Shown in pieces: positions 1 through 50,182 of a DNA stretch of 50,182 nucleotides. The stretch is from a virus (lineage: Duplodnaviria > Caudoviricetes): the IMG/VR virus record IMGVR_UViG_3300044615_001189, positions 1 through 50,182 of that record. One strand, written 5' to 3'. Each line of letters opens with the position of its first letter. Position 1 is the first letter of the stretch. The notes beneath the pieces are model-generated. The model ran no database searches and was not told the DNA's origin. It worked only from the letters and a program-made list of their open reading frames with translations. Both the position numbers and the translations under genes were made by a program.

Positions 1-141
1 ATAACTCGAAATAAAGCTTCCAGCGCCTCGCGCAAGCAACATGCTTCCGCTTCCATCAATTGGGCCAACAGCCATAACGCCTCTATAGCTGCTTTGGCTA
101 CTGTTGACTTTATAGACCGCGATTAACGTGAAAGCCGCGCC
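1..141. repeat. Terminal direct repeat (circular overlap), left copy
   Basis: 1-126 is identical to 50042-50167; 127-141 matches 50168-50182 with 4 mismatches. Confidence 0.95.
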
Positions 142-414
142 TGAAGTCAGCCCGTGCAAAAGATGATCGTCAACGCCGTCAAATGTAATGCCAGGTAAGC
201 CGTTGAACCCAGTAGCGGCATAGGCCGGCCTGCGGCTTGCCGTGCTCTGGGTCGCGTGCCGCGCATTGCCGCTCTTGTCATTCCATTGGCTCACCAGGCC
301 CGATGACAATGTAATCGTGCTGCTGTCGCTCGCATCCAACCACAGCGCCGTGCTGATCTGTGCGGGGGTCCAACCAGCTGCCGCCACCACCCTCCGCCTA
401 GGAACAATCAGCAT
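1..414 (-). CDS. N-terminal part of a LamG/concanavalin-like lectin virion protein that continues across the circular junction into 49700-50041 (about 251 aa in total)
   Basis: ATG at 414: MLIVPRRRVVAAAGWTPAQISTALWLDASDSSTITLSSGLVSQWNDKSGNARHATQ...FDGVDD; the frame is open through the junction; the WLDAxD...WxDKSGNxxHA pattern is typical of phage lectin-like proteins. Confidence 0.75.
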   Translation of the reverse strand, partial: MLIVPRRRVVAAAGWTPAQISTALWLDASDSSTITLSSGLVSQWNDKSGNARHATQSTASRRPAYAATGFNGLPGITFDGVDDHLLHGLTSGAAFTLIAVYKVNSSQSSYRGVMAVGPIDGSGSMLLARGAGSFISSY

Positions 415-448
415 CCGATTGCCTCCCGCATAAGGCCCGCGTCTCCAC

Positions 449-1066
449 TCATTGCGCGATCTCATTGACCCAACCCGCGCTGAGATCAAACGCAGCACCA
501 GCCTGGATCTGCTGGCGCAGCTCGGCGGCGCGCTCCATGTTCTGGAATCCCGCAGCCACCAGGGCCTGATGGCGGGTCAGCAGCTCGGCCATAAAGGTCG
601 TCGCGGTGCCCTCGGCATCGCGGCGGATCGCTTCAGCCAGCAGCACGCCCAGCATGGGATCCTCGTTGCTCGGATACAGCCTGGCGTTGACTTGCAGGCG
701 AGCGGCCTCCACCTGGTTCAGCAGCTCCTCCACGGGGCGGCGCTCCACCTCCAGCGTCTCCTCCCAGGTGCCGGCCGGACCGCCGGGCTTGGGGTTGGCG
801 TAATCAACCGCGCCCCAACTTGCTCGCTCGAAGAACACCTGCGGGTCGTACTCACGCACCTTCGGCTCACCCTTCAGGTAGAAGCGCAAATCGGTGCCGT
901 CGTAGGGCAGGCCGAACAGGTTGGGCCAGCGGGTGCCGCCCGGGTTGGTGGCCGTCTCGCCGCGCAGGGGCACGAACAGGTCGACGCTCTGCCCCTCCAG
1001 CGGGCCGGGGTCGGCGTAGTAGCGCACGCCGGTCTCGGCGTTGGTGGTGATGTTGGGAGCGGTCAT
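449..1066 (-). CDS. Hypothetical virion-associated protein (possible fiber chaperone)
   Basis: 205 aa ORF tightly packed in the structural operon. Confidence 0.6.
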   Translation of the reverse strand: MTAPNITTNAETGVRYYADPGPLEGQSVDLFVPLRGETATNPGGTRWPNLFGLPYDGTDLRFYLKGEPKVREYDPQVFFERASWGAVDYANPKPGGPAGTWEETLEVERRPVEELLNQVEAARLQVNARLYPSNEDPMLGVLLAEAIRRDAEGTATTFMAELLTRHQALVAAGFQNMERAAELRQQIQAGAAFDLSAGWVNEIAQ

Positions 1067-1068
1067 GG

Positions 1069-2268
1069 TCAGGTCGCAGAGCGGGTGAAGAGGAACTGGG
1101 CGAACAGGCCTTGAGCGCCGGTGCCGACGCCCACAAGGTCAACGCCGACCCGATCGCCAGCGCTGAACGTGCCGCCGGTGATCGTGCCGCTGACATCCAC
1201 CAGGCTGGCCGCAGATGCCAGCGTGGCGTTGCCGGTCAGCACGCTGGTCTTCACGCCGGCCGCCGTGCGGCGGTAGGCGTTGAAGGTGCTGCTGCTGCTG
1301 CCGGTGGTGTCGATGTGGCAGCCGAAGCGAACGCCGACGAGGGTGAAGCTCCCCGATGGCACCGGCACCGGCACCTCGGCGTAGTTCGTGCTGGCCGTCG
1401 CCGTCTCGCCCCGGTTGCTGACCACCAGGATCAGCCCGTCGCCAATCGCGCCCAGCTCCGCGTAGGTGCTGCGCGCGTGGATGTGATCAGCCCTGGCCGC
1501 ATCGGCGCTGCTGCCGGCCGCTGCGGTGGTTCCCAGCGCCGCGGGGGCGCTGCTGCTGACAGCCACGCTGCTGGTGCCAGCGGCGATGGCTGAACGGGCT
1601 GCGGCTGCGTCGGCAGCGGTCAGGACGGCGCGGCCGGTTGCCGTCGAGTCGCTGATGGTGCTGGCGGCCTGGGTGTGGGCCGTAGGCGTGCGCGCATCGC
1701 TCAGCCTGGTGTCGCTGCCCTTCACCACCTGGCCGCTGGCTGCGTCGCCCGTGGCGGCAACGTCGTGCGTCGACGCGGTGCCCAGGCCCAGCGTGGTTCG
1801 CGCGGCAGCAGCAGAGGCGGCGGTGGCCAGGGCCTGGCCTGTGGCCGTTGCCGTTGCCGCCCACCAGGCCGCAGCAGCCTGGAACACCCGCAGCGGGGTG
1901 AAGGCGCGGCGGCTGGTGCTGGTGCCGGCCTCCGCCTCCGCTTGGGTGACGGTGCTGGCGCTCCACTCCCTCGAGTCGCTCAGCCTGCTGTCGCTGGTCT
2001 GGACGTAGTTGGTCAGCCCCGCTGGCTGCACAGCCGTCGCGGCCAGGGCCCCCTGCGCTGCGGTGGCATAGGCCGCGTTCCCCTCGGCGGTCGTCAGGTA
2101 GCTCGGGTGCGGATCTGCAGCCGCCACATGCGCTGCCACCGCCGCCGTCGCCGCCCCCGCAGCCTCCTTCCCCCCGATCGCTGTCTCCAGCACATCGAGG
2201 TTGCCGTCGTGCTCCGCCGCCGTCAGCGGCGTCCCCTTGATCAGCCTGCGGATCAGTGCCAGTGGCAT
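1069..2268 (-). CDS. Fiber-like structural protein (head or neck fiber candidate)
   Basis: Ala/Thr-rich; motifs KGTPLTAAEHDGN, HVAAADPHPSY, DSRLSDxR, ARADHIH typical of phage fibers. Confidence 0.7.
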   Translation of the reverse strand: MPLALIRRLIKGTPLTAAEHDGNLDVLETAIGGKEAAGAATAAVAAHVAAADPHPSYLTTAEGNAAYATAAQGALAATAVQPAGLTNYVQTSDSRLSDSREWSASTVTQAEAEAGTSTSRRAFTPLRVFQAAAAWWAATATATGQALATAASAAAARTTLGLGTASTHDVAATGDAASGQVVKGSDTRLSDARTPTAHTQAASTISDSTATGRAVLTAADAAAARSAIAAGTSSVAVSSSAPAALGTTAAAGSSADAARADHIHARSTYAELGAIGDGLILVVSNRGETATASTNYAEVPVPVPSGSFTLVGVRFGCHIDTTGSSSSTFNAYRRTAAGVKTSVLTGNATLASAASLVDVSGTITGGTFSAGDRVGVDLVGVGTGAQGLFAQFLFTRSAT

Positions 2269-2630
2269 CAGGCGAACACTCCTGCCTCGAAGACTCCAGG
2301 CTCAAAGACTTCCATCGTGACCGGCAACTGATGCAGCATCAGCAGCCAGCCGGTGTGGCCATCAGGCTGCGCATCGCGCACCCGGAACAGCCCATTGCGC
2401 ACCTCCACCTGATCGCCCTGGCGCGGCTCCACCGCCAGCCCCAGCCGGTTGACGAGGAGCACAGGTTGCGTGGATCGCACCTGCACTCCCGTCTCCGGAT
2501 CCAGGCTCACATGCGAGGCCTGGTAGACCCCCTTGCCTGGATACGATGCCTGGCCCCGGCGATAGGTGATGGGTTCCCCCATCACCCGGATCACCGCCGC
2601 GAGAGCACGGTTGGCCAGGTCGGGCAGCAT
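2268..2630 (-). CDS. Head-closure / head-tail attachment protein (lambda gpFII-like)
   Basis: True start MLPDLANRAL; GEPITY...PRQGDQVEV...DG.GW pattern; position after capsid decoration gene. Confidence 0.75.
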   Translation of the reverse strand: MLPDLANRALAAVIRVMGEPITYRRGQASYPGKGVYQASHVSLDPETGVQVRSTQPVLLVNRLGLAVEPRQGDQVEVRNGLFRVRDAQPDGHTGWLLMLHQLPVTMEVFEPGVFEAGVFA

Positions 2631-2971
2631 CAGACCACGAACTCGTTGAGGCGCACGCGCGCCACAGCGTCTGCAGTGGCCTTCGCCGCCATGAACACAC
2701 CAACGTAGGTGTTGCTGGTGCTCACCGGGGTGATGCGCTTGTTGGTGTTGTCCCAGTAGGCTTTCGCGCCCACCACCGCGTCGGTGCTGGCACCGGTCGC
2801 GGCGGTCAGGTCGTACACGCCCTCGGTGTGGATGTTGATGGAAGCGCCGGAAGCGCCATCCACCACGCACACACCGAACAGAGCAGTGCCGACCAGCACG
2901 CCCTCGCCAGACAGGCGTGCATACGGGAGGGTCACCTCCACGTAGCAGCCCTCTTGCACGTAGTTCTTCAT
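2630..2971 (-). CDS. DUF2190-family capsid cement/decoration protein
   Basis: MKNYVQEG...GVYDL...GAKAYWDNTNKRIT...VRLN; directly follows the capsid gene. Confidence 0.85.
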   Translation of the reverse strand: MKNYVQEGCYVEVTLPYARLSGEGVLVGTALFGVCVVDGASGASINIHTEGVYDLTAATGASTDAVVGAKAYWDNTNKRITPVSTSNTYVGVFMAAKATADAVARVRLNEFVV

Positions 2972-3007
2972 GGATCAGTCCTCAGAAGGGATGGAAGGGG
3001 ATCCGGC

Positions 3008-4885
3008 TCAAGCGCCGGTCGAGCGGTAGAAGCCCTGGTGCTGACCCACGGCGCAACCGAAGTCGTGGCGCAGGTAGGTCACGATGCCATCAGGATCGCG
3101 CTTGATCTCCGACTCGATGGTCGGGCCGGCCTCGCCCTCGAGGTAGCCGTAGATCAGCTTCGACACACCGGGGTAGTTGCCGGTGATGTAGTACTGCGCG
3201 GTGCTGGAGGCATCCAGGCGGGGCTCAACGATCTTCTGCAGGTAGCCCGAGAAGATGTTGACGTTGGTGGTCTGCGATGGGGTGATGGTGGCGTTGAACT
3301 TGTCGAACGTCGTCTCCAGAGCGGTGGGCAGCAGAATGTACTGCGGCGTCACGTAGAGCGGGTTCTTGCCGGTGAAGTCCTTCTGGTTCCGCATCGCCTG
3401 CCGGGCGGCAGAGATCGCGGTCTCACCGATCACACCGGTGCCGGTGTTGCTGTGGTTGGCGTGGAACAGCGCCACACCGTCGCTCATGCACTTGGCGTTG
3501 CCAGTGATGAGACCCCACATCTGGTTCGCCTCGAAGGTGGCGACGCCACGGGCGAGCACCTGCACGGCACGGGTGATGTAACCCAGGTTGTCGTTGATGA
3601 TCAGGCGGCGGCCGATCACCAGCTTCTTGCCGTACTCGCTTAGGTTCCAGGAACCCTGTTGCTCCTGGATGGTGCCGGCCTTGTACTCGCCGCCTTCCTT
3701 GATCTCTTCAGGCAGGATCTGACCGCCGACCTCGATCTCCTTCATGTCGCGGAAGTCAGGCAGGTTGCGCTGCTCCGCCAGGAGACGCCAGGTCTGCACC
3801 TCCTCGCCGTAGGCCGCCTTCAGGCTCACGCGCTGAATGGAGGCCATCAGCAGCGGGAAGTCGCTGGTGCTATGGAAGGCACGAACGGCGATCTCGCTCT
3901 TGTCCATCCCGCGGTGGCTGACGCCGGCCAGCTCCAGGGACTCGCGGGCCATGTCGAGCAGGGTGCTGCCCCGGTACTCGCGGGAACCGTCGGTCATGTC
4001 GCCGAGGTTGGCGCGGAACTTCAGGTGCTCCAGCTTCGCCTCGAACCGCTTCTGCCCGTGGTCCTGGGTGACCTCGATGCGGGACTGAGCGGGGGTGCGC
4101 TGCTCGTCGGTGGCCTTGGCGTCGATCAGCTGCATGCGGGCCTCGTCGAGGGCCACGCCATCAGCAATCAGGCGTTGGGCCAGCTCGTCGCCGACCTTCA
4201 GCTTGCGGGCGGCATCGAGGATGCTCGCGACGCGGCGGCGCTCCTCAGCACGCACCTCGTCGGCGTTGACGGCCGGCGCAGCGGGAGCCACGGGGGCAGC
4301 AGCACGGGTTTCGGGCGCAGCCTCAGCGGCCGACGCCCCCTGGTTCAGTTCGTCCACGGATCTCTCCTGGGGTTGGGTGGGGGTGGGCTCCTCTGAGCGC
4401 ACCTGGGCTCCGGCATCAGCCGGGATCGGGACCAGCGAGAGCTCATAGGGCTCCCAGTCCACTGCGCGCTCAACCGGCACTGCGCCGGTCTCGTCGCGCT
4501 CCGTCTTGTGGACCTTGTAGCCCACAGACACGTTGCGGTAGATGCCGTCGATCACATCCTGGAAGATGGGCTCCACGTCATCCCGCCGGCTGAACTTCAC
4601 CAGGGCGCGGCCCTCGTTTTTGTCCAGCCATGCTCGCTGCACCACGCCGATCTGGCTGCGCAGCGAGAAGGAGTCGTGCGCATCGAGGAGCGGCCCGCCC
4701 TTGTTCAGGCGGTCCAGTCGCACAGCGCCAGGCACCATGCTCAACTCCTCGATGTAGTCGCCACGCGACCAACTCGCACGGCGCACCTGAGCGCCAGTGC
4801 TCCACACCAGCTCAACCGTCCGCTCCTCGACGTTGACCGTCTCGGGGGCGAACATCGCCCTGGTCTGCAGCAGCCCGTCGCTCAT
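3008..4885 (-). CDS. Prohead protease / major capsid fusion protein
   Basis: N-terminal protease (LLDAH, SVGY, WEPYELSLVPIPAD) fused to a capsid domain (HSTSDFP, IINDNLG, RHDFG). Confidence 0.92.
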   Translation of the reverse strand: MSDGLLQTRAMFAPETVNVEERTVELVWSTGAQVRRASWSRGDYIEELSMVPGAVRLDRLNKGGPLLDAHDSFSLRSQIGVVQRAWLDKNEGRALVKFSRRDDVEPIFQDVIDGIYRNVSVGYKVHKTERDETGAVPVERAVDWEPYELSLVPIPADAGAQVRSEEPTPTQPQERSVDELNQGASAAEAAPETRAAAPVAPAAPAVNADEVRAEERRRVASILDAARKLKVGDELAQRLIADGVALDEARMQLIDAKATDEQRTPAQSRIEVTQDHGQKRFEAKLEHLKFRANLGDMTDGSREYRGSTLLDMARESLELAGVSHRGMDKSEIAVRAFHSTSDFPLLMASIQRVSLKAAYGEEVQTWRLLAEQRNLPDFRDMKEIEVGGQILPEEIKEGGEYKAGTIQEQQGSWNLSEYGKKLVIGRRLIINDNLGYITRAVQVLARGVATFEANQMWGLITGNAKCMSDGVALFHANHSNTGTGVIGETAISAARQAMRNQKDFTGKNPLYVTPQYILLPTALETTFDKFNATITPSQTTNVNIFSGYLQKIVEPRLDASSTAQYYITGNYPGVSKLIYGYLEGEAGPTIESEIKRDPDGIVTYLRHDFGCAVGQHQGFYRSTGA

Positions 4886-4915
4886 GCCTACTCCGTTGCC
4901 TCCTCGATTCTAGGG

Positions 4916-6472
4916 TCAGCCTGCAGGCCGAGCCGGCGGCGCTGCAGGGGCTGGCGGTTGCTCGGCCTCCACCGGCGGCTCACCCGTCGGCGGCATCGTC
5001 GATCCCAGCGGCCGCACCTGAGTCAGGCCCGCCGCGCTCACCTTCCTCGGGTCGCTGTCGAGCACGATGCCAGCCGCATCCAGCATCGCCATCCACTCCA
5101 CCCACAGTCGGATCACCTCGTCCGGCTCATACCCATCGGCGCGGATTGCTTCCTGCGGCGGCAGCAGGCCCGCGCGCATCCGCGACACCGTGCTGCTCGT
5201 CTCGCTCTGCGGGTCGTAGAGCTCCCGCCGCGGCGGCGTCCAGTCAGCGGTGATGCCATCGGTCGCGATGCCCACCGCGCTCATGGCGTTGAATGCCCAC
5301 TCCGCCACGCGGTCGAACACCATCGGCTCCAGCACCTGCCAGGTGTCGCTCATCAGCCGGCGCTGAAATCCAATCCAGCCGAGGCGGCCCTGGGTGTAGG
5401 AGCCGCCGCTGTAGTCGCCCGTCAGCTCCTCGTAGGTGATGCCGATGCCTGCTGCGATCTCCAACAGGTAGGTCTTGATCACCCGGTCGATCTCCCCCGC
5501 CGCCGGCGGGTTGATCGTGCGGATGTCCTGCCCGGGACCCAGCCGCACGATACCGCCCGGTTCGATCCGATCGCCGATCGTGCTCTTCTGGTCGCTCGTG
5601 CCATCCAGGTCCACCACTGCTGCCGCCAGGCACGCCGCGACCTTCTCCTTCATCAGCCGGGCATCAAGCAGATCGCCCAGGTCCTTCAGCCGCACCATCA
5701 CCGGGGCCAGGCAGCTCACGCCCCGCGTCATTCCAGGGCGCTCCGGCGAGAACAGGTGGATGATCTCCTCCGCCGGCACCGTGTTGCTGGTGATCGCCGT
5801 CGCCTGCACCGCGCTCTCGCCCGGGTGGTAGTTGTAGATCCAGAAGCTCTCGCGCCGGCCCTCGGCGTCGTAGACGATCCCGCGCTTCGTCCAGCCCGCC
5901 TCGGCCGTCGTGCCAGGCGTGTCGTGGTTCTCGTCGATCCAGTCGCCCTCCATCACCTGCAGCTGCAGGGGAATTGTCAGACCCAGGCGTTGCACTGCCT
6001 GCCGGCTTGGCGTCCGCATCCGGATCACCACCTCACCCGATTCCTTCCAGCAGCGCACCACCTGCGCCATCAGGCCATCGAAGTTCAGCAGGCCGTGGTA
6101 GTCGCACTGCCGAGGGTCTGCCATCCACGCACGCATCACCTCCGTCACCCGCTCGCCCTGGCGGCCGTTGCGCCGGCTCTGCTTCGCCTTGAACGACCAT
6201 CCCGCGCCGATCAGGTTCGTCACCCAGCTCTCAACCGCCTTGCGCGCATAGGGGTTGTTGCGCACCAGGTCCCGCGCACGGTCGCGCATCACACCGAACC
6301 CGCGCGCGCTCGCCGCATCGGCGCTGCTGCCCTGCGTCACCCAGTTGTCGGTGCGCCGGCCTCGGGCCGCGGCGTCGTACCGCCGCATCTGATCCAGCTG
6401 GAGGCGCGCCGCCTGCCGCCGCAGCGCCATGCGCGGGGCAATCGTCGCCAGCAACTGCTCGAAGGGGTTCAT
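4916..6472 (-). CDS. Portal protein, lambda family
   Basis: YDAA, RARDLVRNNPYA, RPGxxRG, YEELTGDYS motifs. Confidence 0.95.
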   Translation of the reverse strand: MNPFEQLLATIAPRMALRRQAARLQLDQMRRYDAAARGRRTDNWVTQGSSADAASARGFGVMRDRARDLVRNNPYARKAVESWVTNLIGAGWSFKAKQSRRNGRQGERVTEVMRAWMADPRQCDYHGLLNFDGLMAQVVRCWKESGEVVIRMRTPSRQAVQRLGLTIPLQLQVMEGDWIDENHDTPGTTAEAGWTKRGIVYDAEGRRESFWIYNYHPGESAVQATAITSNTVPAEEIIHLFSPERPGMTRGVSCLAPVMVRLKDLGDLLDARLMKEKVAACLAAAVVDLDGTSDQKSTIGDRIEPGGIVRLGPGQDIRTINPPAAGEIDRVIKTYLLEIAAGIGITYEELTGDYSGGSYTQGRLGWIGFQRRLMSDTWQVLEPMVFDRVAEWAFNAMSAVGIATDGITADWTPPRRELYDPQSETSSTVSRMRAGLLPPQEAIRADGYEPDEVIRLWVEWMAMLDAAGIVLDSDPRKVSAAGLTQVRPLGSTMPPTGEPPVEAEQPPAPAAPPARPAG

Positions 6473-6678
6473 TCGTAATCCCGCACCACAGACGGATAGT
6501 CGATCCGCACCACCGGGGCGGCAGCGGCCGACAGGCTCGCCATGATCATCGCCCGCGCCTTCAGCATCTGATCCACCGACTGGTACTTCACCTGCTTGTC
6601 GTCGTACCGGACCTCCAGGTAGCCGCCGGCGATCGCTTCCTCGATGGCCGCCAGGTGCGCCTGCGTGAACGTGCTCAT
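6469..6678 (-). CDS. Head-tail joining protein (gpW-like)
   Basis: Small ORF between terminase and portal; IEEAIAGG...VRYDDKQVKYQS. Confidence 0.85.
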   Translation of the reverse strand: MSTFTQAHLAAIEEAIAGGYLEVRYDDKQVKYQSVDQMLKARAMIMASLSAAAAPVVRIDYPSVVRDYE

Positions 6679-6706
6679 CCGGGCCACCTCCGTCCCTGCA
6701 TGCTAC

Positions 6707-8620
6707 TCAGTCCCAGTAGCTGCTCACCGTCTGCGCCGCCGCTTCCTCCGTCACCGGGGCCGGCCGCCGCTCCTCGCGCTCCATCCCACCGTTGCGCTCC
6801 TTCTCCCACCGCTCATCGCTCCACCGATCCGCACCCACCAGCGCCGCCCCGGCCCTGGCGTAGATCCGGCAGTCGAGCGCCTCGTTGCGCGGCCGCGTCT
6901 TCACCCACTCGAACCGGTTGTACCCTCGCCGGTCGATCGTGTTCGTCAGCCGCTCCGCGCACATCTGCCGGAAGTACTCCTCGCCGTGCTGCGGGAAGTG
7001 ACACCAGCCATGCGGCAGCAGCTCGCCCTCATCCGGCAGGCCACGCCGCAGCCAGCCATAGAGTTCGCTCTTCCCGGTGCTGCTGCCAACCGGCCACACC
7101 TTCACGCCGCCTCGCAGCGCTTTCCCGTTCCGCAGCACTTCCACCCGGCCCGGTGTGCCGATGATCGAGGTCTGAGACTCAGGCCCGCCCTTGATGGCGA
7201 TCACACGGTTGCCCGCCTGGCTTCGCACCCACCGGTAGACCTCCTGGCTTCTGAAGCCACTGTCCACCGCCGTCATCCGGATCGGCAGCCGCTGCCCATC
7301 GCCGCGGCCGAACTCAGACCGCACGAACTTCGACAGCTCGCGCCACACCGCCGGCTGCGCCGTGTCGCCCGCCAGCACCTGGTAGTCGAGGCTCCAGCTC
7401 TCCATCCCCGGGCCCCAGCCCACCACCTCCAGCTCCAGACGGTCGCCCTGCACGTCCACGCCGCACGTGATGAACACCACCCCATCGGGCACGCTGCCCA
7501 GTTCGTAGAGCTCCCGGCGGCTGTAGAGCGCCTCCCAGTCCGGAGCCTCGCCGTCGTCGTTCCAGCACTCCGCCAGCACCGTGTTCCACCACGGCTTCAG
7601 ATCCGCCGGGTTGTCCTTCGCTTTCTCGTACCCAACCGCCGCGTCGATCCAGCTAAACCAGCCCAGGGGGGAGTACAGCGCCGAGCAGTGGTAGCCCTGC
7701 ACCTCGCGCTCCGGGAACACCGGCTCCCACCAGCCGTCGTCGAACACCTCCGGGTCGTACCACCAGGCCTTCGCGTCCTCGCTGATGCCCTCGCCGCACT
7801 CCTCGCAAATCAGCACCGGCGGCTGGCGCAGCGTGTTCGGCAGCCCCGGGTCCTTCTGGTCGTACCGGATCCGGTCCCACTCGATCATCTGCCGGTGCCC
7901 GCAGTGCGGACAGGGCAGCAGCAGCCGCTGCTGGTTGCTCTGTTCCCACTTCCCCCAGATCGCACTCCGCCCCGCCAGCGTCGGCGTAGACGTCCACGCC
8001 TGCTTCTTCCGCACGCCGAACGTCCGCGTCCGCGCGCTCACGATCGCCAGCGGGCTCCCTTCCTCGTCCACATCCGCCGGCCAGCGGTCGATCTCGTCGC
8101 CGCCCAGGAACCGGATCGGCATCGACGCCAGGCCGCTCGCCGCATTGGCCCCACCCAGGATCAGGAAGCCGCCGGTGAACTCCTTCATCAGCTGCGTGTT
8201 GCCCGAGTCCCGCTCACGCGGGGCCTTCACCTTCTCCTGCAGGCTCGGCGTCGCCTCGATCATCGGCGCGATCCTCATCTTCGAGTACCGCTTCGCCATG
8301 TCGATCGTCGGCTGCACGAACAGCGCCGGCCCCGGCTGGATGTCCATCACGTAGCCCATCCAGTTGTTCAGCATCTCGCTCTTGCCCATCTGCGCACCGA
8401 ACACCAGCACCACCTCCTGCACCGTGCTCGTCGCCGACAGGTCGTCCATCGCCTTGCGGAGGTAAGGGGTCCTCCCCGTCCTCCACGGACCGTGTTCACT
8501 CGACGCCTTGCTGCTCAGCACCCTCCGCTGATCTGCCCACTCGCTCACCGTCAGCAGCGGGTCCGGGCGCATCCCACGCCAGAACGCCTGCAGCGCTTCC
8601 TCAGGCAACGCCAGCGGCAC
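6707..8620 (-). CDS. Terminase large subunit, GpA family
   Basis: AQMGKSE Walker A, DEIDRWP, CPHCG, GVDVQ nuclease motif, RNEALDC. Confidence 0.96.
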   Translation of the reverse strand: MPLALPEEALQAFWRGMRPDPLLTVSEWADQRRVLSSKASSEHGPWRTGRTPYLRKAMDDLSATSTVQEVVLVFGAQMGKSEMLNNWMGYVMDIQPGPALFVQPTIDMAKRYSKMRIAPMIEATPSLQEKVKAPRERDSGNTQLMKEFTGGFLILGGANAASGLASMPIRFLGGDEIDRWPADVDEEGSPLAIVSARTRTFGVRKKQAWTSTPTLAGRSAIWGKWEQSNQQRLLLPCPHCGHRQMIEWDRIRYDQKDPGLPNTLRQPPVLICEECGEGISEDAKAWWYDPEVFDDGWWEPVFPEREVQGYHCSALYSPLGWFSWIDAAVGYEKAKDNPADLKPWWNTVLAECWNDDGEAPDWEALYSRRELYELGSVPDGVVFITCGVDVQGDRLELEVVGWGPGMESWSLDYQVLAGDTAQPAVWRELSKFVRSEFGRGDGQRLPIRMTAVDSGFRSQEVYRWVRSQAGNRVIAIKGGPESQTSIIGTPGRVEVLRNGKALRGGVKVWPVGSSTGKSELYGWLRRGLPDEGELLPHGWCHFPQHGEEYFRQMCAERLTNTIDRRGYNRFEWVKTRPRNEALDCRIYARAGAALVGADRWSDERWEKERNGGMEREERRPAPVTEEAAAQTVSSYWD

Positions 8621-9209
8621 GCACCAACTCCTCCAGGGCTCTCACATGATGCCGGTCGATCACCTGCATCACCGCCGCGCGCTGCTCCTGGCTCAGCCCG
8701 CCGACCGCCGTTGCGATCTCGCCCACCATCTGCTGGCTGGTGCGCAGCACCGCATCACGCACCTGCATCCCGGCCGCGGCGAACGCTCGCTCCGCTGCCG
8801 CCTTCTCCAGCAGCTTGCCGCTCCGCTCCTCGTAATCGAGCTTGAGCAGCATCGCCTTGTAGCCCTCGGATGCTGCCTTCGCGCTCGCAAAGGTGCCAGC
8901 GCCGGCACGGCTCCCTGGCGGCCCGATCGGTGCCACCGGTGCTGGCGGCTCCACGTCCTCCCCTCTCGCCCGCGCCTTCCCCGCGTTGATCTGCGCTGCA
9001 GTCCTCACCAGGCCCGGCTCGGTGTTGCGCTCCCACTCCAGCTCTGCAATCTCCGGGTCGATCACCCACCCGGGCCGCCCCGTGCTCCCTTTCGGCTTCG
9101 TCTTTTCCAGCTGCGCGCTGCGCTCCAGCCGGCCAGTCTTGATCGCCTTCCGCACTGCCTGCGGGCTCACGCCCTTCCTGGCGGCGAACTCAGCGACGGA
9201 GATCAGCAC
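8601..9209 (-). CDS. Terminase small subunit
   Basis: N-terminal HTH (ISVAEFAARKGVSPQAVRKAIKTGRL) plus coiled coil; overlaps the large-subunit start. Confidence 0.8.
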   Translation of the reverse strand: MLISVAEFAARKGVSPQAVRKAIKTGRLERSAQLEKTKPKGSTGRPGWVIDPEIAELEWERNTEPGLVRTAAQINAGKARARGEDVEPPAPVAPIGPPGSRAGAGTFASAKAASEGYKAMLLKLDYEERSGKLLEKAAAERAFAAAGMQVRDAVLRTSQQMVGEIATAVGGLSQEQRAAVMQVIDRHHVRALEELVRAAGVA

Positions 9210-9478
9210 AACTTGACGGAGTACCCAGCCTCAACCAGTCGCGGGGACAGTTCAGCCGGCGCAGCACCAATCAGCTCGATCAGCATGTCCAGCCCCGCCA
9301 GGCCGCGCACCAACGCCACCAGCTGGTCCACCAGCAGCACCGTATGGCCGCGGCCCTTCAGCATGTCGTCCACCGTCACCTCAGGCCCCACGGCACCAAA
9401 CGTGATCCGCATCGGCCAGGCCTTCACGTGTCCGTCATCGCCCCACTGGCAGCCGTAGTTGATGCTCACCTCAATCAT
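9203..9478 (-). CDS. Hypothetical protein, weakly similar to a degenerate QueE lacking CxxxCxxC
   Basis: Overlap-coupled to both neighbours; INYGCQWGDDGH..P.RITF recalls the QueE N-terminus IFxSxQGEG..xGxPxxFIR. Confidence 0.5.
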   Translation of the reverse strand: MIEVSINYGCQWGDDGHVKAWPMRITFGAVGPEVTVDDMLKGRGHTVLLVDQLVALVRGLAGLDMLIELIGAAPAELSPRLVEAGYSVKLC

Positions 9479-9839
9479 CGAAGCCCGGCACGAACGGCCG
9501 TGGAGACACCACCGCATCCTGCCAGGGCATGAGCACTATGGTCCCCGGCGTCGCCTTCACCACCGACACGATGTTCTGCCCCGGTGAGGCGTCGATCCAC
9601 GTCCACACCTGCGCATCGCCCCACAGCAGCCGCGGCTGCGACACCACCACGCCATGCAGCTGCAGCATGCAGCTCCCCGGCTCGCGCATCACCTCCAGGC
9701 CCAGCCGCTCGCTCAGCGCCCAAGCCAGCACCTGGCCGCCGCGATCCACGCCATGCACACCGATCCGGTCGCGCGGGCACTGCGCCGCGATCACATCGAC
9801 CGCCGCCTCAAACCCGGCCCACGTCAGCTGGAGCAGCAT
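9471..9839 (-). CDS. Degenerate phosphoribosyltransferase-like (Gpt-like) protein
   Basis: LTW...GVDRGGQVLAWALSERLGL and a C-terminal MPWQD resemble Gpt; no VDD..TG PRPP loop; TGATG-coupled to the upstream gene. Confidence 0.55.
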   Translation of the reverse strand: MLLQLTWAGFEAAVDVIAAQCPRDRIGVHGVDRGGQVLAWALSERLGLEVMREPGSCMLQLHGVVVSQPRLLWGDAQVWTWIDASPGQNIVSVVKATPGTIVLMPWQDAVVSPRPFVPGFDD

Positions 9840-10354
9840 CAGTCCTTCCCAGGGATCCACGCCCTATTGAAGCTCCCGCCGCCCGCTTGCGCAGGCATCC
9901 CTGCACGATTGATCAGCCGCGCCACTTCCTCGCGCTCCATCCCCAGCCGCTTCTGGATCTCGCGCTCCGGCACGCCATCGGCCACCATCCGCCGCACGAT
10001 CTCCGCCATCCGCAGCACCGCATGCGTGCCCCGGGCCCGGTTGTGCCGGATCGTGCTCATCATCCGGTGCAGCGGATCCAGCCGTACCGTCACCACCGGC
10101 ACCATGCCGCCGGTGAGCGCCGCGACTCGAGGATCAGCGCTCACGGTCCATCGGTGGAACCCGTCCACGATCACGTGCTGCCCATCAGCCTCCGGCAGCA
10201 CCACGATCGGTTGCGTCCATCCGTCTTCCACCAGGCTGGTGATCAGCAGTTCCAGCTCCGGCGACGCCACCACGTTGGGGTTCCAGGCGTTGCCGACCAG
10301 CTTCTCCCGCGGCAGCCACCGCACCTTCGACACCGGTTGGTCCTTCACGCTCAC
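9839..10354 (-). CDS. ibrB: ParB-like nuclease domain protein, IbrB/YbdM family
   Basis: NAWNPNVVASPELELL, DGWTQPIV, IVDGFHR, MMSTIRHNRARGTH. Confidence 0.85.
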   Translation of the reverse strand: MSVKDQPVSKVRWLPREKLVGNAWNPNVVASPELELLITSLVEDGWTQPIVVLPEADGQHVIVDGFHRWTVSADPRVAALTGGMVPVVTVRLDPLHRMMSTIRHNRARGTHAVLRMAEIVRRMVADGVPEREIQKRLGMEREEVARLINRAGMPAQAGGGSFNRAWIPGKD

Positions 10355-11523
10355 CGCTTCACCTCCAGCGCCTTCACCTGCTCGAACGTCAGGCCCCGCC
10401 GTTGCGCCGCCGTGATCGCCCGCTGCGTCAGCTGGCCCTTCTTCCGGCCCTTCAGATCACCACGGCTCACGATGATGCAGATGTACTTCCAGCTCAGGCC
10501 CGACATCACATCGTCCTCCGCATCCGGGATCGGCCGCGCCGTCTTCTTCCGGTGCATCTTCATCACCGACGCCAGGCCCCGCGCGATCTCGCTCCGCTGC
10601 GGCTCCGGGTACAACTGCAGCATGCTCATCGCCCACTGCTGCCAGCTCATCCCCGGCGGTGGTTCCTTCAGCCTTGCCCCGTAGAGGTCCGTCAGCGCGT
10701 ACCGGCCCGCCGTGTTCACCCCATCGACGCGCCGCAGCATCCGCTCCCACAGCTCCGGCCAGCCATCGGCATACTTCCACAGCCCGCCCAGGGGCTCCTC
10801 GCCGAACGGCGGCGTCACCCGCTGCAGGCTCACGCTTGTGCCCAGCATCGCCTGCACGTCATACGACCGGTTGTAGTCCCACCCCTGCTGGCGCGCTGCG
10901 CGCCACACGTCCTCCGCCTTCCAGTCGTAGATCGGCTTGCAGTTCACGTAGTACCCCATCCGCGCATCCGCGATGTAGTTGTCCCGCGTCCGCCGCAGCA
11001 CCGTCTGCATCCTGCGCGGGCTCTCCTGCGCACGGATCCCCGTCAGGTCCGCCACTCGCCCGCACTCCGGGCCGAACAGGCACGGGCCCACATCATCCAC
11101 CTGCATCCCCGCGCGGAACCGCGGCACATCTCGCACCGTCACCGCCCCGGCCGGCAGCGGCCGGATCCATCGATCACGCGCCGCCTCATCCCAGCACACC
11201 CACCACGGCTCGCTCCTCGAGCACGCATTGCGGTGCGTCACCGGCAGGCAGCACCACCACAGCCGCACATCCTCCCGGCCCCGCACACGCTCCACGTACT
11301 CCACCGTCTCCGGGTAGCAGGCCTCCTCATCCACGAAGTACACATCCAGCGGCAGCCGGCCGCGCTCCCGCGCCACCTGCGCCGCCAGGTTCAGCACCAC
11401 CGTCGAATCCTTCCCGCCGCTGAAGCTCACCACCACGCGGTCCACCAGGTCGTAGATCCGGTGCAGCCGCTCCAGCGCCACCGCCAGCACGTCGCGCTCG
11501 ATCGCCCTCGGCTTCAGCGTCAT
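10351..11523 (-). CDS. ibrA: PAPS-reductase-like PP-loop protein, IbrA/YbdN (DUF3440) family
   Basis: SFSGGKDS, FVDEEA, RNACS, GIRAQESPRR, PIYDWKAEDVW, QRVTPPFG; ATG at 11523 overlaps the upstream stop. Confidence 0.88.
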   Translation of the reverse strand: MTLKPRAIERDVLAVALERLHRIYDLVDRVVVSFSGGKDSTVVLNLAAQVARERGRLPLDVYFVDEEACYPETVEYVERVRGREDVRLWWCCLPVTHRNACSRSEPWWVCWDEAARDRWIRPLPAGAVTVRDVPRFRAGMQVDDVGPCLFGPECGRVADLTGIRAQESPRRMQTVLRRTRDNYIADARMGYYVNCKPIYDWKAEDVWRAARQQGWDYNRSYDVQAMLGTSVSLQRVTPPFGEEPLGGLWKYADGWPELWERMLRRVDGVNTAGRYALTDLYGARLKEPPPGMSWQQWAMSMLQLYPEPQRSEIARGLASVMKMHRKKTARPIPDAEDDVMSGLSWKYICIIVSRGDLKGRKKGQLTQRAITAAQRRGLTFEQVKALEVKR

Positions 11524-12224
11524 CGCGTCTGGATCCCCGCCAGCTCCGCCGCCGACACACCGCTCACCATCGTCCTTCGCACCATCGGGTGATCCACATC
11601 CGTCGGGCCCGTGTCCGAATCCGGGTGCCACGCCACCACCGTCAGCCCGCTGTCCGCGTCCGTCAGGAATCGGTGCTCACCGTGCGGGTGGATCACGAAC
11701 ACCATCCCCGCCTGGAGCTTCTCCCGCCCCGCCGGCGTCTCGCACCATCCACGCCCACGCACCACCATCCCCACACGCACGCTCGGGTGGCTGTGCATCG
11801 TCTGCAGCGTCCCCATCGGGAACCACAGCCCATTCAGGCACGGATCCCCCAGCCGCACCGGCGGCACCAGCAGGCTGTCCGTGCAGCCGTCGATGTACCG
11901 CAGCCGCCCACGCTCCTCGAGAGGCCCGCCGATCGTCATCATCCCCAGCCAGCCCGCGCGGCTGATCACCAGCCCCCGGCTCAGGTCCGTCCCCACCGGC
12001 CGGATCTCGCACTTCCCCGGCACCGCCGCCCACATCCCCGCGGTCAGCACATGCGGCCACATGCCCGACTGCCGCACCGTCAGCGCGCCGTGCCAGCAGA
12101 ACACGAACTGCGTCGCGTCCTCACCCAGCACCAACGCCCCATCATCCACGCCCCACAGCCGACAGTCCGGCAGATCCCTCAGCAACCCATGCGCAATCTC
12201 AATCAGCTCCAGGCTTCTGCTCAT
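11520..12224 (-). CDS. Cupin-domain protein
   Basis: QTMHSHPSVRVG...HPHGEHRF metal-binding His pattern; YIDGCTDSLL; likely start MSRSLEL. Confidence 0.75.
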   Translation of the reverse strand: MSRSLELIEIAHGLLRDLPDCRLWGVDDGALVLGEDATQFVFCWHGALTVRQSGMWPHVLTAGMWAAVPGKCEIRPVGTDLSRGLVISRAGWLGMMTIGGPLEERGRLRYIDGCTDSLLVPPVRLGDPCLNGLWFPMGTLQTMHSHPSVRVGMVVRGRGWCETPAGREKLQAGMVFVIHPHGEHRFLTDADSGLTVVAWHPDSDTGPTDVDHPMVRRTMVSGVSAAELAGIQTR

Positions 12225-12927
12225 CCATCCACTCCCTGCAGAGCGTCGCCAGGGCCTCGGGCATCCCCTCCAGTCCCCATCGCTCCTTCGCCATCCGCAC
12301 CGCACCCAGCACCGCCTCGCGGTCATCCCACCGCAGGTTCACGCTGAACACGTGCCGCTCCTCCACTCCGCTGCTCTCCGCCGTCGCGTCGGTGCCATCG
12401 TCCTCGGGCTCCGGCGGTGCCGCCCCGGGCCGCCCGGCCTCCGGCTCCACTCGCTCGTTCGCGTTGCTGCTGCCCCCGCCGCTCATCTCCTCGAGCACCA
12501 GGAGCTCCAGCCCATCATGCAGCCGCTGCAGCTCGTCCTCGTCGAAGCCCAGCAACCTGGGATCCAGGTCGATCGCCGCCAGCTCCTTCGCCAGCAGCTC
12601 CTGGTCCCACGTCGCGCCCTCCGCCAGCTTGTTGTCCGCCAGCAGGTACGCACGCCGCTGCTTTTCATCCAGGTGGTCGAGCACCACCACCGGCACCTCC
12701 GCCAGCCCCAGCAGCTCCGCCGCCAGCAGCCGGCCGTGGCCCGCCAGGATCCCGTCGTCGCTGTCGACCAGGATCGGCGCGGTGAAGCCGAACTCGCGGA
12801 TGCTCGCCGCGATGCTCTCCACTTGCCGTTCGGAATGGACCCGCGCATTACGCGCATAGGGCCGCAGGCGCTCCAGCGGCCACATCTCCAGCCGCTTCGC
12901 CATCGCAGGAATGCTCACGTCGCTCAT
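12199..12927 (-). CDS. ParB/Srx N-terminal domain protein
   Basis: LRPYARNARVH, SIREFGFTAPILVD, ILAGHGRL, ADNKL; the type usually fused to phage methyltransferases but stand-alone here. Confidence 0.88.
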   Translation of the reverse strand: MSDVSIPAMAKRLEMWPLERLRPYARNARVHSERQVESIAASIREFGFTAPILVDSDDGILAGHGRLLAAELLGLAEVPVVVLDHLDEKQRRAYLLADNKLAEGATWDQELLAKELAAIDLDPRLLGFDEDELQRLHDGLELLVLEEMSGGGSSNANERVEPEAGRPGAAPPEPEDDGTDATAESSGVEERHVFSVNLRWDDREAVLGAVRMAKERWGLEGMPEALATLCREWMDEQKPGAD

Positions 12928-12959
12928 GCCGTCATCAGGCCATCAGCACCCATGCTTGC

Positions 12960-13200
12960 GCAACCATGCGCCCCCCTACCGCTGGCTCCTTCCTGATCAA
13001 TTTCTGGCGCACCAGGCCCGAAACAGCCCGCTCAGGTTCTCGCAATAACGGCGGCTTATTGAGAAACCCAGTCAGGGACTGGCTTTTGCAACCCCGAAAA
13101 TCGGCTGGCTCTAGCGAAATTCTGGGGCACGGATGCGCGCGGGTGGGTCGACCCAGAAGGACCCAAAACCGTGGGGGTGGGGGGGTGGGTGCGGAGGTTG
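12960..13200. other. Candidate cos / packaging-initiation region
   Basis: Non-coding gap before the packaging operon with inverted repeats at 13037-13065, 13068-13082 and 13144-13155. Confidence 0.45.
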
Positions 13201-13215
13201 CGGAAGGGTTGCGAA

Positions 13216-14085
13216 TCAGGCGGGCTCGCAGGAGACCTCTACCCCGCTCTCCTTGGAGGGCTTGAGGCGCAGCCAGATGCCGCCCAGGCTCTTGGGCATG
13301 ACGATGCGCTCCACTGCCCATCCCCCTCCACCCTGGAACTCCTCCTTGTAGGTCCCTGTCTGCAGGTGCCAGCGTGTGGCGATGCGCTGCTTGCCTGCGT
13401 TGGTCAGGCGATAGCAGGGATGGGAGACGATGGTGCGCTCGTGGTTGTGGCCGTTGACCAGGATGTCGGCATCAGGGGCGATGGAGGCATAGCGGCCTCC
13501 CCCCATGGTGCCCTTGGTCACGATGCCCCCCCATGCGCCGTGATGGAAGAACAGGGTCGTGCGCCGTGTGCGCTCATCACCTCTGCTGCTGCTGCGGTAG
13601 AAGCTGAACTGCACGAAGCCCTGGTAGCGCATGTGCTCGACCGGCGAGCCATGGCGATCACGCATCAGGCGGGTGAGGTTGCCGAGCGGATCGATCTCGT
13701 TGTGGCTGATGATCGCGGTCTCGTGGTTGCCGTTGCTCATCATCAGGATGGTCTGCGCGAATGGCTTGAGCCAGTCGGCGGCCTCGTTGAGCACCAGGTC
13801 GAAGTAGTTGGAGCCGAGGTGCTCCGGGCGGATGCTGCCCTTGCTGGCGCGGCGATCGCGCTTGCCCTGCATGAGGCAGAGCACGTCGCCAAACATGAGG
13901 GCATGGCCGCCGCGGCCCTGGGCCTCCTTGAGGTGCTTGCGTAGCAGCTCACGATCGCACTTCGGATTGTCGAGGTGGATGTCGGAGCAGAGCAGGAACT
14001 CGTGGGTGCGAGGCCTGTCGTAGGGGATGCGGATCTCCAGCAGCTCCGGTGAGTGGCGCAGCAGTTTCAGCCGGTCTTGCGCCAT
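13216..14085 (-). CDS. Calcineurin-like metallophosphoesterase
   Basis: SDIH, FGD, GNHE, HHG and GHNH motifs in canonical order. Confidence 0.85.
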   Translation of the reverse strand: MAQDRLKLLRHSPELLEIRIPYDRPRTHEFLLCSDIHLDNPKCDRELLRKHLKEAQGRGGHALMFGDVLCLMQGKRDRRASKGSIRPEHLGSNYFDLVLNEAADWLKPFAQTILMMSNGNHETAIISHNEIDPLGNLTRLMRDRHGSPVEHMRYQGFVQFSFYRSSSRGDERTRRTTLFFHHGAWGGIVTKGTMGGGRYASIAPDADILVNGHNHERTIVSHPCYRLTNAGKQRIATRWHLQTGTYKEEFQGGGGWAVERIVMPKSLGGIWLRLKPSKESGVEVSCEPA

Positions 14086-14125
14086 CTGCAGGGAAGCGGC
14101 GGTATCAGGTTAGACCAATCGCCAA

Positions 14126-14749
14126 TCAGCCTGCCTTGAGGCCATAGCCGCGCGAGGACGCCCCCAGGGCGCGAAGGATGCCGGTCTCGAGTCGCTCCTC
14201 GATGCGCTTCTGCACCGCAGCCTGGATGCGGTCTTTGTGCTTGCCGCCGAGATACATGGAGGCAACGGAGAGGCCGAAGACGAACTGCATGCCCTTGCGT
14301 GGGCTGTTGCGGGTGCGGTCGTAGCTGTAGGGGCGGTTGGTCTCGGGCTTGAAGGCGAGCTTGCCGCGGGAGCGCTGGGCGCGGTTGTACTGCAGGAAGC
14401 CCGACTTGATGAGGGTGCGCTTGCCACCGCGATAGAAGCGCAGGGTGAGCCCCTTGCGATTCTGGATGGGCTTGAACTGCTGCGCAGAGACAGGCTGGGA
14501 GCTGGCGTGGATGGCGGCCGTGGTGCCTCGGGTCTCCACGAAGAGATCGTCCTTGATGCGGGCGGAGGGGACGACGACGCCACCGCGACGCATCTCGGTG
14601 GCCATGACGACCTTGCCGGATCGGGCGGCATAGCGGACGCCGGCTTCGACGGCCTTGGGGATGTCGCGAGTGGCCAGGTTCCTGAAGGCGGCCTCCAGCT
14701 TGGCGTCGCCGGTGATGCGAGCGGAAAGGTCGACGCTGATCTGTGTCAT
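14126..14749 (-). CDS. Lambda gpZ-like neck / minor tail protein
   Basis: Basic 207 aa protein, ...IKSGF...GLSVASM... pattern. Confidence 0.5.
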   Translation of the reverse strand: MTQISVDLSARITGDAKLEAAFRNLATRDIPKAVEAGVRYAARSGKVVMATEMRRGGVVVPSARIKDDLFVETRGTTAAIHASSQPVSAQQFKPIQNRKGLTLRFYRGGKRTLIKSGFLQYNRAQRSRGKLAFKPETNRPYSYDRTRNSPRKGMQFVFGLSVASMYLGGKHKDRIQAAVQKRIEERLETGILRALGASSRGYGLKAG

Positions 14750-14773
14750 GGCTGCCTCCTGTGGGTCCAGTCT

Positions 14774-14964
14774 GCCAACCTGCTGAGCTTGCCAACCTCG
14801 CCAACCTGCCGACCTTTTCCCTTACGCGGGTCCACGGGCCCCTAATAGCCCCCTATTCCCCCCTTTATTTCTACTATCCCTTTTAGGTTGGAAGGTTAGA
14901 AGGGATAGCAGCCGCCTTGCAGCGCAAGGGGTTTGGCCTTGCTAACCTCAGTCAGCGAGGTTGG
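14774..14964. repeat. Iteron-like (G)CCAACCT array, candidate replication origin
   Basis: GCCAACCT at 14774, 14791, 14800; GCCGACCT at 14808; inverted AGGTTGG/AGGTTAG at 14885, 14893, 14958; T-rich core 14844-14884; directly after the primase gene. Confidence 0.6.
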
Positions 14965-17192
14965 AAGAAGACCCACTTCTGCTGGCCGTCGATGGTCAGC
15001 CGGCGCTTGGACCATCCAACCTCCCGCATGATGCTGCCAACCATCATCTGGTCGGCACGGGTCTGCTGACCGATGGGTTTCTGGACGGCTTCGGTCAGCA
15101 GGAGCTCTGAGGTGATGACCCGGGTGGCGTTGGCTGGGGCCCGCAGCCAGGTGGTGATGGGTTCGCGCCAGGGGTTGGAGACCTGGTAGGCCTCGTTCTC
15201 GCGGTTCACCTGCAGGGAGAGATCGAGGGGGAGGTAGTTGGGCTCCCCGGCGCGGTGTGCATGGACGGCAGCGGACCAGATGGCGTCGCGCTCGGCGGCG
15301 AGGGTGCCGGTGTCGATCGGCTCGGCCTCGTGGCGGGTGGTGGGGATGACCCAGAAGCGGCGGTTGCCGGTGTCGTCGACGAGGAAACCTTCGGAGCGGT
15401 TGGTCGAGCCGACGATGATGCCGCGGCGTGGGGTGTGCTCCACCGCCTTGCCGTAGGGGGCGCGGAACAGATCGGTCTGGGTGGTGAGGAAGGACTTGAT
15501 CTGGCCCGCATGCTTGCGGGAGGTGACGTGATCGAGCTCGGCCCACTCCATGATCCAGGAGCGGTGGAGCTTGAGCAGGTCGTCCTTGGAGGAGAGGTCA
15601 CCAAGGGAGTCGGAGAAGAAGGGCCCGCCGAGGACTGACCAGAAGGAGGACTTCCTGGCCCCCTGATCGCCGGAGAGAATGCAGGTGGTGTCGTGCTTCG
15701 AGCCGGGGTTAAAGGCGCGGCGGACTGCACCGATGAGGGTGCAGCGGAGCATGTGGTCGTAGAGGGTGGGCTGGCCGTGGGCGTTGTCCTCGGGGCGTAG
15801 GTAGGCGGTGGCGAGGCCGTCGATGTAGGCGGGGGCCACGGTGGCGGCGACGTGCTCCAGGTAGAGGGTTACCGGGTCGTAGGGGTGCTCACGTGCCACC
15901 TGCACGAGGGCGTCGATGGCGAGGTCCTTGGAGACCTTGAAGCCCTGATCGGCGAGGGTGAGGTAAAAGCGCTCGGCACCTTCGAGGGGAGCGCCGTCGA
16001 CCTCGACCTGCTGGTGGAAGGTGTTCCAGCGGATGCGCTGCCCGTCGCCGGCCTGGTGGCGAAGCATGAAGAGGAGCTCCGCCGCCTCGAGCTTCTGCGG
16101 CTTGGCGAGCGAGGCCGCGTAGGGCTGCTGCGGGGCCTGCTGCTGCTGCTGCGGTGAGGAGTTGTCAAGCGATCCTTGACGACTGGCCTGCTGCTGGCCC
16201 CGTGGAGACGGCAGGACGGCTCGCTGGGTCCGGGTGTGGAAGCGCAGCCGATCGTGCAGCTTCTCCTCGGGCGTGGATGGCCTGGGGCTGCGGGATTCGG
16301 CACCGTCGAAGCGATGCCAGGCCTTCTTCTCGTCGAAGTCGCGGGCCTTGGTCCGTGCGGCGGCGATGTGGAGCGCGAAGGCCTGGGCGGCGGTGATGTC
16401 GGGGCTGTGGCCCTGGGCGCGGATCCAGGCCTCAGTGCCGCGCAGATCGAGGGCGAGGGCCAGCTGGTCGTCGTTCCAGGATCCTGGGGTGCCGCCGGAG
16501 TCGATCAGATCGCGAGAGGTGCGGCTGATGAAGTCGAGCAGCGGCAGCGTCTCAGCGTGAGATCCTTGGGGCGTTACTGGGATTCCAGTAACGGGTGGCC
16601 GGTTATCAGTCGTGAGCAGCGGTGTGGGCTCGGGCTCGGGCTGATCGAGGAGCAGCTCGATGAGAGCTGCGGGCGCTTCGGCGAGGGATTGCTCAGTGGG
16701 GCCGCGGCCCTTGAGCCAGCGGTAGCCGGTGGTTTCGGGGTGAGCGCCGATGACGACCGAGTAGTGGCCGACCCACCTGAGATCAAGGTTCTCGACCTTG
16801 CCCTGTGCGTCGAGCTGGCCGGTCTTGAAGACGCGGCGGCCCTTGAGGGCATCCCAGAAGTCTTGAGGTACTTGGTAAAGGATTTGGAAGCGGCCGTCCT
16901 TGCCACTGGTCATGGCGAGGGACTTGGGCAGGTCACGGAGGGGCAGGCCCAGGCGCTCCAGCTCGGCGGTGGCGCTGATGCCGTCGTGATCGACGAACAG
17001 CAGGCCAGTGGGTGGGCCGGCGATGACGCCGACGGCGCGAGCGCGGCCGGCGCGGATCTCGGCCGCCACCTGCGCCTTGGTGAGCGGGTTGGCCTGCCAG
17101 GCCTTCTGGTAGGCGCGCTTGTTGCCATCGACGGCCACCAGGGGCCAGCCGTCAGGCAGAGCCTGGAGCTGCTGAAGGAGCTGTTGGGTCAC
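14952..17192 (-). CDS. Prim-Pol primase fused to VapE/VirE-family helicase
   Basis: N-terminal VDHDG...HPETTGYRW; C-terminal GDQGARKSS Walker A, EWAELD, RAPYG, DDTGNRRFW. Confidence 0.92.
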   Translation of the reverse strand: MTQQLLQQLQALPDGWPLVAVDGNKRAYQKAWQANPLTKAQVAAEIRAGRARAVGVIAGPPTGLLFVDHDGISATAELERLGLPLRDLPKSLAMTSGKDGRFQILYQVPQDFWDALKGRRVFKTGQLDAQGKVENLDLRWVGHYSVVIGAHPETTGYRWLKGRGPTEQSLAEAPAALIELLLDQPEPEPTPLLTTDNRPPVTGIPVTPQGSHAETLPLLDFISRTSRDLIDSGGTPGSWNDDQLALALDLRGTEAWIRAQGHSPDITAAQAFALHIAAARTKARDFDEKKAWHRFDGAESRSPRPSTPEEKLHDRLRFHTRTQRAVLPSPRGQQQASRQGSLDNSSPQQQQQAPQQPYAASLAKPQKLEAAELLFMLRHQAGDGQRIRWNTFHQQVEVDGAPLEGAERFYLTLADQGFKVSKDLAIDALVQVAREHPYDPVTLYLEHVAATVAPAYIDGLATAYLRPEDNAHGQPTLYDHMLRCTLIGAVRRAFNPGSKHDTTCILSGDQGARKSSFWSVLGGPFFSDSLGDLSSKDDLLKLHRSWIMEWAELDHVTSRKHAGQIKSFLTTQTDLFRAPYGKAVEHTPRRGIIVGSTNRSEGFLVDDTGNRRFWVIPTTRHEAEPIDTGTLAAERDAIWSAAVHAHRAGEPNYLPLDLSLQVNRENEAYQVSNPWREPITTWLRAPANATRVITSELLLTEAVQKPIGQQTRADQMMVGSIMREVGWSKRRLTIDGQQKWVFFQPR

Positions 17193-17383
17193 GGAGCTTC
17201 CCGGATGGCGTCGGCGGCCCGCTGAAGGGCGTGAAGGATCTCAGGCTTGCTGCCGGGCGAGAAGCGGCAGTCGATGATCGCCTGCTCCCGGAGCTGGTGA
17301 AGGACGCGGATGGCCCGTTCGCGTTCGTGCAGCACCCCGGCGCGCCATGCGAGGGAGTCGGGGATCTCGAGGACGTCGCTCAT
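17189..17383 (-). CDS. Hypothetical protein
   Basis: MSDVLEIPDS..., overlap-coupled on both sides. Confidence 0.6.
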   Translation of the reverse strand: MSDVLEIPDSLAWRAGVLHERERAIRVLHQLREQAIIDCRFSPGSKPEILHALQRAADAIREAP

Positions 17384-17679
17384 GCCTCGGGCTCCAGCTC
17401 GGGGGAGGCTGGGAAGGGGAAGGAGGAGACGAGCTCCTGAGCAGTGAGGCCTCGATCCTGGGCAGCGCGGACGATGCGGTTGGTGAGGACGCGGGCGTTC
17501 TTCACCGTGGCCTCGCAGACGAACCAAGACCAGTTGCGGAAGCGGATCTGCTGCTCCGCCCAGACCTCGGGCTTGAGGGCCCAGTTGAGGGCCTGCTCGT
17601 TCGATTGGCAGTGGCAGTGGTTGGCGTCGCGGAAGAGGCGACGCAGACGGACCATGGCGGTCTCGGGAGCGATGGTCAT
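17380..17679 (-). CDS. Hypothetical protein
   Basis: MTIAPETAMVRLRRLF..., follows the promoter at 17703-17753. Confidence 0.6.
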   Translation of the reverse strand: MTIAPETAMVRLRRLFRDANHCHCQSNEQALNWALKPEVWAEQQIRFRNWSWFVCEATVKNARVLTNRIVRAAQDRGLTAQELVSSFPFPASPELEPEA

Positions 17680-17702
17680 GACGGGATGCAGAGTGCCCAC
17701 CG

Positions 17703-17753
17703 ACGCTACGGGCTGGAGGCGGTCTAGGCCCGTGGGTTGTAACAGTGCTTCAC
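17703..17753 (-). promoter_or_regulatory. HLR1-like direct repeat plus -10 box
   Basis: GTGAAG-CACT-GTTACA (17753-17738), 29 nt, TAGCGT. Confidence 0.6.
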
Positions 17754-18100
17754 AGTCGCAGGATGGAGAGGGCATCGGGGATTGAGCGCGCGATGCCGGC
17801 CAGGCCGCCTGCCTGCTGCACCAGGTTGATGAAGGCCTGCTGCTGTTCGGTGGGGCGGCCGCGGTCCTTGACCTCCACGGCGGTGAAGACGGCCACGCGC
17901 TGGCCCACCATGTCGGGGGTGATGGTGATGGTGCGGAAGCCGATGAGATCGCTGCTGCCGGGGCAGAGGCCGTAGCGCACCAGCTGGCCCTGGGCATCGC
18001 GAAGGGCACCGACGTTGTTGCGCCAGAGGCGAGCGGGGCCCCTGCCGGCTTCGAGCTGGATCTTCGATTGGATGAGCCGCTCATCCGAACGCTCGGGCAT
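17750..18100 (-). CDS. VRR-NUC domain nuclease
   Basis: LWRNNVG, GSSDLIG, AVEVK..GRPTEQQQAF. Confidence 0.88.
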   Translation of the reverse strand: MPERSDERLIQSKIQLEAGRGPARLWRNNVGALRDAQGQLVRYGLCPGSSDLIGFRTITITPDMVGQRVAVFTAVEVKDRGRPTEQQQAFINLVQQAGGLAGIARSIPDALSILRL

Positions 18101-19478
18101 GGGGCTGACCTCTGGCTGCGAGCATGTGCGCGACCCATCCTGGCTTGTAGCCGCGCTCGCGGGCGATCGTTTCAAGCTCCTCGCGGGTGCGGGCCTTGGC
18201 GACCTCGCGGCGCTCGATGCGGCGGATCTCGGTGCCGGTGAGCTCCCGCAGGTCGCCATCGACCATCGTCAGCTCCCGCTTCGCGGTTTCGACCTCATGG
18301 CCGCACTCAGGGCATGGGTTGGCCGTGGAGGGGATGGCGGAGAAGCAGGTGGGGCAGATGCGGATCGGGAGCGCGGCGGACTTGCGGCCCTTGCCCTTGG
18401 GCCGGCCTTCGAGGGACCACTCGCGTGGATCAGTGGGGAGGCCGTGGCGGAGGGTGTTGCCCACGTGGTCGTTGACGATCGCGTGGGGCTTCCCGGGGCA
18501 TGGGCGGAGCACGCGGCCGACCTGCTGGAGGTGCAGGCCCAGGGAGTCGGTGGGCCGCAGCAAGATCGCGCCGGTGACCGATGGAATGTCGGTGCCCTCG
18601 CTGATGATGTCGCAGGAGGTGAGCACCTTCAGTTGCCCGGTGCCCAGGTCGTTGATGGTGCGGCGGCGGATGCCCCGGTCCATGGTGCCGTCGAGGCGAG
18701 CGGCGCTGATGCCCTGCTCGCGGAACGCCTCGGCCACGGCATCGGCGTGAGCGACGGAGCAGCAGAAGGCGATGGCGGTGCCGTTGTGGGTGTCCTCGAT
18801 GGTGCGGCGGTAGTGGGAGACGGCATCGCCCATGGCCTGGCCCTGGCGGAGGATGGTGTCGGAGTCGTGGCGGCCCTTCTTGGTGTCGAACCGCTTCACC
18901 GCCGACAGGTCGATGCCAGGCGGGGCGAACACCCTGGCGCGCACGAGGAAGCCCTCCTGGGTGCCCCATGCCGCGTCGGGGCCTTCGATGAGCACCTCGA
19001 ACTGATCGCCCAGGCCCCGCCCGTCGAGTCGCTCAGGAGTCGCGGTGACCCCCAGGACGTGGGCCCGGGGCATGGCGGCCAGCACCTTCGCCCAGGTGCC
19101 GGCGACGGCATGGTGGGCCTCGTCGACGATCAGCAGCTGGAAGAACTCGGGCGGGATGGTGTGGAGCCGCCGGGCGAGGGTCTGCACGGAGGCCACCTGC
19201 ACGCCCTGGCGGAGATCCTGGCGGTAGCCGGAGGCGATGACGCCGTGGTTGCAGCCGATCGCGTGGAGCGAGCGCGAGGACTGATCCACCAGCTCCTGGC
19301 GGTGGACCAGGATGCAGACCCGGTTGCCGCGGATCGCCGCCTGCTCGGCGATGTGGACGAACGTAAAGGTCTTGCCCATGCCGGTGGGCAGGACGAACAG
19401 GACGCGACGGTGGCCGGCCATGTAGGCACCGCGGATCTCGGCGACGGCTGAGGCCTGGAAGGGACGGAGAGAGACCAT
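18081..19478 (-). CDS. SF2 DEAD/DEAH-box helicase with C-terminal zinc ribbon
   Basis: LPTGMGKT, DEAHH, TATP, QQVGRVLR, CPTC..CPECG. Confidence 0.93.
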   Translation of the reverse strand: MVSLRPFQASAVAEIRGAYMAGHRRVLFVLPTGMGKTFTFVHIAEQAAIRGNRVCILVHRQELVDQSSRSLHAIGCNHGVIASGYRQDLRQGVQVASVQTLARRLHTIPPEFFQLLIVDEAHHAVAGTWAKVLAAMPRAHVLGVTATPERLDGRGLGDQFEVLIEGPDAAWGTQEGFLVRARVFAPPGIDLSAVKRFDTKKGRHDSDTILRQGQAMGDAVSHYRRTIEDTHNGTAIAFCCSVAHADAVAEAFREQGISAARLDGTMDRGIRRRTINDLGTGQLKVLTSCDIISEGTDIPSVTGAILLRPTDSLGLHLQQVGRVLRPCPGKPHAIVNDHVGNTLRHGLPTDPREWSLEGRPKGKGRKSAALPIRICPTCFSAIPSTANPCPECGHEVETAKRELTMVDGDLRELTGTEIRRIERREVAKARTREELETIARERGYKPGWVAHMLAARGQPHARAFG

Positions 19479-19555
19479 GGGTGAGAGCGTGTGCTGGGGG
19501 GTTGACTGTGACGGGAGAGTGCCCGATCCTCCCGCGAAATCAAGTGGTTACGCAA

Positions 19556-19610
19556 GTATGTAACGGTATGCGACGGGATGGAGCGGGATGCGCCGGGAAG
19601 TCTGTAGGGT
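19556..19610 (+). promoter_or_regulatory. Divergent early control region: 10-bp tandem repeats plus -10 box
   Basis: gtatgtaacg/gtatgcgacg/ggatggagcg/ggatgcgccg, then TAGGGT at 19605. Confidence 0.6.
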
Positions 19611-19635
19611 CGGAAGCGACCCCCGCAATTCACAG

Positions 19636-19857
19636 ATGAGGGATTGGATCGACTCCATCAGGGCGACCTGTTGGGCCTTCCGGGACATCCGGGAGGCAAG
19701 CCTGGCGGAGCTCCGCCAGCAACGGCAGCAGAAGCGGATCCGCGCGATGAGCGACGAGGAGCTGATGCTGTGCGCTCGCCAGTGGGGCGGGCATGTGGTG
19801 CGGCCTGAGCTGCGCCGCCGCGGCCTGCCGTTCCCTGGGGAGCGGACCGGTGCCTGA
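19636..19857 (+). CDS. Hypothetical protein
   Basis: MRDWIDSI...; first ORF of the rightward operon. Confidence 0.55.
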   Translation: MRDWIDSIRATCWAFRDIREASLAELRQQRQQKRIRAMSDEELMLCARQWGGHVVRPELRRRGLPFPGERTGA

Positions 19858-20659
19858 GCTGATCCACCACGAGGGCCTGAGCAACGAGGCCTACCACAGC
19901 CTGAAGGCTGTCAGCCCCAGCCAGATCAAGGTGCTGGGCCGCAGCCCGCTGCACTACTTCGACCAGTTTCTGGCGGAGGACCGGGAGAAGCGTGAGCCGA
20001 CCCCGGCGATGTTGATGGGCACCGCCCTGCACACCGCCGTCCTTGAGCCGGAGCTGTGGGGCAGCACCATCGCGGTGCCGCCGCATAGCTTCGACCGCCG
20101 CACCAAGGTGGGCAAGGAGCTGGCGGCCGAGTTCGAGCGCGAGAGCGCCGGGAAGATCGTGCTCTCCCCGGAGGACGCGGACCAGGTGCGCAGGATGGCG
20201 GACGCAGTGCGGAAGCATCCTGCTGCTGGCTTCCTGCTGGAGCTCCCCGGCCGGCGGGAAGCCAGCTACACCTGGAAGGATCCGGCCACGGGGCTGGAGT
20301 GCAAGACGCGGCCGGACTGGCACAGCGATGACCGGCGCATCGTGGTGGACGTGAAGACGTGCCGCGACGCCAGCCGGGTGGAGTTCGCGAAGTCGATCGC
20401 CAACCTCGACTACCACGTGCAGGCGGCCTGGAACCAGGGCGCGCTGCAGGCCGAGCAGTTCCTGACGATCGCGGTGGAGAACGTGCGGCCCTATGCCGTG
20501 GCGGTCTACCCCGCGAGCGGTGCGCTGATCGCTGCCGGCCAACGCCGGATCGAGGCGGCGATGGAGCTGCTGGCCGAGTGCTGGAAGTCGGGCCGCTGGC
20601 CTGGCTACGGCGACCTGGTGCAGGAGCCGATCGAGCTGCCCGGCTGGTGCCGGGACTGA
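19850..20659 (+). CDS. RecE-like PD-(D/E)XK exonuclease (DUF3799-like)
   Basis: SNEAYH, GTALHTAVLEP, CKTRPDW, VDVKT, YHVQAA. Confidence 0.88.
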   Translation: MPELIHHEGLSNEAYHSLKAVSPSQIKVLGRSPLHYFDQFLAEDREKREPTPAMLMGTALHTAVLEPELWGSTIAVPPHSFDRRTKVGKELAAEFERESAGKIVLSPEDADQVRRMADAVRKHPAAGFLLELPGRREASYTWKDPATGLECKTRPDWHSDDRRIVVDVKTCRDASRVEFAKSIANLDYHVQAAWNQGALQAEQFLTIAVENVRPYAVAVYPASGALIAAGQRRIEAAMELLAECWKSGRWPGYGDLVQEPIELPGWCRD

Positions 20660-20697
20660 CCATCAACCCTATTGAGAACCATTCGCATTAAGCCCCG

Positions 20698-21450
20698 ATG
20701 AGTGAATCAACCGCACTGACTCTCCAGCCGGTCCAGCCGCAGGGCCCCGGCGCTCTCGCCTTCCTCCACGACGGTGCTGCCTTCGAGCACCTGTGGCGTG
20801 TGGCCAAGGCGTTCAGCATGTCCGGCATGGTGCCGGGCCATTTCCAGGGCAAGCCTGAGAGCTGCATGGTCGCCCTGATGTATGCCCAGCAGCTGGGCGA
20901 GCATCCGATGGTGATGTTCCAGGAGGTGACCGTCATCAACGGCCGCCCGGGGACGAGCGCCCGCTTTGCCATCGCCCGCGCGAACAAGTCGGGCCTGCTC
21001 CAGGGCCCGATCACCTGGAAGTCAAAGGGCCAGGACGCCGCGCTGGAGGTGACAGCCTCGGCGGTGCTGCGCGAGACCGGCGAGGTGATCACCGCCACGG
21101 TGACCATGAAGGAGGCCGCGGCCGATGGCTGGACCAGGAACAGCAAGTACAAGTCGATCCCGGAGCAGATGCTGCGGTGGCGCGCCGCCACCAGGCTGAT
21201 CAACCTCTACATGCCGGAGGTGCTGTTCGGCCTGGGAGTGCGCGAAGAGGCTGAGGTGCGGCCGGTGACGGTGCGCGACCAGCCGGCCGAGGGCGGCAAC
21301 GTGGTGGCGGACCTGAACCGCCAGATCGCGGCCGCTGCTGCGGGCCAGACCGATGCAGTGTCGCAATCGGATTCTGGCGAAGAAGTGACGGTGGAGCCTG
21401 TGGCGGTGCTTCAGGATGAGAACCAATCTGCAGTCGAAGATCCCTTCTAA
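20698..21450 (+). CDS. RecT/Redbeta-like single-strand annealing protein
   Basis: GMVPGHFQGKP, VINGRP, YKSIPEQMLRWRA; adjacent to the exonuclease. Confidence 0.75.
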   Translation: MSESTALTLQPVQPQGPGALAFLHDGAAFEHLWRVAKAFSMSGMVPGHFQGKPESCMVALMYAQQLGEHPMVMFQEVTVINGRPGTSARFAIARANKSGLLQGPITWKSKGQDAALEVTASAVLRETGEVITATVTMKEAAADGWTRNSKYKSIPEQMLRWRAATRLINLYMPEVLFGLGVREEAEVRPVTVRDQPAEGGNVVADLNRQIAAAAAGQTDAVSQSDSGEEVTVEPVAVLQDENQSAVEDPF

Positions 21451-21461
21451 GAGGTGTGCCT

Positions 21462-21677
21462 ATGGGAGAGAAAGCGTTTCTAACGAGTAAGGAGCTGTCC
21501 GATCGATGGCGGCTCAGCGACCAGACGTTGGCCAACTGGCGCTATGCGGGCAAGGGCCCGCGGTTCATCCGGGTTGGCAGCCGGGTTCTTTACCCCGCCG
21601 AGGGGATCCACGCTTTCGAGAAGTCGAGCAATTTCGGCAACGCGGAAGATCAACAACAACCACAAGCAACCACGTGA
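21462..21677 (+). CDS. Excisionase-like HTH DNA-binding protein
   Basis: FLTSKELSDRWRLSDQTLANWRYAGKGPRFIRVGSRVLY. Confidence 0.85.
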   Translation: MGEKAFLTSKELSDRWRLSDQTLANWRYAGKGPRFIRVGSRVLYPAEGIHAFEKSSNFGNAEDQQQPQATT

Positions 21678-22138
21678 ACGACCCAATCGCAATTCTGCTC
21701 CGCGCGAGCCTGCATCAGTTCATCGGCCGACTGGGGAAGGATCCTGAGATCCGTTACCTGGAAAGCGGCAAATGCGTCGTCAACGTCAACATCGGCGTGA
21801 ACTGGTTGTCCGACAAGGACCAGACGGACTGGATCAAGCTGGAGGTGTGGGGCGAGGCCGGGCAAGCCTTCGCCGACGCTGCCCGGAAGGGCTACCTGGT
21901 GCAGGTGGCGGGGAGGGTGAAGACCGACCGCTGGACGGATCGGAGCACCGGCGAGGAGAAAATGCAGCTGTGCTGCAGGGTGGAGAGCTGGAAGGTGCTG
22001 GCGACGCCCCAGGGCGGCCAGGCGGCACCGGCAGCGGCCCCAGCGGCGGCCCCCGCGCCTGCGGCGGTGGCCCCGGCTCCCGCTCCGGCAGCGCCGCCGG
22101 TGTGGCAGACACCGGACCACGACGGGATCCCGTTCTGA
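21674..22138 (+). CDS. ssb: Single-stranded DNA-binding protein, cyanobacterial type
   Basis: GRLGKDPEIRYLESG, TDWIKLEVWG, DRWTDRSTGE, acidic tail DGIPF. Confidence 0.92.
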   Translation: MNDPIAILLRASLHQFIGRLGKDPEIRYLESGKCVVNVNIGVNWLSDKDQTDWIKLEVWGEAGQAFADAARKGYLVQVAGRVKTDRWTDRSTGEEKMQLCCRVESWKVLATPQGGQAAPAAAPAAAPAPAAVAPAPAPAAPPVWQTPDHDGIPF

Positions 22139-22158
22139 TCGAGGCCGGGTGATGGGAC

Positions 22159-22192
22159 AAGGGCCCGCTCCACTGGGGCGGGCCTTTCCTTT
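22159..22192 (+). terminator. Intrinsic terminator after ssb
   Basis: GGCCCGCTC-CACTG-GGGCGGGCC followed by TTTCCTTT. Confidence 0.75.
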
Positions 22193-22242
22193 GTGAAGAT
22201 GTGTAACAGCCGCTAGGCGCGGCCGGTGGCAGCGCGGATGAT
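22193..22242 (+). promoter_or_regulatory. HLR1-like direct repeat plus -10 box
   Basis: GTGAAG-ATGT-GTAACA, 28 nt, GATGAT. Confidence 0.6.
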
Positions 22243-22279
22243 GGCCTCACGGGGGACGACCCCCACCGCTCTCGCTCTC

Positions 22280-22510
22280 ATGGACATCCTCGACAGCACC
22301 TACTACCGCTCGCACGGCCGGAAGCCGCGCGGTCGCGGCTCCTGGGCCTTCTGCCCCTGGAGCAAGCAGAACGCTCTCGACTACCTGCAGCACACGATCT
22401 TCAGCCCCGGCGGCATGACGTTCACCGAGGCAAAGCGCTGGGCACGGCGGCACGCCAGCGACCCCAGCTCGCCGCTGGCTGGCGTCCGCACTGTCGCCGT
22501 GATGCCCTGA
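22280..22510 (+). CDS. Hypothetical protein
   Basis: MDILDSTYYRSHGRKPRGRGSWAF... Confidence 0.7.
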   Translation: MDILDSTYYRSHGRKPRGRGSWAFCPWSKQNALDYLQHTIFSPGGMTFTEAKRWARRHASDPSSPLAGVRTVAVMP

Positions 22511-22545
22511 GCGGCACCCCCTCCCCATCGCATCGCTTTCACCCC

Positions 22546-22938
22546 ATGACCCGTTTCATTGAGCTGCGCTTCCAGGTCCGCGACCACGGCGAAAAGCGCA
22601 TCAAGATCACCCCGGCCTGGGCCGGGAAGGGCATCGCCATCCACAAGCCGATCGCCTTCGACCCGGACACCCGCGAGCCGTACTTCCAGGAGGTCCAAGG
22701 CCTGTGGCGGCTCAGCCACATCAACTCCGGCCTGGCGCTGGGTGCCTGCATGGGCAGCCTGGATCGGGCCAAGAGCTTCGCCCGCGAGTGGGACCTGGAG
22801 TTCGCCGTGCCAGATCCCAAGGCCGTGATGGCTCCCAGCCGACTGAAGGAATGGGCCGCCGTGATGGAGGAGATGAAGACCGAGCCGCCGCGCAAGCCGC
22901 GCCAGCCGGCCATCCGCCGCGGCCGGGAGGTGGCCTGA
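22546..22938 (+). CDS. Hypothetical protein
   Basis: 130 aa ORF, TGATG-coupled to the methyltransferase. Confidence 0.65.
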   Translation: MTRFIELRFQVRDHGEKRIKITPAWAGKGIAIHKPIAFDPDTREPYFQEVQGLWRLSHINSGLALGACMGSLDRAKSFAREWDLEFAVPDPKAVMAPSRLKEWAAVMEEMKTEPPRKPRQPAIRRGREVA

Positions 22939-24356
22939 TGTTCAACCCCGACTTCTACCCCACCCCTGAGCTGGTGGCGGCCACGATGCTCGATCCCCTC
23001 GACCTTCGCGGCCGCACCGTGGTCGAGCCCTCGGCAGGCTCCGGGAACCTGGTCCGCGCGGCCCTGGAGCGCGGTGCCGAGGAAGTGCTGATGGTCGAGC
23101 CGGAGCCGAAGCTGCGGGCAATCCTGGCGGCAATCACCGGCGGCCGGCTGATCGGCAGCGACTGGCTGCAGGTCCAGGCGGAGCAGATCAGCCACGTGGA
23201 TCTGATCGTGATGAACCCGCCCTTCAGCGCGGACGAGCACCACATCCTGCACGCTTGGGCCATCGCCCCGGCCGGCTGCGAGATCGTGAGCCTCTGCAAC
23301 TGGTGCACGATCGAGGACAGCCGCTGGGGCTCCAGAGCCAGCCGGGAGCTCCGCACACTGATCGAGCAATACGGCAGCCGCCAGAACCTGGGCTCGGTGT
23401 TCGAGGACGCGGAGCGCACCACCCGGGTGGAGATCGGCCTGGTGCGGCTGACGAAGCCCGGCCAACGTGTAAGCGGCGCTGATGAGTTCGACGGGTTCTT
23501 CCTCGGGCCCGACGACATCGAGGCCCAGGGCGAGGGGATCATCCCTTACCGCCGGAGCCGCGACCTGGTGAACCGGTACGTCGAGGCCTGCCGCATCTAC
23601 GACCAGCAGCTGGAGGCCGGCGTGCGGCTGCAGGCCCAGGTGGGCGGCATCTACAAGGGCGAGCTCGGCCTGCAGATCACCATGGAGGGCTGCACCGCCA
23701 GCCGGAACCGCTTCCGGAAGGAGCTGCAGAAGAGCTTCTGGGAGTCGGTGATCGCCGAGATGCTGCCGCGCGAGATGGCCACCAGCCAGCTCCAGGGCGA
23801 CATCAACACGTTCGTGGAGCAGCAGACCAAGGTGCCGTTCACCGAGCGGAACCTGTTCCGCATGCTGCAGATCATCGCGGGCACGACGGATCAGCGGATC
23901 GACCGAGCGGTGGAGGCGGCGTTCGACGAGCTGACCCGCCACACCGCCGAGAACCGGTGGCAGGTTGAAGGCTGGAAGACGAACGACGCCTACCTGTTCA
24001 ACCAGAAGTTCATCGTGCCCTACCTGGCGGAGCCGGACTGGAGCGGCGGCACTGTGAGCCTGAAGCGGTGGAGCGGCAACTTCCCGCGGATCCGCGACCT
24101 GATCAAGGCGCTGGTCTACATCACCGGCCGGCCCTATGCCGAGGTGGAGGATCCCGCCTGCGGGTATGACCGGATCGAAGCCGGGGTCTGGTACGACTGG
24201 GGCTTCTTCGAGTTCAAGGTGTTCAAGAAGGGCACCGGCCACTTCCGGTTCAAGGATCCGGAGGACTGGGCTGCGCTGAACGCCCGGGTGGCGCGGATCA
24301 AGGGCCTGGTGCTGCCGGAGAAGCTCCGCCGCAAGGGCCGCCGTGCGCGAGTGTGA
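22938..24356 (+). CDS. Amino-DNA methyltransferase with DUF4942-like C-terminal domain
   Basis: DFYPTP, EPSAGSGN, MNPPF; GWKTNDAY...KVFKKGTGHFRF. Confidence 0.88.
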   Translation: MFNPDFYPTPELVAATMLDPLDLRGRTVVEPSAGSGNLVRAALERGAEEVLMVEPEPKLRAILAAITGGRLIGSDWLQVQAEQISHVDLIVMNPPFSADEHHILHAWAIAPAGCEIVSLCNWCTIEDSRWGSRASRELRTLIEQYGSRQNLGSVFEDAERTTRVEIGLVRLTKPGQRVSGADEFDGFFLGPDDIEAQGEGIIPYRRSRDLVNRYVEACRIYDQQLEAGVRLQAQVGGIYKGELGLQITMEGCTASRNRFRKELQKSFWESVIAEMLPREMATSQLQGDINTFVEQQTKVPFTERNLFRMLQIIAGTTDQRIDRAVEAAFDELTRHTAENRWQVEGWKTNDAYLFNQKFIVPYLAEPDWSGGTVSLKRWSGNFPRIRDLIKALVYITGRPYAEVEDPACGYDRIEAGVWYDWGFFEFKVFKKGTGHFRFKDPEDWAALNARVARIKGLVLPEKLRRKGRRARV

Positions 24357-24402
24357 ACAGTTGTTACAGAGCCGTGGCGAGCGGCTGTGGCGTCGTGATG
24401 AT
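24353..24402 (+). promoter_or_regulatory. HLR1-like direct repeat plus -10 box
   Basis: GTGAAC-AGTT-GTTACA, 28 nt, GATGAT. Confidence 0.6.
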
Positions 24403-24447
24403 GGGTCCATCGCCCCCGACGGGGCGGCACCTCTCGCCTCTCAACTC

Positions 24448-24645
24448 ATGACCACCACCTACATCACCAAGGCCCGCCGCCAAGACCTGATTGAGCAGTA
24501 CATGGACTGTTGGTTTGGCACCGAGAGCTACTCCACCGAAGATGCGGCCGAAAGCGAAGGCCAATGGATGCGCAGCCAGCTCGAAGCGATGAACAACAGC
24601 CAGCTCGTCGCTGAGTGCAAGGCATCCGGGTGGGGGATCGCCTGA
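24448..24645 (+). CDS. Hypothetical acidic protein
   Basis: MTTTYITK...; first gene after the 24353 promoter. Confidence 0.7.
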   Translation: MTTTYITKARRQDLIEQYMDCWFGTESYSTEDAAESEGQWMRSQLEAMNNSQLVAECKASGWGIA

Positions 24646-24650
24646 CCCCC

Positions 24651-24676
24651 ACGGCCCGCCGGGAGCCAATCCCGGC
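24651..24676 (+). ncRNA. Conserved intergenic RNA structure (predicted H-type pseudoknot), copy 1
   Basis: ACGGC-CC-GCCGGGA-GCC-AA-TCCCGGC, 5 nt after TGA. Confidence 0.6.
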
Positions 24677-24705
24677 ACCTCTCACCCTCTCACCTCTCAC
24701 CAGCC

Positions 24706-25002
24706 ATGTCCCGCTCCAGCATCACCCTCGTCGGCCGCGCCAGCCAGCTTGCGTTTCGCGAGTTCGAGTCCGGCACCACCCGCGCATCTTTCACCCTCAC
24801 AGTCAAAGGCCGCGGCGATCGGCCGCCCCTGGTGGTCGAGTGCGAGGGCTGGGGCACGAAGATCCGCGAGCAGTTCGAGCTGATGGACGAGGGCTGCCTC
24901 GTCGGCATCATCGGCTCCCTGACCAAGGGTGCGGTCGGTGCCATGCCGCTGGTGCGACTCGACCGCCTCGAGCACCTGGGCCAGCCCCTGGCGGCGGCCT
25001 GA
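24706..25002 (+). CDS. Second SSB-like OB-fold protein lacking an acidic tail
   Basis: ITLVGR...FESG...FTLTV...CEGWG...GCLVGIIGSL. Confidence 0.7.
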   Translation: MSRSSITLVGRASQLAFREFESGTTRASFTLTVKGRGDRPPLVVECEGWGTKIREQFELMDEGCLVGIIGSLTKGAVGAMPLVRLDRLEHLGQPLAAA

Positions 25003-25007
25003 CCGCC

Positions 25008-25039
25008 GCGGCCCGCCGGGAGCCGTTCCCAATCCCGGC
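25008..25039 (+). ncRNA. Conserved intergenic RNA structure (predicted H-type pseudoknot), copy 2
   Basis: GCGGC-CC-GCCGGGA-GCCGT-TCCCAA-TCCCGGC, 5 nt after TGA. Confidence 0.65.
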
Positions 25040-25065
25040 AGTCGTCAACTCTGCATCCATCATCA

Positions 25066-25332
25066 ATGGCACTCGAAAACCGCACCGTGATCCTGAACGG
25101 GGCTCAGTTCACGCTCGGGAAGAAATACCGAGACAGCGTTCTCGGCGTCGAAGGAACCGCAGTCGCATCGGCCACCTACCTCACCGGCTGCGATCAGATC
25201 CAGCTGGCTGCACGTGACGCCAACGGCATGCCCTACAGCCAGTGGTTCGACGTGACCCGGATCGAAGGGGTCGAGGTCGAAGAGCGGCCCGGCGGCCCTG
25301 GGCCCAACATCACCGCGCGCCACCCTGGCTGA
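25066..25332 (+). CDS. Hypothetical phage protein
   Basis: LGKKYRDSVLGVEG...YLTGCDQ...WFD...PGGP. Confidence 0.75.
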   Translation: MALENRTVILNGAQFTLGKKYRDSVLGVEGTAVASATYLTGCDQIQLAARDANGMPYSQWFDVTRIEGVEVEERPGGPGPNITARHPG

Positions 25333-25337
25333 TCTCT

Positions 25338-25367
25338 GCGGCCCGCCGGAGCCGCCCCCAATCCGGC
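25338..25367 (+). ncRNA. Conserved intergenic RNA structure (predicted H-type pseudoknot), copy 3
   Basis: GCGGC-CC-GCCGGA-GCCGC-CCCCAA-TCCGGC, 5 nt after TGA. Confidence 0.65.
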
Positions 25368-25390
25368 CGCCCCATCACCAACATCCCCTC

Positions 25391-25555
25391 ATGCGTTTCG
25401 CCCTCGTTTTCTTCTACCTGGCCTTCACCGTTGGAATCAGTGCCGGCTTCTTCCATGCCCTGTCGAGCACGCTGACCGACATGACCCGGCGCGACTGCCG
25501 CCTGGGTATGCCGGCTGCCTGCGAACAGCTCCAGCGCGACGGGGTGCAGCCGTGA
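25391..25555 (+). CDS. Small membrane protein (54 aa, absent from the ORF track)
   Basis: MRFALVFFYLAFTVGISAGFFHALSSTLTDMTRRDCRLGMPAACEQL...; hydrophobic N-terminus plus DCxxGxxxAC. Confidence 0.65.
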   Translation: MRFALVFFYLAFTVGISAGFFHALSSTLTDMTRRDCRLGMPAACEQLQRDGVQP

Positions 25556-25749
25556 GCTTTGCCCTTCGCCGCGGCCGGCAGTGGATCACCGCGCCTGATG
25601 GCGATGGTGATCCGATCCCGCCCACACTGGTGCCAGGAGACGACCAGGCCCTCGCCTGGGTTGCTTCCAACATCGACATCGCGCATGAGCGCCAGGCCTT
25701 GATCAAAATGCTCTGGGGCTGGACCACCGAAATCCGTGCACTCCCATGA
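25552..25749 (+). CDS. Hypothetical protein
   Basis: GTGA overlap coupling. Confidence 0.6.
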   Translation: MSFALRRGRQWITAPDGDGDPIPPTLVPGDDQALAWVASNIDIAHERQALIKMLWGWTTEIRALP

Positions 25750-25955
25750 GCATTGCCATCCCACCTTCCGCCTGGCGGTTGCAGCCCGGCCAGCAAGCGT
25801 TCGTGCGCGGCTGGCCCCAGGGCGAGACCGTGCTGATTCTCGCCCAGCTGGAGTTCATCGACTGGCCCCACTACATCGTGGCCGACAGCAACGGAGCCGA
25901 GTGGCGCATCAGCCAGCTGCAGCTCTCCAGCCGTCCGATCCCTGCGGACCGATGA
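25746..25955 (+). CDS. Hypothetical protein
   Basis: ATGA overlap coupling. Confidence 0.6.
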   Translation: MSIAIPPSAWRLQPGQQAFVRGWPQGETVLILAQLEFIDWPHYIVADSNGAEWRISQLQLSSRPIPADR

Positions 25956-26164
25956 ACTGCCCTCAATGCGACGGGCTCAGCCGCGTCATCACCAGCCGGC
26001 CAGTGTTGGACATCCACGGCGGCCGGCTGCGGCGGCGTGCTTGCACTCGATGCCCCGCTCGCTGGTACAGCCTGCAACCTGAGCAGCCTGCTGAGGTGGC
26101 GATCCCGGCGGATGCCGTGAGCTGGATGGCCAGCGACGTGATAATCCATCGCGACAAGCTGTAA
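25952..26164 (+). CDS. NrdR-like N-terminal zinc-ribbon protein
   Basis: MNCPQC...SRVITSR...RRRACTRC..RW. Confidence 0.7.
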   Translation: MNCPQCDGLSRVITSRPVLDIHGGRLRRRACTRCPARWYSLQPEQPAEVAIPADAVSWMASDVIIHRDKL

Positions 26165-26169
26165 GGACC

Positions 26170-26373
26170 ATGAGCCGGGATTGGAACACGCCGCAGCGGG
26201 AGCCGTGGAACGTCCTGATCCGCGAAGCCCTGTGCGGCGTGGACCGTCACAACCGCGAGCTGCTGCGCACTGGTGATCCGCGACACGCGATCATGGCGCA
26301 GCAGCTGCGCCAGTATGTGGGAGAGCTCAAGACCTGGATCCACCAGCAGGAGAACGATGAGCAGCGAGCCTGA
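26170..26373 (+). CDS. Hypothetical protein
   Basis: MSRDWNTPQREPWN...ELKTWI. Confidence 0.65.
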   Translation: MSRDWNTPQREPWNVLIREALCGVDRHNRELLRTGDPRHAIMAQQLRQYVGELKTWIHQQENDEQRA

Positions 26374-26530
26374 GGTGATCAACCGCTGGGAGATCGGCGA
26401 TGGCGTGATCGAGCAGCTACAGCGGGCAGATGGCCAGCTCTACTACCGCGCCTGCGCGAAGGGCTACTGCCGCTATGCCGAGGATCTGTGGATGGTGGAC
26501 CTGTACCTGAAGCACCTTCAGGCGCGCTGA
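26357..26530 (+). CDS. Hypothetical protein
   Basis: MSSEPEVI...YYRACAKGYCRYAEDLW. Confidence 0.6.
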   Translation: MSSEPEVINRWEIGDGVIEQLQRADGQLYYRACAKGYCRYAEDLWMVDLYLKHLQAR

Positions 26531-26772
26531 GCCAGGAGCTCCGCCGCCCAGGCCCTGTGCTCATCGGTGACGGGGCAGCCCTGGGCTTTCTCCTGCTCGG
26601 CGACCTGGCAGACGAGCTGATGGGAGACCTGGGCCTGGATGGCGGAGAAGCGGAGCAGGTTGACGGCGATGGTGCGGAGCTCGTCGAGGTTGGTGGACGC
26701 CTGGATGTAGCGCACCTGCTTCTCGACTTCGAACTGCTCGGAGAGGGGGAGGTTGAGATCCAGCCAGAACAT
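26518..26772 (-). CDS. NblA-like helix-loop-helix protein (candidate phycobilisome degradation adaptor)
   Basis: LPLSEQFEVEKQVRYIQ...LDELRTIAVNLLR resembles the NblA pattern LSLEQQF...helix-loop-helix. Confidence 0.5.
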   Translation of the reverse strand: MFWLDLNLPLSEQFEVEKQVRYIQASTNLDELRTIAVNLLRFSAIQAQVSHQLVCQVAEQEKAQGCPVTDEHRAWAAELLAQRA

Positions 26773-26796
26773 GGAGGGAGAGGCGTGGGTGCCTGA

Positions 26797-26865
26797 AGCG
26801 TAGAGCGGCGGTGCGTGAAGGATTGTTACAGGTGCTGCAGGATGGCGGGTGACGGTCCGTAGGGT
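26797..26865. promoter_or_regulatory. Divergent promoters sharing one HLR1-like box
   Basis: GTGAAG-GATT-GTTACA at 26815-26830; + strand TAGGGT at 26860; - strand TACGCT at 26802-26797. Confidence 0.6.
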
Positions 26866-26888
26866 GTGCAGGTCAACGGCACTCAACC

Positions 26889-27278
26889 ATGCCTGACCAC
26901 TTCGACGAACCCGCCGGCGAGGCCCGCAAGTCCGCCGAAAGCGCCAGCAAGCCTCGCCTCGATCTGCTGCCGCCGGCGGCGATGGAGGCCATCGCGGAGG
27001 TGCTGACGTTTGGGGCCAACAAGTACGGGGCGAACAACTGGTGCCGTGGTGCCCGCTGGGGCCGCTACTACGCGGCGCTGCTGCGGCACCTGTTCGCCTG
27101 GTGGCGCGGCGAGGACCGCGACCCGGAGACAGGCCTGAGCCACCTGGCCCACGCCGGCTGCTGCCTGGTGTTCCTGATGGAGTACCAGCGCAACAGCTGG
27201 GGATCGGACGATCGGTTCCGGGGCCCCGATGGCGAGCAGTCCCAGAAGGGCGACGGCGCGCCGACCGCTACACTCTGA
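26889..27278 (+). CDS. dATP/dGTP diphosphohydrolase-like (DUF5664) protein
   Basis: KPRLDLLP...FGANKYGANNW...LLRH...GEDRDPETGLSHLAHA. Confidence 0.85.
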   Translation: MPDHFDEPAGEARKSAESASKPRLDLLPPAAMEAIAEVLTFGANKYGANNWCRGARWGRYYAALLRHLFAWWRGEDRDPETGLSHLAHAGCCLVFLMEYQRNSWGSDDRFRGPDGEQSQKGDGAPTATL

Positions 27279-27296
27279 CCGAGAGCCGTGCACACT

Positions 27297-27327
27297 GCCC
27301 GGGGAGGTGAGAGCCCCCGGGCTTTTT
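27297..27327 (+). terminator. Intrinsic terminator
   Basis: GCCCGGGG...CCCCGGGC followed by TTTTT. Confidence 0.7.
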
Positions 27328-27338
27328 GCTGGGCGTGG

Positions 27339-27366
27339 TTGCGGCAACGGCAACGCACCTTAGAAT
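27339..27366 (+). promoter_or_regulatory. Sigma70-like promoter of the HNH gene
   Basis: TTGCGG-16 nt-TAGAAT. Confidence 0.5.
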
Positions 27367-27387
27367 CATGGCAGCCGTTAAAAGCGA

Positions 27388-27741
27388 GTGCCATCCAACA
27401 GTGCCGACTACCAGCGCGCTTATTACGAGCGCAACCGCGAGAAGGTAAAGCGGCAGGCGGCAGCAGCAAACAAGCGCAAGAGAGAGTCTCACCGCCAACG
27501 CATCCGGGAGTACCTGCTGGCGCATCCATGCGTCGACTGCGGCGAGGCAGATCCAGTCGTCCTGGAGTTCGACCACAGGGTGCCAGCCGACAAGAGTTTC
27601 TGCATCAGCTCAAAGGTGAGCGTCACATGGCGCTGGGAGTTGATCGAAGCTGAAATTGCCAAATGCGACGTGCGATGCGCCAACTGCCATCGGCGACGCA
27701 CGTTCGCAGAAAAACACTGGCTTCTGGGGAAGCGGGTCTGA
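27388..27741 (+). CDS. HNH endonuclease
   Basis: CVDCG..DPVVLEFDH...EIAKCDVRCANCHRRRT. Confidence 0.88.
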   Translation: MPSNSADYQRAYYERNREKVKRQAAAANKRKRESHRQRIREYLLAHPCVDCGEADPVVLEFDHRVPADKSFCISSKVSVTWRWELIEAEIAKCDVRCANCHRRRTFAEKHWLLGKRV

Positions 27742-27809
27742 ACCGTTGACCGCCTGTGGTCACCGCGTGGGAACGGCCGCCGTGCAGTAGGCTGCTCACG
27801 GAATGTTCG

Positions 27810-27841
27810 AGCCCCGTAAGCCATTGGCCTGCGGGGCTTTT
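27810..27841. terminator. Hairpin next to attP (replacement terminator 3' of the restored tRNA)
   Basis: AGCCCCGTAAGCC-ATT-GGCCTGCGGGGCT followed by a T run. Confidence 0.6.
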
Positions 27842-27844
27842 CCT

Positions 27845-27890
27845 TGGATGCGGGGGCAGGATTTGAACCTGCGACCTTCAGGTTATGAGC
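27845..27890 (-). mobile_element. attP core = 3' half of a tRNA-Met(CAT), probably the initiator tRNA
   Basis: Reverse complement GCTCATAACCTGAAGGTCGCAGGTTCAAATCCTGCCCCCGCATCCA (anticodon loop, T arm, CCA); no 5' half; about 125 bp upstream of the integrase. Confidence 0.9.
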
Positions 27891-28014
27891 ATGACGCTCG
27901 GGCCTACCGTGGGATCACTGCGCATCCCTGAGCCTTGATTCTCCTGGGACTGGACTACCTGCCGCTCCTCGGGTATCCCTGCCGATCCCGGCAATCTGTG
28001 GGAACGGTGTGGGA

Positions 28015-29172
28015 ATGAAGCTGACCAAGACCGCTGTCGAGCGCGCCCTGCCCCAGGCCCAGCGCTACCGCCTGAACGACACCCTGGTGCCTGGCCTCTG
28101 CCTCCTGGTGCTCCCCTCCGGCCAGCGCACCTACTACCTGCGGCACCGCGTCGACGGGCAGCAGCGGGAGCTGAAGCTGGGCACCCCGGCGGAGCTCTCC
28201 CCCGACCAGGCCCGCGAGCTGGCCCGTGCCGCCCTCGCGCGCGTGCGCGCCGGCGGGGATCCGGGGGCGGAGCGGCGGGCCGCCAGGGAAGCCCCGACGA
28301 TCGAGGCCCTCGCCGCCCGCCACCTCCAGGTGCATGCCAGCCGGAAGCGATCGGGCCGGAACGACGAGATCCTCTGGCGGCGGCACCTGCTGCCGGCCTT
28401 TGCCCGCGTGCGCGTCTCCGCCCTCACCCGCGAACTGGTGCGGGAGTGGCACGCCTGCCACCCGCAGCCGGCGACGGCGAACCGGGCCCTGGAGGTGCTC
28501 GGGGTGGCGATGGGCCTGGCCGAGGACTGGGGGTGGCGGCCGGCCGGAAGCAACCCGGCCCGGGGGGTGAAGGCGCATCCGGAACGCCAGCGCCGCCGGT
28601 ATGCCAGCCAGGAGGAGCTGGCCCGGCTGCGCGCGGCGATGCAGCGATGGGAGGAGGCGGGCCCGCTGGCGGTGCGGTGGAGGTTCATCCAGCTGGTGCG
28701 CCTGCTGCTGCTCACCGGGGCGCGGCTGCGGGAGGTGATGAACGCGCAGTGGTCGGAGATCGACTGGCAGCGTGGGGTGCTGCGGGTGCCGGTGGAGCGG
28801 GGGAAGACGGGGGCGGCGGAGGTGCGGCTGAGCGAGCGCGCGGTGGCGGTGCTGCGCGACCTCCTGGAGGCCCAGGGGGTCGCGGGCGGTGGAGCACCCT
28901 GGGTGATCCCCGGGGAGAGCGGGGAGAAGCCGCTGGTGGGCTACCGAAAGCTGTGGCTGGCGCTGCTCGAGGAGGCGGGTGTGGCCGATCTGCGGGTGCA
29001 TGACCTGCGCCACACCTTCGCGTCCTACAGCCTGAGCGGCGGGCAGACTCTCGGGACGGTGGGCCAGCTCCTGGGGCACCGGAGCACGCAGACCACCAGC
29101 CGGTATGCGCACCTGGTGGACGACGCGGCGCGGGCGGCGGTCGAGCGGGTGAGCGACGATCTGGGGATGTGA
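28015..29172 (+). CDS. int: Tyrosine integrase with N-terminal arm-binding domain
   Basis: TGARLREV, RVHDLRHTFAS, LLGHRSTQTTSRYAH. Confidence 0.95.
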   Translation: MKLTKTAVERALPQAQRYRLNDTLVPGLCLLVLPSGQRTYYLRHRVDGQQRELKLGTPAELSPDQARELARAALARVRAGGDPGAERRAAREAPTIEALAARHLQVHASRKRSGRNDEILWRRHLLPAFARVRVSALTRELVREWHACHPQPATANRALEVLGVAMGLAEDWGWRPAGSNPARGVKAHPERQRRRYASQEELARLRAAMQRWEEAGPLAVRWRFIQLVRLLLLTGARLREVMNAQWSEIDWQRGVLRVPVERGKTGAAEVRLSERAVAVLRDLLEAQGVAGGGAPWVIPGESGEKPLVGYRKLWLALLEEAGVADLRVHDLRHTFASYSLSGGQTLGTVGQLLGHRSTQTTSRYAHLVDDAARAAVERVSDDLGM

Positions 29173-29218
29173 AGAGTTGCTGCTGCCGCGCCGGCGGGGC
29201 CAGGTAAAGCCTTACCGT
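29169..29218 (+). promoter_or_regulatory. Degenerate HLR1-like repeat plus -10 box
   Basis: GTGAAG-AGTT-GCTGCT, 28 nt, TACCGT. Confidence 0.45.
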
Positions 29219-29239
29219 CACGGTGTTTGCTCTCAACCC

Positions 29240-29521
29240 ATGACCGATCGCGCCGCTGAGTTCCGACGCCAGAAGAACCGCGCCTCGATGCAGCGCACCC
29301 GCGCGCGTGCGGCCGGCCTGCTGCCGCCGCTGCCTGTCTGCCCCAGTTGCAAGGCCAGGTGTTTCACTGATCGCTGGTTGCCGCTCTGCTCCCTCTGCGC
29401 CAAGGTCAAGGGCAACGACGCCAGCCGCCAGGCGCGCGGCTCCGCCAGGCCGCTGCGCCTCGCCGCCGAGGAGATCCTGCTGCAGCTGCGCGCCGAGGCC
29501 CGCGAGGAGGCCGGCCGATGA
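29240..29521 (+). CDS. Basic zinc-finger-like protein
   Basis: CPSC...CSLC. Confidence 0.6.
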   Translation: MTDRAAEFRRQKNRASMQRTRARAAGLLPPLPVCPSCKARCFTDRWLPLCSLCAKVKGNDASRQARGSARPLRLAAEEILLQLRAEAREEAGR

Positions 29522-29790
29522 TCCCCTCCACCGCCGACCTGCTGGCACAGCGACACCGCGCCACCGATGGCGCGCTGATGGACTGGGCCGACCTCGCCGC
29601 CCTGGTCGAAGCCCCGGGGAAGATCCCCACCCGGCAGCTTCAGGCGCACTGGCACTGCGGCCGGGGCGGCGTGTGCCGCCGCCTCGCTCGCCTCGCGGCA
29701 TCAGGCCTGCTCGAGTACAGCGCCGGCCGGGGGTACTACGAGATCCACCGCCTGGGGCCTGTTACGAAATGCGACAGCCAGGCGGCCTGA
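29518..29790 (+). CDS. Winged-helix DNA-binding protein
   Basis: TRQLQAHWHCGRGGVCRRLARLAASGLLEY. Confidence 0.6.
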   Translation: MIPSTADLLAQRHRATDGALMDWADLAALVEAPGKIPTRQLQAHWHCGRGGVCRRLARLAASGLLEYSAGRGYYEIHRLGPVTKCDSQAA

Positions 29791-29810
29791 CGCTGGCCGG
29801 TGGATAGGTT
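29761..29810 (+). promoter_or_regulatory. HLR1-like direct repeat plus -10 box
   Basis: GTTACG-AAAT-GCGACA, 28 nt, TAGGTT. Confidence 0.55.
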
Positions 29811-29864
29811 GTTGGGGACGGCAGGCCGAGCGCGCCACCGTCCCACCTCTCATCATTCACCGCC

Positions 29865-30053
29865 ATGTCTCTCACCTGCATCACCGCTTGGGCCCTCGCC
29901 CTGCTGCTTCTGCCCATCCTGTTGCTGGCCTGGGCCACCGAGAGCCGCGAGCAACGCGCACGCCGCTGGCGTCGCGCCGGCATGACCCAGCAGGCCATCG
30001 CCGATCGCCTCGGCTGCTCACGCACCACGGTCCGCCGCATGCTGGCCGCCTAG
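29865..30053 (+). CDS. Small protein: N-terminal membrane anchor plus HTH
   Basis: ALALLLLPILLLAW followed by GMTQQAIADRLGCSRTTVRRML. Confidence 0.7.
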   Translation: MSLTCITAWALALLLLPILLLAWATESREQRARRWRRAGMTQQAIADRLGCSRTTVRRMLAA

Positions 30054-30493
30054 GGGGCCGGCCACAGCTCCCGAGGATCCTTGCCGGTCACCATCATCCG
30101 GGCCAATCGTTCCGCACGCTGGCCCACCTGCTTGGCCCACCTCGAGTCGAGCATCATGGTCGCCGCCTGCTGGTAGTCGCCCGCCTCGATCGTCGCGAGG
30201 GTGCGCTTGAAGTTCAGCAGGCCCACGACGCCCATGTTGAACGCCATGTCGACCAGCACGCGCTGGCGCACCTCGTTCAGCTTCGCCACCCACGGCAGCG
30301 CGCGGAGCACCTCCGTCTCCATCGCGCCGATGTCGTTCGACAGCAGCATGGCGGACTCGTCGCGGGTGATGCCACGGTCCTCCAGGTTGCGGCCGACGCC
30401 GATCGTCAGCTTGCCGGCGGTGCAGCGGTAGGGCTTGAGGCGCTCCCCCTCGTGGAGGCGGAGCTGCCTCACCATCGCCTGGCGGTCGACCAT
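30050..30493 (-). CDS. Lysozyme (GH24/T4-like) endolysin
   Basis: HEGERLKPYRCTAGKLTIGVGRNL, DMAFNMG, DSRWAKQVGQRA. Confidence 0.9.
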   Translation of the reverse strand: MVDRQAMVRQLRLHEGERLKPYRCTAGKLTIGVGRNLEDRGITRDESAMLLSNDIGAMETEVLRALPWVAKLNEVRQRVLVDMAFNMGVVGLLNFKRTLATIEAGDYQQAATMMLDSRWAKQVGQRAERLARMMVTGKDPRELWPAP

Positions 30494-30654
30494 CAGCGAC
30501 GGCCGGACCGGAAGGGGAAGGCCTGCTGGGCGGCCCTGAGGATCAGCTGCAGCACGCTGTTGCTCTTCAGGCTGCTCATGCCGATGATCTCGCTGGCGAC
30601 GAACAGCGCCAGGCCGATGTACTGGGTGTAGTGGGGATCCACGATCGTTTCCAT
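30493..30654 (-). CDS. Small holin-like membrane protein (53 aa, absent from the ORF track)
   Basis: METIVDPHYTQYIGLALFVASEIIGMSSLKSNSVLQLIL...; TGATG-coupled to the lysozyme. Confidence 0.65.
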   Translation of the reverse strand: METIVDPHYTQYIGLALFVASEIIGMSSLKSNSVLQLILRAAQQAFPFRSGRR

Positions 30655-30670
30655 GATGATCGCCTCCAGG

Positions 30671-31216
30671 TTAGACGTAGTGCAGGTAGGTGCTCAGGAT
30701 CCACTTCGAGCCTGAGACAGGCGGGCGGCCGGCGTGAAGCCAGGGCCAGAGGGGCGGGAAGAGGACGGCGGTGCCGGCCCGCGGCTGGATGGTCTGCCCC
30801 CAGCCGGGGAACTCCGTCGCGCCGCCTTCCTCCACGTCGTTGAGGTAGATCAGGGCCGCGAGGAACCGCCGGGCGCTGGCGTGGTCGCCCACGTCCACGT
30901 GCTCCGGGAACTGGTCGTCGCCGCCGGGGCGGTAGCGCTTGATCCGCAGCTCCTCGAACGCCAGATCGGCGGGCCACTGTGCGGGGCTGATCTGTAGGTC
31001 GCGGCTGTAGAGCTCGAACAGCGGCAAGATCGCCTCGAACGCCTGCTCGTGGCCCTGCTGCCAAGACTGGGTGAGGTTGAGCTCGGTGAAGCGCGGCGCG
31101 GCCGGGTCAGCCTCGGCGCGGCCCACGTGCTCCGCCTCCAGGGCCTCGAAGCCGGTGATCAGCTGGCGGCACAGCACGGCCGGCAGCGCCCTGGGGTAGA
31201 CGCGGATCAGGTCCAT
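30671..31216 (-). CDS. 2OG-Fe(II) oxygenase (prolyl-hydroxylase-like)
   Basis: HVD...LIYLNDVEEGGATEF...WLHAG...KWILSTY. Confidence 0.88.
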   Translation of the reverse strand: MDLIRVYPRALPAVLCRQLITGFEALEAEHVGRAEADPAAPRFTELNLTQSWQQGHEQAFEAILPLFELYSRDLQISPAQWPADLAFEELRIKRYRPGGDDQFPEHVDVGDHASARRFLAALIYLNDVEEGGATEFPGWGQTIQPRAGTAVLFPPLWPWLHAGRPPVSGSKWILSTYLHYV

Positions 31217-31923
31217 CAGGCTGCCGCCTTCGCGATGATCGCCCAGCCGGTGCCGGGCCCCTCCACCATCCACCGTGGCCCGAGGTTCCGCTTCGAGTAC
31301 CGCAGCCGTGGGCCCCAGTTGTTGATGTAGCCGCCGTTCACCAGGTCGAGATCGCCGAAGGGATCGTGGACGATCAGCGCGGTGTCGGTGTAGCCGATGA
31401 CGCAGATCCAGTGGCCGCCGCCGACCGGCCGGCCGACAGGCCCACGGTGAAGGATGCCGATCGGGACCGGGAAGCCGGCGTCGATCTGCCGCTGGATCGT
31501 CAGCCAGTCCGCGCCATGGCTGAGGCTGGCGTTGACGCCGAACGACTGGAGCGCCTTGAGCTGGCTCACGCTGTCGGTGGTGTCGCCGTAGCGCAGCACC
31601 CGGCCGAGGTAGGCATCATCGCCGTTGGGGCCCTGGAGCGTGCCCGGGCGGATCGCCTCGAGGAGCATCGCGCAAGAGCTGGAGAAGCACATGCGCAGCG
31701 CGTGCGCCGTCTGGCTGTCGCGCTGGCTGTAGTAGGGGACGCGGAGGGGGTTGGTGATCTCGCGGGTGGTCTGCTGCAGGCCCGCTGCCTTCCAGGTCTC
31801 GTACCAGGCCGCGTCGTCCTTCTTCAGGCTGGCGGGCACAGTCTCCCAGAGTTGCTGCACCGCCGCCCGCTGGTGAAGGAGGTCCTTCCAGTGCTCGAAG
31901 AAGGGGATGATGTCGTCGATCAT
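31216..31923 (-). CDS. Peptidase C39-like protein (putative lysin)
   Basis: VPYYSQRD, CFSSSCAM, GGGHW, HDPFG. Confidence 0.85.
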   Translation of the reverse strand: MIDDIIPFFEHWKDLLHQRAAVQQLWETVPASLKKDDAAWYETWKAAGLQQTTREITNPLRVPYYSQRDSQTAHALRMCFSSSCAMLLEAIRPGTLQGPNGDDAYLGRVLRYGDTTDSVSQLKALQSFGVNASLSHGADWLTIQRQIDAGFPVPIGILHRGPVGRPVGGGHWICVIGYTDTALIVHDPFGDLDLVNGGYINNWGPRLRYSKRNLGPRWMVEGPGTGWAIIAKAAA

Positions 31924-32183
31924 CTGGGGTGCTCGACGCGGGCTGGCCCGAACTCTAGGCGGGGGGCGGCCATCGTCACCAGGATGGGCATGATGATGCT
32001 GATCACCACGGCAAGGATCACGCCCTGGGCTATGCGCTGCTCGGCCTTGTTCAAGCGGCGGAACGCCTCGGCGATGTCGGATTGGCTTGTCTGCACGGTC
32101 AGGAGCATCCCCTCGATCTTGCCCTCCAGCTTGCCGATGGCGCGAAGGATGTCGCCATGGCTGACGTCGTGCTGCTCGGGCAT
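31920..32183 (-). CDS. Coiled-coil plus C-terminal TM protein (holin/XhlA-like)
   Basis: IGKLEGKIE coiled coil; GVILAVVISIIMPILV; alternative start at 32201. Confidence 0.6.
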   Translation of the reverse strand: MPEQHDVSHGDILRAIGKLEGKIEGMLLTVQTSQSDIAEAFRRLNKAEQRIAQGVILAVVISIIMPILVTMAAPRLEFGPARVEHPR

Positions 32184-32209
32184 GGGAAGGCCGTCCATCA
32201 TGGGGGAGT

Positions 32210-33637
32210 CTATTTCAGCCGCCAGTACTCCGGACTGCGGCCGTAGTAGCTGGCGTAGCTGCCGGGCGACGCGACCCAGGAGAAGGTGCCACGGCTGGAG
32301 CTGTTGCTGATGATCGAACCATCGTTCTGCACGATGCCGATGTGGGGATAGGGAGGGCTGCCGTTGTCGCGCATGATCGCGATGGCACCAGGCTCAGGGC
32401 CTGAGAGGAGAGTGCCGCCGCCGGCGGCGAGCGCCGCCCGGGCGTTGGGCACGTAGTTGCTGCTGCCCCAGGGCGGCGTGATGCCGGCGTTCCTGAGTAC
32501 CTTGTTCACGGCGTAGACGCAAGCGTTGTTGCCGCCGTCGGGGCCGCCACGGGTGTTGATTCCGCGCGCGCGGGAGGCGGCACTGGACAGCGCTGCAGCC
32601 TTGCGGGTTGGCGGGAGGCCGTCGTTCGCGCCGCGGCCCGTCGCCCACCCGTCGTTCTCGTCGCCCTGCGTGCCGCACTCGATCGAGCTGGTGTAGCCGC
32701 CGCTGCCCGACAGGTCGTGAGTGACGGACTTCACGTTCCAGGTGCCGTCCACCTCCGGGCGGAAGCCCTGCAGGGTGATGAGCCCCTCGGCGTTCAGCTC
32801 CGGCCGGCCCGGCATCGTGATCGACACCCGCACCTCGCCGGCGCGGAGGGACTGGAGGCGGCTGTCGGCGGCCTTCTGCGCCTCCGCCTGGGAGGGGTAG
32901 AGCTGGCGCTCCTCGAACGCCGGCAGGCCTCCGGCATCCGCCCCGGCCGAGAGGGTCTTCTCCTTCTGGGTGGTGCGATCGAGGTAGCGGGCGTTGACCT
33001 TGCCGTAGGCACCCCGGTTCTTCAGGTTCGCCCGCCAGGTGGTCACGTCGGTGGGCTTGAGGGTGATCGTCGCGCCGGCCTGCCCCTCGCCCCGTGGCAC
33101 CAGCACCAGCTTGCCGTCGGCGGGCTTGATGGTCGCCTTGTACTTCTCCGCCAGGCGGGTGAGGAAGGCCTGGTCGCTCTCGTTGGTCTGGTCCTCGTGC
33201 TTGATCTGCGTGCTGGCCAGGCTGCCCTTGATCACCACCTGGAGGCCGTTGCGCTTCCCGATCTCCTGCGCCACCGCGCCGAGTGTCTTGCCGTGCCAGC
33301 TCTGGGACCGCTGCTCCTTCACCAGCTCCGGCGCGGTCTGGGCGGCGGTGGCCTTGATCACCATGCTCCGGGGCCCGCCGGAGAGGTCGATGTCATCGAC
33401 CGCGAAGGAGCCCATGTAGACCGGCAGCTTGCCGCCGGTGCTGTAGCCCAGCCAGACCTTCAGCCATGCGCCGCTGCGGGGCACCGGAACCTGGCTGGCG
33501 CGATCGTCGAGGGTGATCTCCAGGCTGTCGCTCGTCTGCCCCGCCTCGTCGGTGATCCGCAGCGACACCAGCCGATCCGCCACCGCGCGGGTGACGTCAT
33601 CGCCATCGGCCACGATGCGGAAGGCTGGGGTGGTCAT
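32210..33637 (-). CDS. P2 gpD-like baseplate hub fused to a C-terminal CHAP/NlpC-like amidase
   Basis: ITDEAGQTSDSLEI, DQTNESDQAFLTRLA; C-terminal NACVYAV...PHIGIV...ISNSS. Confidence 0.85.
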   Translation of the reverse strand: MTTPAFRIVADGDDVTRAVADRLVSLRITDEAGQTSDSLEITLDDRASQVPVPRSGAWLKVWLGYSTGGKLPVYMGSFAVDDIDLSGGPRSMVIKATAAQTAPELVKEQRSQSWHGKTLGAVAQEIGKRNGLQVVIKGSLASTQIKHEDQTNESDQAFLTRLAEKYKATIKPADGKLVLVPRGEGQAGATITLKPTDVTTWRANLKNRGAYGKVNARYLDRTTQKEKTLSAGADAGGLPAFEERQLYPSQAEAQKAADSRLQSLRAGEVRVSITMPGRPELNAEGLITLQGFRPEVDGTWNVKSVTHDLSGSGGYTSSIECGTQGDENDGWATGRGANDGLPPTRKAAALSSAASRARGINTRGGPDGGNNACVYAVNKVLRNAGITPPWGSSNYVPNARAALAAGGGTLLSGPEPGAIAIMRDNGSPPYPHIGIVQNDGSIISNSSSRGTFSWVASPGSYASYYGRSPEYWRLK

Positions 33638-33843
33638 GTGCTCCAGATGCGCAGCGTCTCGGTCGCCTGCGGCTGCGGCAGATCCGGGAGCTCGAGGACG
33701 AGGCCCTGCGGCAGGATCGGCAGCAGGTCCGCCAGGTCGCGGTTCACCGCCATCACCGCCTCGACGGTGCCCTGCGTGCGGCCGTAGAAGCGGTGGCAGA
33801 TGGCGTCCAGCTCATCGAACTGGCGGGTGATGTACTGGGTCAT
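33634..33843 (-). CDS. Tail protein X (P2 gpX-like)
   Basis: YITRQFDELDAICHRFYG...LPQGLVLELPD...RIWS. Confidence 0.9.
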   Translation of the reverse strand: MTQYITRQFDELDAICHRFYGRTQGTVEAVMAVNRDLADLLPILPQGLVLELPDLPQPQATETLRIWST

Positions 33844-34754
33844 GGCTGCACCAGCTGGCGGACGGACTGGGTGACGAAGGGATCGACATCCAGGATGGTC
33901 GAGATGGTGGCGGCGTTGCTGATCAGGCTGCCGAGCGCCTGGCCGTTCACGGTGCTGCCGCCGAGGGTGTTGAGCATGGCGGTGGTGGCGGGCCGCAGCG
34001 CCTGCAGCGCGACGCTCATCGCCGGCGCGCCGCGGCCGAGGGCCATCTGCTGGACCATCTGCGCCGCGCTGATCCCAACCTGCCCCCAGATCCCTTGCTG
34101 CGGGATGGAGAGGCCAGCGAGGCCGAAGGCGTTGAGCGCCGCGCCGACGTAGTTGCCGCTGGCGAGCGAGCCGGCGATCGCCGCGAGCTGGCCGATGTTG
34201 AAGCCCGCGCCCCGGGCGGCCTCCACCACGGGTGCTGCAATGCCGGAGACGACCGCCGCGGCGGAGCCGGCCCCGGTGAACTGCGCCAGGCTGGCGACGG
34301 CCGGCAGCGCAGCACCGGCGGCGGTGATGCCCGCGACACTGCCGGGTGCTGCCGCTGCCCCGGGGTTGTCGTCGCCGTAACGGGTCAGCTCCAGGGAGAA
34401 GGTGATCGCGCGGGCGGCACCGTTGCTGAGGAAGGTGGACTGCCCCTCGCGCACGCGCCGGAGCGCCCACTTCCCGTGGACGCGGCCGAGGCCATCGGTG
34501 AGCATCAGCGGCTCGCCCTTCACCGCCAGGTCGCGGAGCTGCTGCATCGTGCCCTGCTTACCGCTGAAGCCGGGGTAGAGGGTGCCATCGAGGGTGATGG
34601 CCTGCTCGCCGGGGCCGAGGAACTGCGCGGCGGGCTCGCGCAGCAGCCGCTCCTGCACCTCCCACCGGTAGTCGGCGGTGCGCTCCAGGGTCTGCGGTGC
34701 GCCGTTCGCCAGGGTGAACTGGAAGTCGCCGAGCTGGAAGAGTGCGCTGGCCAT
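33840..34754 (-). CDS. P2 gpU-like tail protein with a long Ala/Gly-rich extension
   Basis: LGDFQF, QFLGPG, LTDGLGRVHGKW, FSLELTRY. Confidence 0.85.
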   Translation of the reverse strand: MASALFQLGDFQFTLANGAPQTLERTADYRWEVQERLLREPAAQFLGPGEQAITLDGTLYPGFSGKQGTMQQLRDLAVKGEPLMLTDGLGRVHGKWALRRVREGQSTFLSNGAARAITFSLELTRYGDDNPGAAAAPGSVAGITAAGAALPAVASLAQFTGAGSAAAVVSGIAAPVVEAARGAGFNIGQLAAIAGSLASGNYVGAALNAFGLAGLSIPQQGIWGQVGISAAQMVQQMALGRGAPAMSVALQALRPATTAMLNTLGGSTVNGQALGSLISNAATISTILDVDPFVTQSVRQLVQP

Positions 34755-34759
34755 GGTCG

Positions 34760-36799
34760 TCAGTCGTTGAGGGCGAGGCGGTAGGTGGAGGCCATGCTGC
34801 GCTGGAACTCATCGAGCGCATCGAGCACCGCCGCGCGGATGTCGGGGCCGTTGCCGCTGGGGGCGTTGATGGTGATGCCCCCCGCGTTGAAGGTGATGGC
34901 CCTGGAGCCTGAGGCTGCGGCGCGGGGGACGCGGGGGATGATGCGGCCGGAGCGATCGGGGCGGAAGATCTCGGGCCGCCGCTCGCCCACCAGGTAGTCC
35001 ATGCCGGCGAGGACGCGACCGCCGAGGGCGCGGGGCTGCGGGGTGGGTCCGACCGCGACTGGAGCAGCAGGCGCGGCCCCGCCGCCGCCGCCGCCGGAGA
35101 CCATCGAGCCGATGCGCTGCACGGCACCGCCGACCCAGGAGAAGAGGGCCCCGGCGCGGGCCTTCAGGCCGTCGATGATGCTGCCGATGATCCGCTGGCC
35201 GATGCCGCTGCCGGTGAACAGGTTGATGATCAGCGCCGGGATGGGGGCGAACACGGCAAGCATCTGCTGGCCGGTGCGGATCGTGGCTTGGATCACCGCC
35301 TGCCAGAGGCGGGAGAAGAGACCGGGGATCGAGGACCAGTTGCGGATCACCACGTAGGCCAGGGCGGCGACACCACCGATCGCGGCGGCTACTGCACCGA
35401 TGGGCGGGATCACCAGCGCGAACACGGTGCCGAGGCCGGCGATCACCGGGAACGCGGTCGCCGCGGCCCCGATGGCAGTGGCAATGGTGCCGATCGCGCC
35501 AACCACACCAGCGATCACCGGCAGCACCAGCACCAGGCCCGCCAGTGCGCCGCCGATCGCCACAACCCCGGTCATCAGGCCAGGGTTTGCCGCTGCCCAG
35601 CTGGCGATCCCCTCCACCACCGGCGTGATGAACTCCGCGATGCGGGTGAGCGGCGGCAGCAGCGCAGTGCCGACCGTGATGCCCAGCCGCTGCGCGCTGT
35701 TCTGGAAGCTCGCCAGCGTGCCCTGGAACGTCCCCAGGCTGCGCTGGTAGTCCTTCTCCACCGTGCCGGCTGCAGCACTGCCACCGGCATCAGCCTTCAG
35801 CTTCGCGTACTCCTGCCGGTACTTCATCAGGGACATCAGGCCCAGCTTCGCTTCCTTGTCGCCGAAGATCTGGGAGAGCTTGAACACGTCGCCGCCGGTG
35901 ACGCGCTGCAACTCCGCCAGCGCCGCCTCCATCGGGTTGATGCCCTTCGCCTTGGCGTTCTTCAGCACCTGCTCGATGTTGACGCCGAACTTGCTGAAGT
36001 TCTTCACCGCATCCGGTGCGGTCATCTTCAGCATCGCGTCCGTGAGGCGCGTCGCTGCAGCGCCTGCATCCGGCGCGTCCTTCCGCACCATCTGCATCAT
36101 CGCCGCGAGCGACACCGCACCCTGCCGGCCCTGGATGCCGAGCGTCCCCGCCGCGGCGGCGATGGTGGGCATGAACTGCGCCATGTCCTTCAGCTCGAAC
36201 GCGCCCGCCTTGCCGGCGAACGCGAGCGCATCGAACGTTGCCTTCAGCTCCGTCGGCCGGATCTTCAGCGCGTTCTGCAGCTGGAAGCCAGTCTTGGTGA
36301 CGTCCAGCAGATCGGAGTTGGTGGCGGTCGCCACCTTGCCCAGCGCCTCCATCGAGGCGACGGCATCCTTCAGCTCCAGGCCCTGGGCCACCAGATCCTG
36401 GATGCCCTGCGCCAGCTTCTCCGGCGCGAGGTTGGTCATGTTCCGGCTGCTGAGCCGCAGCACCTCCGTGCTCAGCCCCTTCAGCTCCACCGCGCCCACG
36501 TTGGCGGTCTTGCCGATGTCGCTCAGCACCGCCTCGAAGCTGGCGGCGGCTTTGATGCTGGCCCCGAGCGCCACCGTGATGCCCGTCGCGCCGATGGCAG
36601 CCTGCTGCCACATTGCGCTGTCGAACATCCCCTTGAAGCCCTTGCGGCCGGCGATCGCCGCATCGTTCATCGTGCGGCTGACGTTCCGCCCGAAGGACGA
36701 CACCTGGAATTGTGCAGCCTTGATCGACTTGCCCAGGCTGGCCGCAACCTTGCCGCCGATCTCAACGGTGATCTTCTGTGGCCCGCTGCCGCCGATCAT
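34760..36799 (-). CDS. Tail tape measure protein
   Basis: AGKAGAFELKDMA, helical Ala-rich body with TM segments. Confidence 0.92.
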   Translation of the reverse strand: MIGGSGPQKITVEIGGKVAASLGKSIKAAQFQVSSFGRNVSRTMNDAAIAGRKGFKGMFDSAMWQQAAIGATGITVALGASIKAAASFEAVLSDIGKTANVGAVELKGLSTEVLRLSSRNMTNLAPEKLAQGIQDLVAQGLELKDAVASMEALGKVATATNSDLLDVTKTGFQLQNALKIRPTELKATFDALAFAGKAGAFELKDMAQFMPTIAAAAGTLGIQGRQGAVSLAAMMQMVRKDAPDAGAAATRLTDAMLKMTAPDAVKNFSKFGVNIEQVLKNAKAKGINPMEAALAELQRVTGGDVFKLSQIFGDKEAKLGLMSLMKYRQEYAKLKADAGGSAAAGTVEKDYQRSLGTFQGTLASFQNSAQRLGITVGTALLPPLTRIAEFITPVVEGIASWAAANPGLMTGVVAIGGALAGLVLVLPVIAGVVGAIGTIATAIGAAATAFPVIAGLGTVFALVIPPIGAVAAAIGGVAALAYVVIRNWSSIPGLFSRLWQAVIQATIRTGQQMLAVFAPIPALIINLFTGSGIGQRIIGSIIDGLKARAGALFSWVGGAVQRIGSMVSGGGGGGAAPAAPVAVGPTPQPRALGGRVLAGMDYLVGERRPEIFRPDRSGRIIPRVPRAAASGSRAITFNAGGITINAPSGNGPDIRAAVLDALDEFQRSMASTYRLALND

Positions 36800-36948
36800 G
36801 TCTTCAACGCCTCCGCGATCCCATTCTCAACCACCTCGGCCTGATCGAACCAGGCCCAGAAGTCATCGAGCTCCAGGTCCAGCAGTTCGGCCAGGCCCCA
36901 GCCGGTTGCCTTCGCCAGGATGATGACCGCCCGGCGAAGGTCGTCCAC
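36796..36948 (-). CDS. GpE'-like downstream tail chaperone segment (possible -1 frameshift extension)
   Basis: (V)DDLRRAVIILAKATGWGLAELLDLELDDFWAWF...; lies in the -1 frame of the chaperone. Confidence 0.75.
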   Translation of the reverse strand: MDDLRRAVIILAKATGWGLAELLDLELDDFWAWFDQAEVVENGIAEALKT

Positions 36949-36950
36949 TG

Positions 36951-37229
36951 CTACGACCTGGCCACCCTGAAAGCCAGGAGCTGCGCCTCCAGCTTGCCCC
37001 AGTTGATGTCGTCGAACTCGAGGACGTCCTCGTAGAGGATCTCGCAGAGGTTGGCGACGAGGTGAACGGTCTGTTCGCCCTCGTTGCTGGAGGCCTTGGA
37101 GGCGGAGACGCGATCGCCGACCTTGGGCCGGCGCATGATCACGTGATCCACCTCCACGCCGCTGATGGTCTCCGGGAAGTCGAAGACCACCTTCACGCTC
37201 TGCTCAGGCCGCTGCTGCTTGGCTGCCAT
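36951..37229 (-). CDS. Tail assembly chaperone (P2 gpE / Mu gp41-like)
   Basis: MRRPKVGD...ANLCE; between tube and tape measure genes. Confidence 0.85.
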   Translation of the reverse strand: MAAKQQRPEQSVKVVFDFPETISGVEVDHVIMRRPKVGDRVSASKASSNEGEQTVHLVANLCEILYEDVLEFDDINWGKLEAQLLAFRVARS

Positions 37230-37231
37230 CG

Positions 37232-37738
37232 TCAGACCCCGATCGCCTGGCGGATGGTGGCGAGCTGATCGACACCATCGACCTTGCGGATCATGTTCAC
37301 CTTGTCGATCTCGATGAGCTCGCGACCGCCGATGGTGAGCTTGTAGTAGCGGAGGGCATAGGAGAAGGTCGGGCTCGACATGTCGCCGGCCTTCCAGTCG
37401 CCCTTCTCCACCTGCTTGATCATGCCGGTCATGTTGACCACCACTGGCACGGCATCCTCACCATCGCGGCGCATCGCGCCACGGGCGGTGAGCTGCTTGT
37501 CGGCAGCGGAGAGGCCGTAGAGGGCGATGATGTCGGGGTTGTACTCCAGCAGCTGGAAGGTGCCCTCCAGCTTCTCCATGCCCATGTCGTGCTCGATGGG
37601 GGCATCCATCCCGCCGGCGCGCACCTCCTCGACCTTGGTGGTGAGGGTGGGCAAGGTGAGGGTGTCGATGGTGCCAGCGAGGCCGCGGCCATCGACGAAC
37701 AGAGAGAAGTTCTTGAGGATCCTGGGGATCTGGGCCAT
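37232..37738 (-). CDS. Tail tube protein (P2 FII-like)
   Basis: LKNFSLFVDG, RAGGMD, YYKLTIGG...EID. Confidence 0.93.
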   Translation of the reverse strand: MAQIPRILKNFSLFVDGRGLAGTIDTLTLPTLTTKVEEVRAGGMDAPIEHDMGMEKLEGTFQLLEYNPDIIALYGLSAADKQLTARGAMRRDGEDAVPVVVNMTGMIKQVEKGDWKAGDMSSPTFSYALRYYKLTIGGRELIEIDKVNMIRKVDGVDQLATIRQAIGV

Positions 37739-37768
37739 GGGTCAGTCCTCGATGGGGCGGGTGGTGGA

Positions 37769-39202
37769 TCAGGCAGCGGGGAGTGCAGCGAACAGGTCGA
37801 CCACGTAGGTGTTGACCAGGTGGCTGCGGAAGGTCACGCGCTCGGCCGGATACGGGGGCGTGAACTCGAAGTCGAACACCACCTGGCCATTGGCGATGGA
37901 GGTGGGTGTGTTCTGCTCGGGATCCACCCAGACGTCGCCGCCGAGGATGGCACCACGGGCCTTGAGGGTGCGCAGGTACTGCCGCACCGACTCCATCACC
38001 TCCTCGAGGTAGGTGGCGGTGATGCAGCGATCCACGGCCCAGAGGTGGCCACGGAGGATCGACTCGTTGATCATGTCCGCCGTGCGCTGGACGGACAGGA
38101 AGGCGTAGAGCGGATCGGTGGAGAGGGTGCGGTTGCCCCAGAGGCGGAAGCCACCTTCGCGGATGATGGTGGCGACGTTCTGCTCGTTGAGCAGGTTGGC
38201 GCGGGAGTTGGTGTCGCCCAGGGCGAAGTCGATGGCGCGAGCGGTGGCCTCGATGCCGTAGACCTCCTTGTTGGAGGGGGACCACCAGAAGCCCAGCTCG
38301 TTGTCGGTGCGGTTGATGATGCCGGCGACGACGGGCGAGGCGGGCTGTGTGACGCCACCGACCACCACCCAGGGATCGACCATGTAGACCCGGCGGGAGC
38401 CAAAGTCATCGGCGGCCTGGATCGCAGCAGCGTCGGTGGTGTTGGGGCCGTCGGCGATGACCACGGCCCGGAGGCGATCAGCGATCGACAGCAGCTCGGA
38501 GACAACCCGGTTGCGGACGGTGCCCTTCGTCGCGGTGCCGGCCACTGCCTGAACACCACCGGAGGGCGGAGCGCCGATCGTGACGGTGACCGCGCCGGTG
38601 TAGTTGGTGCCGGGGTTGGTGATGGTGAAGGAGACCACCTTGCCGGCGTTGGCCCCGGTGCCGAGCACCGCGACGGCGGTGGCCTGCACACCGTCGGTGG
38701 CGGGAGCGCTGATCGTCACAGCCGGGGCGGTGAGGTAGCCGCTGCCCTGGGTGGTGACGGGGATGCTCAGGATGCCGTTGGCGTGGCGCTGATGGGTAAA
38801 GCCGGGGGCGATCAACACCTTGGGCTGGAAGCCCACGGCGTTCTCAGCGGCCAGGAAGTCGTAGACCCCTTCGTAGGCACCGGTGCCAGCGTTGGTGCCG
38901 CCGACCACGTTGGTGATAGTGGCCTCGTCGTTCGCGCCAGCGGTGACGCGGATCACCACGACGACTGCGCCGGCCTGGGCGTAGATCAGGTCGAGGCTCT
39001 GCTTCAGGGTGCCGGTGGTGCCGAGGGTGGCGTAGTCGCTCTTGCTGGTGACCAGCACCGGAGTGTTGATGGGGAACTTGACGGCATCCGCATCGGGGGC
39101 GGTGCCGATCAGGCCGATCACGCTGGAGCGGACGGTCTGGATGGGCCGTGCACCAGTGTCGATCTGGAGCACCTCCACGCCGTGGAGGAAGTTGGTGGGC
39201 AT
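37769..39202 (-). CDS. Tail sheath protein (P2 FI-like) with an inserted beta domain
   Basis: FLHGVE, GFWWSPSN, GFRLWGNRT; insert GSGYLTAPAVTIS...NPGTNYT. Confidence 0.95.
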   Translation of the reverse strand: MPTNFLHGVEVLQIDTGARPIQTVRSSVIGLIGTAPDADAVKFPINTPVLVTSKSDYATLGTTGTLKQSLDLIYAQAGAVVVVIRVTAGANDEATITNVVGGTNAGTGAYEGVYDFLAAENAVGFQPKVLIAPGFTHQRHANGILSIPVTTQGSGYLTAPAVTISAPATDGVQATAVAVLGTGANAGKVVSFTITNPGTNYTGAVTVTIGAPPSGGVQAVAGTATKGTVRNRVVSELLSIADRLRAVVIADGPNTTDAAAIQAADDFGSRRVYMVDPWVVVGGVTQPASPVVAGIINRTDNELGFWWSPSNKEVYGIEATARAIDFALGDTNSRANLLNEQNVATIIREGGFRLWGNRTLSTDPLYAFLSVQRTADMINESILRGHLWAVDRCITATYLEEVMESVRQYLRTLKARGAILGGDVWVDPEQNTPTSIANGQVVFDFEFTPPYPAERVTFRSHLVNTYVVDLFAALPAA

Positions 39203-39242
39203 AGTGGAGGAGCCTCCTGTCGGGTTGATTCTAGGCCGAGCG

Positions 39243-40358
39243 TCAGACCAACTCGGCGTCAGCAGCGAAGTGGAACAGCATGCTGGCGACGTAGGCGTTG
39301 GGGTAGACCAGGAACCCGTTGGTGCTGTTGGAGAGCACAACAGGCGCGGTGGCCTGGTTCGCCCACACCCCGTTGTAGTACTGGCTGTACTGGTTGGCGG
39401 TGCCCGAGCGGTTCCAGAAGGTGAGCTGCGGGGTGCCGCGCTTCGTGACGCGATAGGTCACCGCCGGCGCAGGGGGCGCGTAACCGGTGGTCGAGAAGTA
39501 GTAGATGCACTGCCCGCCCACCAGACCGGTGTCGGTGGTGGTGCCGGGGGTGGTGTCGAGGTCGTAGGACTTCTCGTAGTAGCGCTGGCACAGCGCCAGT
39601 TCGGTGCCCAGGGGGCGGAGCTCGAACGGTGTGCGGAAGCCGCCCGGTTCCACCTGCACCCGGGCGATGTCGAACGTGCCCGACTGCTGGCCGAGGGTGC
39701 CATTGCGGGCGTTGAAGCTGCTGCCGCCGTCGAACCAGATGTTGAGCGCCAGGTAGTCATCGCCGGCGGTGCCGAGCGTCTTGCCGCTGATGGAAGGCAC
39801 AGTGACCGTGAGGCTGATCTGCTGCCAGGCGGTGCCGATCGTGAACTTCGTCGCACCGATGCCCGTCACCATGGCGCTGGGTGAGCCGCCGGTGCCGAAC
39901 CACTGGGCCAGTTCCACCGAGATCGAGCGGCTGGCGTCTGCCTTGGCCCAGAAGCTGATGGTGACCGTCTGGCCGGCGAAGGTGCGCACGCCCTCGATCC
40001 GCTGCAGCATGATCGAGTAGTTGCTGGCCCCAGCCACGGAGGTGACGACGGCGCGGCTGAAGAACCGCGGCTCGCCTGGCACATCGGTCTGGCCGAGAGT
40101 GAAGGCCTGGCGGCTCATCACCGCGCTGCTGCCGACGTAGCCATTGAGCCAGCGATCGGCGGCGAAGGCCGATGCACTGAAGCTGGTGCCGCGCTGCCAG
40201 ACGTCGAAGTTGCCGTTGATGATGGCGTTGCGGAAGCCGGCGAGCGGACCGCCGTTGATGGCGCTGAGCTGCGCAGCGGCCGCCCCGTCGTTGGTCAAGG
40301 CCAGGGCGGGGGTGGTTGCGCTGGGATGCTGCAGCTGCTGGACGCGGAGGTTGCTCAT
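39243..40358 (-). CDS. Tail fiber / receptor-binding protein
   Basis: RNAIINGNFDVWQRG, ADRW, ELALCQRYYEKSY. Confidence 0.8.
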   Translation of the reverse strand: MSNLRVQQLQHPSATTPALALTNDGAAAAQLSAINGGPLAGFRNAIINGNFDVWQRGTSFSASAFAADRWLNGYVGSSAVMSRQAFTLGQTDVPGEPRFFSRAVVTSVAGASNYSIMLQRIEGVRTFAGQTVTISFWAKADASRSISVELAQWFGTGGSPSAMVTGIGATKFTIGTAWQQISLTVTVPSISGKTLGTAGDDYLALNIWFDGGSSFNARNGTLGQQSGTFDIARVQVEPGGFRTPFELRPLGTELALCQRYYEKSYDLDTTPGTTTDTGLVGGQCIYYFSTTGYAPPAPAVTYRVTKRGTPQLTFWNRSGTANQYSQYYNGVWANQATAPVVLSNSTNGFLVYPNAYVASMLFHFAADAELV

Positions 40359-40999
40359 CAGCCTTCGTAGAGAGCGTTGATGGTGCCGGCATCAAAGGTT
40401 TCGGTGCCGTTGGTAGCCAGTTGCAGGCGATCAAGAGCGCCCAATAGCGCGATGCTTCCGAAATAGCTCCACGGGTAATCAGTAGATCCTATTTGTCCGG
40501 TAATCATCCATGTATTGCCGGTCAGCAAGACAAGTTGTAGCACGCCAGTATTCACGCTTGCAGAATAGCCTGCGTAGATGTTAAAGCCAGTTGAGAAGAA
40601 GGTTCGGGAACTGGAGGTCGGGCTATTAAAGTTGTGAAAGGAAGTGTAGCCAGTGTAACCAGTAATCGCAATGCTACCGGCTCCAACTCTTAAGAAATAG
40701 TCATTTACTCCGTTTGTGCTCACACCATTCAGCATCACGGTAATCCGCTTCACCCAGCTCGGGATGCTGGTGAAGTCGATGCTGGTGTTGTTTGTCTGCC
40801 CGTTCCAGTTAAAGGCTTTTGCGGTGTTGAGCACCAGCCGACCGCGATCCACCCACGCCCCGTTGCCCGCGCCGTCGGTGCCGAACACTTGGCCGTCGCT
40901 GCCGTTGTTGCCGGGCAGCCGCAGCGTGTTGTTGCCCGCCGTCGCCGGGGCATCGAGGTCCGTGTACCCGCTGGTCGAGCCGTTGAGCCGCAACGTCAT
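40358..40999 (-). CDS. Tail fiber protein with a low-GC variable domain
   Basis: LRLNGSTSGY, SIDFTSIPSWVKRITV, TFDAGTINALYE. Confidence 0.75.
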   Translation of the reverse strand: MTLRLNGSTSGYTDLDAPATAGNNTLRLPGNNGSDGQVFGTDGAGNGAWVDRGRLVLNTAKAFNWNGQTNNTSIDFTSIPSWVKRITVMLNGVSTNGVNDYFLRVGAGSIAITGYTGYTSFHNFNSPTSSSRTFFSTGFNIYAGYSASVNTGVLQLVLLTGNTWMITGQIGSTDYPWSYFGSIALLGALDRLQLATNGTETFDAGTINALYEG

Positions 41000-41196
41000 G
41001 GTGTCACCTCCAGAGCATCGCGCAGTTCGGCCAGGGTAAGGCCGATCCTGGCCAGCTTCTCTTCCACCGTCAGCTCCGTCACCACCTCGCGCTCGAGGAT
41101 CCCCTCGCGCAGCCGTGATTGTTCCACGCCATCAGGCGTCTGGAACCTCAGGTCGAGGCCGCCGATCTCGCCGTTGCCTTGCAGTCGAAGCGCCAT
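40996..41196 (-). CDS. Small tail-fiber-associated protein
   Basis: MALRLQGNG...LTVEEKLARIGLTLAELRDAL; coupled to both neighbours. Confidence 0.6.
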   Translation of the reverse strand: MALRLQGNGEIGGLDLRFQTPDGVEQSRLREGILEREVVTELTVEEKLARIGLTLAELRDALEVTP

Positions 41197-42062
41197 CAGA
41201 CAATCACCCACGTGCTGCCGGCCGAAATGGTCACGGTCACTCCTGCGTTCACTGTAATGGGCCCTGCGCTCACGGCGTTCTTGCCGCTGGCGATTGTGTA
41301 GTTGGTCGTCACCACCTGGCCGTTCTCCTGGAAGATCTGATCTGCGCCGCCGCCCGTCGCACCCTGCCCCAGGGCGTTCCAGTTGGTGCCGTCGAAGCCC
41401 TCGAACTGGTTGAGGGTGGTGTTGAAGCGCAGCGCCCGGCCGCCCGGCGCACCGCGTTGTGCGGTGGTGCCGCTGGGCAGGCCGAACGATCCGGTCGCGG
41501 TGCTGCTGATGCTGCCGCTGTAGGCCGCCGCCGCCAGGTTGACCGTGCCGGTGAACGTCGGCGATGCCAGGGGCGCGTAGGTGCTCGCCGCAGTGGTGGT
41601 CTTGAGGTAGCCCTGGCCGATCACGAACGCAGTCGTCGCCAGCTGCGTGGTGTTGGTGTCCACCGCGGCGGTGGGACCCGCCGGAGTGCCGGTGAAGGTG
41701 GGCGATGCCAGCGCCGCCCGGGTGCTGTCGGTCGGGTGGACGTGATCCTGCCGCGCGAACCGCAGCGAGGTGCCCACTGCCGCCGTCCCTGCACCCAGCG
41801 GCACCACGTTGCCGGCCTGGTTCACCACGAACGCCGTGGTGGCGATCTGGGTGGTGTTGGTGTCGGCCGCCGCCGTCGGCGCTGCAGGCGTGCCAGTGAA
41901 CGTCGGGCTCGCGAGGGTGGCCCGCGTTGTCTCCAGCGCGTTGATCTCCGTGTCGAGCGCATCGAGCGCGGCGCGCAGCCGCACCACGTCCTCACTCAGC
42001 AGATTGGCGGCGTTGGGCTTCTGGAAGCCCTGCGTTGCCGTGACGTCGTTGATGGGAGGCAT
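41196..42062 (-). CDS. Tail fiber protein with internal repeats
   Basis: Two copies of LASPTFTGTPxxPTAAxDTNTTQxATTAFV plus a partial third; C-terminal GGGADQIFQEN...WVIV. Confidence 0.85.
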   Translation of the reverse strand: MPPINDVTATQGFQKPNAANLLSEDVVRLRAALDALDTEINALETTRATLASPTFTGTPAAPTAAADTNTTQIATTAFVVNQAGNVVPLGAGTAAVGTSLRFARQDHVHPTDSTRAALASPTFTGTPAGPTAAVDTNTTQLATTAFVIGQGYLKTTTAASTYAPLASPTFTGTVNLAAAAYSGSISSTATGSFGLPSGTTAQRGAPGGRALRFNTTLNQFEGFDGTNWNALGQGATGGGADQIFQENGQVVTTNYTIASGKNAVSAGPITVNAGVTVTISAGSTWVIV

Positions 42063-42066
42063 GGGA

Positions 42067-43494
42067 TCAGATCACCACGAGACGAAGCTGCCGCAGTTGC
42101 GGCCGGGCGGCAGAGGTGCCGGTGAGCGTCAGCCGCACCCTGGTGGTGGTGCCGCCGGCGGTGAAGCTCGACACGGTAAAGACCTGCTCGGTCCAACCGT
42201 CGCCCACCGACGTGCTGCTGGTCTGGCTGACGGACTGCCAGGTGCCGTCGCTCTTCTGGAACTCGACGGTCACGCCCGATGCCGCGGGCAGCAGCGACTC
42301 GAAGGTGCAGGAAACCTTCGCGTTGGCCGCGCATGGGATCGCCCTGGAGACGTAGGTGCCGGTCTCGCCCAGGTTGCCGAACACCGCCTGGGTGCCGGCG
42401 AACAGGTAGGGGCTCTCGGTGGTGGTGCCGCGCAGCACCGCCGACAGGGTGAGCGGCACGTTGATGTCCTCCGCCAGCTGGATGCGGGCGTTGTCTGCGC
42501 CGCGGATCTGGCTGCCGTCGGGCTTGGTGAACACGAACTCCACGTCGGTGGCGCTGCTCACACGCTCCACCCCGGCGAGCGCCACCAGGTCGGTGGTGTC
42601 GCCATCGACCGCGAGGATGGTGCCGGTGGCGGGCGTCGCGGGGCTGTTGGCGACCGTGTAGGTGAAGGCCGTCGTGCTCGTCACGGTGACCGTGAAGGCC
42701 CCGTTGTAGTCGGTCTGCGTCGCGCCGCTGATCACCACCTTCTGGCCGGTGGTGAAGCCATGCGCCGTCGCGGTCGTCGCCGTCGCGGTGGTGCCGCTGC
42801 GGGTGATGCTGGACACCGCCGCCCTGCGGATCTGGCCCAGGCTCACGGTGCGGGTGGTACTGGTGAAGGTGGCCCCGTACATCCGGAAGGTCAGGTCGCT
42901 CTCCTGCACCGGCGTCCAGGTCGAGGCGTTGCTCGACTTCAGCATCGTGCCGATCGTGTACGGCTGGCTGGTGACGAAGGCGTTGGCCGCGGCGTCGAAC
43001 TTGCCCAGCTCCGCCAGACCCACCGCATGAACGGCGTCGTCGGTGAGCAGCACCATGGCGTACTCCACCCCCGCCTGCAGGTAGACCGGCCGGGTGAGGC
43101 TGATCTTGTTCCACGCCCCCACCGTGATCGCTGTCCCCTGGATCACACCCTCCGCCAGCGTGGTGGCGTTGGGCAGGCCCAGCTCCGTCTCCCGGATCTC
43201 CAGGTAGACCTTGTTGCTGGTGCTGCCCCGGGCGGTGAACTTGAAGTCCACCCCGGTGACGTGCCGCGACTGGTCGAGCCTGAACGTCTGCGCCAGCGGA
43301 TCCCAGAACCGCGTCTCGATCGTGGTGAGCTGCCGCTGCGTGCGGGTGATGATCGTGCCCGAACCGATGAACCGCGCAGCGCCGAAGCTGCCCTGCCCTC
43401 CGAGGAACGTGACGCGCTTCGTGCCGACGGGCACGTTGGCCGGGATCGTGAATGACCCCGTGATCTGTCCAGATCCGTTGGCTGTGAGGGGCAT
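42067..43494 (-). CDS. Baseplate/tail structural protein (partner of the DUF4815-like protein)
   Basis: DPLAQTF, SSNASTWT..Q.SDLTF. Confidence 0.75.
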   Translation of the reverse strand: MPLTANGSGQITGSFTIPANVPVGTKRVTFLGGQGSFGAARFIGSGTIITRTQRQLTTIETRFWDPLAQTFRLDQSRHVTGVDFKFTARGSTSNKVYLEIRETELGLPNATTLAEGVIQGTAITVGAWNKISLTRPVYLQAGVEYAMVLLTDDAVHAVGLAELGKFDAAANAFVTSQPYTIGTMLKSSNASTWTPVQESDLTFRMYGATFTSTTRTVSLGQIRRAAVSSITRSGTTATATTATAHGFTTGQKVVISGATQTDYNGAFTVTVTSTTAFTYTVANSPATPATGTILAVDGDTTDLVALAGVERVSSATDVEFVFTKPDGSQIRGADNARIQLAEDINVPLTLSAVLRGTTTESPYLFAGTQAVFGNLGETGTYVSRAIPCAANAKVSCTFESLLPAASGVTVEFQKSDGTWQSVSQTSSTSVGDGWTEQVFTVSSFTAGGTTTRVRLTLTGTSAARPQLRQLRLVVI

Positions 43495-43496
43495 GA

Positions 43497-45455
43497 TCAG
43501 GCAGGGGTGACGTTGATCCCGTCGAATAGGACCTGGGTGAGAGTCTCACCGGGGTCGAAGCCATCGACGGAAAAGTTGATGGTGATGGGCCGGAGGAACT
43601 GCGCCGGCTGCTCGCTCTCGCTCAGCAGTTGCGTCCGCGTGTTGCTGGTGACGCTCTGGATCGTGAACGTACCGGTCGCGCCCAGCCAGATGCCGATCTG
43701 CTGCGTCACCGGCGACGTCCAGATGGTGTCGATCACCGTGAAGCGGTCGACGGATGGCGTGAGGGTGATGGCGGCCGGGATTGGGTCGAACGCCTGGTAC
43801 GGGTTGATCGGGCTGCTGCCGGTCTGCTGCGTCTGCTGGAGGATGATCTCCTCGGTGTAGACGAGCATCCAGTCCTGCGTGTTGTTGGTCGGGGCCTGGT
43901 AGGCGGTGAGGGCGATCGGCAGCTGCAGCGTTCCGCTCACCACCGCTGCGGTCTGGGTGATGCCCTGATCCCGCAGGTCGTCATCGAGGAACGGATCGAC
44001 GAACACACCGCGCTTGCTGCTGGGCTCGCGGGAGCTGATGTCGTTCCGCAGACGCTCCAGCGCCACCAGGTCGAACAGATCGACGATCAACGTCCGCATC
44101 CGCTCCAGCTGGTCGAAGGGGATGGCGCGGATGCCGTCGTTGCTGATGTTCGGCGTCGCGCCCCACTTCCACTCGATGGTCGCCAGGCTCAGCAGGTTGC
44201 TCGGCACCGCCGGCGGCAGCGCGTTGAACCTGCTGCTGATGCCCTTCACCAGGCTGAACGCTCCCTCGCGGTCGATGCAAAGGCGGTCGTAGCGCGGCAG
44301 CTTCCACCGGTAGTCGGTCAGCACCAGGCTGCCGTTCACCGCGCCGGTGATCGTCAGCACGCCGGTCTGCAGGTCGATCGCATCGGGCGTCACCGCACCC
44401 AGGTACTGGTAGGTGACGGAATAGCTGGAGCCAGGGGCGGGTTCTTTTGCGCCAGAACCGCTAGGGCTCCAGTCCACCTTGTCGCCATTCAGGAAGAAGT
44501 CGTGCGGCGAGATGTAGGTGGTGCCGCCCTGCGTCACGCTCAGGATGCTCAGCACCGACACATCGGGCAGCGTGTCCTGGCCACCGGAAAAGCCGCCCCG
44601 CGTGAGGCTGACCGTCTTCTGCCGGGTGATCACCACGCCCAGCACAGCATCGAGCGGGAAGCGGTTCATCTGCACCGTCGCGGTGCCGCCGGTGGTGCCG
44701 GTGAACACGTCCGGCTCGGAGGTCACAACCTCCAGGTCCGGGTTGTCGGTGAAGTTGGTGCGACTCGCGGTGGGCTTGTCGACCTTGTAGCCGAAGATGT
44801 TGCCCACACCCTCGCGGATGCTGAAGGTGTTGACGCCGAGAGAGTAGCCCGCACTGCGGACGGTAAGGCCGGTGACGATGTAGTTCCCGTTGCTTTCCCG
44901 GTCGTACCGGGCCAGGGCCTCCATGAACGAGTTGTCGCTGCTCACCCCCTGCTGGTTCAGCAGGGAGCCGTCGATCACCAGGTAGATCGGGTAGAAGACG
45001 CCGGGAAGCGCCTCGCCACTGTGGCCCCAGGTCGGGGTGACGCGAAGGCGGCCAGCGCCAGGCTCGGTGTAGTTGCGGGTGCCGACCGCCGGATCACGCA
45101 GGTCAGAATCCTGCAGCTCGGTCAGCTCCTCATCCAGCAGGAACACACCGATCCGCACCAGGCCGGTGAGGGGGATGGTGAAACTGCGGAGGACCACACT
45201 GCGAACGGCCGCCCGCAGGTAGATCTTGCTGTCGGGGCACGTCGTCGCGCCGGTGGTGAGATTGATGACAGGCGGCGTGCCCTCGATCACCGTGCCATCG
45301 GTGAAGACCGCATCAGCGATGCGCTTCAGCCGGTCGATGATGGTGCTCTGCGCCTCGTTCAGCTCGGCGGACTGAAGACCCTTGCCAGCGCGAAACAGCA
45401 GCTCGTCGTAACGGTCTGCTGCATCGAAGCGGTTGTAGTAGCCGGGAAGAGTCAT
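43497..45455 (-). CDS. DUF4815-like baseplate/tail protein
   Basis: YYNRFD, LQSAELNEAQ, KRGVFVDPFLDDDLRDQG, INPYQAF. Confidence 0.8.
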   Translation of the reverse strand: MTLPGYYNRFDAADRYDELLFRAGKGLQSAELNEAQSTIIDRLKRIADAVFTDGTVIEGTPPVINLTTGATTCPDSKIYLRAAVRSVVLRSFTIPLTGLVRIGVFLLDEELTELQDSDLRDPAVGTRNYTEPGAGRLRVTPTWGHSGEALPGVFYPIYLVIDGSLLNQQGVSSDNSFMEALARYDRESNGNYIVTGLTVRSAGYSLGVNTFSIREGVGNIFGYKVDKPTASRTNFTDNPDLEVVTSEPDVFTGTTGGTATVQMNRFPLDAVLGVVITRQKTVSLTRGGFSGGQDTLPDVSVLSILSVTQGGTTYISPHDFFLNGDKVDWSPSGSGAKEPAPGSSYSVTYQYLGAVTPDAIDLQTGVLTITGAVNGSLVLTDYRWKLPRYDRLCIDREGAFSLVKGISSRFNALPPAVPSNLLSLATIEWKWGATPNISNDGIRAIPFDQLERMRTLIVDLFDLVALERLRNDISSREPSSKRGVFVDPFLDDDLRDQGITQTAAVVSGTLQLPIALTAYQAPTNNTQDWMLVYTEEIILQQTQQTGSSPINPYQAFDPIPAAITLTPSVDRFTVIDTIWTSPVTQQIGIWLGATGTFTIQSVTSNTRTQLLSESEQPAQFLRPITINFSVDGFDPGETLTQVLFDGINVTPA

Positions 45456-45458
45456 GGT

Positions 45459-45944
45459 TTAGAACGTCACCACAAACTCGAAGAGCTGACGGGTGGTGAC
45501 CTCGCGGACGATCGGCGCGTTGCGCTCGATCACCAGCAGCGTGCCCGGGCTTTGCACCTGATTGGGCAGGAGGTACATCTGCCCTGCAGGTACACCAGTA
45601 GCCGCCACCGTGTCTAGGAAAATGGCGCGCTCGCGGATTGTGCTGCCGACACCATCGGCGAAGTCGAAAAAGAACTTGAAGTAGAGGCTGACTGTGGGAG
45701 TAGAGGTGATGCTGTACTTGCCCTGCGGCACTTCGATGGCACCGTTCGCATCGGCCACCACATACTCGACCTGGCTGGCCTTGCGGCGGCCCACCTCTGC
45801 CACCAGAGCGGTGTCACTCACGGACGGATCCGGCGGAGTCGAGCCCCAGCCGGTGTTGCCGCTGCCCCAGGCCATGTGAGCAGTCCGGGCCTTGATCGCC
45901 GTAGCGATGACCGTCCGCCCGCTCAGTGTCAGAAAAGCTGCCAT
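45459..45944 (-). CDS. Baseplate / tail-collar-like protein
   Basis: HMAWGSG...LVAEVGRR...TIRE...FEFVVTF. Confidence 0.7.
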   Translation of the reverse strand: MAAFLTLSGRTVIATAIKARTAHMAWGSGNTGWGSTPPDPSVSDTALVAEVGRRKASQVEYVVADANGAIEVPQGKYSITSTPTVSLYFKFFFDFADGVGSTIRERAIFLDTVAATGVPAGQMYLLPNQVQSPGTLLVIERNAPIVREVTTRQLFEFVVTF

Positions 45945-45972
45945 CGCCTCATGCCCCTCCCACGGATTCTAC

Positions 45973-46782
45973 TCAGGTCGACGTGGTGACCTTGCTGCTC
46001 ACCAGGTAGCCCGCGCCCTCCCAGGAGAAGTCCCCCCAGGCCAACGCCGAGGTCCAGTTGGTGCCGCTGTCGAACCGGCTGGCGGTCGTCGGGATGTATT
46101 CCGTCCGCCCCCAACTCAGCGTGGTGCCAACCTCGCCGGCAACGCTGATGCCGGAAAACCAGAGGATGCCGTCGACAGCGGTTGGATCCAGGTTGACGCT
46201 GCTGCTGCGGTAGTCGCCGTAGCTGATCTGTGGCCAGTCCGGCCGCGGCCGCACGCCGCTGTGGTCGCTCAGGATCGCGCCATCGGACAGCAGGCTGTCG
46301 TCCAGCATGAAGCGGCGGAAGTCGTAGACCGCGTAGATCCGCTGCAGCCGTGACCGCACCGGCGCGCTGAGCTGCGCCACCGCCGTGATCTGGCTGATGA
46401 TCGCCTCGCCCGTCGTCGGTGCATCGAGGCCGATCTGAAACTCCGCCCAGCGATAGGAGCCGCCTTCGGATTCGTCCACCTCGCCATCGAGGCCCAGCCA
46501 GCCGAGCGCCTGGAGGATCGCCGCCGGCGTGCCCCTGATCCGCTGCCACTCGACGCCATCGGCGATCGCCGCACGTTGATCGCTCAGGTACGGCAGGATC
46601 TCCGCCAGGCCGTACTCGAACACCAGCCACGGCACCACGCTGTCGGGGATGTCGGTCCGCTTCGCGGTGCGGATGGTGGGCACCGGGGCCGCGGCGCGCA
46701 CCAGGCTGGAGGTGACGCGCGACAGGTCGCGCTCCAGCGTGGTCGCGTTGGGAGGCAGCAGGTCGTAGCGGCTCGCGGTCAT
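45973..46782 (-). CDS. Tail protein I (P2 gpI-like)
   Basis: LLPPNATTLER, PWLVFEYGL, RGTPAA. Confidence 0.88.
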   Translation of the reverse strand: MTASRYDLLPPNATTLERDLSRVTSSLVRAAAPVPTIRTAKRTDIPDSVVPWLVFEYGLAEILPYLSDQRAAIADGVEWQRIRGTPAAILQALGWLGLDGEVDESEGGSYRWAEFQIGLDAPTTGEAIISQITAVAQLSAPVRSRLQRIYAVYDFRRFMLDDSLLSDGAILSDHSGVRPRPDWPQISYGDYRSSSVNLDPTAVDGILWFSGISVAGEVGTTLSWGRTEYIPTTASRFDSGTNWTSALAWGDFSWEGAGYLVSSKVTTST

Positions 46783-47618
46783 CGGTCAACGCCCGCGAAG
46801 GTGAGCGACACCGCGCCAAGGGCCGGGGCGGTGGTGGGGCTGCAGATCACATCCGCCGCTGGGGCGGTGAGCTCCACGCGCTGCACACCGGCGGCGTGGA
46901 GGGTGGCGATGAGCCAGGAGCGTGTGACGTTCCAGCCGAGGCCCGACTGCGCGGTGAAGGCCGCGGCGAGCGTCGATGCCAGGCTGTCGAACACCGTGGT
47001 GGGCGTGCTAGGCAGCAGGTAGATCGAGGCGGTGACCGGAACGGTGGTGATCGTCGCGCCGGTGACCATCACAGTGTCGGTCACCACTCGCACGCTGTCG
47101 CTCTGCAGCACGGAGTCCACCGCCTCGAGCAGCTCGGCGCTCGCCAGGCCGGTGCCGATCTTGCTCAGCACCGCCACCAGCACTTCGCCCGGGGCGGGGG
47201 AGCTCACCGACACGTCGCGCACGTCCGGGTCGGCGGTGAGCGCGTGGTAGCGATACCAGGAAGCGCCGCCGGCGGAGCTGCTGCCCTGGATCCGGTCGAT
47301 GGTCCTGCTCTGCAGCGCCGCATCGGTCTCGCCCGCCAGGCGGGTGACGCCATAGAAGGCGGCGAGGTTGTCCAGATCGGGGCCGGCCGCGTAGCGCAGC
47401 AGGGTGGCGCGCAGCGCGTCGTTCACCCGCTGCCGGAGGATTAGCTCGCGGGCCGCCGCAACCTCCAGGATCTTCACCCCCGGATCGCTCTCCAGGATCT
47501 CGGTGTAGGACGGGTCGCGGGCCTGCAGGTCCGCCAGCATCTCCTGCAGGATCGTCTCGAAGTCGAGGGCCTCGATGATCTCCGGATCCGGGATGGTCGA
47601 GAAGTCGATCGTGGCCAT
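46779..47618 (-). CDS. Baseplate J-like protein
   Basis: IIEALDFE, ESDP, DLDNLAA, SAGG...YRYHAL. Confidence 0.92.
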   Translation of the reverse strand: MATIDFSTIPDPEIIEALDFETILQEMLADLQARDPSYTEILESDPGVKILEVAAARELILRQRVNDALRATLLRYAAGPDLDNLAAFYGVTRLAGETDAALQSRTIDRIQGSSSAGGASWYRYHALTADPDVRDVSVSSPAPGEVLVAVLSKIGTGLASAELLEAVDSVLQSDSVRVVTDTVMVTGATITTVPVTASIYLLPSTPTTVFDSLASTLAAAFTAQSGLGWNVTRSWLIATLHAAGVQRVELTAPAADVICSPTTAPALGAVSLTFAGVDR

Positions 47619-47956
47619 CAGAGCACCAACCCCTCGAACGTGACCTGCTGGCCGTTGATCAGATAGTAGCCAGACAGGCTGAGCTGGATCTGCCCGTCAG
47701 CTGTCACGCTGTCGATCGTGAGGCGCTCCACCTTGAGCCGCGGCTCCCACCGGTCGAGCGCCTCCGCCGCGGCCGCCACCATGTCGGCGACGAGCGACTG
47801 GTTGATGGGGCGATCGACCAGGCCCATGAGGCGTGAGCCGTAGTCGCGTCGATGCACCCGCGTCCCCAGGGGCGTCGTGAGGATGTCCGTGATCGACTGC
47901 TTCAGGTGGTCGAAGCCACCCAGCGCAGCGCCAGTGTCGCGGCTCATGCCGGCCAT
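47618..47956 (-). CDS. Baseplate wedge W / gp25-like protein
   Basis: HLKQSITDILTTPLGTRVHRRDYGS...WEPR. Confidence 0.92.
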   Translation of the reverse strand: MAGMSRDTGAALGGFDHLKQSITDILTTPLGTRVHRRDYGSRLMGLVDRPINQSLVADMVAAAAEALDRWEPRLKVERLTIDSVTADGQIQLSLSGYYLINGQQVTFEGLVL

Positions 47957-48213
47957 CAGTTCACCTCCACATCGGGACTGCCGCCCTGGAGGGTGGCACC
48001 ACATGCAGTCTGATCCCCTACGCGGGCGACGGCCTGGCCGTTGGCGGTGGTGTCGGGGCTGCCGGTGACGATGGCGTTGGGCCCGTGGATCGGGCAGTTG
48101 TAGGTGTCCCCCACGCGCGCCACCGCGATGCCGTTGGCGGTCGTGTCGGGGCTGCCGGTGGCGACTGCGCCGCCATGGCTGCCTGGATCACCGATGCGGA
48201 TCACGGCTGGCAT
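47956..48213 (-). CDS. PAAR spike-tip protein
   Basis: MPAVIRIGD, VARVGD twice, CPIHG. Confidence 0.92.
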   Translation of the reverse strand: MPAVIRIGDPGSHGGAVATGSPDTTANGIAVARVGDTYNCPIHGPNAIVTGSPDTTANGQAVARVGDQTACGATLQGGSPDVEVN

Positions 48214-48827
48214 CAGGCTTCCGGATTGAGCTGCAGCTGCGGGGCGCTGAGCTTGATCACTTCCTCGGCCTCCACCAGCAGCCGCTTCACCTTGATGGTC
48301 GCCTCCGGCATGTCGTCGCCCGTGGCCTCCGCATCGACGCTGATCTCGGCGGTGCACAGCCTGATCCGCTTCGCCTTGAACACCACCTGGGAGTTGCTGG
48401 CGCTGGCGTCGACCGTAAAGGTGTGGCTGTCGCGGTCGTACTCGACCACCGTGCCGTCGTCATAGGTGCGGCGGTGGAGGCCTGCGCGGTCACCGTTGGC
48501 GTTGCCGTCGCTGAACAGGCCGGGGATGGCGACGCCGTTGGTGAGCTCGCCCGATGGGGCCAGGAGCATCACCACCTCGCCCACCTCCGGCGGATCCCAC
48601 ACTCGGTCCCTGCCCGCGCGGGGGGAGAACCACGGCAGCCAGTCGGTGAGGATCGCGCCGTCCTGGAGGCTGACGCGGATGGCGGGGAAGCCCGCCGTCT
48701 CGCCGCTGTAGTCCGCTTCCGCCACGGTGCCGTAGCGGGCGACGTTGCTCAGCCGGCGCGCGTGATCAGTGGCCTCACGGCCCCCGACGCCGCTGGTGAT
48801 CTGGTCATCCCGCTGGAGTTGAAACAT
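48213..48827 (-). CDS. Baseplate spike protein V
   Basis: TDWLPW..RAG...PPEVGEVV...PSGE...DGTVVEYD. Confidence 0.9.
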   Translation of the reverse strand: MFQLQRDDQITSGVGGREATDHARRLSNVARYGTVAEADYSGETAGFPAIRVSLQDGAILTDWLPWFSPRAGRDRVWDPPEVGEVVMLLAPSGELTNGVAIPGLFSDGNANGDRAGLHRRTYDDGTVVEYDRDSHTFTVDASASNSQVVFKAKRIRLCTAEISVDAEATGDDMPEATIKVKRLLVEAEEVIKLSAPQLQLNPEA

Positions 48828-49113
48828 GGGCCTGCCACATGGCGCGAGTGACAAGGGAGGGCTCAGCGGCGGGGCTGTCGTCAGGCAGCATCAGCAGCTG
48901 GGAGGCGTACAGGAAGATGCCCTGCCTGATGGGGTGGGGGCAAGGGTCGGGGATGGGCCGGCCGATGAAGGCCTCGGCCGCGGCGGTGGCACGGTCCAGG
49001 GCGGGGCGGGCGCGGTCGGCGTCGATGTCGGTGCCGATGAAAGCCTCCAGCGCCTCGAGGGAAAGGTCGAGGGGCGGCGGTGGGGGTGCCTTGCGGCGGC
49101 GGGTGGTGGCCAT
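48805..49113 (-). CDS. HK97 gp6-like head-tail connector fold protein
   Basis: LSLEALEAFI...AATxAEAFIGR-like helix...PHPIRQGIFLYASQL. Confidence 0.5.
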   Translation of the reverse strand: MATTRRRKAPPPPPLDLSLEALEAFIGTDIDADRARPALDRATAAAEAFIGRPIPDPCPHPIRQGIFLYASQLLMLPDDSPAAEPSLVTRAMWQAHVSTPAG

Positions 49114-49703
49114 CAGGAGGGTGTTCCGTTGACGATGATTGTCGCGCCGCCGGTGGGGCAGACGGTGCCACTGCCGCCGCCGGGGCAGCCGGGGGTGACC
49201 TGCCCACCAGGGTAGGCACCGGACTGCTCCAGGGAGCCGTCGCTGATCACGTAGGGGTCGCTGCAGGCGCGATAGGGGGTGTTGTACTCGACCGCGTAGC
49301 GGAGGGTGGTGGCGTTGGTGGTGAGGCTGCCGTCGAAGTCTGGCGGCTCGGAGCTGGTGTCCATCAGCATGGCGTCGGCCGACTCGAAGCCAGGGATGAT
49401 CCAGGCTTGAAGGGCGGTTTCAACCTGCTGGGCCATGGTGTCGAGATCCTCGTCCAGGTCGTCGTAGGACTGCGCGACGACGATGACGGAGACGATGCAG
49501 CGGCGACGCTCGAAGCCATCGAACCCGGAAGTGGAGCGGTCGATGACCTGCTCCGGCTCGCGGGTGTGCACGACGATGGCGGGAAGCTCGGGCTCTTCGA
49601 TCGGCATGAGCCGCCCGGAGTAGACGCGCTGCCCCAGCGAGGGGATGGCCGCGCGGAGCTGCGTGACGAAGGCCTGGCGGAGAAGGGTGCGGCGGTGGGT
49701 CAT
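49113..49703 (-). CDS. Tail terminator / completion protein
   Basis: HRRTLLRQAFV...RVYSGR...ELPAIVV...DLDTMAQQVETAL. Confidence 0.7.
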   Translation of the reverse strand: MTHRRTLLRQAFVTQLRAAIPSLGQRVYSGRLMPIEEPELPAIVVHTREPEQVIDRSTSGFDGFERRRCIVSVIVVAQSYDDLDEDLDTMAQQVETALQAWIIPGFESADAMLMDTSSEPPDFDGSLTTNATTLRYAVEYNTPYRACSDPYVISDGSLEQSGAYPGGQVTPGCPGGGSGTVCPTGGATIIVNGTPS

Positions 49704-50182
49704 GGCGGCGTGGTCTTGTAGGGATGGCCGGCGGGCAGGTTGGCGGTCAGGCCCCACTTCCAAGCCAGATAGCCTTCATTCTGCTGGCGAGTTGATGTTG
49801 CGGCGACCGAAGCCAGCACGATGCACTCTGCAATTGTAATTGCCGCTGCTTGTTGATTTCCGGCATTTGAAAGACCGCCAATGTGCGCGACATCCTGACC
49901 AAACGGGTTATCAGTAAAAGTTCCTCTTTGCGATCCGTTGATCCAAAACGATTTGGCTGCTGATCCGTTGTCATCTTCTAAAATCGCAATAACACTTTGC
50001 CCGGAAGCGTAGGCGGCAGTGCTAACAATGTCGTTAGATCCATAACTCGAAATAAAGCTTCCAGCGCCTCGCGCAAGCAACATGCTTCCGCTTCCATCAA
50101 TTGGGCCAACAGCCATAACGCCTCTATAGCTGCTTTGGCTACTGTTGACTTTATAGACCGCGATTAATGTGAGAGCCCCGGC
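49700..50182 (-). CDS. C-terminal part of the LamG-like lectin virion protein (joins 1-414)
   Basis: IAECIV...RQQNEGYLAWKWGLTANLPAGHPYK; frame continuous across the junction. Confidence 0.75.
   Translation of the reverse strand, partial: AGALTLIAVYKVNSSQSSYRGVMAVGPIDGSGSMLLARGAGSFISSYGSNDIVSTAAYASGQSVIAILEDDNGSAAKSFWINGSQRGTFTDNPFGQDVAHIGGLSNAGNQQAAAITIAECIVLASVAATSTRQQNEGYLAWKWGLTANLPAGHPYKTTPP
50042..50182. repeat. Terminal direct repeat, right copy
   Basis: Matches 1-141 with 4 mismatches in the last 15 nt. Confidence 0.95.

Follow-up and report, generated by a model that had tools for sequence, protein, structure and literature searches.

The window, that is, the whole stretch of 50,182 nucleotides analysed here, carries seven boxes (P1–P7), each followed by a −10-like hexamer and a transcription unit. 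The features are as follows (strand in brackets; HLR1 mismatches are given out of 16, and matrix scores refer to the scan described below):

17738–17753 (−): P1 box; spacer 29 nt, matrix score 26.4, 4 HLR1 mismatches
17738..17756 (−): annotated span of the P1 box, in which the VRR-NUC gene ends with its TGA
17739–17756 (+): P1 HLR1-like 18-mer, GTAACAGTGCTTCACAGT
17703–17708 (−): P1 −10, TAGCGT, 29 nt past the box
17679 (−): ATG of the first gene of the P1 unit (99 aa, 17380–17679), followed by primase/VapE helicase (14952–17192)
19560–19575 (+), annotated 19557..19575: P2 box; spacer 29 nt, score 22.1, 2 mismatches
19557–19574 (−): P2 HLR1-like 18-mer, GTCGCATACCGTTACATA
19563..19598 (+): 10-bp tandem array, 3.6 copies of ACGGGATGCG, reaching from the P2 box across most of its spacer
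19605–19610 (+): P2 −10, TAGGGT
19636–22138 (+): P2 unit; 73-aa ORF (19636–19857), exonuclease VIII-like (19793–20659), RecT (20698–21450), SSB (21506–22138)
22154..22192 (+): hairpin (12-pair stem) and U-tract, abutting the P3 box
22193–22208 (+), annotated 22190..22208: P3 box; spacer 28 nt, score 24.6, 2 mismatches; minus-strand 18-mer GTTACACATCTTCACAAA
22237–22242 (+): P3 −10, GATGAT
22280–24356 (+): P3 unit; 76-aa ORF (22280–22510), ORF 22546–22938, DUF4942 DNA methyltransferase (to 24356)
24353–24368 (+), annotated 24350..24368: P4 box, containing the methyltransferase TGA stop; spacer 28 nt, score 28.7, 4 mismatches; minus-strand 18-mer GTAACAACTGTTCACACT
24397–24402 (+): P4 −10, GATGAT
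24448–26373 (+): P4 unit; small ORFs 24448–24645, 24706–25002, 25066–25332, 25391–25555, 25746–25955 and 26170–26373
26815–26830 (+), annotated 26812..26830: P5 box; spacer 29 nt, score 28.1, 4 mismatches; minus-strand 18-mer GTAACAATCCTTCACGCA
26860–26865 (+): P5 −10, TAGGGT
26889–27741 (+): P5 unit; dATP/dGTP diphosphohydrolase N-terminal-domain protein (26889–27278), HNH endonuclease (27388–27741)
29169–29184 (+), annotated 29166..29184: P6 box (the weakest), containing the integrase TGA stop; spacer 28 nt, score 15.4, 6 mismatches; minus-strand 18-mer GCAGCAACTCTTCACATC
29213–29218 (+): P6 −10, TACCGT
29240–29790 (+): P6 unit; 93-aa ORF (29240–29521), weak MarR-like protein (29518–29790)
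29761–29776 (+), annotated 29758..29776: P7 box; spacer 28 nt, score 17.1, 5 mismatches; minus-strand 18-mer GTCGCATTTCGTAACAGG
29805–29810 (+): P7 −10, TAGGTT
29865–30053 (+): P7 unit; 62-aa helix-turn-helix protein

The seven box sequences listed in the earlier note were all read letter for letter at these positions, together with the 28 or 29 nt spacers and the −10 hexamers; its remark that three boxes embed a TGA was also correct, the upstream ORFs ending at 17750 (−), 24356 and 29172. The orientation of the box relative to the downstream gene was identical at 7/7 sites. P2 occupies a divergent region with the helicase operon on one side and the recombination operon on the other, and the 10-bp pattern of its tandem array recurs in relatives. 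The hairpin adjoining P3 (−27.4 kcal/mol; z only −1.45; 22/200 shuffles folded equally well) and its U-tract are likely the terminator of the P2 unit.

Boxes against chance

A weight matrix was trained on related phages (67 non-redundant sites), the window itself being left out. The scan of the whole 50-kb genome returned P1–P7, the set claimed earlier, as the top seven matches (scores 15.4–28.7), with no eighth; the next match (8.0) was the opposite strand of P1, and scores ≥14 were absent across 20 Markov shuffles. The pattern GTGAAS-NNNT-GTWACA gave four perfect matches and one with two mismatches in the window; shuffles gave 0.72 at ≤2 mismatches, and 0/100 attained five. The pattern of the P2/P7 subtype taken alone was not significant (2 matches; 11/100 shuffles attained 2).

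With the HLR1 consensus of the literature, eight 18-mers of the window had ≤4 mismatches (30 shuffles: mean 1.7, max 5), five of them being P1–P5; ≤2 mismatches were found at P2 and P3 only and never in the 30 shuffles. Sigma70-type −35/−10 pairs (TTGACA-like, 16–18 nt upstream of the −10) numbered 0 in 17000–31500, the shuffles averaging 0.7.

HLR1 likeness, strand and predicted position

The published HLR1 consensus is (G/T)TTACA(T/A)(T/A)-NN-(G/T)TTACA(T/A)(T/A). Read on the strand opposite to transcription, the 18-mers differ from it by 2, 2, 4, 4, 4, 5 and 6 mismatches of 16, as against 5–9 for the forward reading. The likeness to HLR1 proposed in the earlier note was thus retained, and its forward reading GTGAAG / GTTACA was replaced by GTWACA ... 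TTCACA on the opposite strand, which fits better. P1–P5 form a pair of 8-nt imperfect direct repeats with a 2-nt gap (2–4 mismatches of 16); P7 (5) and P6 (6) are marginal HLR1 matches, carried mainly by the phage-family matrix, the spacing and the −10. The repeat period is 10 bp at 7/7 sites and in the 67-site matrix of relatives. The half-sites are GTWACA, TTCACA or GTCGCA, not (G/T)TTACA: the consensus T at position three is rare in the matrix counts, and little remains of the A/T flanks in DNA of 67% GC.

Assuming a transcription start site (TSS) 7 nt past the −10, the boxes are predicted to span −59/−60 to −42/−43, with the centre at −50.5 or −51.5. In Riediger et al. 2019 (PMC6525291), activating HLR1 centres lie from −66 to −45 with a peak near −51, and the HLR1 of Synechocystis psaA (alt TSS 2) is entered in Table S3 at −59 to −42, strand '-', 'act'. 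If the TSS are as predicted, the boxes would fall in the RpaB-activating zone and match this psaA element in place and strand.

Other site types were also considered, and each was rejected. The palindrome of NtcA-activated promoters, GTA-N8-TAC, is 14 bp long, is centred near −41.5 and lies some 22 nt ahead of the −10; the boxes, read as GTG-N9-TAC or GT-N11-AC, are one base too long, stop 28–29 nt short of the −10 and are direct, not inverted repeats. The CRP-type consensus TGTGA-N6-TCACA is an inverted repeat whose arms are 6 nt apart; here 7 nt separate TGTGA from the TWACA after it, and P2 and P7 are without TGTGA. The Pho box bound by PhoB has 8-nt repeats with an 11-bp period; the period here is 10 bp, not 11, at all seven sites.

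Relatives, host and host photosynthesis promoters

The spacing was surveyed at 149 non-redundant boxes from 68 related IMG/VR loci. At a distance of 28 nt downstream of the box, TANNNT began in 11 cases and GATRAT in 14; at 29 nt the figures were 35 and 10. A second TANNNT peak at 38–39 nt comprised 18 boxes, and the remaining offsets within 10–49 nt had ≤2 boxes each. A box with a −10 at 28–29 nt was not found in 20 of 62 high-GC related loci.

Judged by the primase (64% identity over 98% of its length), the nearest cultured relative is Synechococcus phage S-LBS1 (MG271909.1), a freshwater picocyanobacterial phage likewise with annotated primase-polymerase, helicases, VRR-NUC protein, annealing protein and SSB. 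It differs in having its own RpoD-like sigma factor, 60% GC and 34.6 kb; boxes were sought in its genome and none was found. Two Cyanobacteriota MAGs have contigs with methyltransferase homologues (74% and 80% identity). A further homologue (70% identity) points the other way: its contig bears the label of an Anaerolineae MAG. None of the genomes searched contained an exact copy of the attP-like tRNA fragment. The tail genes are of the P2-like contractile type. The host genus searched below is the likely one, judging by the Cyanobacteriota-MAG homologues and the S-LBS1-like primase; the host is very probably a cyanobacterium, as presumed in the earlier note, and the virus is regarded as one of freshwater picocyanobacteria.

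Five genomes of this genus (G003, G007, G009, G011, G013) were searched with a query derived from the best boxes of the window (TGAAS-N3-TGTWAC, 29–30 nt, TANNNT; ≤1 mismatch). Ten matches were obtained, two per genome (reversed control: 2 in total), and 10/10 lay either at psaA, whose promoter matched with 0 mismatches, or at the promoter that precedes an ApcA-like ORF. In 5/5 genomes the box and the −10 of both promoters are conserved and the spacer is variable. Box form, strand, 29-nt spacer and TAnnnT-type −10 (CAGAAT at apcA) are all shared with the phage; between the phage P1 box, GTGAAGCACTGTTACA, and the apcA box, GTGAAGAACTGTTACC, two positions differ. The host boxes, unlike those of the phage, are single-copy and precede photosynthesis genes with long leaders.

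Further boxes were found at psaD (TGTTGACGGGTGTGAAG, 39 nt, TAGCTT in 12/12 genomes) and, on the opposite strand, at psaF (5/5 genomes); both lie one helical turn farther upstream, at 39 instead of 28–29 nt. At psaL a box was present in 0/5 genomes. The phage-trained matrix, run over 154 kb of host loci, picked out the apcA, psaD and psaF boxes. The strict phage consensus (TGTRAM-N4-TGTNAC, 29–30 nt, TANNNT) showed no enrichment over the control in the five host-genus genomes (3 vs 2), nor did the 16-mer in the two MAGs (4 vs 3 at ≤1 mismatch, none perfect). The literature consensus at ≤3 mismatches was not enriched in MAG G001 (20 vs 25) and was enriched in MAG G002 (19 vs 5). According to the literature, photosystem I (PSI) and phycobilisome genes are activated by RpaB; the function ascribed here to the host psaA and apcA boxes would be that carried over from other species.

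RpaB and other candidate binders

The seven sites are best regarded, with a modest lean in favour, as activator-dependent promoters without a −35 box that would copy the low-light-activated (PSI, phycobilisome) class of the host and be bound by RpaB. Each consists of an HLR1-type direct repeat followed after 28–29 nt by an nAnnnT −10. An active RpaB dimer (OmpR-type) would bind the repeat at low or moderate light and recruit the host RNA polymerase, as at psaA; at high light or under redox stress RpaB would leave the sites and the promoters would fall silent. The replication, recombination and regulator genes of the phage would thus probably respond to light and redox state through this host regulator. 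The earlier note had suggested such wiring for replication, recombination and accessory genes, and its reading is partly supported: the very probably cyanobacterial host, the HLR1-like boxes in the predicted activating zone and the psaA/apcA architecture speak for it. Against control by RpaB speak the poor HLR1 matches of P6 and P7, the host searches without enrichment, the missing psaL box, the 39-nt spacing at psaD and psaF, the further G009 proteins above the RpaB cut-off (see below) and the lack of boxes in S-LBS1 and of boxes with a −10 at 28–29 nt in some related loci. Firing by the host alone would also be difficult to square with replication genes that stay silent in a lysogen, unless the boxes were contested by a phage repressor.

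Binding by a phage-encoded regulator, acting as a middle-gene activator or lysogenic repressor, with the HLR1 likeness a coincidence or mimicry, is considered unlikely. Candidates are the products of the P6 and P7 units: the P6 protein of 93 aa, its weak MarR-like neighbour (29518–29790) and the 62-aa helix-turn-helix protein (29865–30053). The phage does encode small DNA-binding proteins beside the integrase. Seven scattered promoters with only box and −10 in common are the usual layout of a phage cascade, box use is patchy among relatives, and the strict phage consensus is unenriched in host genomes. P1–P5, moreover, would need silencing in a lysogen. Against this, psaA and apcA carry the same box, spacing and −10 in 5/5 host-genus genomes, psaD and psaF carry similar boxes, and these are essential host genes, expressed without need of a phage protein. 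A Trans_reg_C (OmpR-type DNA-binding) domain was not found in the six frames of the phage at E up to 1. Direct repeats of 10-bp period centred near −51 typify OmpR-family activators, not small dimeric helix-turn-helix repressors. A host factor is likelier than a phage factor because the host is very probably cyanobacterial, the boxes are HLR1-like in the predicted RpaB-activating zone and psaA/apcA share the architecture.

Within the host, another OmpR-family regulator could bind the boxes, for example a paralogue of RpaB like RpaA, which regulates clock output; the phage genes would then follow the signal of that regulator. In host-genus genome G009, one protein scored 397.6 bits on the RpaB equivalog NF045944 (cut-off 330), and three more exceeded the cut-off (361.6, 349.3 and 335.5 bits), i.e., 4 of the 11 proteins tested, with 15 Trans_reg_C matches in that genome; the third position of the phage half-sites also deviates from the HLR1 consensus. 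This assignment is nevertheless rather improbable, since the host promoters sharing the architecture (psaA, apcA, psaD, psaF) belong to the classes described as RpaB-activated, and the predicted position and the strand equal those of the listed Synechocystis psaA HLR1.

That the boxes bind no protein that sets transcription and are instead UP-element-like or curved DNA, or module recombination joints, with incidental −10-like hexamers, is very improbable: three do overlap stop codons at gene junctions and P3 adjoins a hairpin, but the spacing to the −10 is very sharp across the relatives' 149 boxes, the orientation is the same at all seven, and photosynthesis promoters of the host have kept this architecture despite diverged spacers.

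For control by RpaB, the closest known system is Hik33/NblS-RpaB with the activating HLR1 of Synechocystis 6803 at PSI genes and at the promoter of type III-Dv cas10. These sites likewise have two imperfect direct repeats of 10-bp period, a centre about 51 nt upstream of the TSS (predicted here) and no usable −35, and HLR1 elements occur on both strands; the phage boxes differ in driving replication, recombination, DNA modification and regulator genes. HLR1 sites in cyanophage genomes are already noted in PMC6525291 (citing Riediger et al. 2018). The boxes described here would likewise be host RpaB-type sites on phage DNA, set apart by the predicted activating position and the replication-region programme. 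The earlier sites reportedly belong to auxiliary genes related to photosynthesis (hli/psbA-type) and lie close to the core promoter or over it (repressing class). Host PhoB acting at Pho boxes controls cyanophage pstS/phoA; there, too, an OmpR-family host response regulator uses direct repeats on phage DNA and the phage genes follow a host signal, as is predicted here, the differences being the 11-bp period, the sequence and the target, which is auxiliary metabolic genes and not the core early programme.

If the assignment to RpaB is true, the primase-helicase, Exo/RecT/SSB, methyltransferase and accessory genes and the two integrase-side regulator operons would follow the photosynthetic state of the cell.

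Gene layout and host assignment

The window (50,182 bases, the entire IMG/VR record) was rated complete by CheckV; GC 65–73% in 2-kb windows. Packaging and head genes comprise a lambda-type terminase and portal, capsid and cement; the tail genes (sheath, tube, gpU, baseplate V, W and J) are those of a P2-like contractile tail. No close phage relative was found by nucleotide search of GenBank. The replication/recombination block spans ca. 14.9–30 kb and includes:

14952–17192, minus strand: primase-polymerase/VapE helicase
17750–19478, minus strand: VRR-NUC nuclease and superfamily II helicase
26889–27278, plus strand: 129-aa protein with a dATP/dGTP diphosphohydrolase N-terminal domain (PF18909, E 7.7e-36), first gene behind the predicted promoter P5
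28009–29172, plus strand: tyrosine integrase

The plus strand of the block also carries an exonuclease VIII-like nuclease, RecT, SSB, a DUF4942 methyltransferase, small ORFs, an HNH endonuclease and two small DNA-binding proteins; no PurZ-like gene was detected among the ORFs scanned in the window. Between the terminase genes and the block lie, on the minus strand, a ParB_N protein and, after it, a PAPS-reductase/DUF3440 protein (together 9839–11631), a putative IbrB/IbrA-like pair, and a second ParB_N protein (12199–12927).

The methyltransferase has its closest genomic homologues in two Cyanobacteriota MAGs, where they sit on small contigs (74% and 80% identity); another, at 70%, lies on a contig labelled Anaerolineae, and the phage-side search gave distant matches only (≤43%). 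Over 98% of its length the primase shares 64% identity with its counterpart in Synechococcus phage S-LBS1 (MG271909.1) from Lake Bourget.

A putative tRNA 3' half (anticodon CAT; 27849–27890, minus strand) just upstream of the integrase is a likely attP core; ARAGORN found no complete tRNA gene in the window. A tRNA-like query (27826–27905) matched tRNA genes in 12 of 13 genomes of the presumed host genus at only 80–85% identity; among 201 genomes from the family thus presumed to include the host, the best match was 93% over 46 nt, and seven genomes gave E ≤1e-10. No exact attB partner was present in the 13 genus and 201 family genomes.

The seven boxes and the orientation of the repeat

The predicted promoters P1–P7 (17703–29810; P1 on the minus strand) each consist of a box resembling HLR1, the binding element of the cyanobacterial light/redox regulator RpaB, a 28–29 nt spacer and a -10 hexamer; every box, spacer and hexamer was recovered where the earlier note had placed it, and three boxes do contain the stop codon of the gene upstream, as had been claimed. 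The pattern GTGAAS-NNNT-GTWACA gave four perfect boxes in the window vs 0.72 in shuffles, even with two mismatches allowed; P2 and P7 form a second box subtype that, taken alone, is not significant against shuffles.

As a check independent of the window, a weight matrix for the family was prepared from boxes of 68 related IMG/VR loci located through the methyltransferase (67 non-redundant boxes with a -10 hexamer at 28–29 nt), and the window was then scanned. P1–P7 were the top seven matches (scores 15.4–28.7); the eighth (8.0) is the opposite strand of P1, and no score of 14 or above occurred in 20 shuffled windows. There are exactly seven sites in the window. A further candidate at 31326–31341 (minus strand), upstream of a 2OG-Fe(II) oxygenase and with two mismatches to the box pattern, was dropped (matrix score 0.5, and without a -10 hexamer at 28–29 nt). 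No sigma70-type -35/-10 pair was found within 17000–31500.

The earlier note had read the boxes as a forward repeat (GTGAAG/GTTACA); in this reading the halves are poor copies of each other and there are 5–9 mismatches to HLR1. On the opposite strand each of the seven sites is two (G/T)TnACA copies ten bases apart, and this reading was adopted because the 18-mers then have 2, 2, 4, 4, 4, 5 and 6 mismatches to the published HLR1 consensus (16 scored positions); P6 and P7 are weak matches. Likeness to HLR1 is throughout a mismatch count against the published consensus.

Repeat halves of the seven boxes, opposite strand
P1, P3, P4, P5: GTWACA...TTCACA
P2, P7: GTCGCA...GTWACA
P6: GCAGCA...TTCACA

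When the whole window was compared with the literature consensus, eight 18-mers had ≤4 mismatches (shuffle mean 1.7); P1–P5 account for five of the eight, each read on the strand opposing its downstream gene, and the only 18-mers with ≤2 mismatches are P2 and P3. Assuming a start 7 nt after the -10 hexamer, the 18-mer would lie at -59 to -42 (28-nt spacer) or -60 to -43 (29-nt spacer). According to Riediger et al. 2019 (PMC6525291), HLR1 elements fall into two clusters: one at ca. -51 (range -66 to -45), found at promoters that RpaB activates in low light, and one overlapping the start site, repressive. Table S3 of that paper lists for Synechocystis psaA (alt TSS 2) a '-' strand 'act' HLR1, GTAACAATAATTAAAAAT, spanning -59 to -42, and also gives 'act' elements for psaD, psaF/J, psaL/I, cpcB and apcE. 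In a preprint on the cas10 promoter, an HLR1 at -70 to -53 conferred dependence on RpaB and low light by EMSA and reporter assay (10.1101/2023.12.07.570523). The phage boxes share the strand of the psaA element and, with the assumed start site, its position; the predicted positions and the '-' strand listing of psaA would thus put them in an activating place, on a strand documented for an activating site.

P2 contains a 10-bp tandem array (3.6 copies, 19563–19598) that extends from the box across most of the spacer, and the matching promoter of the relatives has the same 10-bp pattern (GTAT/GGAT/GGAA); at this divergent control region it may resemble tandem low-affinity sites of an OmpR-type regulator or an operator array. 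For the leftward helicase/VRR-NUC operon (19479–19559, minus direction) neither a box by matrix nor a sigma70-type promoter was found. In that direction the same interval holds a GAGGAT hexamer and a conserved element, TTGATTTCGC. Since GAGGAT stands ca. 27 nt from the P2 box when the latter is taken on its opposite strand, a single box might act in both directions.

A hairpin at 22154–22192 (12-pair stem and U-tract) directly abuts the start of the P3 box, as in a terminator-promoter cassette; its fold is not better than that of many shuffles (z -1.45). The start codons of the P1–P7 units at 17679 (minus strand), 19636, 22280, 24448, 26889, 29240 and 29865 have no Shine-Dalgarno sequence ahead (15–25 nt before); their leaders are pyrimidine-rich (CTCTC, CTCAAC) and nearly G-free, and the host psaD leader is alike.

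Related phages and host promoters

Offsets from box to -10 hexamer were counted for 149 non-redundant degenerate boxes in related loci. TANNNT began after 28 nt in 11 boxes and after 29 nt in 35, GATRAT after 28 nt in 14 and after 29 nt in 10; a second TANNNT peak (18 boxes) stood one helical turn further, at 38–39 nt, and all remaining offsets of 10–49 nt had ≤2 boxes each. A -10 hexamer at 28–29 nt followed 74 of 143 boxes in high-GC relatives vs 8 of 101 and 6 of 42 in distant AT-rich methyltransferase carriers; the density of box plus hexamer per 10 kb was not discriminating (0.91 in relatives vs 0.56–0.59 in the AT-rich distant genomes). At least one such promoter was present in 42 of the 62 high-GC related loci and absent from 20. 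Across the family the consensus box reads TGT(G/A)A(C/A)-(G)(G)(A)T-TGT(T/G/A)AC(A/G), with A/T-rich positions ahead.

S-LBS1, the only cultured relative, gave no matrix score of 7 or above and no degenerate box with a -10 hexamer at 28–29 nt; without boxes, it was ruled out as a test system. It carries its own gene for a cyanobacterial RpoD-like sigma factor, and related phages may have two different solutions to early transcription.

The pattern with its -10 hexamer was found in 72 IMG/VR stretches, many of them cassette-type relatives of 50–58% GC and several of them large contigs of 34% GC. In contigs of 50–59% GC this box is part of a cassette whose spacer contains a hairpin and whose -10 hexamer is TATTGT (TATTCT in L241), mostly with a conserved TTCAAC/TTCACC downstream; one contig held three copies within 1.3 kb. 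Viral contigs of 34% GC (L205, 31%), some large (up to 215 kb), had TGTGAAG-N3-TGTAACA and a -10 hexamer at the same spacing.

Loci with cassette or box
Cassette contigs, 50–59% GC: L188–L190, L194, L200, L203, L207, L209, L211, L212, L214, L227, L237, L240, L241, L248, L249
Contigs of 34% GC with box: L180, L185, L193, L198, L205, L223, L224, L231, L242

A psbA-type gene was looked for in four large records, three of which belong to the 34% GC list, and none had one, so no conclusion was drawn on unrelated cyanophage lineages.

Host genomes were searched with a pattern derived from the best sites of the window (TGAAS-N3-TGTWAC, 29–30 nt, TANNNT, ≤1 mismatch; five whole genomes). Ten matches were obtained, exactly two per genome (reversed control, 2); all ten are the psaA promoter (0 mismatches) or a conserved promoter with GTGAAGAACTGTTACC, 29 nt and CAGAAT, which stands upstream of a 161-aa ORF read, from its N-terminal sequence, as putative allophycocyanin alpha (apcA). 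In the host genus psaA has ATTGAACCTTTGTAACT, 29 nt and TATACT; in both promoters box and -10 hexamer are conserved and the spacer is variable. P1–P7, with no -35 boxes, have a layout identical to that of these host promoters, and their architecture is conserved. The psaD promoter (TGTTGACGGGTGTGAAG, 39 nt, TAGCTT) was found in all 12 genomes examined from the genus to which one methyltransferase-homologue MAG belongs; in psaF the box is on the reverse strand, at 39-nt spacing, in five of five genomes, and psaL has a box in none of five. On 154 kb of host loci the apcA, psaD and psaF boxes made up nearly all phage-matrix matches of 9 or above. Photosystem I and phycobilisome genes are the classes given in the literature as RpaB-activated.

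The strict phage consensus was not enriched in host genomes (3 matches vs 2 in the control), nor was the 16-mer in two MAGs (4 vs 3). With the literature HLR1 consensus (≤3 mismatches) one MAG was at noise (20 vs 25 in the control) and the other gave 19 vs 5. The best literature-type matches in these two cyanobacterial MAGs (G001, G002) are upstream of multi-copy DUF3854 genes (loci L090, L092, L094, L098), not of photosynthesis genes; the MAG matches also include the promoters of an hli gene and of a phycobilisome linker. L090, L094, L098 and L093 (no gene call) have conserved flanks in common, which suggests another mobile element carrying RpaB-type sites.

Candidate regulators and meaning for the phage

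By sequence and predicted position the boxes would belong with the activating HLR1 sites. We consider it moderately probable that P1–P7 are promoters of the RpaB-activated type, on in low or moderate light and off in high light: transcription would start at the predicted sites downstream of the -10 hexamers, RpaB would be the protein at both host and phage boxes, and its binding would activate in low or moderate light and be lost in high light. An unambiguous RpaB is encoded in one genome of the presumed host genus, at 397.6 bits on NF045944 (cut-off 330). Three RpaB paralogues of that genome are also above the cut-off; that another host OmpR paralogue binds the boxes, one of the two main rival readings, is judged improbable. 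The other, action of a phage-encoded protein at the boxes, is held to be just as unlikely; it keeps its weight because a lysogen must silence P1–P5, and the box is the only element common to those promoters, yet no OmpR-type protein is encoded by the phage. If a phage repressor competed with RpaB for the boxes, both ideas would be reconciled. Boxes of NtcA, CRP, PhoB and cyanobacterial LexA were rejected on geometry vs the consensus sequences of these regulators.

HLR1 in cyanophage genomes is already in print (one sentence in PMC6525291); the literature search found no description of RpaB/HLR1 control of phage replication-region promoters. With RpaB as the favoured regulator, the wider picture is put forward tentatively, at somewhat less than even confidence: an integrase-carrying cyanophage without stand-alone early promoters, in which the replication, recombination, DNA-modification and lysogeny-regulator genes would all be on copies of the host's RpaB-activated photosystem I/phycobilisome promoter, and development, perhaps also the choice between lysogeny and lysis, would be gated directly by the photosynthetic redox signal of the host.

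Infection by cyanophages is light-dependent. Here an entire early programme seems to be coupled to the main light/redox transcription factor of the host, apparently via promoters that copy the host's strongest low-light promoters; if true, this would supply a molecular path by which infection depends on light, as has long been observed for cyanophages.

Follow-up and report, generated by a model that had tools for sequence, protein, structure and literature searches.

A covarying RNA pseudoknot recurs between accessory genes of uncultured phages

Results

The window, by which we mean the whole 50,182-bp viral record analysed here (GC about 67%), carries genes for a terminase, a protease-capsid fusion, a tail sheath, a tape measure and an integrase, a set that points to a temperate, myovirus-like phage. 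TerL of the closest isolated phages is less than 50% identical (tblastn), and the DNA sequencing runs in which the phage occurs are lake-water and freshwater metagenomes; none of the runs listed for it is of RNA. Comparison of the capsid fusion with a protein atlas returned viral clusters only and indicated no host. A rightward operon begins with RecE-like exonuclease, RecT and SSB genes (SSB at 21506–22138), followed by a DNA methyltransferase gene and then a row of small ORFs, and it is in this operon that the copies of the element described below sit.

Three small ORFs in succession end in TGA (24643, 25000 and 25330), and each stop is followed by 5 nt and then by the motif A/G-CGGC-CC-GCCGG(G)A-GCC...AA-TCC(C)GGC. 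Both observations had been made in a preliminary description of the sequence, and both were confirmed at all three sites. The features lie on the plus strand. The 65-aa ORF at 24448–24645 terminates with the TGA at 24643–24645, and a C-run spacer of 5 nt (24646–24650) leads to copy 1 of the pseudoknot (24651–24676). Here stem 1 (S1) pairs GGC at 24653–24655 with GCC at 24665–24667, loop 1 (L1) is CC at 24656–24657, stem 2 (S2) joins 24658–24664 to 24670–24676, and the loop at 24665–24669 ends in AA at 24668–24669, which forms loop 3 (L3). A 29-nt leader (24677–24705), built of repeated CUCUCACC-like units, runs to the ATG at 24706; its one G lies close to the 3′ end, and it is free of any purine-rich Shine-Dalgarno (SD) run.

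The ORF that starts there (98 aa, 24706–25002, TGA at 25000) has a weak, sub-threshold SSB-like Pfam match and precedes copy 2 (25008–25039), in which S1 pairs 25008–25012 with 25022–25026, including one G-U pair, and S2 pairs 25015–25021 with 25033–25039; L1 and L3 occupy 25013–25014 and 25027–25032. A 26-nt leader (25040–25065) then reaches the ATG at 25066 of an 88-aa ORF (phrog_16275, 25066–25332, TGA at 25330), relatives of which were found in 10 viral loci. Copy 3 (25338–25367) has S1 at 25338–25342/25351–25355, L1 at 25343–25344, L3 at 25356–25361 and an S2 of 6 bp at 25345–25350/25362–25367, one pair shorter through loss from both strands. Its G-poor leader of 23 nt (25368–25390) ends at the ATG at 25391 of a 54-aa ORF (25391–25555). 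The slot in front of the first ORF of the array (24411–24447) has the same layout with a different hairpin: an unrelated 6-bp GC hairpin (24411–24426) and a 21-nt G-poor leader precede the ATG at 24448.

The exact 11-mer CGGCCCGCCGG occurs at three sites in the 50,182-bp genome, all of them element copies, and a repeat search grouped the three copies as one family. A generic pseudoknot grammar matched the window nine times, whereas 20 shuffles gave 4.9 matches on average; of the nine, the three element copies alone lie in an intergenic context. Nested-fold z-scores for the three linkers, from ViennaRNA, which cannot score pseudoknots, ranged from −0.8 to −1.8 and were not significant, and a loose 16-mer search (≤3 mismatches) found seven sites in the window where 6.2 were expected. 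A promoter scan of 22000–28000 returned no sigma-70-like site; a terminator scan returned four terminator-like sites, none at the element copies, whose 3′ flank is C/A-rich. Taken alone, the window makes a weak case, and the significance of the element rests on the family beyond it.

That family was assembled from three pattern scans of viral contigs, which together yielded at least 192 distinct instances that passed a simple structural filter. The first scan used a 15–16-nt core with most of S1 fixed and returned at least 119 loci; about 60 of the matches listed showed the full hairpin in a setting of stop codon, C-rich spacer, element, G-poor leader and ATG. The second fixed only L1, both strands of S2 and the A that follows, leaving S1 unconstrained, while the third fixed S1 and S2 and left L1 free. 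A covariance model built from 20 copies detected additional, diverged copies in the same contigs. Among the matches listed, family contigs range from 46 to 72% GC; they include contigs at 46–57% GC that have strong SD sequences as well as contigs at about 70% GC. BLAST searches of isolated phages with three element types found the element in Synechococcus phage S-H1 only, as one degenerate copy. A scan of genome contigs gave at least 120 loci, nearly all of them chance matches within GC-rich genes; among the matches listed, the element stood in its context on three small Bacillota MAG contigs only.

The earlier suggestion that the element belongs to no named family agrees with Rfam, which gave no match in the window at gathering score, none in 24300–25600 at E ≤ 10 (Rfam 15) and, in seven family loci, none on the element at E ≤ 1. 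Literature searches by motif string and by kinds of similar element turned up no account of it. The accessible text of PMC10690425 presents a catalogue of candidate structured RNAs from IMG/VR, with the motifs themselves given in supplements, and these supplementary lists may include the element. Fold and family are thus new relative to Rfam and to searchable text, with that catalogue as the place where the element may already be listed. As a kind, the element is familiar: conserved cassettes between the genes of phage accessory arrays are already known.

Across the family the element comprises an S1 of 3–5 bp, an L1 of 2 nt beginning with C, an S2 of 6–7 bp and an L3 of 2–6 nt ending in A; loop 2 is absent and S2 stacks straight on S1. 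We assessed S1 by comparing the three bases before L1 with the first three bases of the loop. Among the matches listed from the second scan, chance matches included, all three positions paired in register in 81 of 121, against 1–2 of 121 once the register was slid one or two bases. Thirty of those 81 carried triplets other than GGC/GCC, among them CGC/GCG (14), AGC/GCU (5), GCC/GGC (3), CCG/CGG (2) and GUC/GAC (1); the remaining few are seemingly chance pairings.

Since MAFFT and the alignments A1, A3 and A4 misplace the two-sided G/C indel, statistics were computed on A5, a set of fixed-length 22-mers from the scan blind to S1 whose structures were parsed by script. Paired S1 cells made up 78.6% of A5 against 56.1 ± 2.0% after shuffling (slid registers ≤39.8%), cells with two-sided changes numbered 55 against 18.9 ± 3.6 in shuffles, and the covariation score reached 0.453 against 0.158 (slid controls ≤0.144); none of 500 shuffles matched the observed value of any of the three. 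Because family rows are mixed with others in A5, this shuffle control is inflated, and stronger support for S1 comes from the slid registers and from how varied the pair types are. The fourth and fifth pairs of S1 form chiefly where the loop is long and are for the most part unpaired across the set, and counter-examples occur at position 264 of L193 and position 2094 of L099 (viral loci are numbered with the prefix L) and in several A.C ends.

S2 also varies on both sides. In family context we observed GCCCGGA/TCCGGGC, GGTGGGA/TCCCACC, GCCAAA/TTTGGC and GCCAGGA/TCCTGGC, and two-sided changes occur in L318 (three copies), L281 (two copies), L355, L344 and L345. Orthologous slots add a two-sided indel between 6 and 7 bp together with changes from A-U to G-C. 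Two unpaired bases are nearly invariant among the matches listed, the first of L1 (C in 111/117) and the last of L3 (A in 112/117); conserved loop bases of this kind are typical of groove contacts in compact pseudoknots and may reflect them here. As a guide to which strand folds, wobble asymmetry was uninformative (7 G.T against 7 A.C or C.A). As both stems covary, in sets that had not been selected for them, the H-type pseudoknot that had been drawn from the three copies, with CC as L1 and loop 2 absent, is real, and the fold is under selection.

The position of the knot relative to the downstream gene is narrowly distributed. Among the listed matches without an SD sequence, an ATG lies 12–45 nt downstream in 113 of 137, and in 54 of these 113 it begins 23–25 nt after the knot; the matches listed from the first scan likewise mostly place it at 20–27 nt. 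The intervening leader is nearly free of G from +3 to +11, and about 80% of the matches listed have CC before the ATG. In SD-type instances a purine run resembling an SD begins 0–9 nt past the knot in 38 of the 55 listed, most often at 3 nt. The element shares the orientation of the genes, and where copies occur on both strands, in L003, each has a G-poor leader and a nearby ATG on its own strand. Orthologous slots may hold another GC hairpin or none in place of the knot, the G-poor leader being kept.

The upstream side is looser than the constant 5-nt offset first reported from the three copies. Measured to the 5-nt S1 segment, the stop lies −1 to 9 nt away in 58 of the 75 matches listed; 5 nt is the mode and the main range extends from about −1 to 16 nt, with the stop 26–45 nt upstream in 10 of the 75. 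Six of 81 listed matches lack any ORF end in the 55 nt upstream. All told, the nearest upstream stop is at least 26 nt away or absent in 16 of the 81, most of which keep a start 11–28 nt downstream. The flanking genes are unrelated on either side: among the matches listed, the 85 downstream ORFs form 59 clusters and the 85 upstream ones form 57. In four related contigs at about 70% GC (L377, L378, L414 and L419) the knot follows an ORF stop and precedes, by 5–6 nt, a tRNA-like gene of 97–99 nt instead of a start codon. Copies without a nearby upstream ORF, together with this group, tie the element to the downstream unit at least as strongly as to the upstream one.

Two candidate features were discarded. 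Plus-strand promoters suspected by eye upstream of the knots in L272, L298 and L339 were not called by a promoter scan, and the point made from these loci is the lack of a nearby upstream ORF. A reading of an RCCA tail as an RNase P mimic was dropped because SD-type members are without the tail.

The gammaretroviral gag-pol readthrough signal is a pseudoknot of H-type that lies a few nt past the stop codon, and the element resembles it in both respects. UGA readthrough yielding fusion proteins had been the first proposal for the array, and the window fits it: the linkers after copies 1 and 2, of 60 and 63 nt, are stop-free and in frame, and the frame of the four ORFs is open from 24448 to 25749 save for the three TGA codons. 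The family does not. In two partly overlapping sets of matches listed, stops were TGA in 39, TAA in 19 and TAG in 3 of 61, and TGA in 33, TAA in 20 and TAG in 7 of 60, and the next start fell in the three frames (in-frame first) in 24/16/21 of the 61 and 18/21/21 of the 60, which is chance level. The eight orthologous slots that precede relatives of the 88-aa gene have gaps of 57–62 nt, among which all three residues modulo 3 occur. With no frame bias, and with orthologous slots differing in frame, fusion-making readthrough is not a family property; and unlike the gag-pol knot, the element shows neither a preference for in-frame downstream ORFs nor stop-codon specificity. Because the family lacks both, the in-frame run of the window is a local coincidence, favoured by GC-rich DNA, in which stop codons are scarce, and by the G-poor linkers.

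The element also coincides with the joints of a mosaic. When the collected viral loci were compared with the 22–28 kb region by blastn, blocks of homology ended at the element. Homology to L101 runs to 24332 and restarts exactly at 25338, and that to L240 covers 24994–25367, taking in knot 2 and stopping exactly where knot 3 ends, while in L247, L248, L250 and L251 it begins at about 24701–24710. In five loci the stretch 24638–24711, comprising element and leader, is the sole part shared. Contigs from four other lake runs diverge from the window at 24639, 24677, 25020 and 25368, and one low-depth lake contig (depth 3, shorter side 32 nt) joins 25008 to 25338, skipping the cassette. The idea of a recombination handle, also raised at the outset, is borne out in that both relatives' homology blocks and contigs break at element edges.

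Discussion

A pseudoknot fold under selection, orientation in the sense of the genes and placement close to the starts of many unrelated genes together lead us to read the element as acting in mRNA and as belonging to the gene unit that follows it. The function we favour, at about even confidence and judging from sequence, is that of a 5′-UTR module at gene starts, acting through stability, insulation or ribosome landing, which would double as a recombination joint and would produce no readthrough fusions. A cassette reads, in order, stop codon, short C-rich spacer, pseudoknot, unstructured G-poor leader of about 23–25 nt and start codon, with an SD directly after the knot taking the place of the G-poor leader in other hosts. 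Bordering the ribosome landing pad on its 5′ side, a knot of high stability could keep the leader single-stranded, and it may insulate the leader from the GC-rich coding RNA upstream and from terminating ribosomes. It might equally act as a barrier or cap against 5′-end-dependent decay of the downstream cistron or, after cleavage, as a 3′ cap for the upstream one. Because some 30–45 nt are nearly identical between cassettes, genes would be swapped at the element: its shared sequence would provide the homology at which phages exchange genes, and the element would spread as a by-product of that recombination.

Several observations weigh against this gene-start module. The preferred distance to the ATG could in part stem from common descent of knot and leader as one unit and not from constraint, and the stop is also close in most of the matches listed, which fits a role at the upstream 3′ end too. 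One contig group has the knot before a tRNA-like gene and not a start codon. Sequence conservation, moreover, is very high even at 46–57% GC, which hints at a specific binding partner, something that a role of structure alone would not require.

Such a partner is the core of an operator model, in which knot and leader would bind a putative phage or host RNA-binding protein, co-regulating the cassette genes or recruiting ribosomes. We consider it unlikely. Possible trans factors include proteins in the style of T4 gp32 or RegA, ribosomal protein S1 and the 30S subunit. The T4 gene 32 operator acts on a single, autoregulated gene. In the accessible text of PMC10690425 that operator has a 5′ pseudoknot followed by an unstructured leader up to the ribosome-binding site, a layout that the element matches, although the element precedes 59 clusters (85 ORFs, among the matches listed) of unrelated genes rather than one SSB gene. 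An operator would account for the retention of sequence as well as structure in contigs of 46–72% GC and for the conserved unpaired bases of L1 and L3, and the operon does contain SSB and RecT genes. Tertiary contacts within the knot explain the loop bases equally well, however, and unrelated hairpins or none can fill orthologous slots.

The proximity of stops suggests a REP-like element at the 3′ end of the upstream cistron, which would block 3′-to-5′ exonucleases or modulate termination at the stop. Besides the peak at 5 nt, this is supported by the four contigs with a tRNA-like gene, where an inferred RNase P cut at that gene would leave the knot near the 3′ end of the upstream RNA. Yet any intergenic element in a compact phage genome lies near the preceding stop, the stop is distant or absent in the 16 of 81 listed matches noted above, and it is the distance to the downstream ATG that is sharply peaked; we regard a 3′-end role as unlikely.

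It is also improbable, in our judgement, that the element is solely a DNA-level handle for recombination or mobility, devoid of RNA function and conserved through spread and gene conversion. The breakpoints at its edges, the five loci that have only element and leader in common and the RecE-like and RecT proteins encoded by the phage would all be expected of such a handle, but homology needs no compensatory changes, and both stems have them, including the stem that makes the pseudoknot. Nor would a handle call for strict co-orientation with genes, which holds even for the copies on both strands of L003, or for a preferred distance to start codons.

Programmed stop-codon readthrough or another form of recoding is very improbable: the knot begins about 5–8 nt past the stop, the geometry of known stimulators, and C directly follows the stop in 33 of 61 matches listed, but against the single-frame run of the window stand next starts in frame at chance level, TAA or TAG stops in 22 of 61 and 27 of 60 matches listed, varying gaps in the eight orthologous slots, and copies that lack a nearby upstream ORF or precede a tRNA gene.

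REP elements and T7 RNase III sites are intercistronic structures that punctuate polycistronic RNA and stabilise its pieces. As far as its accessible text goes, PMC2230500 describes the same for the plastid intercistronic expression element; the present element differs from all three in sequence and fold. Closer in setting are the PeSLs of T4-type phages, each a sigma-70-like early promoter with a terminator stem-loop according to the accessible text of two papers (Arbiol 2010, PMC2839356; Comeau 2014, PMC4122927). Like the element, PeSLs are short conserved intergenic cassettes that flank small ORFs (non-essential ones in the PeSL case), and the breakpoints at our cassettes parallel PeSL-mediated shuffling (PMC2839356, PMC4122927). 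The element departs from them in having no promoter-like or terminator-like site at its copies, in its covarying pseudoknot and in its placement relative to the start codon.

The start-associated sequences (SAS and ESAS) of Cluster K mycobacteriophages offer a second comparison. In the accessible text of PMC3203893 the SAS are 13-bp motifs with an SD core, 3–7 bp from the start, suspected along with the ESAS of a role in translation initiation, and the authors find little support for pairing of the ESAS inverted repeat. SAS/ESAS resemble the element as oriented repeats that immediately precede the starts of numerous unrelated non-structural genes, and they sometimes overlap the preceding stop; they differ from it in that its sequence is another one, both its stems covary and its knot lies 23–25 nt from the ATG (PMC3203893, as above). 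Intergenic phage cassettes that both regulate and shuffle are known mainly from these two systems, the T4-type PeSLs and the Cluster K SAS. To this niche the element adds an RNA pseudoknot supported by covariation, present in many uncultured phages and absent from Rfam. It offers a very small RNA with which to test SD-less expression in GC-rich hosts, the stability of polycistronic messages and cassette exchange, and it is a practical marker of gene starts and cassette borders in the annotation of viral metagenomes.

Going beyond the gene-start module, we tentatively suggest, as a possibility short of likely, that the knot is a host-independent ‘cistron-start’ RNA device of about 24–35 nt, spread by recombination among phages that apparently infect unrelated hosts. 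Such a device might dock the 30S subunit or S1 for SD-less initiation; alternatively, it might stop 5′-to-3′ or scanning RNases, a version that would liken it to exonuclease-resistant RNAs. Unrelated hosts are suggested by the range of DNA in which the element was found, which takes in a Synechococcus phage isolate, Bacillota-labelled MAG contigs and contigs of about 70% GC with strong SD sequences.

Reading frame of the small ORFs

The ORFs at 24448, 24706, 25066 and 25552 occupy one common reading frame, which is open over 1.3 kb (24448-25749) save for three TGA codons. Because of the data on the family of H-type pseudoknots (knots), this sharing of a frame by four ORFs looks like coincidence. 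The third linker, a spacer between a stop codon and the next ATG, is overlaid by a 54-aa ORF (25391-25555) in a different frame.

Genomic setting of the knot and of other hairpins

Among the uncultured viral contigs, four with about 70% GC (L377, at 2421-2551; L378; L414; L419) carry a tRNA-Ser/Thr-like gene starting 5-6 nt downstream of the knot. This gene, predicted by ARAGORN, is unusually long at 97-99 nt, and the order in all four is knot, tRNA-like gene, Shine-Dalgarno (SD) sequence and ORF.

The motif CAUCCCAYYGCA is frequent at many loci in the G-poor leaders, the short stretches between the knot or another GC hairpin and the start codon. It lies 8-12 nt upstream of the ATG, in the usual SD position, and is present without the knot in L245, downstream of a homologue of the 88-aa gene.

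In mid-GC contigs a recurrent hairpin, GCCCGGC-GGGGG..AA-GCCGGGC, stands immediately upstream of SD sequences (regions of L102:5705 and L156:383) and may be a sister element. A variant hairpin, GCGGCCC-GCCTCT-GGGCCGC, is found 3' of the 88-aa gene homologue in L246, L247 and L249, with a 24-nt G-poor leader directly after the hairpin; the first 10 nt of this variant are common to the canonical element but are paired differently.

A second oriented repeat

Besides the knot, the window holds a second oriented repeat, GTGAA-N4-TGTWACAG, with four copies against 0.04 expected: 17737-17753 (−), 22193-22209 (+), 24353-24369 (+) and 26815-26831 (+). The three + strand copies are spaced along the rightward operon at intervals of about 2.2-2.5 kb, and one of them, lying about 80 nt upstream of the ATG at 24448, overlaps the stop codon of the methyltransferase gene. 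The repeat may represent a set of phage promoters or operators.

Where the leftward helicase gene and the rightward operon diverge, the intergenic region (about 19479-19587) contains a palindrome, GTTACATACTTGCGTAAC (− strand), that resembles part of this repeat. In the same region, the helicase ATG is preceded by a GC hairpin and a 33-nt G-poor leader.

A 129-aa ORF at 26889-27278 matches the dATP/dGTP diphosphohydrolase N-terminal domain (PF18909, E 7.7e-36), a domain of phage nucleotide-pool or modified-base pathways.
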